DNA of 64,000 bases from Macrostomum lignano. Taxonomy: Eukaryota. The DNA lies in the NCBI GenBank assembly GCA_002269645.1, contig NIVC01000815.1, positions 237,902-301,901 on the forward strand, written 5' to 3'. The position numbers and the translations under genes are program-made. Of this stretch, positions 1 through 64,000 are shown piece by piece (the first letter of the stretch is position 1; every line of letters begins with the position of its first letter). Under the pieces are notes generated by a model. It had not been told where the DNA came from. It saw only the letters and a program-made list of their open reading frames with translations, and did no database searches.

Positions 1-169
1 CTCTTGGGCTTGCCGTTGACATAGTTTAGGATTTGCCGAATAAAACGCCAGCTCTGAAACGAAGTAATGAGCCTTTAAATTTAAATGAATAACCGTAACT
101 GCCGACTTGTAATAGTATATTAGAGACAATTTACCAGCTTTTATTCCGATCGATTGGAATTCATTTCAG

Positions 170-890
170 ACCAGCAGCAACAAGTCGAACCTGCGATGCC
201 GCGCCGTCAACCTGCAGCAACGGTGGCGACGTCATGGACGACCAGAAACGCTATTTGACCTTCAGCGACATAGCCAGTGGCATCGACCCGGAGGCCACGC
301 CAAATCAAGCTAAATCGGTTGTACGCTCGGAGACCATCGAACTCGAGTCCAGCCTAGATTTGGACAGATATCCGGGCTTAAGCGGCGTCGGGTCAGGCAG
401 TAAAAGTGGCATGCTACTCAAGGACGCCATCATGCGTTGTAGGCGCGAATCCGGAGCTAAAGTTCTCCGTCAGGAGGAAATTTCCTCCTAGGTATCGTCC
501 GCCGACGCGTTGAGCACACCTATCGGTCGAGCTTCCAACTACCGGACGCGTCAATTGTAGCTGTGACTCATCGCGAGGTGTATCACAGCACCGATCCGGA
601 AGTGGAGGTAATCGTTACTCTGGCACAAGCTGCTCCATCTGGTGGGCTCAAAACCAAGATCGGCGATGACATTAGTGTGTCTGAGTTAGCTAGAGAAAAC
701 CGTTGGGCCAGCTTGATGCTCTCTAGCGATGGTTACTATGACGACCAGCTGTGCATGATGCTGCTCGTTGTCACCGGTCGGGCCCAGCGCACCAAGAGGA
801 GACAGTTGTAGAGCCGAATTCATCAGCCGCCGCTGAGGCTCAAGCCGACCCAAATGTTGTTGACAACAACTCTTGCCTCGGAGATTAGCC
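170..890 (+). pseudogene. Coding-like 5' extension of the large ORF at 854-6285, broken by frameshifts and stops (a decaying 5' part or consensus indel errors)
   Basis: A TTTCAG acceptor-like site ends at 169. Protein-like stretches then alternate between frames: 171-491 (ends TAG), 461-811 (ends TAG, same frame as the 854 ORF) and about 742-888 (…HQEETVVEPNSSAAAEAQADPNVVDNNS…). No single frame is continuous. Confidence 0.4.
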
Positions 891-3661
891 TGCCGCATCC
901 ATTCGAGTACCAATCGATGTACGATGGAGACAAAGCCAGAAACGTTGATGAAGACGGCGAAGTGGTTGATCCGGTCGATAGAGAAGCATTGGTGAGGCGA
1001 ATCCTAGCTGACATTGATGCTTCGTACCGCTGCGGCTCCTGTGATTCTATTCGGCCAGACAATCGCCCAAGCGCAGTTGAAATCGGCGAGTTTTCTGTTG
1101 GCAGAGTTGGCGACCGAGCCCGGGTCATGTCAGCCTCAATGGATCACCTGGCTGTCACCGAGACTCGATCTCGACGCCGGATGCTCGCTTCGTCAGAGCG
1201 GTCCCATGTGGCTGAGTCAGACTCAAATTTGGCGGCAAAGGTGGCGGCCGAAAAAACTTCCGCAAACACTTGCCAGTTGTCTAACGCTTCGAGCTCCAGT
1301 CTTGGCTACGATTCCCACTCTTCTGTTTACAGCTCAGTAAGCCGGGTCTCCCGGAAACTTTCCATGTCTGATCGCGTCTATCTTGAGGTTCTCAGCGACG
1401 AGAGCCAATTAGTTAGCGACGCTGAAGAGAATGGCGACGATGAGGAATCGATTAATCGATGCCAGACGCAAGAGTTCTCACTGCCTCCGACGTCTACATT
1501 CTCTGCTATGGTTGATGAGCCTCATCATCAGAATCGAGAAAAGATTCAAGAGCAGCAGAACAACTCACAGCAGCAACAGCAGAAGCAGCTTCAGCGCTTA
1601 TCTCGGCGGAGGTGCTCAGCATGGACAGTTTCGAAACGGCTAGTGAAAAAAACCACTGAACATACCAAGGACACCGTGGACACGAGTGTAGACCAAGCGT
1701 TTACAGCGTCAGTATATGCTCGCCGACCATCCTTGTCACTTCCCGACTCTGGCGAACTTGCTCCTGCTGCTGCGCCAGCTATTGAACAAGTTGATGGTCC
1801 CGCTAACAAGGACTATGGCGCTATAGTCCGCCAGCGAGCCAAGAAATTTGAGAGTGCTGCACCGAGGTACGGTTCGAGGACAGCTGAAGAGCGTCGCTCA
1901 TATCAGGAACTGCAGGACACCGGCGCGGTGGCGCAGACAGCCCAGGTTCACGAGGCGTACATCAAGCAGCATGAGATGCAGCCGGCTCCTGGGCAGTTTT
2001 GCCTTGATGTTGAATCTGATTCTCAGGAAAGATTTGTTTACCAACGAAACCAAGATTTGGAGAGTAAAGAAATAGTTGACGAGATTACTCACAGTAGTAG
2101 AAGTGATCTATCAGCCATCGAACATGAGGCTATGATGATTAAAAGCAGCCTGAAATCGGCTCAAACATATCGCAGCCGTCCAAACATAATACCATCTACC
2201 CTTGCTGGTCCGACTGCCGCTAACGAAAGTGCAGCGTCTGTCAGCAAAGGTGAACACCGAGCACAGGACGATTTGACACAGATTCTATCCGCTAACATTG
2301 GCGATAGCTTTGCAGCAAAGGAATTGTCTTCTGTCGAAAATGCATCTTCCGTTAAGAGAGAGCAGCTTGAACCTAGCATGACTCCAAAGACGCCTGAGCC
2401 TAGTAAACAGGAGAATTTGGCGCCATTAGCATTAGAGGATACTGAAATTAGTGAAGAAAAAAGTTCCGCGGCTAAAGGCAGCACTCAAGCAACTAATATT
2501 CATCACATGATACCCACAAAGAAACCTATTTTATCGTCTCCTGTAAATAAAAAGTCCGCCTCTACAACTTCAGTTGCCGACCATCGGGGCCAAGAAGATC
2601 TGATTCAAATTCAACACACGTCAGGTACTGCCAGTGGGATTGAAATTTCAATCGTAGAAAACTCAGAAGCGACAGAAGAGACTCAGTTTAGTCCCAGCTT
2701 GTCTGAATCTGTGCTTGTTTGTCCAGCCGCTCCCAACGAAAGCATTTCTTTATCAGCAGCAACTGCAAGTCAGGAGCTAAGGGGTCAAGAAGACCTTACT
2801 TTGCATATTCCGTCAACCGTCTGCGTAGAAAATGAGATGGATAAAATTAGAAAATCAGATGAGCTAAAACTGCTCAGCCCCAGCTTGCCAACATCTGTTC
2901 GGGTTCGACCAACGGACCCAAAGTTCAAGGGCCAGGAAAATTTTATTGCGGGTACTCAGGTTTTAAATGCCACAATAAAGGATGAAAACGAAGCTGACGA
3001 AGGCCAGTTTGGTTGCAGCTCAACATTTCCGGTTAAAGCTGTATCAAAAATTGGCTCTACATCTACATTCGCAGTCACTAAGCACCGGGGACAAGAGGAT
3101 CGGATGCTTCGGATACCAGCGGCTGAAATTAGTGCTGAAGCATGCGAAGAGTCGGGCGGCAATGACAAGCAGTTTAACCCTCCTGACTTGCTATCATCGA
3201 TCCGCACAAACACTGCCGAGCAGCCTAATGCCATTAGTTCAAGTTCGTCCTCTCAGACAGACAGCGATTCCGAAACGGATGAAGAGGCGAGCGCCTACGG
3301 TGAAATTCCACGGCAGGTAGCGCTCGGTCAGTCACTAATTTCGACGCCTCTCACTACGATTTCCGAGGAGCTGCCGTTGTCAAATCAGCCCAAAACTCTA
3401 CAGCCTTCGGAGTCTATTGCTATTGTTGGACGTCATTCTGATTTGTCAAAAGAGCCAACAGTTCTTATTAAGCCGTCTGCTCCGCTAGTCAGGCTAGAAG
3501 ACATGGAGCTGGCCTGCTCAAGTGTTGGCTCGCAGTCAGACGCCGGCTCCGGTACCGAATACGTGGAAGATGAAAGTTTTTCGAAGGCATCTAGTGCCAC
3601 TTTTCAATTGGGACGCGGTTCAAGCGTTAGTACCCCGAAAAAAGTCAAAGCAGCAATTTAA
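854..3661 (+). CDS. Large S/E/A/T-rich, probably disordered protein, part 1, with five degenerate HRGQEDL-type repeats; no recognisable domain
   Basis: 935-codon ORF in non-repetitive DNA. Internal protein-level repeats at 2252, 2579, 2774, 2921 and 3080 all lie in frame. The true start is uncertain. Confidence 0.7.
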   Translation: MLLTTTLASEISLPHPFEYQSMYDGDKARNVDEDGEVVDPVDREALVRRILADIDASYRCGSCDSIRPDNRPSAVEIGEFSVGRVGDRARVMSASMDHLAVTETRSRRRMLASSERSHVAESDSNLAAKVAAEKTSANTCQLSNASSSSLGYDSHSSVYSSVSRVSRKLSMSDRVYLEVLSDESQLVSDAEENGDDEESINRCQTQEFSLPPTSTFSAMVDEPHHQNREKIQEQQNNSQQQQQKQLQRLSRRRCSAWTVSKRLVKKTTEHTKDTVDTSVDQAFTASVYARRPSLSLPDSGELAPAAAPAIEQVDGPANKDYGAIVRQRAKKFESAAPRYGSRTAEERRSYQELQDTGAVAQTAQVHEAYIKQHEMQPAPGQFCLDVESDSQERFVYQRNQDLESKEIVDEITHSSRSDLSAIEHEAMMIKSSLKSAQTYRSRPNIIPSTLAGPTAANESAASVSKGEHRAQDDLTQILSANIGDSFAAKELSSVENASSVKREQLEPSMTPKTPEPSKQENLAPLALEDTEISEEKSSAAKGSTQATNIHHMIPTKKPILSSPVNKKSASTTSVADHRGQEDLIQIQHTSGTASGIEISIVENSEATEETQFSPSLSESVLVCPAAPNESISLSAATASQELRGQEDLTLHIPSTVCVENEMDKIRKSDELKLLSPSLPTSVRVRPTDPKFKGQENFIAGTQVLNATIKDENEADEGQFGCSSTFPVKAVSKIGSTSTFAVTKHRGQEDRMLRIPAAEISAEACEESGGNDKQFNPPDLLSSIRTNTAEQPNAISSSSSSQTDSDSETDEEASAYGEIPRQVALGQSLISTPLTTISEELPLSNQPKTLQPSESIAIVGRHSDLSKEPTVLIKPSAPLVRLEDMELACSSVGSQSDAGSGTEYVEDESFSKASSATFQLGRGSSVSTPKKVKAAI

Positions 3662-6285
3662 CGAAGACAAGTGACGCTGATACAGCTCCTGCGAGCAAGT
3701 CATTAGGGAAAGAAACTCAGAAAAAACCATCTAACAAGTCTCGTAGCTTTAGTGGTAGAAATCGAATCAAGAAAACTACACCTAGCAACAAGCCGGAGGA
3801 AGCTAGGGCTGCTGAGCATTTACAGAAGTCTGTTACTTCACAACCAGTATCGAAAGAGCAAAAGCCCAGGGCATCCGCTGACGACTCGCTGCAATGCTTG
3901 GAAGAGAGCTTTTCAATGACGCTTTCTGCAACACTTCAAGCAGGCCGCTTTGTAACCAGTCATTCCACTAGCAACAAGACAGTTGCTGCGGGCACTGAGC
4001 AGAAATCGGTTCCAGTCCCTAAATCAAGCCAATTAAATTCAGCTGCTGCAGCCACTAAGACATTTGATGATAGCTTTCAACAAACACAAAAAGAGGAGCC
4101 CAAATTTTGCGGTTCGCCATCATCTACCGGCAAGTCTCGAAGCTTTAGTAACAGAATTCGCGTTAAGAAAAGCACACCTGGCAACAATTCAGATGTTAAG
4201 AGCACTGAACAGGTGCAAAAGTTAGTTTCGGTGCCCGGATCTAATGAGTTAAAAGCAAGCGCCACACCCTCCATTGAGGAGTCTTGCAATTCAACAAAAT
4301 CTCAGGGAGACCAGAATCTAGCCGCTGAGAGGCCGAGCAAAAAGGCGATCAAGTCCTCCTTTAGATCTAAGAAGACAACAGGCTCAGTATCACCGACATC
4401 GCCACTAGTTGAAGATGATGGTAAGAAAGCTGATCAGCAAAAGCCCGAACATCAAATGAACTCTATTGTACCGATCGAAGACAACATTGAAGCATTAAGT
4501 TTTTCGCAATTCGCCAGTCTTATGCTTCAATCGCACAGTGATATCGCGATCGAAAGCAGCAATAGCTTGCAGCTGCAGTGTCAGCAGCCGTCTCTGCATA
4601 GATCTCCCTGCAACAGCGCCTGTGCTATGAATGACAGTCTAAAACAGCCGGAGTTAATAGCGTTTGCTACGTCCACCTCGGCACTTAAGCAGAACATCAG
4701 GAACAGTCATGTTGGATCAGTCAACTGCACAGCAGATATTGCTTCCGTTGAGGCGCTATCTTTTGCACCAAAAAGACCACTGCGGCTTTGTAGTCACATG
4801 GAGCCAAGTGTGCTACCAATTGCTACCCCATCGCCAGCAGCTGCCGCAGCTACCAGTCCCACGCCCCAGCCTCGACGCTCTAAATTCAGCCGGCGAAGGC
4901 AGTCACAAAAGAAGCTTAGCAAAACATCATCGCCGTCGTCGTCGCCGTCTGTTGAACGCTCGTCGACTTTACCAACGCCATCTCCATCCTCACCGAAGTC
5001 ACCATCGTCAACGCTGTCTTCGTCATGGCCGGTAACACAGGATGACTCGAAACCCGAAAGTAATCAGCAACAGACGCCAGTCTATTCGCGCCAGGAGACG
5101 GGCGAATTTTATTTGCGAACTTCCGACGGCGAAGAGAATACAGGCGTCGAAGACGACACTAGGTCTTCAGCCGTTGGCGCAGCCGTCACGCCTCTGTCAT
5201 CACTCACTCCTGCTAGTTCGCCAACGCCGTCGCCTTCGCTTCCGTCGCCGACGGGCTTCGCTGGCATTGTCAACAATCCTCTGTCGGCTTCGTCAGATGG
5301 TGAGCTAAAATTTGAAAGCTATATTAAATTAGAACCGAACCTATGTAACCGCTCCTATTTTGTTTCATTAGAATCGGAAGAAAATGACATGGCATCCATC
5401 GGTGACAGCGAACTGTCAGATGCTCGATCCGTTGAGGCAAGCTCCGACAAGCCGATAGAGCGTCAGGGTGCGGCGGCTACGGTAACACCAGCAGCGGCGG
5501 CCTCCAAGTCGCTGCCGCAGCCGCTGCCAGCCGATCCGTTCGGTGCCGGCGCTATCGACTTCCTGCTAGCCTGTTTGAATCGGCGCGAACTGCCGAACCA
5601 GCCAGTGGTCGCGGCCCGATCAAATCCGTATCTCAGTGTGACACCTGTCGCCGCCGCTGGTCCGACAGGCGTCAATCCAGCTGCCTCTGCGTCAATGGAC
5701 GAGCTCAACCGTCGGGCTTATCTGTCCAAGGGCATCGTCGACGTCAAACAGCAGCCGCGTCATCGACGCCGGATTCGTCGACGCCGACACCGGCTTGGCG
5801 GCGGCTCCTACTACCGGCACAGCTCGTCCGCGCTGTCTCTGCTGCGCGAACCGTCCTACCTGGCGCTGGCTCTGTCCATCCGACGCCGGCACGAAACGCC
5901 GTCCCCTAAACGATCAAGAAGCTACGTACGTTACAATACCGAGGATACGGACGAGGGCGAAGCTGACGACGGCGAGGATTTGAATGAGTCGGACGATTAC
6001 GAGGAGGAGTACAGCTACTATCAGCAGCAGTCCTATTACTACGGACAGACGGAGGCAGATCGGCGTGCCCAGGGAGCTCGGCAGCTTGATAAGCAGCGTC
6101 GGGCTCGCTCAATGCCGATTCCCGGACCGGAGGAGGTCGGCGGCGAGGTCGACGGCGAGGAAGCGGCCGGGGCGACGCTGTGGCCGTACGGCCGGCGTCG
6201 TAAACGACAGCGGCGTCAACGTCGCAAAGGTCGACGCGCGGTGTTCCTGTCGGCCGCCAATCTGGTGTACGAGACCAGCCTGTAG
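3631..6285 (+). CDS. Large disordered protein, part 2 (-1 frame relative to part 1), ending in a class I PDZ-ligand-like LVYETSL*
   Basis: The frame is open from 3631 (after TAG at 3628-3630) to TAG at 6283-6285 and overlaps part 1 by 31 nt across CCCCGAAAAAAG. The motif KSRSFS..R.(R/I).KK.TP occurs at both 3736 and 4132, so 3661-3897 is coding even though the ORF track starts at 3898. Confidence 0.72.
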   Translation, partial: YPEKSQSSNLTKTSDADTAPASKSLGKETQKKPSNKSRSFSGRNRIKKTTPSNKPEEARAAEHLQKSVTSQPVSKEQKPRASADDSLQCLEESFSMTLSATLQAGRFVTSHSTSNKTVAAGTEQKSVPVPKSSQLNSAAAATKTFDDSFQQTQKEEPKFCGSPSSTGKSRSFSNRIRVKKSTPGNNSDVKSTEQVQKLVSVPGSNELKASATPSIEESCNSTKSQGDQNLAAERPSKKAIKSSFRSKKTTGSVSPTSPLVEDDGKKADQQKPEHQMNSIVPIEDNIEALSFSQFASLMLQSHSDIAIESSNSLQLQCQQPSLHRSPCNSACAMNDSLKQPELIAFATSTSALKQNIRNSHVGSVNCTADIASVEALSFAPKRPLRLCSHMEPSVLPIATPSPAAAAATSPTPQPRRSKFSRRRQSQKKLSKTSSPSSSPSVERSSTLPTPSPSSPKSPSSTLSSSWPVTQDDSKPESNQQQTPVYSRQETGEFYLRTSDGEENTGVEDDTRSSAVGAAVTPLSSLTPASSPTPSPSLPSPTGFAGIVNNPLSASSDGELKFESYIKLEPNLCNRSYFVSLESEENDMASIGDSELSDARSVEASSDKPIERQGAAATVTPAAAASKSLPQPLPADPFGAGAIDFLLACLNRRELPNQPVVAARSNPYLSVTPVAAAGPTGVNPAASASMDELNRRAYLSKGIVDVKQQPRHRRRIRRRRHRLGGGSYYRHSSSALSLLREPSYLALALSIRRRHETPSPKRSRSYVRYNTEDTDEGEADDGEDLNESDDYEEEYSYYQQQSYYYGQTEADRRAQGARQLDKQRRARSMPIPGPEEVGGEVDGEEAAGATLWPYGRRRKRQRRQRRKGRRAVFLSAANLVYETSL

Positions 6286-6555
6286 GGGGGTACTGCGGTT
6301 TTGAATTCAAATCCAATATTTCCGAGTAAACTTTTGGTGTGCAAATTTTGTTAGGCTATATAGTGTAAACTTTCTTGTTTAAGCTTCTTTGTTTTTGGTC
6401 ACTCCGCATGTGAGATTTTCGAGTCGGTGTCTCTCTATAAGTGAGATTTTGCTGTCGCTGTCTCTTGAGGCGGTAGATTTTTACTGTAGTGCTACATGCA
6501 TCTGTCTACTTTTGTGTTAAATTTTAAGCCACAATTTTCATGAATTTCTCATGAA

Positions 6556-6722
6556 GAAATCCCGTGGGGAATCCCTGCTATGATGTAAATTGGTGAAATC
6601 CGTGGCCGGGGAATCCCTGCCATGCTGTACATTGGGGAAATCCATGGGGAATCCCCGCTACAATGTACATTGGTGAAATCTGTGGCCGGGGAATCCCTGC
6701 CATGATGTACATTGGGAAACCC
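6556..6722. repeat. Degenerate tandem repeat, about 4 units alternating ~39 and ~42 bp (GAAATCC..GGGGAATCCCTGC..ATGTACATTGG)
   Basis: Units start near 6556, 6595, 6637 and 6675. Confidence 0.8.
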
Positions 6723-7404
6723 TTAGGTAATACCTGCTTTCATTGTAATGTTTCTGATAAGGAAGTTAATAGATATTATGTGATTACATATTATTGTAGC
6801 TTGTACTAAAAGGCCTATTGGCAATGCGTCATTAAGTTATGCTAATATAAGTAGTTCATTGAGCTTTTCTGGTACGAGCGTACAATAATATTTTCAATTC
6901 GTTTCTAACATTCCGTGCGATCTCGCAATTTTACTAATAGTAGTATATAGCTACACAGATGCTACAGACCAATGCTTAAACGGTGCAGCGCACAATTTCA
7001 ATGCTGTGATTCGAATATCAGTGTTTTTCGGTCTTTTGCCATTAGTTTTTCCGTATTACTAATATTTTACGCGCGACGATGTACAGCTGCGTATCTTTAC
7101 ATGTATCTCGATTTGACGTATTTAAGCTTTATTTACAAAGTCATTTCGATGTAGAATTGTTTTATTCCTTGGTCACTGGACAACCACACATTGTATTTCT
7201 GTATAATACAGCTATGCACTTTTGCATGCCGCCATTGATTTCGAATTTCGCTCCTCCAGTGCCCTGATTTCTGTTGTTTAATCGAGGCAGTTTATTTATA
7301 GAGTTGATCACAATTGACATTGTTCGATAAGATTGCATTAGGCACGATTTTGAAGTCTATAGCTTACATCGGTGATTGAGATATTGAGGTCGAAAATTTT
7401 ACTG

Positions 7405-7995
7405 AGGTGAGATTTTGAGATCGATAGCCTTATTGGGTGAGATTTTGAGATCGATAGCCTTATTGGGTGAGATTTTGAGATCTATAGCCTTATTGGGTGA
7501 GATTTTGAGATCGATAGCCTTATTGGGTGAGATTTTGAGATCGATAGCCTTATTGGGTGAGATTTTGAGATCGATAGCCTTATTGGGTGAGATTTTGAGA
7601 TCTATAGCCTTATTGGGGTGAGATTTTGAGATCTATAGCCTTATTGGGGTGAGATTTTGATATCTATAGCCCTATTGGGGTGAGATTTTGGTATCTATAG
7701 CCTTTTTGGGGTGAGATTTTGAGATCTATAGCCTTATTGGGGTGAGATTTTGGTATCTATAGCCCTATTGGGGTGAGATTTCGGTATCTATAGCCTTATT
7801 GGGGTGAGATTTTGGTATCCATAGCTTTATTGTGGTGAGATTTTGATATTTATAGCCTCATTGGGGTGAGATTTTAAAATCTATACCCTGAGATTTTGAG
7901 ATCGATAACCTGAGATTTTGAGATCGATAACCTGAGATTTTGAGATCGATACACTGAGGTTTCGAGATCGATACCCTGAGATTTTGAGATCGATC
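7405..7995. repeat. Minisatellite, 30-31-bp unit (GGTGAGATTTTGAGATCGATAGCCTTATTG), grading into a 22-bp derivative
   Basis: Direct inspection; explains the RSIALLGEIL repeat ORF. Confidence 0.95.
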
Positions 7996-9174
7996 ATCTC
8001 CACCGGCTTTGAATTTGAGTTTGCACGTCAAATTAACGTTGAAAGATTTCGATTTCAATGATTTTTAATTAATACTATACGGTCAATAAAGCGTTTTTCT
8101 CCAATAACTTAGCACGCGCAAACACAGCAACAGCTGACTAATGGTGTGATTGTTCATTGCTTTAATCTCGGCAAACTAATTCCTATGTATAGTTATATAT
8201 ATATATATTTATATTATGAATTTACTTCAAATTTCAGTCAAATGCATTCCCTATATTCAGGAGTATTATATAACGCCACAGAAGTTGATTTTTTAGACTT
8301 TAATATCCGTAATGTTGTTTGAACAAGTGCTCCGGTTTTATTATTATTTCATTAGCTGAAAAGTAATTTTAATTGGGTCGGTCCTTGCAGCGGCAGAAAC
8401 TATTGATAATTCAACTGAAATATGAATTTTACAAATAATACGGAACTTTAACTACTACATGGGAAATGCAGGGTGTCAAAATTAGAATTGACGTGTCATG
8501 ACGTCCGCTATGACACTAAAGATACCCGGTATATAAGTTATTATGAGTGATAAGCTATAGCTATAATATGTAAAGCCTGCTTAAACGTGCAGTTCAGTCA
8601 TTTCTGATTTCTCTCTATCATCGATAAATTGTCTGCTCTTATCAGCAACCACGAGAAGAGACAGAGAGTTGATGAAGAGAGATGGGGATCGGCCATTAAT
8701 CAGTTAGTCCAATATAAGCGATCTGTGTGCTGTGCTTTAGCATCCCCCCCTTTAGCCCGCACGGTCGATTTGGATAAAGCCTAGTAGATGTACTGTATGT
8801 AAATGCGGTGCCCAGGATCAGAGCACGCAGCCTCTCTCTCCCCCTGCTCCCAAGCCTCCAATCTCGCTGACATCAGCTATATAGATTTACTAATTGCGAC
8901 CTCTTCTCTGACCACATACGAGTATTGGATCCCTACAGCACTGCAGAGCTGCGCTGAGGGCGGACTGTCTATCTCAATCTTAGCTATGTTTAGTCATTTG
9001 TAATCGGTGATGGAGTTATAATACCTGATTTAATTAGCGTTTTATTAAAGCTAGACAATGTCGGATATCGTTCTCTAGAAATTCAAACAGTCGTTTCTGT
9101 ATTATTGTTCTCATCAATCTTTACAGTAACCCCTTTTTGCCATAAAATCAATCCTGTCTCTGCCTTTCGGGGTC

Positions 9175-10000
9175 ACCCTGTCATTTCCCGATCCTTCCGA
9201 TGTCACTCTTCCATCCTTCCGCTGTCATTCTTCCATCCTTCCGCTGTCACTCTTCCATCCTTCCGCTGTCACTCTTCCATCCTTCCGCTGTCACTCTTCC
9301 TTCCTTCCGATGTCACTCTTCCATCCTTCCGCTGTCACTCTTCCATCCTTCCGCTGTCATTTCCCGATCCTTCCGCTGTCACTCTTCCATCCTTCAGATG
9401 TCACTCTTCCATCCTTCCGCTGTCACTCTTCCATCCTTCCGATGTCACTCTTCCATCCTTCCGCTGTCACTCTTCCATCCTTCCGATGTCACTCTTCCAT
9501 CCTTCCGCTGTCACTCTTCCATCCTTCCGATGTCATTTCCCGATCATTCCGCTGTCACTCTTCCATCCTTCCGATGTCATTTCCCGATCCTTCCGCTGTC
9601 ACTCTTCCATCCTTCCGCTGTCACTCTTCCATCCTTCCGCTGTCACTCTTCCATCCTTCCGATGTCACTCTTCCATCCTTCCGCTGTCATTTCCCGATCC
9701 TTCCGCTGTCATTTCCCGATCCTTCCGCTGTCACTCTTCCATCCTTCCGATGTCACTCTTCCATCCTTCCGCTGTCACTCTTCCATCCTTCCGATGTCAC
9801 TCTTCCATCCTTCCGCTGTCATTCTTCCATCCTTCCGCTGTCACTCTTCCATCCTTCCGCTGTCACTCTTCCATCCTTCCGCTGTCATTCTTCCATCCTT
9901 CCGCTGTCACTCTTCCATCCTTCCGCTGTCATTTCCGTGTCCTTCCGCTGTCATTTCCCTATCCTTCCACTGTCAGTTCCCTATCATTCCACTGTCAGTT
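9175..10000. repeat. Minisatellite, 22-bp unit (TTCCATCCTTCCGCTGTCACTC)
   Basis: Direct inspection; explains three overlapping repetitive ORFs. Confidence 0.95.
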
Positions 10001-10605
10001 GCCTATCCTTCCAGAATAATTCAATGATAATTCCAGTATCCTTCCGAGTTTAATTAATCAACTTATCCCAGGTCATTAACTTCTGCACCTCCCCCCCCCA
10101 GAAAAGGTCGGGCAGAACTTTAATTTTGAACCAAACATCAGCAGCGCTGGGGCGAAGGGTTCCATAGACAGGAAGGGAGAGAGAGAGAGAGAGCCCCAAT
10201 TGATAAGAGTAGAAGAACATGCTTCTCGGATCAATGGCCTGAGAATCGAGGCCAGGACTAGCAGGACGCTGCGCAGAGCGGGCTGGGGCCGCATCATGGC
10301 AAATCAGAATCGAGGCGCACATAAGCCTGAGGGGCTGGGAGAGGCAGGCAGAGAGACACAGAGGTTACTGGGGATCTGGCGTGTGTTTGGTAGCCTTGAG
10401 TTTGAGCTGGAAGGATGAAGGCGGAGGCCTAGCACGCGGATGATCGTTCCTTTTTCCTCTAGCCTTGCTCTCTCTGCCCCCCCCGCTCCGCTCTCTCGTC
10501 GTGGATTATTGCGAGGAATCGCGCGAGTCATACAGATAGAGAGAGAAAGAGGTCACAATATTGGCCTGGCCCTAGCCTATAGCTTAACTCCAGGCTACCA
10601 ATCTC

Positions 10606-10611
10606 TATATA
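10606..10611 (+). promoter_or_regulatory. Possible TATA element for the 147-aa ORF
   Basis: TATATA about 115 nt upstream of the ATG at 10724, with GA-repeat tracts further upstream. Confidence 0.3.
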
Positions 10612-10723
10612 GCGTTCCCGTTGCTAAAGCCCACTATCGCTCAGGCGACTGAGCTAACCAGTGCTATATTGTGCTTGGAAATCCAAACTCCCTGCACCCG
10701 GGTGATTACTCCCGCCCGGAGCG

Positions 10724-11167
10724 ATGGAGCCGCAGATTCGCATCCAGCTGGAGCCGCCGGCTGAGGAGAGCGGCAAGGTGACGATCATTTCGCCGCCCGA
10801 CATCGCCGGAGCCGCGCCGCCGGCAGTCGCTGGCGACACCGTCCAAGTTCGCCGCCAACTGTCGCCCAATTCGTCTACGTCGTCTCGATCCCGACGCTCC
10901 CGCTCGCTGCCCTCGGTGCACGAAGAGCCATCAGCAGGTGGATCGACTGCCGCAGGCGGCTGCGGCGGCGGCGGTGGCAGCGGAGTCGGGGTCGCCGATA
11001 GCGACGCCGCCGCTTCGCCCTGTAGTCGGCGCAAGCTGTCGGACTCGGTGCGTCGCCTCGCCATCGACACGATGCCGGCGCCGGTGGACCCCAACGCTAG
11101 GCAGCGGCGTCGGTCGTTTGACGCTTCGGCTCTGCAAAATTTGAGCTCTATTCAAGAGACCGAATAA
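10724..11167 (+). CDS. Small orphan, probably disordered protein (147 aa) with an N-terminal PxIxIT-like motif and several basophilic phosphosites
   Basis: GC-rich island with GCGATGG start context and an in-frame TGA at 10703-10705 just upstream. Codons are C/G-ending, as in the Hox1 and RA-domain exons. It ends in TAA with no donor site nearby. Confidence 0.6.
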   Translation: MEPQIRIQLEPPAEESGKVTIISPPDIAGAAPPAVAGDTVQVRRQLSPNSSTSSRSRRSRSLPSVHEEPSAGGSTAAGGCGGGGGSGVGVADSDAAASPCSRRKLSDSVRRLAIDTMPAPVDPNARQRRRSFDASALQNLSSIQETE

Positions 11168-11609
11168 TGGGATTTTTATCCTCCTACAATTAGACTGCGT
11201 GCGAACTTACTACTAACTTTTTGTGTAAGAATGAGGCTCTTAGCATCTTCATATGTCTGGGCATCTTTTAGAGGGTCTCGGCATCGTTTGAAGAGTGTCA
11301 GCGACTAGAAAAGATTGAGCAAATTTTTAAAATGTCTCCAGTGTCAGTGTTTTTTTAAGGCTGTCAGCATATCTACAGGGTGCTGGGAATCTCGGTAAAA
11401 GGCTTTAGCATCTTTATTGGGTGTCAGGGTTTTGTAGAATGCACCAGACTAGCATCTCTAGAATGGTGTCAGAACATTTGGAAATGTTTTCGCGCATCTA
11501 TAAGCTTTCTGGAGGGTTGTCAGCATCTCAGCATCTCTAGGTGTTAGAACTTTTAGAAGAATATCAGCATCTCTATGATGTGTCAGGCTTCTCTAAAATT
11601 ATGCTAGCA

Positions 11610-12210
11610 TCTATAGAAGGGTGTCAGCATCAATAGAAGGGTGTCAGCATCTATAAATGTGTGTCAGCATCTATAAATGTGTGTCAGCATCTATAAATGT
11701 GTGTCAGCATCTATAAATGTGATTCAGCATCAATAGAAGGGTGTCAGCTTATCTAGAAGTGTGTCAGCATCTATAAATGTGTGTCAGCATCAATAGAAGG
11801 GTGTCAGCATCAATAGAAGGGTGTCAGCTTATCTAGAAGTGTGTCAGCTTATCTAGAAGGGTGTCAGCATCAATAGAAGGGTGTCAGCATCAATAGAAGG
11901 GTGTCAGCTTATCTAAAAGTGTGTCAGCTTATCTAGAAGGGTGTCAGCTTATCTAGAAGTGTGTCAGCATCTATAAATGTGTTTCAGCATCAATAGAAGG
12001 GTGTCAGCCTATGTAGAAGGGTGGCAGCTTATCTAGAAGTGTGTCAGCATCTATAAATGTGTTTCAGCATCAATAGAAGGGTGTCAGCCTATCTAGAAGG
12101 GTGGCAGCTTATCTAGAAGTGTGTCAACATCTATAGAAGTGTGTCAGCATCTATAGAAGGTTGTCAGCCTATCTATAAGAGTGTCAGCCTATCTAGAAGT
12201 GTGTCAGTAA
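11610..12210. repeat. Minisatellite, 20-bp unit (GTGTCAGCATCTATAGAAGG and variants)
   Basis: Direct inspection; degenerate copies extend left to about 11330. Confidence 0.95.
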
Positions 12211-12825
12211 TCTCAGTTCTCCAAGGGAAAACTCAGACATCACTGGTTCTTCAGTGATGGCCTCTGAGTTTTAAAATAAAATTCTTATCTAGCCAGATGT
12301 CAGTCGGAAAAAGCCATTTGATTATATTTATCAACCATAGCTTCACGGACAGCTATACTACACTTGAATCTGTCTATGGCGATACCTCATTCAGCGCTGT
12401 GCAAAAAGGCAAATCTTTTTGCTTAGTTTTAAATCCCTCTCTGGGCCACGCGCCTCTATCCAGCAATGTAAAGCAGATTCCAAGCATTATTGAGTCAATC
12501 CTGTTCTATCATTTATCTGCCGGGACATTTATTTGCATTAATAAACCAGATGAAACTCGCTCATCCATGGTAGATACGAGCACCCGTGACAACGTTTGTC
12601 ACTTTGCTTGTGCTGCTTGTCAAATCTGTCACTGCACGACAGCTCGCGATTCATTTTTAGCAAGTTCTCTGCCGCCGGTATTTTATCTTCCCCCTGATCC
12701 CCTGACTAGACTGCCCTCCCAGGTTTTTGTTCACTTTTGTGACGTGCTGCACCCGAGGCCCTTTCTGTGCATCTGCCGACCGGCTTCTCCGCCTCTGAGT
12801 TTATTCACTCTCCTGCACTTCTCTG

Positions 12826-13150
12826 CTTCCTCTCGCTCCCTCTCCCTCTCCTTCTCCCTCTCCCTCTCTCTCTCTCTCTCTCCTTCCTCTCCTTCTCCCT
12901 CTCCTTCCTCTCGCTCTCGCTCTCCCTCTCCCTCTCCTTCCTCTCCCTCTCCCTCTCCCTCTCCCTCTCCCTCTCGCTCTCCCTCTCCCTCTCCCTCTTC
13001 TTCCTCTCTCTCTCCCTCTCCCTCTCCCTCTCCCTCTCCCTCTCCCTCTCCCTCTCCTCTCCTTCCTCTCCCTCTCTCTCTTCTTCTTCCTCTCCCTCCC
13101 ATTCTCCGTCCTCTCTCTCCCCAACTCCCACTCCTTCTCCCTCCCACTCT
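12826..13150. repeat. Polypyrimidine microsatellite, (TCTCCC)n/(TC)n
   Basis: Direct inspection. Confidence 0.95.
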
Positions 13151-13539
13151 CCTTCCTATTCCTTATCTTCTTCCCTCTTCTGCTACTCTTCCCTCTTCAT
13201 CCCTCTCCATCACAATCTCTCTACCTGCCTAACAACACGGATTTCCATCCCACCTGCCTTTTCATCCCCCTTCTCTAAAATCTAGCCAGCATAAAATTCC
13301 CTGAATTTTCGAAATCCTCAATCATTATTACTCCTCCATCAGAATCCGTGTTTGACTGACTGTTCGACAACAAACACTTGACTAGACATTCAAGAACTAA
13401 TCCTCCAATACAGGCTGGAACTACTTGAACATTTCTTTTGATTGAACCGACTCAATCTGGGAAATCATTGGAATTTGAAAACAAATATTTTCTTCAAATC
13501 ACATCTTACACCGTCTGATTTTGAATGTCACTTTTAATT

Positions 13540-13925
13540 TCATCTCTAGTCTCACTGCTAATCTCACCGTTAATCTCATGCTTAGTCTCACCACTAATCT
13601 CATGCTTAATCACACCGTTAATCTCATGCTTAATCACACCATTAATCTCATGCTTAATCTCACCGCTAATCTCATGCTTAATCACACCATTAATCTCATG
13701 CTTAATCTCACCGCTAATCTCATGCTTAATCTCACCGTTAATCTCATGCTTAATCTCACCGTTCTTCTCATGCTTAATCACACCGTTAACCTAATGCTTA
13801 ATCTCACCGTAATCTCATACTTAATCTCACCGCTAATCTCATGCTTAATCTCACCGTTAATCTCATGTTTAGTCTCACCGTTAATCTCATGCTTAATCTC
13901 ACCGTTAATCCCATGCTTAATCTCA
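13540..13925. repeat. Tandem repeat, 12-bp subunits in a 24-bp dimer (AATCTCATGCTT-AATCTCACCGTT)
   Basis: Direct inspection. Confidence 0.93.
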
Positions 13926-14659
13926 CTATTGATCTCGTTTCTAGATATTATAAGTTCGAAGAAAATCGGTCAAGCCTTTTGGGAGATAATCGATTTTGTA
14001 CAAACAAACAAACCATTTTTAGCATATAAGATGTCATACCGTTGCCCCTAATCACTAACTTCACCTTCATTTATTTCTCTCAGTTTCTCCTTACTCCCCG
14101 GTCTAACACTAAAGCAGTAACCATAGAGACAAATGGAGTCGAGAGCTGGCCTGATCAATACATGCACTAGACTATATCATGTGTGTTAAAAGCAATGCCT
14201 TTGGCCTGCCAACCAGAACCGGTGCTTGGCTATTCCGGTGGATGCTACTCTGCAATGAATATGAGGCCACTTTATAATAGTGCATTCGCCCCATAGCCGC
14301 GGATACAGCGGGTTAGGGAATTGTGGTTAGCGTTTTTTTTCTTCAAATTTTCACTATTTGCAGAAAGAGCTGCACATCTAGCCAGTGCATTACCTGAGCC
14401 GACTGAAGCCTCTGTAGCGTATCTCGATTCGTCACGTGACTAAAAGCTACGTTTCCTTATGGACTGGCTGAAGTAAAAGTTTGATATTCCAATAGACTGT
14501 GAATAAAAATTATTAGCGATGCTTGTGTTGAAGGGTATTTTAATAAGTGACGTAAAACTGCTTTAAGGTTCCGGTTGTTGCGTTTCTAGAATTCTAGGGT
14601 TCTATGGTTCTTGTTCTTATGATTATTGTGGCTCTGAGGCTTTTAAAGTCATGTTTTTT

Positions 14660-15160
14660 AGGGTTCTGGGGTTCTAGAGTCTGGGGTTCTGTGGTTCCGC
14701 GGTTCTGTGGTTCTGGGGTTCTGTGGTTCCGCGGTTCTGTGATTCTGGGGTTCTGTGGTTCTGGGGTTCTGGGGTTCTGTGGTTCCGCGGTTCTGTGGTT
14801 CTGGGGTTCTGTGGTTCCGCGGTTCTGTGGTTCTGGGGTTCTGGGGTTCTGGGGTTCTGTGGTTCCGCGGTTCTGTGGTTCTGTGGTTCTGGGGTTCTGG
14901 GGTTCTGTGGTTCTGGGGTTCTGTGATTCATGTGCTCTAGGGTTCTGGGGTTCTGGGGTTCTGGGGTTCTGGGGTTCTGTGATTCATGTGCTCTAGGGTT
15001 CTGGGGTTCTGGGGTTCTGGGGTTCTGGGGTTCTGTGGTTCTGGGGTTCTGGGGTTCTGGGGTTCTGTGATTCATGTGCTCTAGGGTTCTGGGGTTCTGG
15101 GGTTCTGGGGTTCTGGCTTTCTGGGGTTCTGGGGTTCTGGGTTTCTGGGTTTTTGGGTTT
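14660..15160. repeat. 8-bp tandem repeat (GGTTCTGG/GGTTCTGT)
   Basis: Direct inspection. Confidence 0.95.
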
Positions 15161-15931
15161 TTGGGGTGTTCTATGATTTTCTAGCTCAAGGATTCATAAA
15201 GTTTAAACGCTGAAAACCCTGGAGTATATTCCACCCTGCTGAAAGCAATTACAAGCAGTTCCTCCATCGGAGTAGCAGTTGCCCACTCAGCAGGAGAGGG
15301 GCTGAAGTCCATGGGGATTATATCCAGAGCGAGGCGTTACTTACCATTGTCAGGCACTGGTTACTGATGCAGACGATGGGAAACACGTGGAAATATCATT
15401 TAGGAAGCAGATTAGCGTGAAAAAAAGATAGAGAGAGGAACAGAGAAGCAGGGCGCAAAAAAGATGAAGAGAAAGAGAGACTGGGAAGGAAAAAGTAGCC
15501 GCTCAGGTTTCGCTACTATCAGCTCAAGTGACCCGCCTCTCTTGCCCTGCAGCTCCTGGTGAGTGGGGCAAATTTTTTGTTTCATATTTTCTGTCCCTTA
15601 AACAGAAGGCTGATTTTTGAAGATGATTGCTTTCGCAGTTCTCCCAGTGTTCTCCCAGCTCTTCTCCGCGGGCAATGAATGACACAGCGAACTAATATTC
15701 AGGACTTGACTTAGCATTCTAAAGAAAACATTTTATGGATAAATTTATAGGCAAGTCGTCTTTTACTACTCATGCCAGTTGAACAGCAGTACGAATTGAA
15801 TATGCTTAGGTTACTCGTTACACTATTCTGTATTCATTTCATCGTTGCGGCAATCCTAAAATTTGTTTTGCAATTAGGAAGCTTTTCAAAATGAAAGACA
15901 AATATTATATTTTTTGACATATACGTATATA

Positions 15932-16345
15932 GGGCGTCTTTAGGAAGCGGCGCCTTTAGGAAGCGGCGTCTTTAGGAAGCGGCGCCTTTAGGAAGCGGCG
16001 CCTTTAGGAAGCGGCGCCTTTAGGAAGCGGCGCCTTTAGGAAGCGGCGCCTTTAGGAAGCGGCGCCTTTAAGAACGCCTTTAGGAAGCGGCGCGTTTAGA
16101 AAGCGGCGCCTTTGGATAGCTATCAATCTACCATTCTTTAAGAAACGGCGCCTTCAGAAAGTGGCGCCTTTGAAAAGTGGGGTCTTTGGAAATTGGCGCC
16201 TTCGAAAAGTGACGCTTTCAAGTGGTGCCTTTGGAAAGTGGCGCCTTTGAAAAGTGGCGTCTTTGGAAATTGTCGCCTTCGAAAAGTGGCGCTTTCAAGT
16301 GGCGCCTTTGGAAAGTGGCGCCTTCGAAAACCGGCGCCTTTAGGA
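15932..16345. repeat. 16-bp tandem repeat (TAGGAAGCGGCGCCTT) followed by a diverged 16-bp block (TTCGAAAAGTGGCGCC)
   Basis: Two related blocks at about 15932-16110 and 16140-16345. Confidence 0.92.
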
Positions 16346-17087
16346 AGCCTGATTTCAGATGAGGACGCCACTCTAATCAGTGCAATTAAAGACTTTGTAA
16401 TCCGATACAGAGCCAGTTTAAGCAGCAAACCCGGAGGCTCAATGACCGAGATCGATAGAGCTTCTATACGAAGGGTTAAATTTTTTGGTCAACACTTTGT
16501 CGTTAAACTCTCTCTCTTTTTGAGTCCACTGCTTAACCTGCAATTTTACAATGGGTAATTATACACCCCACAAACATTGGCGTCGGAAATTGCTCAATCT
16601 GACATTGCTAGCTATTTAGTTGAGAAACCGGATGGGCAGGCCTTGCTTGCGTCAGTGTCTCTGTGTGCCAATAGTCAAACAGCCCCATAGCCTTGTCCTA
16701 CTGCCGACTGATGCAATCTATTGACTGACGCAATGAGAGCCTGTTTCAAACACGGCGCCGTTTTGCTTGCGTCTGGGTTTCGCATATTCGGTCGCCCTTC
16801 TCCGGTGATCGATTGGTCGATGGTGGATGGCGGAGCTCAGCGTCCCTGCAATTACGAGCTACCTGCCTGCGAGCTCAGTTGGCGCTGATGAGGGCGCTGG
16901 GAGGCTGTGCCTGTCAAGCAAGTTGCCCAACAGAAGCTCAGGGGAGCAACCGAGTCAGGGTTTGAGGATTCCGCAATCATGATGTCCGGGTCAGCCGCGA
17001 CTCTGATCCGATGGACTGATTTCAGCCAGCCTGTGAGCATCCCAGCGCATGCTGCAGTAATAAGATTGATTGCTGGCCTGCGTCCAG

Positions 17088-17540
<453 letters not shown>

Positions 17541-17676
17541 CCAAATGCGGTACATTTTGCACTTAGGTTATCAGTAAGCAAGCTTCTAATTGAGACTTTA
17601 TCAAGATCTGTCTCCCCTGTTGCAGATAACGGCAGCTAAGCGCAGTGTCTCCCTGCAGCAATCAGGCCAGCTCAAA

Positions 17677-18477
17677 TGATTGATTACCGAGCGCATTCGG
17701 CGGCAGGCGCGCTGAAATCATTGCGGACCGTCTTGTTGCCAGGCCGGTGTGGGGGGGGGACGTCTCCCGCTTTTAGCGAGCAGAGCGGAGGCGATGTCGT
17801 ATCAGAAAATGGACATTCTTTCTGCATCGCAGCGAGTCCTGAAATTTCGCGAGCAGACAATATTTGCGTCGGGGCCGGTCTTAGCTCTGGGGCTGCCTTC
17901 TTAAAAAGCTTCGGCTCTAAACGATTGATTACTAACAGGCAATGTCTGCTGTTTTTAGTTTCAAAGTGAATGAGGCTGGCGCTGGCGGTGGCGGCGCCTT
18001 GGAATTTCTGTGTGAAGTTCTCCGACTGTCACGCTGTACGGGGAGGAGACGCGCGGACCGCTTCTTAACAATGCGAATCGGGGACAAGGAGGCGCGGACC
18101 GCTACCAAATTGATGGATTGATTTGGTTTTTACCTGCGCCTGCGCTGCCAAAGTGTGTGTGCGCGTGTGTGTGTGGTGTGTGCGCCCGAACTCCTCCTTT
18201 GCCTTCGGATTGAACTGCAAAGGCCTTTTTTTATCGGAGCCTCAGATCAATTGGGGCTGGGTTCTTATTCTTATTAGAAAGCAGAAATTGCTAGAAGCCG
18301 ACGCAGAAGCAGACTGGCCCCAAAGTGGAAGTTTCGATTCTTTCTTTAACTCTCTCTCTCTCTCTCTCTCACTCTCACTCTCGCTCGGCGCTCCCTGAGA
18401 CTGCCTGCCTGCCTGCCTGCCTGCCTTCCTGCCCGCCTGCATGGCCTTCCCATCCCGCTCTGGCCAGTGATGGATGA
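17677..18477 (+). promoter_or_regulatory. Candidate Hox1/PBX/MEIS autoregulatory enhancer
   Basis: TGATTGATTA (17677), TGATGGATTG (18111), TGATGGATGA (18468) and CTGTCA (18026); near-matches at 17063 and 17922. Confidence 0.45.
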
Positions 18478-18685
18478 GCTCGCCGGGTGACTGATTGCCG
18501 CGCCGCTACGAACGTGTCACCAAGGCGCGGGGCTGGGGCCGAGCGGCAGCATGGAGGCCTAGGCAGCACTATCTGGATTGGAAAGCAACTTTTTCTTGCT
18601 GTAATAAATAAAAGCTTTCTGTTGCTTTTTTCAATTGATTTTTTGTGAAACCAATTGCGAATTTCATTCGTACTCCGGCTCCACG

Positions 18686-21600
18686 GATGGGGGGCACTGG
18701 CTCCTGGCATTGAGGGATGGGGGCACTGGCCCCTGGCATTGGGGATGGGGGCACTGGCCCCTAGTGGCATTGGGGATGGGGGCACTGGCCCCTAGTGGCA
18801 TTGGGGGATGGGGGGGCACTGGCCCCTAGCATTGAGGGATGGGGGCACTGGCCCCTGACATTGAGGGATGGGGGGCACTGGCCCCTAGCATTGAGGGATG
18901 GGGGGCACTGGCCCCTGACATTGTGGGATGGGGGGCACTGGCCCCTAGCATTGGGGGAAGGGGGGCACTGGCCCCTGACATTGAGGGATAGGGGGCACTG
19001 GCCCCTGACATTGAGGGATGGGGGGCACTGGCCCCTGACATTGGGGGATGGGGGGCACTGGCCCCTAGCATTGGGGGATGGGGGGCACTGGCCCCTGACA
19101 TTGAGGGATGGGGGGCACTGGCCCCTAGCATTGAGGGATGGGGGGCACTGGCCCCTGGTGGCATTGAGGGATAAGGGGCACTGGCCCCTGACATTGAGGG
19201 ATGGGGGGCACTGGCCCCTGACATTGGGGGATGGGGGGCACTGGCCCCTGACATTGAGGGATGGGGGGCACTGGCCCCTAGCATTGAGGGATGGGGGGCA
19301 CTGGCCCCTGGTGGCATTGAGGGATAAGGGGCACTGGCCCCTGACATTGAGGGATGGGGGGCACTGGCCCCTGACATTGGGGGATGGGGGGCACTGGCCC
19401 CTGACATTGAGGGATGGGGGCACTGGCCTCTGACATTGGGGGATGGGGGGCACTGGCCCCTGACATTGGGGGATGGGAGGCACTGGCCCCTGACATTGGG
19501 GGATGGGGGGCACTGGCCCCTGACATTGAGGAATGGGGGCACTGGCCCCTGACATTGGGGGATGGGAGGCACTGGCCCCTGACATTGGGGGATGGGGGCA
19601 CTGGCCCCTGACATTGGGGGATGGGGGGCACTGGCCCCTGACATTGAGGGATGGGGGGCACTGGCCCCTAGCATTGAGGGATGGGGGGCACTGGCCCCTG
19701 GTGGCATTGAGGGATAAGGGGCACTGGCCCCTGACATTGAGGGATGGGGGGCACTGGCCCCTGACATTGGGGGATGGGGGGCACTGGCCCCTGACATTGA
19801 GGGATGGGGGCACTGGCCCTAGCATTGAGGGATGGGGGCACTGGCCCCTGGTGGCATTGAGGGATAAGGGGCACTGGCCCCTGACATTGAGGGATGGGGG
19901 GCACTGGCCCCTGACATTGGGGGATGGGGGGCACTGGCCCCTGACATTGAGGGATGGGGGCACTGGCCCCTGACATTGGGGGATGGGAGGCACTGGCCCC
20001 TGACAGTGGGGGATGGGAGGCACTGGCCCCTGACATTGGGGGATGGGGGGCACTGGCCCCTGACATTGAGGGATGGGGGGCACTGGCCCCTGACATTGGG
20101 GGATGGGGGGCACTGGCCCCTAGCATTGGGGGAAGGGGGGCACTGGCCCCTGACATTGAGGGATGGGGGCACTGGCCTCTGACATTGGGGGATGGGGGGC
20201 ACTGGCCCCTGACATTGGGGGATGGGAGGCACTGGCCCCTGACATTGGGGATGGGGGCACTGGCCCCTGACATTGAGGGATGGGGGCACTGGCCCCTGAC
20301 ATTGGGGGATGGGAGGCACTGGCCCCTGACAGTGGGGGATGGGAGGCACTGGCCCCTGACATTGGGGGATGGGGGGCACTGGCCCCTGACATTGAGGGAT
20401 GGGGGCACTGGCCTCTGACATTGGGGGATGGGGGGCACTGGCCCCTGACATTGGGGGATGGGAGGCACTGGCCCCTGACATTGGGGGATGGGGGGCACTG
20501 GCCCCTGACATTGGGGATGGGGGGCACTGGCCCCTGACATTGGGGGATGGGGGGCACTGGCCCCTGACATTGAGGGATGGGGGCACTGGCCCCTGACATT
20601 GGGGGATGGGGGCACTGGCCCCTGACATTGGGGATGGGGGGCACTGGCCCCTGACATTGGGGGATGGGGGCACTGGCCCCTGACATTGGGGATGGGGGGC
20701 ACTGGCCCCTGACATTGGGGGATGGGGTGCACTGGCCCCTGACATTGGGGGATGGGGGCACTGGCCCCTGACATTGGGGATGGGGGCACTGGCCCCTGAC
20801 ATTGGGGGATGGGGGCACTGGCCCCTGACATTGGGGGATGGGGGCACTGGCCCCTGACATTGAGGGATGGGGGGCACTGGCCCCTGACATTGGGGGATGG
20901 GGGGCACTGGCCCCTAGCATTGGGGGAAGGGGGGCACTGGCCCCTGACATTGAGGGATGGGGGCACTGGCCTCTGACATTGGGGGATGGGGGGCACTGGC
21001 CCCTGACATTGGGGGATGGGAGGCACTGGCCCCTGACATTGGGGGATGGGGGGCACTGGCCCCTGACATTGAGGGATGGGGGCACTGGCCCCTGACATTG
21101 GGGGATGGGAGGCACTGGCCCCTGACAGTGGGGGATGGGAGGCACTGGCCCCTGACATTGGGGGATGGGGGGCACTGGCCCCTGACATTGAGGGATGGGG
21201 GCACTGGCCTCTGACATTGGGGGATGGGGGGCACTGGCCCCTGACATTGGGGGATGGGAGGCACTGGCCCCTGACATTGGGGGATGGGGGGCACTGGCCC
21301 CTGACATTGGGGGATGGGGGGCACTGGCCCCTGACATTGGGGGATGGGGTGCACTGGCCCCTGACATTGAGGGATGGGGGGCACTGGCCCCTGACATTGG
21401 GGGATGGGGGGCACTGGCCCCTGACATTGGGGGATGGGGGGCACTGGCCCCTGACATTGGGGGATGGGGGGCACTGGCCCCTGACATTGGGGGATGGGGG
21501 GCACTGGCCCCTGACATTGGGGGATGGGGTGCACTGGCCCCTGACATTGGGGGATGGGGGGCACTGGCCCCTGACATTGGGGGATGGGGGCACTGGCCCC

Positions 21601-21690
21601 TGACATTGGGGGATGGGGGCACTGGCCCCTGACATTGGGGGATGGGGGCACTGGCCCCTGACATTGGGGGATGGGGGGCACTGGCTCCTG
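18686..21690. repeat. G-rich minisatellite, ~30-31-bp unit (GGGGGATGGGGGGCACTGGCCCCTGACATT)
   Basis: About 3 kb, roughly 100 units, with variable G-run lengths. Confidence 0.97.
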
Positions 21691-23407
21691 GCATTTGAGA
21701 TCATTCGCATTGCTAAACAGCAACAGGGGAACTAAGGGGTCAACTGCCCCCAACCTCAAATGAAAATCGGGGGGGGGGGGTCATGATCCCCCCATTTATA
21801 AAGAAACGAAAAAGATTAACCATTAGCCAAGCGGGACTGGGTTTTCCCTATAAATTAAGCTCCATGTGTTAAGATCGGTGGAGAGTTTAGGAAATTGGGA
21901 TTTGGGTTGGCCGAGGAAAAAGAGAGAGAGAGACAGGATGGTAAGGAAAAGATTTTTTCTAAGTCGCCCAGCCACTGCCCGCGCTGAACCAGTTACAAAA
22001 TTTTCGAATCCCCAGCTTCCATCTAAATAGAGGAGAGAATGGGATATTCTTCCCAGGAGCCAGCTAATCCGCGCTAATCTGTGCACCTTTTGCCGCCGCC
22101 GCTGGTGGCTCTTTTGGGATATCTTTTAGAGGCAGGGCTTGCCGAACACGCAGGGCTGAGGCTTGGGGAGGGGTTAGAAACTGCCAAGCCGAAGCCTCAT
22201 CAGTCATTCTCCCGACAACAAGGGAATGAGGGGGGAGTTTAACCGTCAGCATCTTCTGGTGGAAGCTTCTCAAAAAACCTTTGCCAGTTTAAGCTTCTTC
22301 AAGAGTCGCCTCTCTCTCTCCTTGGTCTGCCCGGATCAAGCCGGGGACCGCTGAGCTGGAGCAAAGTTGGACAGGAATCAATTCCAATTTTGTTAAGAAA
22401 ACAACTATTGTGAGGGGTGTCTGGAAAGTTCTGACGCTTCTGATCCCAGAGCTAAAGGGGCGAATTTCAATTCTTTCGAATAAATTGTTTTACCCAGTCC
22501 AATTGTGCTCTCGGATCCCCCAGACCTACCGAAAATGCGCGCCTGTTTCCAGTCCAGACTCGCCTCTACAGAAGTCCAGGGAGTTGAAAGAGCCAGCCCC
22601 AAAACCTGCCCTCCTTCCCCGCGCGCCAAAATATTCCTCCGAAAAATTTAATCAATTCCAACTTTGGAAGTTCTTCGAACGTCAGAAGCCGCCGCGCGCC
22701 AAACTAATTAAAAGCGAAAAAGCGAAGTGAGCTGAGCTGAGCTGAGCTGAGCTGACAAACAAACAGACCTCCCCGAAACCGTCACACCGACAAAAAATTA
22801 AAGCCGCGTCTACGCTCGAAACAGGGCTGAACCTGTCAGCTGAGCTCGCGCTATTCGGCACCGGGGGGGGGGGCTCCACAACCGAGAATAAAATCTAAAG
22901 ATCAATTGACGAGGGCAGCGCTGACGGATGCGGGAACTTCGAATTCGCTGGATTTAACCGAGACCCCTTCTGGCTGCGAGAGTCTGGGAATCAATTTAGC
23001 GAGTGTTTGCCTCATCGCTACAGGATTCCAGATTCCCATGGGGGGGGGTTTCAGTCCTCGGAGTGTCAGCTTGGTTCAACCGAGATTTGCATGGCGATCT
23101 CTGTAAACATTTGCAGGATGTGGCGCGAGAATTATTGAACTGAAGACTTGACTTTTAGAAAACGACACAAATTGTCTTAGAAAAAAAAGCGACGCTTTTA
23201 CAACTATGGGTGTCGTTTCTATAATCTTTCTTTCAAATTCATTCAAAGAACTTTCTTTCAAATTATTGTCTCCAGATCGTAGCTTTGTTAGTTTACTCTG
23301 TATTAAAAGGCAACAAAGCAATGCAATTACTATTTTCAGGCTAAACTTTCAAACTGCCAAACAGATAAACTGCTTGTGCTTATAAAGTTATAATGTTGTT
23401 TGCATGG

Positions 23408-23413
23408 TTTATT
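23408..23413 (-). terminator. Candidate polyadenylation signal (AATAAA) for Hox1
   Basis: TTTATT on + at 23408-23413, about 660 nt downstream of the Hox1 stop; the first such hexamer I noticed by eye. Confidence 0.35.
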
Positions 23414-24072
23414 AGGCGGCATGATATTTATAGGCATGAAGCGATAAGGAAACGCAGACAAGCAGACATATAGAGAGTAATAAAATGAGAACCAACTCGC
23501 AACTTTCTCATTAATCATGGTGTCTATGCAATGAGAAGGTTATCAAATAGATTAGCAGTTCGATTAATACGTGGCATGTGTGTTTTTTGACTGGTCAGCT
23601 GCTTTAATATCTGTATTGAAGAGAGGTTCACAACAGCAAAAATTGTTTCTTGGTGAGACGCGATGGCGTGGAGATTGAAGAAAATATAACGGTCTGTGTT
23701 ATGCAAGAAGAATTAAGAGTGTTATTAAGATACGAGAGTCACACATATGCACATAAAACAAATTGTGTAGCAAATTAAATTCTACCAATGAAAAACACAT
23801 TTTCAACGCAGATTCATTTTATATGCCATCAAGGTTTTCGCCGATAATAATAAAACAATAGCATATCTGGTAGTAATTCGAATTGAATGACAATTCACAC
23901 AGTCATAGATCGCTTAATACACACTTGATATCCAGCATAGGAAACAGTTCCTAGGTGTAATCTGCCGATAATAATGTCAATATTGCAGGTTCCTTGGCAA
24001 AATGTGTCACAAATAAGCAATATGAATTTATGAACTGGACAAATTTTTACATTCACTGAACGTCAGTCAGCC

Positions 24073-24578
24073 TCAAGTTGACGCCATCAGCTGGTGCGGC
24101 TTCTGCTTCTCGTCCGAGCCGCAGTCTTTGTCCCAGTCTTTGTCGCATACCATCGAGCCGGACGCGACAAGGCCGCTCTTCATCAAGAAGCTGCTCTCCT
24201 TCTGTCGCTTCTTCTGTTTCATTCTACGATTCTGGAACCAGATTTTCACCTGGGTCTCGTTGAGCGTCAGGCTGTTGGCGATCTCAATGCGCCTTGCTCT
24301 CGTCAGGTACTTGTTGAAGTGGAACTCCTTCTCCAGCTCTGTGAGCTGCTTGTTGGTGAAATTTGTCCTGCCGTTGCCGGGGGCCATGAGGCAGTGCGAC
24401 GGTGCCTGCTGGGGGTCGAGGGACAGCGGGCAGACTGGCTGGCGAGAGAGCGGGTGGCAGAGCAGCTGCTGCTGCTGCAGCTCCTGTTGCTGTTGTAGGA
24501 TCTGCTGTTGCTGCTGCTGTTGTTGCTGCTGTTGTTGCTGCTGTTGCTGCTGCTGCTGTTGTTGTTGCTTCTTGCAGT
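24073..24578 (-). CDS. Hox1: Hox1/labial, coding exon 2: polyQ linker, homeodomain (about 24381-24202) and short C-terminal tail
   Basis: [59 protein letters not shown] has the paralogy-group-1 diagnostics ([29 protein letters not shown]). The acceptor TTTTCTCGCTCAACAG (AG at 24580-24579) is in the correct phase and there is no stop between it and the homeobox. Confidence 0.95.
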
Positions 24579-24676
24579 CTGTTGAGCGAGAAAAGCAACA
24601 AAAAAATTGTCTTAGTTTTTCACCCTTTAGTATTGAAACGGATGGGTCTAAGGGAGCCTAGGGGTATAAGTGGTTT

Positions 24677-24882
24677 AACAGTCGGTGAGAATAACATGGC
24701 CTTCCCAACCGGTGAGAATAACCTGGCCTTCCCAACCGGTGAGAATAACCTGTTATGTTCACCCAGGCCTTCCCAACCGGTGAGAATAACCTGATTGTGT
24801 TCACCGGTGATTAGAGGTCTTCCCAACCGGTGAGAATAACCGGGATTGTGTTCACCGGTGATTGGGGGTCTTCCCAACCGGG
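24677..24882. repeat. Short degenerate tandem repeat (TTCCCAACCGGTGAGAATAACC core)
   Basis: About 6 units of 24-40 bp. Confidence 0.85.
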
Positions 24883-25489
24883 TTGTAGAACTGATATTTA
24901 TAACTTGCTCTTAAATGGTCTGTATTTTTCTTGCTGTTAGTTTACCTTGCACCGCATTGAAGAAACAGACAAATAATTTTCTCTCAAAGCCCCGACACCC
25001 AAAAGCTTAGCTTAACAACAGAAAATTCTGGCAACAAATGTTCATAGTGAAATGTCCTGTTTTGTAAACCAATACCCAGTATTTACGTAGCATAGCTACA
25101 ATTTTTTTTGGTTTCGCAAATCTGCATCCTGGAAATAAAGCATTTCGAACTGGAACACTGGAAGTCGCAAGTCAGTTTTGAACATCCATCACCCAGCTGC
25201 TGTCTCTTGTGGCTTGTGTTACAATGCTTGGATTGCTAGGCCCCCCTATACGCTGCCCTATTCAATCACCTTTCAGGTTTGTTGGATGTCACCGCGGCAA
25301 AAGTGATATATTATATGCGTGTTGATTGCGGCCAAGTGTTTATGCTGCCCCGATGGGGCGGGGAGGCTGGGGATCCTCAGAATCCCGGGCCTGTTGCTAG
25401 GCTGATCTGTACCACAGGGACAATGGGATTGGGAAGGAAAGTGAGATGACAACTTTCTCCTTGGAGGTCTTTGCGCCTTCCTTGGGTGC

Positions 25490-26725
25490 GAGAGACGGGG
25501 GAGACGGGTGAGATGGAGAGGGAGACGGGTGAGATGGAGAGGGAGACGGGTGAGATGGAGAGGGAGACGGGTGAGATGGAGAGGGAGACGGGTGAGATGG
25601 AGAGACAGACGGGTGAGATGGAGAGAGAGAGACGGGTAAGGTGGAGAGAGAGACGGGTGAGATGGAGAGGGAGACGGGTGAGATGGAGAGAGAGACGGGT
25701 GAGATGGAGAGAGAGAGACGGGTGAGATGGAGAGAGAGACGAGTGAGATGGAGAGGGAGACGAGTGAGATGGAGAGGGAGACGAGTGAGATGGAGACGGA
25801 GACGAGTGAGATGGAGACGGAGACGGGTGAGATGGAGACGGAGACGGGTGAGATGGAGAGGGAGACGGGTGAGATGGAGACGGAGACGGGTGAGATGGAG
25901 AGGGAGACGGGTGAGATGGAGAGGGAGACGGGTGAGAAGGAGAGGGAGACGGGTGAGATGGAGAGGGAGACGGGTGAGATGGAGAGGGAGACGGGTGAGA
26001 AGGAGAGAGAGACGGGTGAGATGGAGCCGGAGACGGAGACAGGGACAGGTGAGATGGAGATGGAGACGGGTGAGATGGAGAGGGAGACGGGTGAGATGGA
26101 GAGGGAGACGGGTGAGATGGAGAGGGAGACGGGTGAGATGGAGAGGGAGACGGGTGAGATGGAGAGGGAGACGGGTGAGATGGAGAGGGAGACGGGTGAG
26201 ATGGAGAGAGAGACGGGTGAGATGGAGAGGGAGACGAGTGAGATGGAGACGGAGACGAGTGAGATGGAGACGGAGACGGGTGAGATGGAGAGGGAGACGG
26301 GTGAGATGGAGAGGGAGACGGGTGAGATGGAGACGGAGACGGGTGAGATGGAGAGGGAGACGGGTGAGATGGAGAGGGAGACGGGTGAGAAGGAGAGGGA
26401 GACGGGTGAGATGGAGAGGGAGACGGGTGAGAAGGAGAGGGAGACGGGTGAGAAGGAGAGAGAGACGGGTGAGATGGAGCCGGAGACGGAGACAGGGACA
26501 GGTGAGATGGAGATGGAGACGGGTGAGATGGAGAGGGAGACGGGTGAGATGGAGAGGGAGACGGGTGAGATGGAGAGGGAGACGGGTGAGATGGAGAGGG
26601 AGACGGGTGAGATGGAGAGGGAGACGGGTGAGATGGAGAGGGAGACGGGTGAGATGGAGAGGGAGACGGGTGAGATGGAGAGGGAGACGGGTGAGATGGA
26701 GAGGGAGACGGGTGAGATGGAGAGA
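25490..26725. repeat. Polypurine minisatellite, 21-bp unit (GAGACGGGTGAGATGGAGAGG)
   Basis: Direct inspection; explains the ETGEMER ORF. Confidence 0.97.
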
Positions 26726-27133
26726 GAATAAGACACTGAGAGAGACAGTAAATAACTAATGCGGTTAATACAGCTATGAAAAATATTTAAAAATACGCTA
26801 AGTCACAGCACTTTATCCCTGGAATTTCGAGTATACTAGTAAACAAAAACTGGTAGCTTAGTGCATAAGAGTCGATCTAAATTTTGCTCTTGTGAGCATA
26901 GAGCTCTGCAGCATAATATGCGTTACACACTGAGCTGCAAAGCTCCTTCCTGTTCTGCATACAGACATTGCTGTCTCTCGCATCGCACGCATTTTAATTC
27001 AATATTGATGCGTAGCCGAACAGGGACAGCCTCACTCGACATCCCGCAGACTCTGCTACCAGTGACCAGTGGTTGCACTTTATAGTCAGTTAATTTCCAA
27101 CCGAAATAGCAGAGCGAACAGCGAAGTTCTAAA

Positions 27134-29375
27134 GTCAGACCCCACAGATCAACACAGACACTCAGTTGTTGATCTCGCTCAGACCCCACACACAGACACT
27201 CAGTTGTTGATTGCTCAGACCCCACACACAGACACTCAGTTGTTGATCTCGCTCAGACCCCACACACAGACACTCAGTTGTTGATTTCTCAGACCCCACA
27301 CACAGACACTCGGTTGTTGATCGCTCAGACCCCACACACAGACACTCAGTTGTTGATCGCTCCGACCCCACACACAGACACTCGGTTGTTGATCGCTCAG
27401 ACCCCACACACAGACACTCAGTTGTTGATTGCTCAGACCCCACACACAGACACTCAGTTGTTGATTGCTCAGACCCCACACACAGACACTCAGTTGTTGA
27501 TTGCTCAGACCCCACACACAGACACTCAGTTGTTGATTGCTCAGACCCCACACACAGATACTCAGTTGTTGATTGCTCAGACCACACACACAGACACTCA
27601 GTTGTTGATTTCTCAGACCCCACACACAGACACTCAGTTGTTGATTGCTCAGACCCCACACACAGACACTCAGTTGTTGATTGCTCAGACCCCACACACA
27701 GACACTCAGTTGTTGATCGCTCAGACCCCACACACAGACACTCAGTTGTTGATCGCTCAGACCCCACACACAGACACTCAGTTGTTGATCGCTCCGACCC
27801 CACACACAGACACTCAGTTGTTGATTGCTCAGACCCCACACACAGACACTCAGTTGTTGATCGCTCAGACCCCACACACAGACACTCAGTTGTTGATTGC
27901 TCAGACCCCACACACAGACACTCAGTTGTTGATTGCTCAGACCCCACACACAGCTACTCAGTTGTTAATTGCTCAGACCACACACACAGACACTCAGTTG
28001 TTGATTTCTCAGACCCCACACACAGACACTCAGTTGTTGATTGCTCAGACCCCACACACAGACACTCAGTTGTTGATTGCTCAGACCCCACACACAGACA
28101 CTCAGTTGTTGATCGCTCAGACCCCACACACAGACACTCAGTTGTTGATCGCTCAGACCCCACACACAGACACTCAGTTGTTGATCGCTCCGACCCCACA
28201 CACAGACACTCAGTTGTTGATCGCTCAGACCCCACACACAGACACTCAGTTGTTGATTGCTCAGACCCCACACACAGACACTCAGTTGTTGATTGCTCAG
28301 ACCCCACACACAGACACTCAGTTGTTGATTGCTCAGACCCCACACACAGATACTCAGTTGTTGATTGCTCAGACCACACACACAGACACTCAGTTGTTGA
28401 TCGCTCCGACCCCACACACAGACACTCAGTTGTTGATTGCTCAGACCCCACACACAGACACTCAGTTGTTGATTGCTCAGACCCCACACACAGACACTCA
28501 GTTGTTGATCGCTCAGACCCCACACACAGACACTCAGTTGTTGATCGCTCAGACCCCACACACAGACACTCAGTTGTTGATCGCTCCGACCCCACACACA
28601 GACACTCAGTTGTTGATTGCTCAGACCCCACACACAGACACTCAGTTGTTGATCGCTCAGACCCCACACACAGACACTCGGTTGTTGATCGCTCAGACCC
28701 CACACACAGACACTCAGTTGTTGATCGCTCCGACCCCACACACAGACACTCAGTTGTTGATTGCTCAGACCCGACACACAGACACTCAGTTGTTGATTGC
28801 TCAGACCCCACACACAGACACTCAGTTGTTGATTGCTCAGACCCCACACACAGACACTCAGTTGTTGATTGCTCAGACCCCACACACAGATACTCAGTTG
28901 TTGATTGCTCAGACCCCACACACAGACACTCAGTTGTTGATTGCTCCGACCCCACACACAGACACTCAGTTGTTGATCGCTCAGACCCCACACACAGACA
29001 CTCAGTTGTTGATTGCTCAGACCCCACACACAGACACTCAGTTGTTGATTGCTCAGACCCCACACACAGACACTCAGTTGTTGATTGCTCAGACCCCACA
29101 CACAGACACTCAGTTTTTGATTGCTCAGACCCCACACACAGACACTCAGTTGTTGATTGCTCAGACCCCACACACAGACACTCAGTTGTTGATTGCTCAG
29201 ACCCCACACACAGACACTCAGTTGTTGATCGCTCAGACCCCACACACAGACACTCAGTTGTTGATTGCTCAGACCCGACACACAGACACTCAGTTGTTGA
29301 TTGCTCAGACCCCACACACAGACACTCAGTTGTTGATCGCTCAGACCCCACACACAGACACTCAGTTGTTGATCG
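27134..29375. repeat. Minisatellite, 36-bp unit (CTCAGACCCCACACACAGACACTCAGTTGTTGATTG), about 62 copies
   Basis: Direct inspection; explains the 749-aa QTPHTDTQLLIA ORF. Confidence 0.97.
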
Positions 29376-30034
29376 CCCATGCCAGTAGATCAGCTATAGA
29401 AGAGGCTGACAGTATTGCAGGCAGCCTCATCAAGAAAATTCCCGACTTAAAGCCATACAGAATTATAAATCAGAGCTCTCAGCCCCAGCTCTCCCTTGAT
29501 CCCTTCGTGCCCCCTTCGCCAAATTGACAGAGCAAACTTTGGCCGCTTTAAGTCTGTCTCCCCCACCCAGGACGCAGCTCCATATACAAGAGCGAGGGCA
29601 AACAAGTGGGGGACAACACACTCATGCACCAGAGCAAACCCATATGAGGATTAGAAAGTGTAGGACCCCAACTGAAATTATTAATTCTGAATGAGCTGCA
29701 TAACCAAACCCAAACCCCTCCTCCGGTCCTGCGCCCTGCACACCTGAGGAATCATGCGCAATATAAGCTCGGGAAGCTGAAGGGGATGCAGAATGGCATC
29801 GGGGGATGGAGATCAGCCACTCACTCCCTCCCATTTTCCAACGATCCCAAACTCGCTCGCTCCCCCTCTCGCCGCGAAGGTAAACACAGATATATTTTAG
29901 TCCCCCTTCGAGAGCTGCGATGTCCCGCATTCTAACGAAAAAGCGACGAAGAAAGAGGAGACTCGCGAGGGGCTGCCCCAGCCTTAGAAAAGGTAGAGAC
30001 GCCCATATCATTGTCTCAGTAGTTTTGCCCCAAT

Positions 30035-30870
30035 CTCATGGGAAAGTCTCACCCAGGAGATCTCATGGTTGATGGCTGCCATTCTCATGGGCAAGTCTCA
30101 CCCAGCAGATCTCATGGTTGATGGCTGCCATTTCCATGGGCAAGTCTCACCCAGCAGATCTCATGGTTGATGGCTGCCATTTCCATGGGCAAGTCTCACC
30201 CAGCAGATCTCATGGTTGATGGCTGCCATTCTCATGGGCAAGTCTCACCCAGCAGATCTCATGGTTGATGGCTACCATTCTCATGGGCAAGTCTCACCCA
30301 GCAGATCTCATGGTTGATGGCTACCATTCTCATGGGCAAGTCTCACCCAGCAGATCTCATGGTTGATGGCTGCCATTCTCATGGACAAATCTCACACAGC
30401 AGATCTCATGGTTGATGGCTACCATTCTCATGGGCAAGTCTCACCCAGCAGATCTCATGGTTGATGGCTGCCATTCTCATGGACAAATCTCACCCAGCAG
30501 ATCTCATGGTTGATGGCTGCCATTCTCATGGGCAAGTCTCACCCAGCAGATCTCATGGTTGATGGCTGCCATTCTCATGGGCAAGTCTCACCCAGCAGAT
30601 CTCATGGTTGATGGCTACCATTCTCATGGGCAATCTCACTCAGATCTCATGGTTGATGGCTGCCATTCTCATGGGCAATCTCACCCAGGAGATCTCATGG
30701 TTGATGGCTACCATTCTCATGTGCAAGTCTCACTCAGCAGATCTCATGGTTGATGGCTGCCATTCTCATGGGCAAGTCTCACCCAGCAGATCTCATGGTT
30801 GATGGCTGCCATTCTCATGGACAAATCTCACCCAGCAGATCTCATGGTTGATGGCTGCCATTTCCATGGG
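30035..30870. repeat. Minisatellite, 49-bp unit (CTCATGGGCAAGTCTCACCCAGCAGATCTCATGGTTGATGGCTGCCATT), about 17 copies
   Basis: Units start at 30035 and 30084; each carries an ATGGC-T-GCCAT mini-palindrome. Confidence 0.96.
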
Positions 30871-32387
30871 CTGACAAAAACAATGCTTTTTCCTACAGCA
30901 AATATCCCGAAGGAATTCAATTAACTTCGCGCAATAACAATTGCAAGAAGCGGGTCCTTCACTCACTCGGGGTCTTCACTGTTATCTCTGGTTTGCAATT
31001 GTTGCATTCTGACTCCGCACTAGACTAGGGGGGGGGGGGGTGGTCAGAAGAATTCTGATAAATTCTTACATTCTAAATTTATTGCTTCTTCTGCTCTGAG
31101 GTAATAAACAGAGCTAAACTGTAGGATATTTGTTTCTGATCTTATTTCCACACCTGCCTTTGGGATGTTGTAAGTCCATTGTTACACTTGCTACTAAATT
31201 CCCAAGCAGCCTTTGCCCCCTTCTACAGTTCTTGTTGACCCTCCCCCCCATTAAGCTCGAACGATAATTTATTGATGAAGAAGAGGAGTCAGAGGAGCTT
31301 TGTCCTTTCTGATTAATGCGGATCCACTTATGCCATAGGGGGGCATTGGGCCACCTTCCCAAGCCTCCCGCCTTCAGGCGCCACTTCATAATTTTTCTGC
31401 ACAAAAGTTTACCCAAAGAGTCCCTGCAGCCGAAGTAGCGAATGCAATGAGGGAGGAAAGAGGCGGAGGGGGGGGCAGCCAGTGCCAGCAAAAGATGGCA
31501 TAAAGATTTATGGTAGGTGCGCTCCGAGCGGCGCTTCAGAAAATGTTTTCGCTCGTTCTTATTTTTCCAATATAAGGCTCCGACCGGCCTTTCCAGGTAG
31601 GGTATAGCATTGCATATTTTCGGTTAGCCGTATTGTTAACAATATAAGCGTATCAAACCGCGGTGACTTCAGGTGGGGTGGGGAGAGGCAGGGCAAGGCC
31701 AGGTAAGGGAGCGAAACATCTGTCAACAAGCAATAAATCAAAAGTATTCCGTATTCAATAGCGTATATAGAATATCTCTCTGTGTATAGGCCTGGCAGTT
31801 GAAGTCCAGCCTGGGGCTGCAGTTATGATATATATATTTGAAACTGATAATTACATGGACGGGGGATATTAAAATCTTTCGTAGGGGAGGGGGGTGACTG
31901 TATAGGCCAGTCTGTCCCCAACAGTTTTTCATTTTCACCCACCGGTTTAATACTCATAAGTGCGAAGTTCGAGTCACGGGATGCGAGCTTGCTCACGAAC
32001 TGCTGGGGGGGGGGGACACCTCGCCATGTGGCGATCCAATATTTGACAAGTGAGAGCTGCCCTGATTTCTGGGCTCTGCCGCCCGTGGGAACAAACTCGA
32101 TCTGGTCTGCTGTCCGACTCCCGGAGAAATGATGAATTGTTGCAATTAAATTTGGATTTTATCCCTCGAGGAACTTTCGAGCTGCTTGCAGTTGGCAAAG
32201 GGGAGAAAGTTTTTTTTGCTTTCATTTTATATCCCTTGACCCGAAAGCTGGTGGCCAGATTAAATATTTGTGAGCAAGAAAGCGGTCTGACATTGCAGAT
32301 GTGGGCACAATTTTGATTTTCTAAATTTCATCAAGCAAGTCAAACTTGGCGCTTCGAGACTGCTTGTCGAAAAATGTTGAAAGCAAA

Positions 32388-33343
32388 TAAAAACACAACA
32401 AAGGTTCAGGGTCTCCCTCAGATAAACACAACAAAGGTTCAGGGTCTCCCTCAGATAAACACACAAAAGGTTCAGGGTCTCCATCAGATAAACACAACAA
32501 AGGTTCAGGGTCTCCCTCAGATAAACACACAAAAGGTTCAGGGTCTCCCTCAGATAAACACACAAAAGGTTCAGGGTCTCCCTCAGATAAACACACAAAA
32601 GGTTCAGGGTCTCCCTCAGATAAACACACAAAAGGTTCAGGGTCTCCCTCAGATAAACACACAAAAGGTTCAGGGTCTCCATCAGATAAACACAACAAAG
32701 GTTCAGGGTCTCCCTCAGATAAACATACAAAAGGTTCAGGGTCTCCCTCAGATAAACACACAAAAGGTTCAGGGTCTCCCTCAGATAAACACACAAAAGG
32801 TTCAGGGTCTCCCTCAGAGAAACACAACAAAGGTTCAGGGTCTCCCTCAGATAAACACACAAAAGGTTCAGGGTCTCCCTCAGATAAACACACAAAAGGT
32901 TCAGGGTCTCCCTCAGATAAACACACAAAAGGTTCAGGGTCTCCATCAGATAAACACACAAAAGATTCAGGGTCTCCATCAGAGAAACACAACAAAGGTT
33001 CAGGGTCTCCATCAGATAAACACACAAAAGGTTCAGGGTCTCCCTCAGATAAGCACAACAAAGGTTCAGGGTCTCCCTCAGATAAACACACAAAAGTTTC
33101 AGGGTCTCCATCAGATAAACACACAAAAGGTTCAGGGTCTCCCTCAGATAAACACACAAAAGGTTCAGGGTCTCCATCAGATAAACACACAAAAGGTTCA
33201 GGGTCTCCCTCAGATAAGCACAACAAAGGTTCAGGGTCTCCCTCAGATAAACACACAAAAGTTTCAGGGTCTCCATCAGATAAACACACAAAAGGTTCAG
33301 GGTCTCCCTCAGATAAACACACAAAAGGTTCAGGGTCTCCATC
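32388..33343. repeat. Minisatellite, 33-bp unit (AAGGTTCAGGGTCTCCCTCAGATAAACACACAA), about 29 copies
   Basis: Direct inspection. Confidence 0.97.
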
Positions 33344-33405
33344 GGAAAGCTCGGTAAAGGTTCCGTTTATGACACTAAAAAGTATAACCCATATAAACTA
33401 ACCCA

Positions 33406-33455
33406 GTTAAATCCGATGTCATGTTCATGGACATGTCATGGACATCGGATTTAAC
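33406..33455. other. Isolated inverted repeat: perfect 15-bp arms around a 20-nt spacer
   Basis: GTTAAATCCGATGTC (33406-33420) and GACATCGGATTTAAC (33441-33455). Confidence 0.85.
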
Positions 33456-35758
33456 GAATTCAGGACTGCAAGCACTTCTGTTGGCCACTTGTAATAGCTT
33501 CAATAATGTTTGCACTGCATAGCGCTTATACAAACTTTGATACTGAATGGGCACTTGGCCTATCTATTTAGCATCGCCATTACAATTGTTTGTTGCTATA
33601 CCGTGGCTTCTGGTTGGTATATAGTAAGCACAGGATTGGGCCCGAACGCAATCCGAAAATGTTAGTTATACAGTTTGGCTTCGACTACTTTTTTTGGTCG
33701 GAGGAGTTTCGTTTTCGTCTTCGGTGCAGACTGCCGGACCTGTTGCGTCAGTCAGGACCGGGGTTGGCATTCCGAACTGAAGGGTCTTCTTGTCTGGCAA
33801 TCTGTTGCCTAGGCCTGGGGCGATATACTAGGAAACCCATTACAGAAACCTTGAAACTGACAAACTGTGCACATTGCTAAGACTCCCTACAGGTTCTGTG
33901 TATCTTGCCCCCCCCCCCTTATCAGGCTTCCCATTGCTTGTTTACTAGGTTAGTATCTGCATTCCACTGACCGGAGGTGCCGTATCCAAAATATGCCACC
34001 GATTTAGTTGGAGACGCACGGAGGAGGTCGAGCCCGCGGCGAATGTGGGGATAAATATTATGACTATCAGGCCCTATTAAGGTAACTGCGGTAAGCCATG
34101 TAGGGTTTATCACTCTTCGAGCCGGCTTAGCAACTATTAGATAACATGACCGGTGCACAGGATGCACACTTATAGTATACACAACCACCATTACCGCTAA
34201 TTGTTAATTGTTATACAATGGTCTGTCAGTCCTGATAGTCCGTTACGCAACCAAAGCCTTGTGTGTTTACAAAGAGGCCACAGGCTGCTTGCCTGGCCAT
34301 GGTGTTTTTTGTTACTGCCTTTGCCGGACAAGCGCGGGTAATTGGCTGTCAGGCAGAAAGAAACGAGAAAAAAGGAAGCCTGGAGGTTGGACGTCCTTCT
34401 TGAAGACGGAACGTCAAGAGAGGCAGATGAAGGCAGCCCCCCCCCCTCCCAAGCAACTAAAAATTGCAGCCCAACACCGCAAACAAACTTATAATAGCTG
34501 CATGGGATCATCTTTGACAAAGAAATTCTCCCAAAAAAACGTCTTGATTATATTGATGATGAATGAGTTCGCTGGTTTGCTTGATAATTACCATGATCTG
34601 CTGCTATCATGCAGGGAAGCTTTGCTGACTGGTATATAGTAAAATTTCACCTTCGTTATATGATCTTTAGTATAGCTTCAGGTAAAAATGAGCAAAGTTG
34701 TGACCCTAAAACTGAATAAATTAGCTTCAGGTAACTAAGTGACTTGGTTCCGCAGTGACACCCCTGAAAGAAAATCGAGATTTGCCTTCTATGCGCATGT
34801 AAGTTGTGCAGAGGTGTCAAAGCAAAAAAATTACCCACGTAAAAACTCGCCTCCCCCTGTTGTCATGCGCAGTTGACATGCGGCAACTTGCCGGAAATCG
34901 CTGGTCCATGACTGGCGCAGTTCCATTTATGCTGCTCAACTGCTCAAGCTCAACCATCCTACAGACTCAAACACCATCCTTTCATTTCAGCCTTGGCAAC
35001 TACGGGAAGGTGACTGCTCAGTGAAGTATATAAATGCATCTTGTATGCAGGCAAGTACTCGAGTGCTAAACCCCAGGAGACTATAGAAATCATAACACAA
35101 AATGACTCAGGAGCCATCAACTTATCGCCGTGTTGAATCGCCCTCGAAAGAAAGACGCGGATTTGGGCAACTCCCAAGCAACCCCTTCCCCCCCCCCCTG
35201 CTTTGAGCACAGAAACCCGACGGAGCGCAACTGAGCCCCTGGGAATCTCCTTGATTCTGAGAGCGAGTCCTGATCCCCACAAAAAAGATGCGGAGAGAAA
35301 TAAAGAAGCTTTATAAGAGAGGAAAGTTGGCAGCTTTCCCTCTTCGCTTAAGCCTGCGCCCCGCGCGCTTGATCGGTCAAGCGATTAAACATCAGCTCAC
35401 TACCAGCGGAGTCATATAAGGCACGGATCTTGGCGTGTTGTTGGAGATAGCTTCCTGCATGGCAGCAAACGGCAGGTGTCAGGTGTAGGAAATCCCCCAG
35501 AGACCCTGATTTTGTATTTAGAGACTATAAGATTAGCATTAAAGTTCAGTACATAGTAGATTGCACACCCTGTGTCAGTGCAGTGGTGCCATTGTGCTGA
35601 GTATAAGCTACTCGTATGTGTATAAACTTCAGGGATCAGTCAGTCAGTGACAGTTGGGCCCCTCGGAAAGCGTTAACGTTATCCAATTAAGGGATGGAAC
35701 TTTCTCTACATTCTTGGCAGCAACACGACAGCAGAGAGAGAGCCAAATAATGACTTAC

Positions 35759-36692
35759 CTTTGCCGGTTGCCTTCGGCTGATGCCGCTTGATCTCCATCC
35801 ACTTGAACGGTGGCGATCCGCCGCTCTCGCCTCCGCCAAGAACGCCGCCGCCGCCTCCGCTGCTGTTGCTGCTGTTGCTGCTATTGTTGTTCGCGTTGGC
35901 TTTGCTTCTGCTTCCGGAAGCATGCGCAGTTGCCGTTGCACTGCCGCCGCTGATGCCGCCGCCAACGCCGACTGACGTTCCGCAGACCGGCGACGGGCTG
36001 ACGCTGAGTTCGCTGCTGCTGCCGCCGCTCGGGCTGTGCGGGCACTGGTGCAGCAGGTGCTGCTGCTGCTGCAGATGCTGCGAACCCGTTGAATAGCAGT
36101 TGATGTCGCCGCCGCCGCCGCTGCTGCCCCATAAAGAATTCACGGCGGCAGTGCCAACCGCGGATGCTGGCGTAGATTCCTGCTTGATGTAGGCAGCGGC
36201 TGCCGCCGCTGCGGCCGCGGCTGCCGAAGCTGTTGAAGGATACTGCTGCTGCTGACACTGGGAATAGTACTGCTGCTGCTGCTGCTGCTGATGCAGCACC
36301 GGCTGCTCCTGATGCTGCAGGTACAGACCGTAGGGTGAATTTATTTGATGGTGCTGCTGCTGCTGCTGGGGATGCTGGGGATGAAGATGATGCTGCTGAT
36401 GAAGCTGCTGCTGTTGGTGATGAGTCTGGAAGGCGGCGGCTGTATGATAAGCAGCGGTAGCTTTCGTAGCTTCTATCAGCGATCCCGGATGTTGTTGATA
36501 AGCCAAGCTATCCAGGTTGCACAGCGAGTAGCCACCAGCTGCACCTCCCGAGTTCATCATTCTCAAAGCGGCAGCTGTGGTCTTGCTGTCACCGCTGCTC
36601 CTGTCACTTACGCCAATGTAAGAAGCGCCTGAGTAGCCTGTAATAATACTGTTGCTGCTGCTGCTGTTGTTGGGGCCAAGGACTCCGGCCAT
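35759..36692 (-). CDS. Hox1: Hox1/labial, coding exon 1: Q/H/A/G/S-rich N-terminus and the PBX-binding hexapeptide PFKWMEIKR
   Basis: GC-rich ORF starting at ATG 36692. FKWM at 35807-35796 resembles the PG1 hexapeptide (T-F/Y-x-W-M-K-V-K-R) and is followed closely by a consensus donor. Confidence 0.92.
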
Positions 36693-36856
36693 AGACTGAC
36701 AGAGGGGAAACTGCGCTTAAGTCAGCTGTGAGAATCTTAATTTGAAGGATTGATTTGAATCTTTTTTTGAGAACCGATTCCCGCGGCCGCTAAAATGGAG
36801 GGAACGCCAAAGTTTGAAAGTGACGGACTCTCCTCTCTCCACCTCTCCCTCCCGCC

Positions 36857-36973
36857 ATTGGCGGGCGCATTTCTGTCCAATAAGAACTGCGACCCATCGG
36901 CTCCCAAAATTCCTAAAGCCCACCCTTTTTGGCCCCCTTTTTTCCCGCACCGAAAGGAAACTTGCCAGCCAAT
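36857..36973. promoter_or_regulatory. CCAAT-box cluster upstream of Hox1
   Basis: ATTGG at 36857, CCAAT at 36877 and CCAAT at 36969, 165-280 nt upstream of the ATG. Confidence 0.4.
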
Positions 36974-37055
36974 TATTTGGAAGGCCAGCCCCCCGAAAGA
37001 GAGAGAGGAGAAGAGAAATATATTAGCCAAATGTGGCGGCCAAGTCGGAAGCCTT

Positions 37056-37501
37056 TGATTTATGACGGGGGCCCCCACCTCAGCCCGCAACCTCTGGGGC
37101 GGCGCCAGGCGATTGTAGGCGTTTTTGAAAAAAAGCTAGCTGGGCGCGGACTATCAAACTGATTTACGACTGGCTAGCGGCCTCCAAGTCAAGCCAAGCC
37201 AGGAATATAAATACACATTTTTACCAATGCTGCATTGAGAATGTTATATTAAATCAAATTGTAATTCATTTAGCTGTCGGCGGCTCCCCCAGCCCGATGT
37301 GCGCCGTCTCTCTAAGCTTTTTCAATCTCTTTAATGCTATCATTGCGAGCATTTTGAGCTGCACAAAAGCTTGTATACACGCAGTCTGACAGTCAGCGAT
37401 ATTTTAACTTGGCTATTGAAACACAGCAAGCGGGAGTTGGTCGGTGGGTTTGGGTCGGCCAGCGGCTGCTGCCAAGCTTTAGCTGGGGTAGTCATAAATC
37501 T
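37056..37501. promoter_or_regulatory. Three posterior-class PBX-HOX composite sites plus a MEIS site upstream of Hox1
   Basis: TGATTTATGAC (37056-37066, +), TGATTTACGAC (37160-37170, +), AGATTTATGAC (37501-37491, -) and TGACAG (37387-37392). Confidence 0.55.
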
Positions 37502-37694
37502 CTGCCGACTGCCGCTTTTTTGTTCGCTTCCTCTGCCGCCGTGGTGCGAACAGCAAGGGCCACGGATACCCGGCCTTCAGGCCTTGCGGGGCTGTGCGAG
37601 TGCTGCATGGCCTGTGCGTTGCATTTAAAGAAAGTGTTGTGCATGCTCTAACTAACCTTTGCTCCATTTACAATATTTTATTGGTTCTTATCAA

Positions 37695-38163
<469 letters not shown>

Positions 38164-38552
38164 AGCGAAGAGAGGAAAGCGGGAAAGGCAGGGTGAGGTG
38201 ACGGTTGACAGTTTTCCGAAGATCAGAGAGTCCCGCCGCCCTGCAGCAGCACCGCTGTCATCCGCCCTTCCACCCCATCATGTTAGCCCCTCTCCCAGCT
38301 TCCTCTATTGTTGTGTCCAGCCGCAGCCCCCAGCGGCAGGCTTCCGTCTCTCCCACAGCTGTCTGAACAGGCCCCATATGGGGGGGGGGTAGCCCAGCTA
38401 ATTCAGCATCAAAAGTCAGAAGGCCAAATGGCGCCAAAAAAGTCTCTGTCAGGAGCGGAAACTCTGAAACTGTGCTCTGGGGAGGCTGCTGAGCGCTGAT
38501 GGGGCTTCATCAGAAACCGATACTCCCACAGAGTCCCGGCGTCCGTGTCAAC

Positions 38553-38587
<35 letters not shown>

Positions 38588-38834
38588 CATTATTTGTTGA
38601 TTGGCGCAGCAGCGGGGGGGGGAGGTTGGCGGCATCTATTGAAGTCAAAAAGTCAGTTATTGGCTTTTAGGGTGACTCCGTGAGTTGCACAATGCGGCGC
38701 GGGGCAATTCAATTGATATCTGAGACTGCCGAGTTGATTAAGTACAGATGCGGGAAGCATAGGGGGTTGAGCTTCATTCGTTAAACCGCAAAATAACTCT
38801 GAGTAGAGTAAGTGGTGTGTAGGTTGAATTGAGA

Positions 38835-40795
38835 GGCGGATAGATGAGTGGATAGATGATCGACAGATAAGAGATAGATGAGCGGATAGATGATCGATAG
38901 ATAAGGGATAGATGAGCGGATAGATGAGGGATAGATGAGCGGCTAGATGAGCGGCTAGATGAGGGATAGATGAGCGGCTAGATGAGGGGATAGATGAGCG
39001 GCTAGATGAGCGGCTAGATGAGGGATAGATGAGCAGATAAATGGGCGGATGAGCAGATAGATGAGCGGGTAGATGAGGGATAGATGAGCGGATGAGCAAG
39101 TAGATGAGGGATAGATGAGCGGATGAGCGAGTAGATGAGCGGATAGATGAGGGGATAGATGAGCGGCTAGATGAGCGGCTAGATGAGGGATAGATGATCG
39201 ATAGATGAGCGGCTAGATGAGGGATAGATGAGCAGATAAATGAGCGGATGAGCAGATAGATGAGCGGGTAGATGAGGGATAGATGAGCGGATGAGCAAGT
39301 AGATGAGGGATAGATGAGCGGATGAGCGAGTAGATGAGGGATAGATGAGCGGATGAGCGAGTAGATGAGGGATAGATGAGCGGATGAGCGAGTAGATGAG
39401 GGATAGATGAGCGGATGAGCGAGTAGATGAGGGATAGATGAGCGGATGAGCGAGTAGATGAGGGATAGATGAGCGGATGAGCGAGTAGATGAGGGATAGA
39501 TGAGCGGATGAGCGAGTAGATGATGGATAGATGAGCGGATGAGCGAGTAGATGAGGGATGGATGAGCGGATGAGCAAGTAGATGAGGGATAGATGAGCGG
39601 ATGAGCAAGTAGATGAGGGATAGATAAGCGGATGAGCAAGTAGATGAGGGATAGATGAGCGGATGAGCAAGTAGATGAGGGATAGATGAGCGGATGAGCA
39701 AGTAGATGAGGGATAGATGAGCGGATGAGCGAGTAGATGAGGGATAGATGAGCGGATGAGCAAGTAGATGAGGGATAGATGAGCGGATGAGCAAGTAGAT
39801 GAGGGATAGATGAGCGGATGAGCGAGTAGATGAGGGATAGATGAGCGGATGAGCGAGTAGATGAGGGATGGATGAGCGGATGAGCGAGTAGATGAGGGAT
39901 AGATGAGCGGATGAGCGAGTAGATGAGGGATAGATGAGCGGATGAGCAAGTAGATGAGGGATAGATGAGCGGATGAGCGAGTAGATGAGGGATAGATGAG
40001 CGGATGAGCGAGTAGATGAGGGATAGATGAGCGGATGAGCGAGTAGATGAGGGATAGATGAGCGGATGAGCGAGTAGATGAGGGATAGATGAGCGGATGA
40101 GCGAGTAGATGAGGGATAGATGAGCGGATGAGCGAGTAGATGAGGGATAGATGAGCGGATGAGCGAGTAGATGATGGATAGATGAGCGGATGAGCGAGTA
40201 GATGAGGGATGGATGAGCGGATGAGCAAGTAGATGAGGGATAGATGAGCGGATGAGCAAGTAGATGAGGGATAGATAAGCGGATGAGCAAGTAGATGAGG
40301 GATAGATGAGCGGATGAGCAAGTAGATGAGGGATAGATGAGCGGATGAGCAAGTAGATGAGGGATAGATGAGCGGATGAGCGAGTAGATGAGGGATAGAT
40401 GAGCGGATGAGCAAGTAGATGAGGGATAGATGAGCGGATGAGCAAGTAGATGAGGGATAGATGAGCGGATGAGCGAGTAGATGAGGGATAGATGAGCGGA
40501 TGAGCGAGTAGATGAGGGATGGATGAGCGGATGAGCGAGTAGATGAGGGATAGATGAGCGGATGAGCGAGTAGATGAGGGATAGATGAGCGGATGAGCAA
40601 GTAGATGAGGGATAGATGAGCGGATGAGCGAGTAGATGAGGGATAGATGAGCGGATGAGCGAGTAGATGAGGGATAGATGAGCGGATGAGCGAGTAGATG
40701 AGGGATAGATGAGCGGATGAGCAAGTAGATGAGGGATGGATGAGCGGATGAGCAAGTAGATGAGGGATAGATGAGCGGATGAGCGGATAGATCAG
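38835..40795. repeat. Minisatellite, 31-bp unit (GTAGATGAGGGATAGATGAGCGGATGAGCGA)
   Basis: Direct inspection; explains the 473-700-aa minus-strand ORFs. Confidence 0.97.
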
Positions 40796-41749
40796 GATAG
40801 ATGCGTTGATGTGGGTAATATTAAGAATGATCTGTTAGGCGAATATTTTAAATCTGTTTGTTGCAAATATCGCAGGAAGAAGCGATGACTTTCGGGATTT
40901 GAAGTTTAAAAAATAATGCCAAATTAATTGAAGAATGGCGTGCCCGGGAAGGATTGAAAACGGTAGCAGTCGTGCAGTCCCTGTCGGATCAGAGCAGCCG
41001 CCAATGCATGTACGAAGGGATGCCTCAGTGCTTGTATGAAATATGAAAGCAACGGATATCTGGCCAGACGATCTCAGCCTTATCACCTCTGATTTCTAAT
41101 TGAGCCGGCCGTGCAGTTTGCTGATCCCCGCTAAATCCCAAATCCCATTCATACATGCGGATAGAAGGAGTCAGACGGGAAGCAGGGCAAAAAAAGTTGT
41201 TGCTTCAGTTAGAAATCTTTTACTGATAGTGAGGGGAATCGAAATAGAGGATTAAGCGATTGCTGCTTCTGCGTGTGCTGCTCTGGCCCGGTTTATCTGT
41301 CGCTAACTCTGACGCGTGAGACTCAAACGATGATCAATCTGCTGGGGCATCGGCAACCGGAGATCAACATGCTGCTCGGCGCGGGAGCTGAGCTGTCACC
41401 GAACTGTGTCAGCATGCAGGTCTCTGCGCCCTGACACGCAAATGTTGATTGCTATGAAACCTTTTAAAAAAACGTTTTTTTAATGAAGAAACTGTTCGAA
41501 CTCGGACTTGAATTTGTTTTTTTCTTTTGAACTGGAGCTCTCGATTTTGGTCACTAAAATGTTGAAAGCTCGTTTGAGATTCCAATAATTAGATAAATAA
41601 TAACTCTGGTGTTGTCCGGGGTTAACATCCGGTGTATGGAGGTCGTGTGCTTGCCATACTACCTGTCTGTTTAACAGTAGCGAGTACAGAGCTTTTTTTA
41701 GAAGTGGAGCTTAATTTTAGACCTATCAGAGCTGTTATAATAAAGCTGG

Positions 41750-42648
41750 GTGAATGGGAAAAGGGGTAGGGGTAAATGGGTGAAGGGGTGAATGAGTGAA
41801 TGGGTGAATGGGTGAAGGGGTGAATGGGTGAATGAGTGAGTGGTTAAAAAAATGAAGGGTTAAGGGTGAAGGGGTGAAGGGTGAAGGGGTGAAGGGGTGA
41901 ATGTGTGAAGCGGTGAAGGCGTGGAGGGGTGGAGGGAGGAGGGGATAAATAGGTGAGAGGGGAAGGTGTGAGACTGGGTGAAGGTGTGACTGGGTGAAGG
42001 TGTGACTGGGTGAAGGTGTGACTGGGTGAAGGTGTGACTGGGTGAAGGTGTGACTGGGTGAAGGTGTGACTGGGTGAAGGTGTGACTGGGTGAAGGTGTG
42101 ACTGGGTGAAGGTGTGACTGGGTGAAGGTGTGACTGGGTGAAGGTGTGACTGGGTGAAGGTGTGACTGGGTGAAGGTGTGACTGGGTGAAGGTGTGACTG
42201 GGTGAAGGTGTGACTGGGTGAAGGTGTGACTGGGTGAAGGTGTGACTGGGTGAAGGTGTGACTGGGTGAAGGTGTGACTGGGTGAAGGTGTGACTGGGTG
42301 AAGGTGTGACTGGGTGAAGGTGTGACTGGGTGAAGGTGTGACTGGGTGAAGGTGTGACTGGGTGAAGGTGTGACTGGGTGAAGGTGTGACTGGGTGAAGG
42401 TGTGACTGGGTGAAGGTGTGACTGGGTGAAGGTGTGACTGGGTGAAGGTGTGACTGGGTGAAGGTGTGACTGGGTGAAGGTGTGACTGGGTGAAGGTGTG
42501 ACTGGGTGAAGGTGTGACTGAGTGAAGGTGTGACTGAGTGAAGGTGTGACTGAGTGAAGGTGTGACTGAGTGAAGGTGTGACTGAGTGAAGGTGTGACTG
42601 AGTGAAGGTGTGACTGAGTGAAGGTGTGACTGAGTGAAGGTGTGACTG
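41750..42648. repeat. Minisatellite, 16-bp unit (GACTGGGTGAAGGTGT), with a degenerate GGGTGAA left edge and a GACTGAGTG variant block at the right end
   Basis: Direct inspection. Confidence 0.97.
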
Positions 42649-43287
42649 TCATCTGATTTGCTATGCGTTGGAACCTTTGGTTCAAAAACTTGCTAAAAAC
42701 TCGCATAGTTTTTCTTTTAAGAGGTAAGAATTCCTACGAGCCGTATTTTTAAGGATGAATATAGCCATCCTTTATATGGTTAATATTTTCTGTGGCAATT
42801 TCTTTCTACACTACTACTAGTAAGAGACTTCGCTAATTCTATTACTATTTTGAGAGTAATAAAGCAAGTGAAATCAAAGACAGTGGAGGCTGGTTCCGCT
42901 GCATTGTAAGACAATGGAAACCCCTCGAAAAGAGCCCTTTGTTAGGCGCTGATAGTGTAATTGTAAAAAATGAATCAGGCGATGCATTTGCTATTTAGCT
43001 GCTAGAAGGGGTTTTGCGTAGCATGATGAGTCAGGTGTGTGAGAGGCTGTGCGAGCGCAGAGCTGGTGTAAAGTCAGCTTCCTCACAAAAATGATTTCAT
43101 CAACAAGAAGCGGGTTTTTATTGAATTCAGGAAATGGGGATTATGAGGGAAAATAAAAAAATGCACTAAATTATTTTTTGCCTATTTCATTGAGTTAGGA
43201 ACGTAAAAATGAGACAAAAACACACAGAGGAATTTAAATCATTTCAGCATTCTGAGAGAAAAAGCAGAATTCAGTTTTTTTTCTGAT

Positions 43288-44235
43288 ATAGTCAGAGAGA
43301 GGAGAGTCAGAGAGAGGAGAGTCAGAGAGAGGAGAGTCAGAGAGAGGAGAGTCAGAGAAAGAGGAGAGTCAGAGAGAGGAGAGTCAGAGAGAGGAGAGTC
43401 AGAGAGAGGAGAGTCAGAGAGAGGAGAGTCAGAGAGAGGAGAGTCAGAGAGAGGAGAGTCAGAGAAAGAGGAGAGTCAGAGAGAGGAGAGTCAGAGAGAG
43501 GAGAGTCAGAGAGAGGAGAGTCAGAGAAAGAGGAGAGTCAGAGAGAGGAGAGTCAGAGAAAGAGGAGAGTCAGAGAGAGGAGAGTCAGAGAGAGGAGAGT
43601 CAGGGAAAAGGAGAGTTAGAGAGAGGAGAGTCAGGGAAAAGGAGAGTCAGAGAGAGGAGAGTCAGAGAGAGGAGAGTCAGAGAGAGGAGAGTCAGAGAGA
43701 GGAGAGTCGGAGAGAGGAGAGTCAGAGAGAGGAGAGTCAGAGAGAGGAGAGTCAGAGAGAGGAGAGTCGGAGAGAGGAGAGTCAGAGAAAGAGGAGAGTC
43801 AGAGAGAGGAGAGTCAGAGAAAGAGGAGAGTCAGAGAGAGGAGAGTCAGAGAGAGGAGAGTCAGGGAAAAGGAGAGTTAGAGAGAGGAGAGTCAGGGAAA
43901 AGGAGAGTCAGAGAGAGGAGAGTCAGAGAGAGGAGAGTCAGAGAGAGGAGAGTCAGAGAGAGGAGAGTCAGAGAGAGGAGAGTCAGAGAGAGGAGAGTCA
44001 GAGAGAGGAGAGTCAGAGAGAGGAGAGTCAGAGAGAGGAGAGTCAGAGAAAGAGGAGAGTCAGAGAGAGGAGAGTCAGAGAGAGGAGAGTCAGAGAGAGG
44101 AGAGTCAGAGAGAGGAGAGTCAGAGAGAGGAGAGTCAGAGAGAGGATAGTCAGAGAGAGGAGAGTCAGAGAGAGGGAGAGACAGGGAGAGGGAGAGTCAG
44201 GGAAAAGGGGAGTAGGGAGAAGGAGAGTCAGGGAG
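43288..44235. repeat. Polypurine minisatellite, 15-bp unit (GAGTCAGAGAGAGGA)
   Basis: Direct inspection. Confidence 0.97.
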
Positions 44236-45270
44236 AGGGAGAAACTGGAAGAGTGAGAGTCAGAGAGAAGGGGAAGCAGATAAGGAGAGTGAAGAGAGTG
44301 AGAAACAGGGGAGAGAAAGACGCCAGGAGCCTGTAGTAGGGATTAGCAGAGGAAGATGAAGAGAGGCAGAGTGAGAAGGCGAGCTGAGAGAGCTGGAGAA
44401 GGAAGACAATGGAGCAGCATGTGGAGAGCTTTATGAAATGAAAAGCTGTAGTGAATGAGGCTTGCAGCAGATTTGGAAAAGCAAGTTTAACACCATAAAC
44501 TATAAACAAAGTGCGGTTGCGACAGTGAATGGGGTGCAATGTCACTAAGGTTTAGACTTTTGTTAGCTAATTAATCATTTTCGGATTTTTTTTGACAATA
44601 ACCTGTCCACGAGCGAATGACAAATGCGAGCGACTTGAAAAGGTCAGACGAGAGAGGAAGAGACCGATGATGGAGCCCGGAGGTTTTGCATTGAGCAGGC
44701 AGCTTGCGGGGCTGGCGTCAGCAACTATACCCTATCGTTTCCCTTCCTACTTGCAGGATCCCGCTTTCTGTTTGTAAAATGCCGGCATTTCCATGCAGTT
44801 TTAGCTGCATTGTAGCAGTCCCGCAGTCTCTATCAGGGACCTCTGGATGCACCTGGACGCGAACTCGCTCAGCTTTTGATTAAGTTGAATCGATTTTTGC
44901 GTTTTTTGACTCATGCCTAGGAATGATATAAAAATTTATGCAAGTTATTTAGAGTTTTTATAAATTTCGTCGCATCATCTTATAAAATTTAGTAGTGGCT
45001 ACGTGCGTCCAGTCCAAATACATTTATTTCAAGGTCCCTGCTCTCCCTCAGTCTCTTGCTCTCTCTCTCTCATGATATTTCAGCGCAGCCGCACTGCTGC
45101 ACCGTGGGAACCAATGAAATTCATCCTACAGCACAGGGGGCTGATAGAGAGGCCACACGCTCAGGGCTATATACATGGATTAAGCACAGTCCTAGCTAGA
45201 CTACAGTTTAGTGGGTTTTTTGGTTTTTCGTTAACTTTGAAGCCCGGTTGATGCTCTCAGCTCAATCAAG

Positions 45271-46548
45271 ATGAGCAGCCGGAGATATCCGTACGCTTCG
45301 TCCGTGTCCTCGGCGGAGTCCAGAGACTACAGGCGGCACAGGCGGCGGCAGGCCAAGCAGCAGAAGCAACTGGCTCTGCCAGACAGCCCTTGCCAGCTGC
45401 AGCACCAGCGCCAGCACCAGACAGATGCCGCTCCTACTCACGAGGTTCACGTAAACTATGACGACCGGCTCTACCGGCTGACGGGACTTGAGCAGGCGGC
45501 CACGTGCCAGGATTTGATCTTCGCCCTGCTGTGGTTCCGCAGCTTGCACAGCAGGCGGAAACGCCAGCAGACTCAAAGCCAGATGGAGCGCCAGGAAGCT
45601 GAGCTCATGGCCGAGGCCGTCAAGCACGAGCTGGTGATCGACTTTCCAGGCAGAGTGAAGCGGGTTCGCGGCCACCTGCCGGTGCTGCGACTCCTGACTC
45701 ACCTGCGTCGGCGAGCGAACGGGCGGAGCTTCCAGCTGCGGGTTCGTCAGCGGCGATCGGTGGCGATGCTAGCCGCGGCTGCGGCCGCTTCCACAGCCGC
45801 TGAAGAGGAGGAGCGGTCGCTGGAGCTGCGCATTGTCGACTGGGGACCCGGCGACGAGCGGTGCGGACGGCATTGGCGCAATGAGCAGGCGGCGGCCGTG
45901 GCGGCGGCGGCGGTGACTAGGGGAGGCGCATCGACCAAGAACAGCAGCACCAGAAACGGCGGTGACGGCTGCGGCGGCGAAGACAGCGGTGGAGGCGGCG
46001 GAGGGCTGGACCCAGCCGACAAGGCCCTGATGCTGGAGTGGATGCGGAAGCTGAACTTCCCGGTCGATCGCTTTGACGGCAACGCCGACGAAAGCGGGGG
46101 CCGCGACGGTGACGGCGGCGGGTGCAGCGGCGGCAGAGTGAAAAGCCTTCAGGTCAGCTTTCGGCATCAGACGCGTCGACGCGTGTTTAAAGCGTCAGCT
46201 TTGCCACCCGACGTCGAGGACGATGATGACGAAGACTACGTAGAAGAAGACGACGTCGACGATGACGATGCGGACTTCGGCAAAGAAGAATTCCAAGGCG
46301 AGCAGCGGCGTCAGGCGCAGAGCAGTTGCTACTGCCTGCCAAGCGTCGTGGTTGCCGGCCGTCGAGACGACAGCAGCGACACCGGGGTCGACTGTCTGAC
46401 GCCGTCAGATTTAACTGGTACCGCTGGTGCCGCCGCCAGCGAGCTGACCGCCGTGAAAAGTTTGCCCGACAGTGAGAATGCGTGCCGAACTCAGTGCATT
46501 ATCGAATTGGATTGGCCGGATTTTGCCTACATCGCTACTCCCGTCTGA
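45271..46548 (+). CDS. Intronless Ras-association (ubiquitin-like) domain protein, N-terminal RASSF (RASSF7-10)-like, 425 aa
   Basis: EVHVNYDDRLYRLTGLEQAATCQDLIFALL resembles, from memory, the N-RASSF RA start (E.xVxVD..xR.V.G.T..TTCQ.V..AL). An insertion follows, then HELV…LPVLRLL…FQLRVR. The late DDSSDTG motif recalls the RASSF9/10 DSDTG tail. The ORF is GC-rich and uninterrupted. Confidence 0.75.
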   Translation: MSSRRYPYASSVSSAESRDYRRHRRRQAKQQKQLALPDSPCQLQHQRQHQTDAAPTHEVHVNYDDRLYRLTGLEQAATCQDLIFALLWFRSLHSRRKRQQTQSQMERQEAELMAEAVKHELVIDFPGRVKRVRGHLPVLRLLTHLRRRANGRSFQLRVRQRRSVAMLAAAAAASTAAEEEERSLELRIVDWGPGDERCGRHWRNEQAAAVAAAAVTRGGASTKNSSTRNGGDGCGGEDSGGGGGGLDPADKALMLEWMRKLNFPVDRFDGNADESGGRDGDGGGCSGGRVKSLQVSFRHQTRRRVFKASALPPDVEDDDDEDYVEEDDVDDDDADFGKEEFQGEQRRQAQSSCYCLPSVVVAGRRDDSSDTGVDCLTPSDLTGTAGAAASELTAVKSLPDSENACRTQCIIELDWPDFAYIATPV

Positions 46549-46699
46549 GGGCGTCGCATCACCGTCAACAGGCCCTTGTAATTATTGAATGGATTGTAAA
46601 TCGCTCAGCTCTTTCTGTACTTGCCCTCTTGAATAGTTAAATTGCTAATTTCACTTTCTGCGCGGTATTTTGATGTTGCATCGGTTCGGCTTGAGGCTG

Positions 46700-47515
46700 C
46701 AGGCATAGAGTGGGATTGAGTAGGGCATGGGGTAGAGTAGGCATAGAGTGGGGTTGAGTAGGGCATGGGGTAGAGTAGGCATGGAGTAGAGTAGACATAG
46801 AGTGGGTTAGAGTAGGGCATGGAGTAGAGTAGACAGAGAGTTTAATAGAGTAGACATAGAGTGGAGTGACTAGACAGAGTGGAGTAGAGTAGACAGTGGA
46901 GTAGAGTAGATATATAGTGGAGTAGAGTAGACAGAGTGGTGTATAGTAGACAGAGTGGTGTATAGTAGACAGAGTGGTGTATAGTAGACAGACTGGTGTA
47001 TAGTAGAAATATAGTGGAGTAGAGTAGACAGAGTGGAGTATAGTAGACAGAGTGGTGTATAGTAGACAGAGTGGTGTATATTAGACAGAGTGGTGTATAG
47101 TAGACAGAGTGGTGTATAGTAGACAGAGTGGTGTATAGTAGACAGAGTGGTGTATAGTAGACAGACTGGTGTATAGTAGACAGAGTGGTGTATAGTAGAA
47201 ATATAGTGGAGTAGAGTAGACAGAGTGGTGTATAGTAGACAGAGTGGTGTATAGTAGAAATATAGTGGAGTAGAGTAGACAGAGTGGTGTATAGTAGACA
47301 GAGTGGTGTATAGTAGACAGAGTGGTGTATAGTAGACAGACTGGTGTATAGTAGACAGAGTGGTGTATAGAAGACAGAGTGGTGTATAGTAGACAGAGTG
47401 GTGTAAAGTAGACAGAGTGGTGTATAGAAGACAGAGTGGTGTATAGTAGACAGAGTGGAGTAAAGTAGACAGAGTGGAGTAAAGTAGACAGAGTGGAGTA
47501 GAGTAACAGAGTGGC
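46700..47515. repeat. Minisatellite, 19-bp unit (TAGACAGAGTGGTGTATAG), with a diverged ~20-bp left part
   Basis: Direct inspection. Confidence 0.95.
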
Positions 47516-48761
47516 GTTTGCGTCAATTAGGATGATGAAGATTGTGGATATAAGAAGCTGGAACATAGATGTGGCTCAAGGCAGCACAATTATCTGAGCC
47601 GTACCTTCAAACCGAAGCATTGAGCCTCATTAAAAAAAACAATCAGTTTTCATCACCGCCTCATCCGTGATTTGTTTTCCATTTCTATTAGAACTAAGCC
47701 GCTACCTCCCTTTTCAGTCACTTTTCCTTCGCCTTATTGTCCCAATAAGTGTAAAAAAACCCAATAAATATTCTCTGTATTGAATAATCAGTCTATTAAT
47801 AACTATTAAAAATCTTTCCGAGTGAAACAGAAAACGGATTTATTCGAGTTTATTTGTCTCCAGATTCGGGATTCGTCTGATCGATAATGCATTGTCAATG
47901 AGTCAGAATGCTGCAGAGAGATATAGGTATAGGGGAGAGAGATGAGACGGTGACACAAAAACCATTTATTTTAGAGTATTCATTTTCAATATCCCATAGG
48001 TGATCAATCAGGCTCAATAGGGATTTGGCGATAAAGAATGAGCGAGTGCGGGGAGAAGGCAGAGCTTGAGCTGGGAAACTGACATCATTGATACAAAGAG
48101 AAGTCTGCACATGGCGGCTGCTCTCTACCAAAGAGGTCCGGAGTCAGAACTTGGAGTTGACGACTCTTCGCCAACACCTCAGCAACTCCAGCTTCTGCTT
48201 GTGGGCCTCCTTGGCCCAGGTGTCCAGGTGAGTTAGAGCTCAAGCCCATATAATCTGTTTCCTTGCTTTGACCGATGACCGGTCATAAGTCAACCTGAGG
48301 AGAGTTGGGGAGAAGGAAACGGTTTCGCGTGAGGGAGAGACCTGATAGGGAGGGAGAGACCGGATGCTTCGATCCTCCTCGGGGGCTCTCTGCCTCTCTG
48401 GTCGGCTGCTTTTTTGATCCTTGCTTGCATTTTTGTAGAGACGTCAGGCCTTAAAAAATCGCGGCTTCGCGTAACCAATACTTCATGTTTAAGAAGGTTT
48501 TGTTCGCCAGGCTAAGCAGCCTGGTAGCCAAAATAGCTAATTGAATTTTGCGCAGTTACAAATGCGTGAAAATATTTATAATTGTGCTTGGAGTCTCTAA
48601 TTTGTTCCATATAGCTGAGAGAGTTCAGGTGAGAACTCTAACTGAAGGGAGGGTTAACTGACTTTAGGTAATTCGTAAGTTATCAAGTATTTGAGTTAAA
48701 CAGAAAATATCCGCAAAATATTTTCCTGAATCGATTAAGTGCGGCAAAGTATAGTAGTGAG

Positions 48762-51700
48762 ACAGTGGATTGCTAATCTAGTCTCAATCATAGAGGAATA
48801 GAGTGGATTGCTAATCTAGTCTCAATGATAGAGGATTAGAGTGGATTGCTAATCTAGTCTCAATCATAGAGGAATAGAGTGGATTGCTAATCTAGTCTCA
48901 ATCATAGAAGATTAGAGTGGATTGCTAATCTAGTCTCAATCATAGAGGAATAGAGTGGATTGCTAATCTAGTCTCAATCATAGAGGATTAGAATGGATTG
49001 GTAATCTAGTCTCAATCATAGAAGAATAGAGTGGATTGCTAATCTAGTCTCAATCATAGAGGAATAGAGTGGATTGCTAATCTAGTCTCAATCATAGAGG
49101 AATAGAGTGGATTGCTAATCTAGTCTCAATCATAGAGGATTAGAGTGGATTGCTAATCTAGTCTCAATCATAGAGGAATAGAGTGGATTGCTAATCTATT
49201 CTCAATGATAGAGGAATAGAGTGGATTGATAATCTAGTCTCAATCATAGAGGAATAGAGTGGATTGCTAATCTATTCTCAATGATAGAGGAATAGATTGG
49301 ATTGCTAATCTAGTCTCAATCATAGAGGAATAGAGTGGATTGCTAATCTAGTCTCAATCATAGAGGAATAGAGTGGATTGCTAATCTAGTCTCAATCATA
49401 GAGGAATAGAGTGGATTGCTAATCTATTCTCAATCATAGAGGAATAGAGTGGATTGCTAATCTAGTCTAAATCATAGAGGATTAGAGTGGATTGCTAATC
49501 CAGTCTCAATCATAGAGGATTAGAATGGATTGCTAATCTAGTCTCAATCATAGATAAATAGAGTGGATTGCTAATCTAGTCTCAATCATAGAGGATTAGA
49601 GTGGATTGCTAATCTAGTCTCAATCATAGAGGATTAGAGTGGATTGCTAATCTATTCTCAATCATAGAGGATTAGAGTGGATTGCTAATCTATTCTCAAT
49701 CATAGATGAATAGAGTGGATTGCTAATCTAGTCTCAATCATAGAGGAATAGAGTGGGGTGCTAATCTAGTCTCAATCATAGAGGAATAGAATGGATTGCT
49801 AATCTATTCTCAATCATAGATGAATAGAGTGGATTGCTAATCTAGTCTCAATCATAGAGGAATAGAGTGGATTGCTAATCTAGTCTCAATCATAGAGGAA
49901 TAGAGTGGATTGCTAATCTAGTCTCAATCATAGAGGAATAGAGTGGATTGCTAATCTATTCTCAATGATAGAGGAATAGATTGGATTGCTAATCTAGTCT
50001 CAATCATAGAGGAATAGAGTGGATTGCTAATCTAGTCTCAATCATAGAGGAATAGAGTGGATTGCTAATCTAGTCTCAATCATAGAGGAATAGAGTGGAT
50101 TGCTAATCTATTCTCAATCATAGAGGAATAGAGTGGATTGCTAATCTAGTCTAAATCATAGAGGATTAGAGTGGATTGCTAATCCAGTCTCAATCATAGA
50201 GGATTAGAATGGATTGCTAATCTAGTCTCAATCATAGATAAATAGAGTGGATTGCTAATCTAGTCTCAATCATAGAGGATTAGAGTGGATTGCTAATCTA
50301 GTCTCAATCATAGAGGATTAGAGTGGATTGCTAATCTATTCTCAATCATAGAGGATTAGAGTGGATTGCTAATCTATTCTCAATCATAGATGAATAGAGT
50401 GGATTGCTAATCTAGTCTCAATCATAGAGGAATAGAGTGGGGTGCTAATCTAGTCTCAATCATAGAGGAATAGAATGGATTGCTAATCTATTCTCAATCA
50501 TAGATGAATAGAGTGGATTGCTAATCTAGTCTCAATCATAGAGGAATAGAGTGGATTGCTAATCTAGTCTCAATCATAGAGGAATAGAGTGGATTGCTAA
50601 TCTAGTCTCAATCATAGAGGAATAGAGTGGATTGCTAATCTAGTCTCAATCATAGAGGAATAGAGTGGATTGCTAATCTAGTCTCAATCATAGAGGATTA
50701 GAATGGATTGTTAATCTAGTCTCAATCATAGAGGATTAGAGTGGATTGCTAATCTAGTCTCAATCATAGAGGAATAGAGTGGATTGCTAATCTAGTCTCA
50801 ATCATAGAGGATTAGAGTGGATTGCTAATCTAGTCTCAATCATAGAGGAATAGAGTGGATTGCTAATCTATTCTCAATGATAGAGGAATAGAGTGGATTG
50901 ATAATCTAGTCTCAATCATAGAGGAATAGAGTGGATTGCTAATCTATTCTCAATGATAGAGGAATAGAGTGGATTGCTAATCTAGTCTCAATCATAGAGG
51001 AATAGAGTGGATTGCTAATCTAGTCTCAATCATAGAGGAATAGAGTGGATTGCTAATCTAGTCTCAATCATAGAGGAATAGAGTGGATTGCTAATCTATT
51101 CTCAATCATAGAGGAATAGAGTGGATTGCTAATCTAGTCTCAATCATAGAGGATTAGAGTGGATTGCTAATCCAGTCTCAATCATAGAGGATTAGAGTGG
51201 ATTGCTAATCTAGTCTCAATCATAGAGGAATAGAGTGGATTGTAATCTAGTCTCAATCATAGAGGATTAGAATGGATTGCTAATCTAGTCTCAATCATAG
51301 ATAAATAGAGTGGATTGCTAATCTAGTCTCAATCATAGAGGATTAGAGTGGATTGCTAATCTAGTCTCAATCATAGAGGATTAGAGTGGATTGCTAATCT
51401 AGTCCCAATCATAGAGGATTAGAATGGATTGCTAATCTAGTCTCAATCATAGAGGATTAGAGTGGATTGATAATCTATTCTCAATCATAGAGGATTAGAG
51501 TGGATTGCTAATCTAGTCTCAATCATAGAGGAATAGAGTGGATTGCTAATCTATTCTCAATCATAGAGGAATAGAGTGGGGTGCTAATCTATTCTCAATC
51601 ATAGAGGATTAGAGTGGATTGCTAATCTAGTCTCAATCATAGAGGAATAGAGTGGATTGCTAATCTAGTCTTAATTATAGAGGAATAGTGTGGATTGCTA

Positions 51701-53940
51701 ATCTAGTCTCAATCATAGAGGAATAGAATGGATTGCTAATCTATTCTCAATCATAGATGAATAGAGTGGATTGCTAATCTAGTCTCAATCATAGAGGAAT
51801 AGAGTGGATTGCTAATCTGAATCATAGAGGATTAGAGTGGATTGATAATCTAGTCTCAATCAAAGAGGATTAAAGTTGATTGATAATCTAGTCTCAATCA
51901 TAGAAGAATAGAATGGATTGCTAATCTAGTCTCAATCATAGAGGATTAGAGTGGATTGCTAATCTAGTCTCAATCATAGAGGATTAAAGTGGATTGCTAA
52001 TCCAGTCTCAATCATAGAGGATTAGAGTGGATTGTAATCTAGTCTCAATCATAGAGGAATAGAGTGGATTGTAATCTAGTCTCAATCATAGAGGATTAGA
52101 GTGGATTGTAATCTAGTCTCAATCATAGAGGATTAGAGTGGATTGCTAATCTAGTCTCAATCATAGAGGATTAGAGTGGATTGCTAATCTAGTCTCAATC
52201 ATAGATGAATAGAGTGGATTGCTAATCTATTCTCAATCATAGAGGAATAGAGTGGGGTGCTAATCTATTCTCAATCATAGAGGATTAGAGTGGATTGCTA
52301 ATCTAGTCTCAATCATAGAGGAATAGAGTGGATTGCTAATCTAGTCTTAATTATAGAGGAATAGAGTGGATTGCTAATCTGAATCATAGAGGATTAGAGT
52401 GGATTGATAATCTAGTCTCAATCAAAGAGGATTAAAGTTGATTGATAATCTAGTCTCAATCATAGAGGAATAGAATGGATTGCTAATCTATTCTCAATCA
52501 TAGATGAATAGAGTGGATTGCTAATCTAGTCTCAATCATAGAGGAATAGAGTGGATTGCTAATCTGAATCATAGAGGATTAGAGTGGATTGATAATCTAG
52601 TCTCAATCAAAGAGGATTAAAGTTGATTGATAATCTAGTCTCAATCATAGAAGAATAGAATGGATTGCTAATCTAGTCTCAATCATAGAGGATTAGAGTG
52701 GATTGCTAATCTAGTCTCAATCATAGAGGATTAAAGTGGATTGCTAATCCAGTCTCAATCATAGAGGATTAGAGTGGATTGTAATCTAGTCTCAATCATA
52801 GAGGAATAGAGTGGATTGTAATCTAGTCTCAATCATAGAGGATTAGAGTGGATTGTAATCTAGTCTCAATCATAGAGGATTAGAGTGGATTGCTAATCTA
52901 GTCTCAATCATAGAGGATTAGAGTGGATTGCTAATCTAGTCTCAATCATAGAGAATAGAGTGGATTGCTAATCTATTCTCAATCATAGAGGAATAGAGTG
53001 GATTGCTAATCTATCTCAATCATAGAGGATTAGAGTGGATTGCTAATCTAGTCTCAATCATAGAGGAATAGAGTGGATTGCTAATCTAGTCTTAATCATA
53101 GAGGAATAGAGTGGATTGCTAATCTGAATCATAGAGGATTAGAGTGGATTGATAATCTAGTCTCAATCAAGAGGATTAAAGTTGATTGATAATCTAGTCT
53201 CAATCATAGAGGAATAGAATGGATTGCTAATCTATCTCAATCATAGAGGAATAGAGTGGATTGCTAATCTAGTCTCAATCATAGAGGAATAGAGTGGATT
53301 GCTAATCTGAATCATAGAGGATTAGAGTGGATTGATAATCTAGTCTCAATCATAGAGGATTAGAAGTGGATTGCTAATCTAGAGGATTAGAATGGATTGC
53401 TAATCTAGTCTCAATCATAGAGGATTAGAATGGATTGCTAATCTAGTCTCAATCATAGAGGATTAGAGTGGATTGCTAATCTAGTCTCAATCATAGAGGA
53501 TTAGAGTGGATTGCTAATCTAGTCTCAATCATAGAGGATTAGAGTGGATTGCTAATCTAGTCTCAATCATAGAGGATTAGAGTGGATTGCTAATCTAGTC
53601 TCAATCATAGAGGATTAGAGTGGATTGCTAATCTAGTCTCAATCATAGAGGATTAGAGTGGATTGCTAATCTAGTCTCAATCATAGAGGAATAGAGTGGA
53701 TTGATAATCTAGTCCCAATCATAGAGGATTAAAGTGGATTGCTAATCCAGTCTCAATCATAGAGGATTAGAGTGGATTGTAATCTAGTCTCAATCATAGA
53801 GGATTAGAGTGGATTGATAATCTAGTCTCAATCATAGAGGATTAGAATGGATTGCTAATCTAGTCTCAGTCCTAGAGGAATAGAATGGATTGCTAATCTA
53901 GTCTCAGTCCTAGAGGAATAGAATGGATTGCTAATCTAGT
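48762..53940. repeat. Satellite array, 38-bp unit (AGAGTGGATTGCTAATCTAGTCTCAATCATAGAGGAAT), about 135 copies, with higher-order duplication
   Basis: Unit starts at 48765 and 48803. Diagnostic variants recur exactly 684 bp (18 units) apart. Confidence 0.98.
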
Positions 53941-54552
53941 TTTGATTATAAGCTGCAACTCTTCAAGTATTGTTTCAAGGATGCGGTAGCATACTGTTAT
54001 TAAATTTTCCAACATCACTGCCTTTCAAACTTATCCACAGTCCTACCTGATTGGCACAATATTTTCCTAGTTAAATTGTCTTTCTTCCCAAAAGTTTCCA
54101 GGGTCATGGCGCAGTTTGGATGGGGAAATGTCGCAGTTCGAAAGCCCTCAATATGATGAGGCGCAAACTTCGGCGTGTCCCCAGATCTTGTCCTTCAGGA
54201 CAGCCCGTCTATGTTGAATCAGGATGTTGTGGCCACCTGACTTCAGCCTAGCATTAGTCGAGAGCCATGCGTTGCTGCCCCCCGTTCGCTCTACCCTGGC
54301 CCGTGAATAAACAGGAAAATTTTTGTTTCTGAAAAAGCATGGTGGGTCAGCCAGCAACCAGCTTTCGACTTGCGCTGCCCCCCCCCCCCTCAAGGAGGCC
54401 CAAGACCGGAGCCTGGACTGCCGAATCTACATTTAGACAGCTGTGGGCCCGCTGCAGTTATCGTGACAATTGTCTCATTGTTATCTCAAACGATTATACT
54501 GAATATTACTGAATTCAGTGACAATTGTCTCATTGTTATCTCAAACGATTAT

Positions 54553-55155
54553 ACTGAATGTCACTGAATGTCACTGAATGTCACTGAATGTCACTGAATT
54601 TCACTGAATATCACTGAATGTCACTGAAAGTCACTGAAAGTCACCGAAAGTCACTGAATGTCACTGAATGTCACTGAATGTCACTGAATTTCATTGAATA
54701 TCACTGAATAACACAGAATGTCACTGAATATCACTGAATGTCACTGAAAGTCACTGAAAGTCACCGAAAGTCACTGAATGTCACTGAATGTCACTGAATG
54801 TCACTGAATTTCATTGAATATCACTGAATAACACAGAAAGTCACTGAAAGTCACTGAAAGTCACTGAAAGTCAATGAATGTCACTGAAAGTCACTGAAAG
54901 TCACTGAAAGTCACTGAAAGTCACTGAAAGTCACTGAAAGTCACTGAAAGTCACTGAAAGTCACTGAAAGTCACTGAAAGTCACTGAAAGTCACTGAAAG
55001 TCACTGAAAGTCAATGAATGTCACTGAAAGTCACTGAATGGCACTGAATGGCACTGAATGTCACTGAAAGTCACTGAAAGTCACTGAAAGTCACTGAATG
55101 TCACTGAATGTCACTGAATGTCACTGAATGTCACTGAATGTCATTGAATGTCACT
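54553..55155. repeat. 10-bp tandem repeat (TCACTGAA[A/T]G), preceded by a ~45-bp direct duplication
   Basis: Direct inspection; includes an internal 120-bp duplication (54691 and 54811). Confidence 0.96.
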
Positions 55156-55712
55156 TCAAATTTGAGAATAAGAAATTCAGCTGTTTTCTATTTGACGAAG
55201 CTGCAAACAGAGTGGAACTCAAACTCAATAGCGGATCCTTGGGAGTCAGAGTGGGTCAGTTGACCAAAACCTAAAAAAACCGAGCCAACCTAAAAGTAGT
55301 TACCCCAGGTTTTGATTCTGGACCTCCTTGACCTCGCCACCAGAGCCAGCTTCTACCTTCATTGCAATTCAATTCGTGACTTTGCAAATCTGCAAATGCA
55401 GTTTCGCTACATGCTCCTGGGTTGTGTGTGTGCGTGCGTGTGTGTGGGGGGCCTTTTGCGCTGCTAAAGTCTGACTGGCCCCTCCGGTGTTCTGTGGAGG
55501 TTCGTTTGGAGGCTTGGATGACTTTGTAAACACGGTGTGCCTGGGCTAAAGTTATATATGCACACTTGTTGCTAGCTGGAATGTCTCCAATGTGTTTTCA
55601 ATCTGATGGCTACAGTGGGCAAGCATGAAATACTGAACACATTTTTTAGCAAGCTGAACGAACGAACCAAATATGGTTTAAATGAAGGATAATAACTCAG
55701 TTGAATCACCAT

Positions 55713-55743
55713 ATTGGCCAACTGGCTGACGAGCTGTCAATCA
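55713..55743 (-). promoter_or_regulatory. PBX-PREP/MEIS decamer (TGATTGACAG) followed by a CCAAT box
   Basis: Minus strand reads TGATTGACAG-CTCGTCAGCCAGTTGG-CCAAT; a near-decamer TGATTGACAT lies at 56073-56064. Confidence 0.4.
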
Positions 55744-56741
55744 AAACTTGACAAAATTTTATAAATGCGCAATGTTTCAATAGATAAGGATCTGTGACAA
55801 TTAGAATTTTGAAAGCAGTTAGTCATCACTTTATTTTTTAATTTTACTGCTTATGCAATTTGTACTGCTGTGCTGTTCGCTGTTGCCGCAAAAACTGACT
55901 CGAAAATGAACTAACTTTAACCTGAAATTAAGGGAAAAAGCAAATAATGAAAGCAGCAAAGCCTAAAAGCCTTTCGAATTTCTTTTTTTCACTAAAAACT
56001 ATCTTGGCCAAAGCCGCCCTCGGGCCCCCTCCCATTCTGAAGCCCCGATAAGGCATACGGGACATGTCAATCACCCTGAAACCCGGTTCTCGCCCCTTCA
56101 TATGAGAAGCTGCTGCCTTCGTCCCAGCAGTAATCCCACGCCTCTCTGGGCCTCCTGACGGCTTCGGCACCCCCGCAGACGATATTTTCAAACGCGAAAT
56201 ATTATACTTGACAGCAGCAACTGGCCGGCCTGTCCGGCTCTGTCCGGGGTCGGCCATGACCAGGGACAGTTGCCGCAAATTAGTATATTATTATTGAACA
56301 GACTGCAGAGCCAAGCTGCAGGGCAACTTTCTGGTCTGGGGAAATTTTACACTTTTCTTTCTATTCGCACCAATGCTGCTGCTGCTCTAACAGCATCGAA
56401 GGGAAAAACAAGTGATGAAGACAGATTTCCATTGCGCTGTTTCTTTTAATGTTGACATTTTATTGCCGCATTTTCTGCTTGGCACGCTTTTCGTCTTAAA
56501 GAAACGGAAGCGCTGAAGGTTGCTGGGGTCACGATGTTTATTTTGCGCTTCGCTGGAAGCTGCAACGAGACAAGAAAAGATGAGAACTGAAACCTTTGCC
56601 ACCCCTCCCGAATCTACAGACAGCTTCAGCCTGACTGCACAGCTTCACTTTGCACACAAATAGTGGATAAGTTTTTGCACCACCTTTTAATACTGCTATC
56701 ATAACTTCTTTTGATTACCATCATTTTTGAAACCACCATTT

Positions 56742-56965
<224 letters not shown>

Positions 56966-57144
56966 GGCATGCATAAGGCAGTTTGAAACTGCCAACCACG
57001 CACACGGAAGATTGAAGTTTGCCAGTTGTCGAACATTCGAAAAAACCGATATTTCGGCCAGAACCTGCCCTTCTTCAGGGTTTATATTTGGGGTATAAAA
57101 ACAACGATTATTTTAGCAGTGAACTCATTTTATTACTGAAATTA

Positions 57145-57397
<253 letters not shown>

Positions 57398-57645
57398 ATT
57401 AATTCCCGTAATTAATAGATATTTTTTACCTGCGGTAGAGATGAAAAATTGCGCAAAATTCAGTGGGGACATGCTTTCTTCTCTGAAGCTGAGTGTACCG
57501 TGGATTAAGCTTAAGAAATAAAGCACAAATTGCTACATGTGTGCCTTCTTTGAAGGATAATCTGATTTAGGGACAGTCGTTCTTGGGGGAATAACGTTTG
57601 GTGTCTCTTTTTAATCGATACAAAACTAACCAGTGATCAAATGCA

Positions 57646-59213
57646 ACAACAAATACAACAGAATACGCGTTCAGCGTCACAGGCGCGAACGAACGCCACG
57701 CCGCCGGCCGAATCCGCAGGCAGTCGACGAAACGCCGAGTGCGCGCCTGCCCCTGCCGGTAGGGTCCCTGCAGCGTTAGCAGCAGCACCTCCTGCATCGG
57801 CTGTGGGCAGTACGACTCGGCGCGGATGATGTGGCCTGCCAGCTGGAGTCGCCGACGGCGCAACAGGTCGCTTGGACGGACCAGGCCGGCGCGGTGATAC
57901 AAAGCCGCGTTGGTCACTCGCTCGTAGCCGATCTTGAAGGCGTCGCGCAGCAGGCCAGCGTGCGCCGCGTCAAATTTTGCTCGAGCGACTCCGTCAGCGT
58001 CCAGATCTCGGCGTTGTACGAGCGTACAGCAGGACGGTCTCGATCACCGCCTGGAACAACGCCGCCATCTGGCGGTCAGGTAAGGTCTCGGACTGCAGGA
58101 CTGCCTTCACAGAACGAAAGGCAGCCCAGGCAAGCCCGCGGACGCCAGGAACCAGACCACCGAGGTACTCGTAGACGAACTGCTGACAGCGCGGGAACTC
58201 CGTCACCTGTCCATCAGCGCCTCGGCACAAAATCGCAGCTTTGATGTCGTCCGGCACGCAGAGCACGACGGTCTTCTGCGTGTTGACCACCTGGCCGACA
58301 CTCGCCGCAACAACAACAAGCTTGTCCAGTTGTCGCTGGGCGCCCTCGACAGTTGAGGACAGCAGGGCGAGATCATCGGCGTAGCCAAGCACGCTGAGCC
58401 GCCTCTCCGGTTGACGTCGACCCACGCGTCGCCGCAACAGAAAGCCGTCGTCGTTGGTAGGAAGAGCGATCCGCAGCACCCAGTCAAGCGCCAGAACGAT
58501 CAGAAACGGCGCAAGCGTATCTCCCCGAAGCACCCCGGAGGATGTCTCAAAGAAGTCCGATAGGCCGTCCGGTGTTGAAACAGCAGCTTTCGTATCACGG
58601 TACATCACCATGATGGCGGAAATCAGCCGCTCTGGGACGTTGTACACACGAGCACCTTTGGGAGCACAGACCTGACGAACAAATCGAATGCCTTCTTGAA
58701 ATCTATAAAGATAACAATCAGGAACAACTGGCGTGTCCGCGCCTCCTCGATGACTCGGCGAAGAGCCAGGATTTGCGTCACTGTGCCGCGATGGGGCCGG
58801 AAGCCGTTCTGCTTAGGACGGCGACCTCGCTGTCCACAAAGTGGATGCGTAGCGCCTCGATGGGCACCTCGTCGAGACCCAGTGCTTTCCCACCGGGTGA
58901 CTGTTGGCTCACAACGTCGGCTGTGCTGACTGGTGTGCTGACTGGTGTTAGGCTGAAACTCTCTTCTGCCGGCAACGGCATCTCCGGCGGCAGCGTCAGA
59001 CTGTCTGGCAGCCGGGGTGGCGGCGCGTTGACAATGGCGGCGAAGAACTCACGCGTTCCTGCGCTTGTCCGCAGAGTCGTCTGCCAGGTTGAGCGGAATA
59101 CACCGCTTTCGCCCCAGGTTGATAGCCGACCAGGCACGCGACCTCTGGCATCGGGTCCAGCGGCAGAGACGGCCCAAACGGCGTCATCAACAGCAGCAGC
59201 CCAAATGACGTCA
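57646..59213 (-). mobile_element. 5'-truncated, internally deleted, frameshifted non-LTR retrotransposon (RTE-like LINE) reverse transcriptase fragment
   Basis: Across frames it reads KALGLDEVPIEALR, QNGFRPHRGT…FIDFKKAFD, SGVLRGDTLAPFL, LGYADDLAL, YLGG and RRRRLQLAGHIIR. Flanking TGATCAAATGCA (57634-57645) and TGATAAAATGCA (59214-59225) match 11/12 and are a candidate TSD. A degenerate ACAACAAAT-type tail starts at 57646. Confidence 0.92.
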
Positions 59214-59263
59214 TGATAAAATGCAGAAAATGGCAGAAACAAACCATGATGCCCCCGCGGTTC

Positions 59264-60300
59264 TCGGTACCCGATTCCCGGTACCCGATTCCCGTTACCC
59301 GATTCCCGGTACCCGATTCCCGGTACCCGATTCCCGGTACCCGATTCCCGGTACCCGATTTCCGGTACCCGATTCCCGGTACCCGATTCCCTGTACCCGA
59401 TTCCCGGTACCCGATTCCCGGTACCCGATTCCCGGTACCCGATTCCCGGTACCCGATTCCCGGTACCCGATTCCCGGTACCCGATTCCCGGTACCCGATT
59501 CCCGGTACCCGATTCCCGGTACCCGATTCCCGGTACCCGATTCCCGGTACCCGATTCCCGGTACCCGATTCCCGGTACCCGATTCCCGGTACCCGATTCC
59601 CGGTACCCGATTCCCGGTACCCGATTCCCGGTACCCGATTCCCGGTACCCGATTCCCGGTACCCGATTCCCGGTACCCGATTCCCGGTACCCGATTCCCG
59701 GTACCCGATTCCCGGTACCCGATTCCCGGTACCCGATTCCCGGTACCCGATTCCCGGTACCCGATTCCCGGTACCCGATTTCCGGTACCCGATTCCCGGT
59801 ACCCGATTCCCGGTACCCGATTCCCGGTACCCGATTCCCGGTACCCGATTCCCGGTACCCGATTCCCGGTACCCGATTCCCGGTACCCGATTCCCGGTAC
59901 CCGATTCCCGGTACCCGATTCCCGGTACCCGATTCCCGGTACCCGATTCCCGGTACCCGATTCCCGTTACCCGATTCCCGTTACCCGATTCCCGTTACCC
60001 GATTCCCGTTACCCGATTCCCGTTACCCGATTCCCGTTACCCGATTCCCGTTACCCGATTCCCGTTACCCGATTCCCGGTACCCGATTCCCGGTACCCGA
60101 TTCCCGGTACCCGATTCCCGGTACCCGATTCCCGGTACCCGATTCCCGGTACCCGATTCCCTGTACCCGATTCCCGGTACCCGATTCCCGGTACCCGATT
60201 TCCGGTACCCGATTCCCGGTACCCGATTCCCGGTACCCGATTCCCGGTACCCGATTCCCGGTACCCGATTCCCGGTACCCGATTCCCGGTACCCGATTCC
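59264..60300. repeat. CpG-rich minisatellite, 14-bp unit (CCGATTCCCGGTAC), about 74 copies
   Basis: Direct inspection; minus strand reads (GGGAATC GGGTACC)n. Confidence 0.98.
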
Positions 60301-60969
60301 GAGTATTCGATTCAGTGAATTGGAATATTTAGTGTACATCCTGAATGGGATGACGTTATTACACTGCTTTTTGCGGTAAAGTCATATATTGGGTATAAGA
60401 GTGAGAGGGGTTCTCCTCAGATACAAAAAATAAATCATAGTTCGTTTTTTCGACCGAATCGATGCTTTCCAACGGTCTGTCTCTCTTGCCGTCCCATCTC
60501 TTCTCCTCCCCCTCTTCTCCGCCGCTAAATAATTAATTACCCCAAAAAACCCACAGCCATAAATGCGGGCCTCGCGGCAAGGCGAGAGGCGAACAAACCG
60601 CAGTCAGCGCCCCATCTGCAACCAGTTACTTATAGCCGTCTCTATGCTTCACTCACTGGCCTCTTTGCCATCCAAACCCATCTTCAGACTGCACGCATAA
60701 AATTTACAGTTTTTTCCTCCTATCAACATTTATATAATTAATTGCTGGATTTTTCTTCTATTGGACAGTGTTGGGAGATACGAAAAAAAACTTTTTTTGT
60801 GAGTAGGATATTATGTTTTAGACTAATGCAGCTTTACTCTCTGCAGCTTAGTGCGACTGAGAAATACTTTTCTATGAATGTCAGCATTTATTTCATATTT
60901 ACTGTATTATACGAGTACATCGGATAATACATTCCATAAATATTTATGTATATTAAGTCATTTACAGCA

Positions 60970-61995
60970 ACCGACAGTAATTGACAGTAAACGACAGACT
61001 GCTGTGAATTGCAGCACTGTCAGCAGATGACGGGACACTGACAGCAACTGAGAGACATAGACAGCAACTGAGAGACATTGACAGCAACTGAGAGACATTG
61101 ACAGCAACTGAGAGACATTGACAGCAACTGAGAGACATTGACAGCAAATGAGAGACATTGACAGCAACCGAGAGACATTGACAGCAACTGAGAGACATTG
61201 ACAGCAACTGAGAGACATTGACAGCAAATGAGAGACATTGACAGCAACCGAGAGACATTGACAGCAACTGAGAGACATTGACAGCAACTGAGAGACATTG
61301 ACAGCAAATGAGAGACATTGACAGCAACTGAGAGACATTGACAGCAACCGAGAGACATTGACAGCAACCGAGAGACATTGACAGAAACTGAGAGACATTG
61401 ACAGCAACTGAGAGACATTTACAGAAACTGAGAGACATTGACAGCAACTGAGAGACATTGACAGCAACTGAGAGACATTGACAGAAACTGAGAGACATTG
61501 ACAGCAACTGAGAGACATTGACAGAAACTGAGAGACATTGACAGCAACCGAGAGACATTGACAGCAACCGAGAGACATTGACAGAAACTGAGAGACATTG
61601 ACAGCAACAGAGAGACATTGACAGAAACTGAGAGACATTGACAGAAACTGAGAGACATTGACAGAAACAGAGAGACATTGACAGCAACTGAGAGACATTG
61701 ACAGCAACAGAGAGACATTGACAGCAACTGAGAGACATTGACAGCAAATGAGAGACATTGACAGCAACTGAGAGACATTAACAGCAATCGAGAGACATTG
61801 ACAGCAACTGAGAGACATTGACAGCAACCGAGAGACATTGACAGCAACAGAGAGACATTGACAGCAACTGAGAGACATTGACAGAAACTGAGAGACATTG
61901 ACAGAAACAGAGAGACATTGACAGCAACTGAGAGACATTGACAGCAACTGAGAGACAGTAACGGAGAGACACTGACAGGAACATTGACAGACATC
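60970..61995. repeat. Minisatellite, 20-bp unit (GACATTGACAGCAACTGAGA)
   Basis: Direct inspection, with degenerate edges. Confidence 0.97.
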
Positions 61996-62913
61996 TATTA
62001 AAAGCAATTGATAGTCGCTGAAATAAAAAATTATAATTTAATATACGAACGTAACCAATCAAATATCAACAGAAGAGCACTTTCTTCTTTAAAAATTCAG
62101 CAAAAGTCAGCGTATTGCTGACTCAGGATTGAGAATGAAATATTTAGAGATATTCACCAGCCAGACACATAGCTATCCATAATTCCAAGAAACCGCAGTC
62201 ACATCACGCTTTCCGGTCGGCTCTTAAGCAGGCCTGCTCAAGCGCAAACATTGTCGCTCGATGCCCAGATGCTAGCCTGACTGACAGATCTCCCAGTGTG
62301 GGAGCATGAGGAGGATTGAAGCGGGATGCAGGGGAATACTGGATCCTCTCAGCTCGATTCTGTCTTTAATTTGCCCCAGGCCAGGGCTATACTAGCTGTG
62401 CTCAGTAATCCTTTTCCCGTGTTCGTGCTCAGACGCAATTTCAATCGAATCAGTTCACAGCATTGCACCATGCAGATCGGAGCACTGCGTACAACAGTTG
62501 TTGAGAGTTAGCTGGGCTTTAAATAAACTGCACGGGCCTGCATGTTCTCGGTCGAGATAATCATATAATTCTGCATTCACTATATCATAGCGCCCAATCG
62601 AACGGATAGGAGGCCAGAGAGTTTTTACCTTAGTTTGACAATTCGAAGCTGCATGCATGAGTCATGGCAGCAGGATGTGCCTGGAGTTTGGCGAATGGCA
62701 TTAATATGCTTTTGAGAGACCGTGTGGCTGGGACCCATAGATCTTCTTGAGTAAGCTCATAAGGTTGGTGAAATCTTCTCAAAGGAACTGAGTCAGGGGG
62801 GCGGTATCAGAAAGCGAATTATGCAGGGGAATTATAAAGGCTATAGCCTAGCCGCCTTGGCATCTTTTACTGCCTCCGGAGCTAATAAAAATCGGATTAC
62901 GGGACAGTCGCAG

Positions 62914-62916
<3 letters not shown>

Positions 62917-62951
<35 letters not shown>
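62917..62951. repeat. (GA)n microsatellite
   Basis: Direct inspection. Confidence 0.95.
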
Positions 62952-62954
<3 letters not shown>

Positions 62955-64000
62955 CATGAGTCTATTTGGCGAATATGATGACTATCCTTAGTTCTCGATC
63001 AAGAGCTATGATATATTCATAACTATATAGCTAATGACTCGAGCAGTTATAGATCAGAAATTATTAGTAGGGGATGTACATATGAATACTTTACTCAGAT
63101 GGGTTTGTAAGAACATACTAAACATTTTAGAGCAGATTTTCTAGTGTACACACAATGTCTGAAGCCGAACTGCGTGTTTGCCAAAATGCATTATATAGTC
63201 TAATCCAAGTTCTCAATCAACCTAACATACACGTTACATGTATGTGTATGTTTGCTCAAAGAAATCGAACACCATGTGGTTGTGAGATCCACACTGTACC
63301 ATATACATACTGTACGCTGTCGGAAACCTGGAAGCAGAATTCCATTTAATTGACTACATGTACGATTCCATTTTAATTTGAGTCTAAAACACATCGTTAT
63401 TAAGATATAATTAATTAGCTGAAGTATATTTGTACATGTACGAGTTCTATGCTGCAGTTCATTTATTTAAAAACATAAATGTACATTTGATTGTTCTTCC
63501 AGTTGACATGCGATAGATACATTTAACACAGTTTTATTATTAGATTTAAATTTTTAGTCTTTCTTAGCTACAAGTGTATGGATTTTAACCCACATTGTTG
63601 CATATACATGTACATATTATATGTAATCTTAATTACCGTCACTGCACTCAATTTGTAATAGACATTCAGGATGCAGCGCGCTATCAGTTGGTGCATCACT
63701 TTGCCAAAATCAATTAAAATAAAAAATATCGAACACCCTACATGTAGACACGTAGTATAAATGCTATAGCGGTCCTTGGTAGTAAATGTAGATCTACGTG
63801 TACTAGATTTTTCTCATCATAGCTCCGAAGATCGTTGAGTCGCAGCAGTGTTCATTAAGGGTCTCTCATCTGTTCAGATAACTACTTAATCAATGAAAAC
63901 TCTACTCTTGTTGTACTCTTGTAATAATCTTGTTCTGTTCAATGTTTCCTGCTATAAACATCCGTAATAGAGTACAGTATCATACATAATATACATGTAT

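Follow-up and report, generated by a model that had tools for sequence, protein, structure and literature searches.

How region-specific Hox expression is achieved after the break-up of a Hox cluster is a wide question, and flatworms are a prime case. The 64-kb stretch of Macrostomum lignano DNA analysed here (the window; contig NIVC01000815.1 of assembly Mlig_3_7, GCA_002269645.1) raises it for a single gene. It contains a Hox1 gene, and a preliminary description had picked out three closely spaced PBX-Hox sites upstream of the start codon, which it assigned to the posterior class. Is such a cluster fortuitous, or could it be a regulatory element, and by which proteins would it then be read?

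The Hox1 gene and its upstream island

The gene next to the sites has two exons on the minus strand (Table 1) and belongs to the labial/Hox1 family. Its homeodomain is 95% identical to that of Drosophila Lab, exon 2 matches the Pfam Homeodomain profile (3e-22), and the best full-length protein matches are Hox1/labial proteins of molluscs, brachiopods, phoronids and annelids. Exon 1 carries the hexapeptide FKWMEIKR and ends with the hexapeptide region (PPFKWMEIKR). An exon 2 acceptor at 24434 (431 aa) was replaced by the one at 24578, which yields a product of 479 aa and so fits the annotated length. The motif found at the N-terminus of spiralian Hox1 proteins (MNSDNDYTLCNLDS; MNSDNDYTLCNLDSH...; molluscs, annelids, brachiopods) can be aligned with MMNSGGAAGGYSLCNLDS (MMNS..YSLCNLDS), residues 45-62 of the M. 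lignano ORF. Labial-type homeodomain, hexapeptide and spiralian N-terminal motif are all present, in agreement with the earlier identification of the gene as Hox1. It had also been called isolated; it is indeed the sole homeobox gene in the window, and M. lignano has been reported to be without a Hox cluster (bioRxiv 10.1101/058669).

Since the conserved spiralian N-terminus begins only at residue 45, the true start codon may be codon 45 at 36560, 132 nt downstream of the annotated ATG. The latter may add a lineage-specific extension of 44 residues or may sit in the 5' UTR. A donor-like GTAAGT lies at about 36614-36609.

Table 1. Features of the M. lignano Hox1 locus (window coordinates) and of the conserved block upstream of mollusc Hox1 genes (coordinates of the fetched loci).
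Feature	Position	Strand	Remarks
Hox1/labial exon 1	35759-36692	-	annotated ATG 36692 to GT donor (GTAAGT) after 35759
Hox1/labial exon 2	24073-24578	-	homeobox 24205-24372; stop 24075-24073
Non-repetitive island, 1 kb	36693-37693	-	between Hox1 ATG and (GATA)n array; presumed promoter/proximal regulatory region
CCAAT boxes in island	36857, 36877, 36969	-, +, +	
Site 1, TGATTTATGAC	37056-37066	+	PBX (TGAT) + class 3 Hox (TTTATGAC) composite; antisense to Hox1
Site 2, TGATTTACGAC	37160-37170	+	antisense to Hox1
TGACAG, MEIS/PREP-type hexamer	37387-37392	+	distance to site 2, 216 bp; to site 3, 98-103 bp
Site 3, AGATTTATGAC	37491-37501	-	same orientation as Hox1
(GATA)n microsatellite	37694-38163		117 copies, 470 bp; distal boundary of island
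Mollusc Hox1 upstream block	L004:9780-10000, L006:9790-10000, L007:9790-10000, L008:9790-10000, L009:9690-9910		

The locus is dense in mini- and microsatellites (24465-47514 and elsewhere), and unique regulatory DNA is restricted to small islands. The Hox1 intron (11.2 kb) is full of minisatellites, with at least four long arrays (25499-26724, 27152-29373, 30030-30871 and 32391-33340), and GATA, 31-mer, 16-mer and 15-mer arrays fill most of the 8.5 kb from Hox1 to the next gene. Two long ORFs without a Pfam domain, annotated as hypothetical proteins, flank Hox1 (854-6285 and 45271-46548, both on the plus strand; Mlig006135 and Mlig027618). Over 35271-56548 the window is identical to contig NIVC01000815.1, and a neighbouring ORF has 99% identity to an M. 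lignano protein. The 90% cluster of the neighbouring 425-aa ORF also includes TEAD and RING-domain proteins, neither of which is encoded in the window; their presence is probably artefactual, through fused gene models or the clustering. On the minus strand, an ORF fragment (57994-58647) has a reverse-transcriptase domain (RVT_1, E = 6e-8) and probably represents the decayed remains of a non-LTR retrotransposon.

Between the annotated ATG and the (GATA)n array lies the non-repetitive island that contains all three sites. This is the place where regulatory input would be expected; reporters driven by proximal regions of up to 2 kb give correct patterns in M. lignano (PMC5730564). The sites could also lie in the 5' UTR or in an unannotated upstream exon. 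An RNA gene in the region was considered and dismissed, as there is no Rfam match anywhere in the 64-kb window. No tandem array overlaps the island, and as a repeat it has no second copy in the window or in the fetched loci.

Three composite sites in 446 bp

All three 11-mers of the preliminary description were recovered at their places and on their strands, the starts of the first two being 104 bp apart as described. The distance to the start codon, given there as 360-810 nt, is 364 nt for site 1 and 809 nt for the distal end of site 3 when counted from the annotated ATG; a start at 36560 would shift the sites to ~496-941 nt upstream. In each site the PBX half-site directly abuts the Hox half-site, which is the arrangement that defines a composite class 3 site. 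The 8-mer cores are TGATTTAT, TGATTTAC and AGATTTAT, with TTTATG in two sites and TTTACG in one, and GAC follows on the 3' side in all three. Site 3 shares the 10-mer GATTTATGAC with the others and has A instead of T at the first PBX position.

The sites account for every copy of GATTTAYGAC in the 64-kb window (three, both strands counted), and these fall within a single stretch of 446 bp. The shorter TTTAYGAC occurs five times in the window, three of them in the cluster upstream of Hox1. Within the 1-kb island, the generic PBX-Hox pattern [TA]GATNNA[TC] matches the three sites and nothing else.

The preliminary description had raised the possibility of a dispersed repeat. Neither the window nor the fetched loci show the island as repeated DNA, and resemblance between the sites is confined to ~14 nt or less; they do not belong to a repeat. 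Of 14 positions, 12 are identical in sites 1 and 2 (TGATTTAYGACNGG), with no agreement further out, and sites 1 and 3 are 100% complementary over 10 nt in inverted orientation. An origin of the sites from a repeat or transposon was rejected because the arms measure 10-14 nt and show no extension, target-site duplications or extended inverted repeats; for sites 2 and 3 in particular, a transposon or inverted-repeat origin was rejected on arms of 10 nt that do not extend. A word GGC(G/C)(G/T)CCAAGTC is found at 37035-37046, 10 bp upstream of site 1, and again at 37179-37190, 9 bp downstream of site 2, and the 104-bp spacing of the starts of these two sites corresponds to ~ten helical turns. Both the flanking word and the helical spacing may be coincidence.

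A TGACAG had been described as lying between the sites, and it is present between sites 2 and 3. A role as partner MEIS/PREP site is not supported here: the hexamer is adjacent to no site and has 109 copies in the 64-kb window, and thus carries no statistical weight. Because of this frequency and its distance from sites 2 and 3 (Table 1), we do not count it in the candidate element, outside which it probably lies.

Chance expectation of the cluster

With the real base composition and both strands counted, the 11-mer is expected 0.02-0.07 times and the 10-mer GATTTAYGAC 0.09-0.27 times per 64 kb; the value of one per 2 million positions per strand given in the preliminary description is right for uniform composition (4^11/2). 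For a motif treated as prespecified, three 10-mers within 446 bp are expected 2e-8 to 5e-7 times per window, and the same cluster within the 1-kb island 3e-10 to 8e-9 times. Matches with at most one mismatch are not significantly enriched over the whole window (4 observed versus 2.0 expected from shuffles). The unusual part is the clustering and exactness of the sites, not the number of near matches.

A second calculation sets a limit to this result. Of the dinucleotide shuffles made from the island, 7.7% also have a three-fold occurrence, inside 450 bp, of some 10-mer family with a single free position, and the significance of the cluster therefore depends on the identity of the motif, that is, on its being prespecified and relevant to a Hox gene. 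That some word recurs is commonplace; the remarkable fact is that this word is the optimal PBX-Hox site and stands at a Hox promoter. The judgement that the cluster is unlikely by chance holds for a prespecified motif (~1e-7 per window) but not for recurrence alone (~8% of shuffles). Allowing for a look-elsewhere factor of 1e3-1e4 recognisable motifs, we infer a probability that is still below ~1e-4. In addition, GA precedes all three of the clustered TTTAYGAC 8-mers and TGA two of them, and the chance of a shared dinucleotide is ~0.004. A three-site cluster of this kind is very unlikely to have arisen by chance.

Class of the sites and candidate binding proteins

The optimal HoxA9:Pbx1 site obtained by PCR site selection is ATGATTTACGAC, in which TGA is assigned to Pbx and TTTACGAC to HoxA9; the preference in vivo is TTTA(T/c)(G/T/A)(A/g/t) (PMC6532930). 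A closely similar 12-mer, ATGATTTATGAC, serves as a Ubx site in EMSA (PMC7069958). These 12-mers are in vitro optima of vertebrate and fly proteins, from which flatworm Pbx and Hox preferences may differ; read with that limit, site 2 agrees with the HoxA9:Pbx1 optimum at 11 of 12 bases, site 1 with the Ubx site at 11 of 12, and site 3 with these optima at 10 of 12. The 3' GAC of the M. lignano sites is found in both optima. The 5' A of the 12-mers is replaced here by T, C or G and is kept in none of the three sites. Only the TGATTTAC variant, that of site 2, is one that we take to lean towards Hox9/10 and Abd-B.

SELEX-seq has divided Hox-Exd complexes into three classes: TGATTGAT is the preferred site of class 1 (Lab, Pb), TGATTAAT that of class 2 (Dfd, Scr) and TGATTTAT that of class 3 (Antp, Ubx, Abd-A, Abd-B) (PMC6689074, PMC8374599). 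When a single base change creates TGATTTAT, a reporter becomes active in every trunk segment (PMC6689074). The term posterior-class used in the preliminary description is thus supported by the match to the optimal HoxA9:Pbx1 site but is too narrow, because a class 3 core suits central Hox proteins as well. By sequence, the sites are of a central-plus-posterior class and not specifically posterior. Since ATGATTTATGAC is a Ubx site and TGATTTAT is read in all trunk segments, central Hox proteins of the Lox5/Lox4 type are as good candidates as one of the Post2 type.

Comparison with other Hox1 loci

Another contig of the same assembly, reached through the neighbouring 425-aa ORF, carries the 5' region of Hox1 and the adjoining gene a second time (NIVC01002777.1:24555-45832), with all three sites retained. 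Compared with window positions 35271-37700, this copy has two substitutions in 2.4 kb (35506 and 36792; 99.9% identical) and differs in microsatellite length. Chromosomes are duplicated in DV1, the line that was sequenced, so that near-identity is as expected (PMC5730564). With only two SNPs in 2.4 kb, retention of the sites in this copy is uninformative about constraint. No Macrostomum relative of Hox1 was found in the protein database by full-length search, by a search with low-complexity-masked exon 1 or by exact look-up of the exon 1 ORF; the full-length search returned distant Hox1 proteins only, with no N-terminal similarity. An unrelated TEAD locus, to which the 425-aa ORF also led, is without the motif.

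Individual sites of related sequence do occur upstream of mollusc Hox1 genes. In Patella these are TGATTTATGAa (-1108 relative to the ATG) and TTTATGAC (-979); the scallop locus carries four partial sites in the interval from -803 to -441, and in Gigantopelta TTTATGAC is found at -318. That TTTAYGAC might be a feature of the region near the ATG was suggested post hoc by these three loci, and the test was fixed before Haliotis, Mya, Dreissena and Rotaria were added. One of these four further loci passed (Haliotis, AGATTTACGAC at -280). None of the seven mollusc and rotifer Hox1 loci has a comparable cluster, and matches with at most one mismatch are at chance level in each; we therefore claim no conservation across phyla. 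The triplet seems to be confined to the Macrostomum lineage; at the least, molluscs and a rotifer do not have it.

In the same mollusc loci, a conserved block of ~230 bp lies directly 5' of the Hox1 ATG in both gastropods (Patella, Haliotis) and bivalves (Mizuhopecten, Mya, Dreissena) (Table 1). Its motifs include a labial-class TGAT(G/A)GAT (reverse complement; TGATGGATGG in scallop), a CCAAT box (GATTGG), CACGTG, CTAAT..TGTCA and (T/G)CGTAATT, together with TTCATTTATTT(C/T)AGATT(T/C)ATCT, GACAG..AATTT and TTGACA(G/A). The block may be a Hox1 promoter or an autoregulatory module, and is evidence that sites of homeodomain/TALE type can be under strong constraint in the Hox1 promoters of spiralians. 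It shares with the M. lignano island a position immediately 5' of a spiralian Hox1 gene and the presence of homeodomain-type motifs (AGATT(T/C)ATCT, GTCGTAATT, TGACAG); unlike the M. lignano triplet, which repeats one class 3 optimum, it consists of single sites of several classes, the labial class among them. Alignment scores between the mollusc block and the M. lignano upstream region lie inside the shuffled null. Two of the mollusc gene models are doubtful: the first exon of the Gigantopelta Hox1 model (L005:10001-10056) is not next to the conserved block, and the annotated Dreissena start (L009:10001) lies ~90 nt downstream of the conserved MMNSE start.

Discussion

On balance we favour a model in which the cluster of three high-affinity composite (T/A)GATTTAYGAC sites is a Hox/Cdx cross-regulatory element at the promoter of an unclustered Hox1 gene. 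A PBX/Exd-type TALE protein would sit on the (T/A)GAT half-site, and the abutting TTTAYGAC would take a class 3 homeodomain partner, namely a Hox protein of the central or posterior groups (Lox5, Lox4 or Post2 type); alternatively, Cdx could bind only the TTTAYGAC part. The other axial homeodomain proteins present in a cell would then govern the transcription of Hox1. Occupancy of the sites, the identity of the binding protein and the choice between repression and activation are features that we infer from sequence. The element would be of a known kind, and as a candidate it is credible, well placed and experimentally tractable.

Cdx and Hox9-13 proteins have GTCGTAAA- and GTCATAAA-type motifs in common, and TTTAYGAC could in principle be bound by a Cdx or Post2-type monomer without PBX, the upstream GA being incidental. 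The assignment of TTTACGAC to HoxA9 and the TTTA-based preference in vivo (PMC6532930) are consistent with such binding, as is the retention of Cdx in M. lignano, which other flatworms have lost (PMC4815179). But a monomer model does not predict that GA is shared by all three sites, and TGA by two, in direct contact with the Hox half-site, and we think this explanation unlikely. The sharing of the PBX half-site beyond what a monomer site needs also speaks against the view that a word has merely recurred by coincidence in a 1-kb GC/AT-mosaic region, has no regulatory role and was noticed because its consensus is known. That view draws on the recurrence of 10-mer families in shuffles of the island, on the absence of enrichment of near matches in the window, on a second M. 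lignano copy too similar to give conservation support, and on distant Hox1 loci that are without the cluster. Against it stand the low expectation for a prespecified motif, which survives the look-elsewhere factor, and the fact that the motif is the one site class with an a priori link to Hox genes; we regard simple coincidence as improbable. If the sites were not conserved, or not functional, the finding would be only a striking coincidence.

A third possibility is that Hox1 acts with Pbx on its own promoter and so maintains its expression, as a flatworm counterpart of the vertebrate Hoxb1 and Drosophila labial elements. In the Hoxb1 autoregulatory element, a PREP/MEIS site accompanies three PBX-Hox sites located a few hundred bp 5' of the gene. 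The layout in M. lignano resembles this element, and the Drosophila labial elements, in that bipartite PBX-Hox sites are clustered 5' of Hox1 with a TGACAG in the vicinity, and the labial-class TGAT(G/A)GAT conserved ~190 bp upstream of the mollusc Hox1 ATG indicates that such elements exist in spiralians. However, the M. lignano cores are TGATTTAY (class 3), whereas those of the Hoxb1 r4 and labial elements are TGATGGAT or TGATTGAT (class 1), and it is TGATTGAT that Lab and Pb proteins prefer (PMC6689074, PMC8374599). Neither class 1 core is found in the island (36693-37693); in the rest of the window such cores lie in minisatellites or at a distance (17677-18468, 25184, 39521, 40172, 48003 and 51877-53183). 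Unlike in the known elements, no PREP/MEIS site is closely linked, the TGACAG being a common hexamer remote from every site, and the M. lignano element is a candidate read from sequence. The homeodomain of M. lignano Hox1 is of the canonical labial type, and there is therefore no reason to expect an altered specificity. Sites of the wrong class for Hox1 and an island free of class 1 cores thus argue against autoregulation in the style of Hoxb1 and labial, which we consider distinctly unlikely. The reader of the sites is likely to be another Hox protein.

Cross-regulation of this sort is familiar from other animals: Ubx represses Antp, Hoxc9 represses brachial and anterior Hox genes, and Cdx feeds into Hox genes. 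As in these cases, a class 3 Hox or Cdx protein would act in M. lignano on the regulatory DNA of a more anterior Hox gene; unlike them, where the genes are clustered and genetic and ChIP data support the interaction, M. lignano Hox1 is unclustered and its proposed regulation is read from DNA. Repression, and with it posterior prevalence, is reasonable by analogy with Ubx on Antp and Hoxc9 on anterior Hox genes. Most characterised PBX-Hox elements within Hox loci are activating. In planarians, the anterior Hox genes are hardly restricted along the axis, and expression of hox1 is seen in nerve-cord neurons along the length of the cords (PMC4815179, PMC8602322). Given the prevalence of activating elements and this weak axial restriction, activation is as possible as repression.

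With scattered Hox genes, M. lignano would have no use of cluster-level mechanisms, and we speculate, with considerable doubt, that collinear-like regulation has been rebuilt gene by gene, the triplet allowing posterior or central Hox proteins or Cdx to set directly a posterior limit or level of Hox1 expression. M. lignano is, as far as is known, the one flatworm in which transgenesis is routine, and short proximal promoters work in it (PMC5730564); a compact candidate element of 450 bp with three unambiguous sites is for these reasons unusually tractable. If this reading is true, the three sites upstream of Hox1 would form the first defined Hox cross-regulatory element in Platyhelminthes, a phylum for which we know of no defined Hox cis-regulatory element, and one amenable to transgenesis in M. 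lignano.
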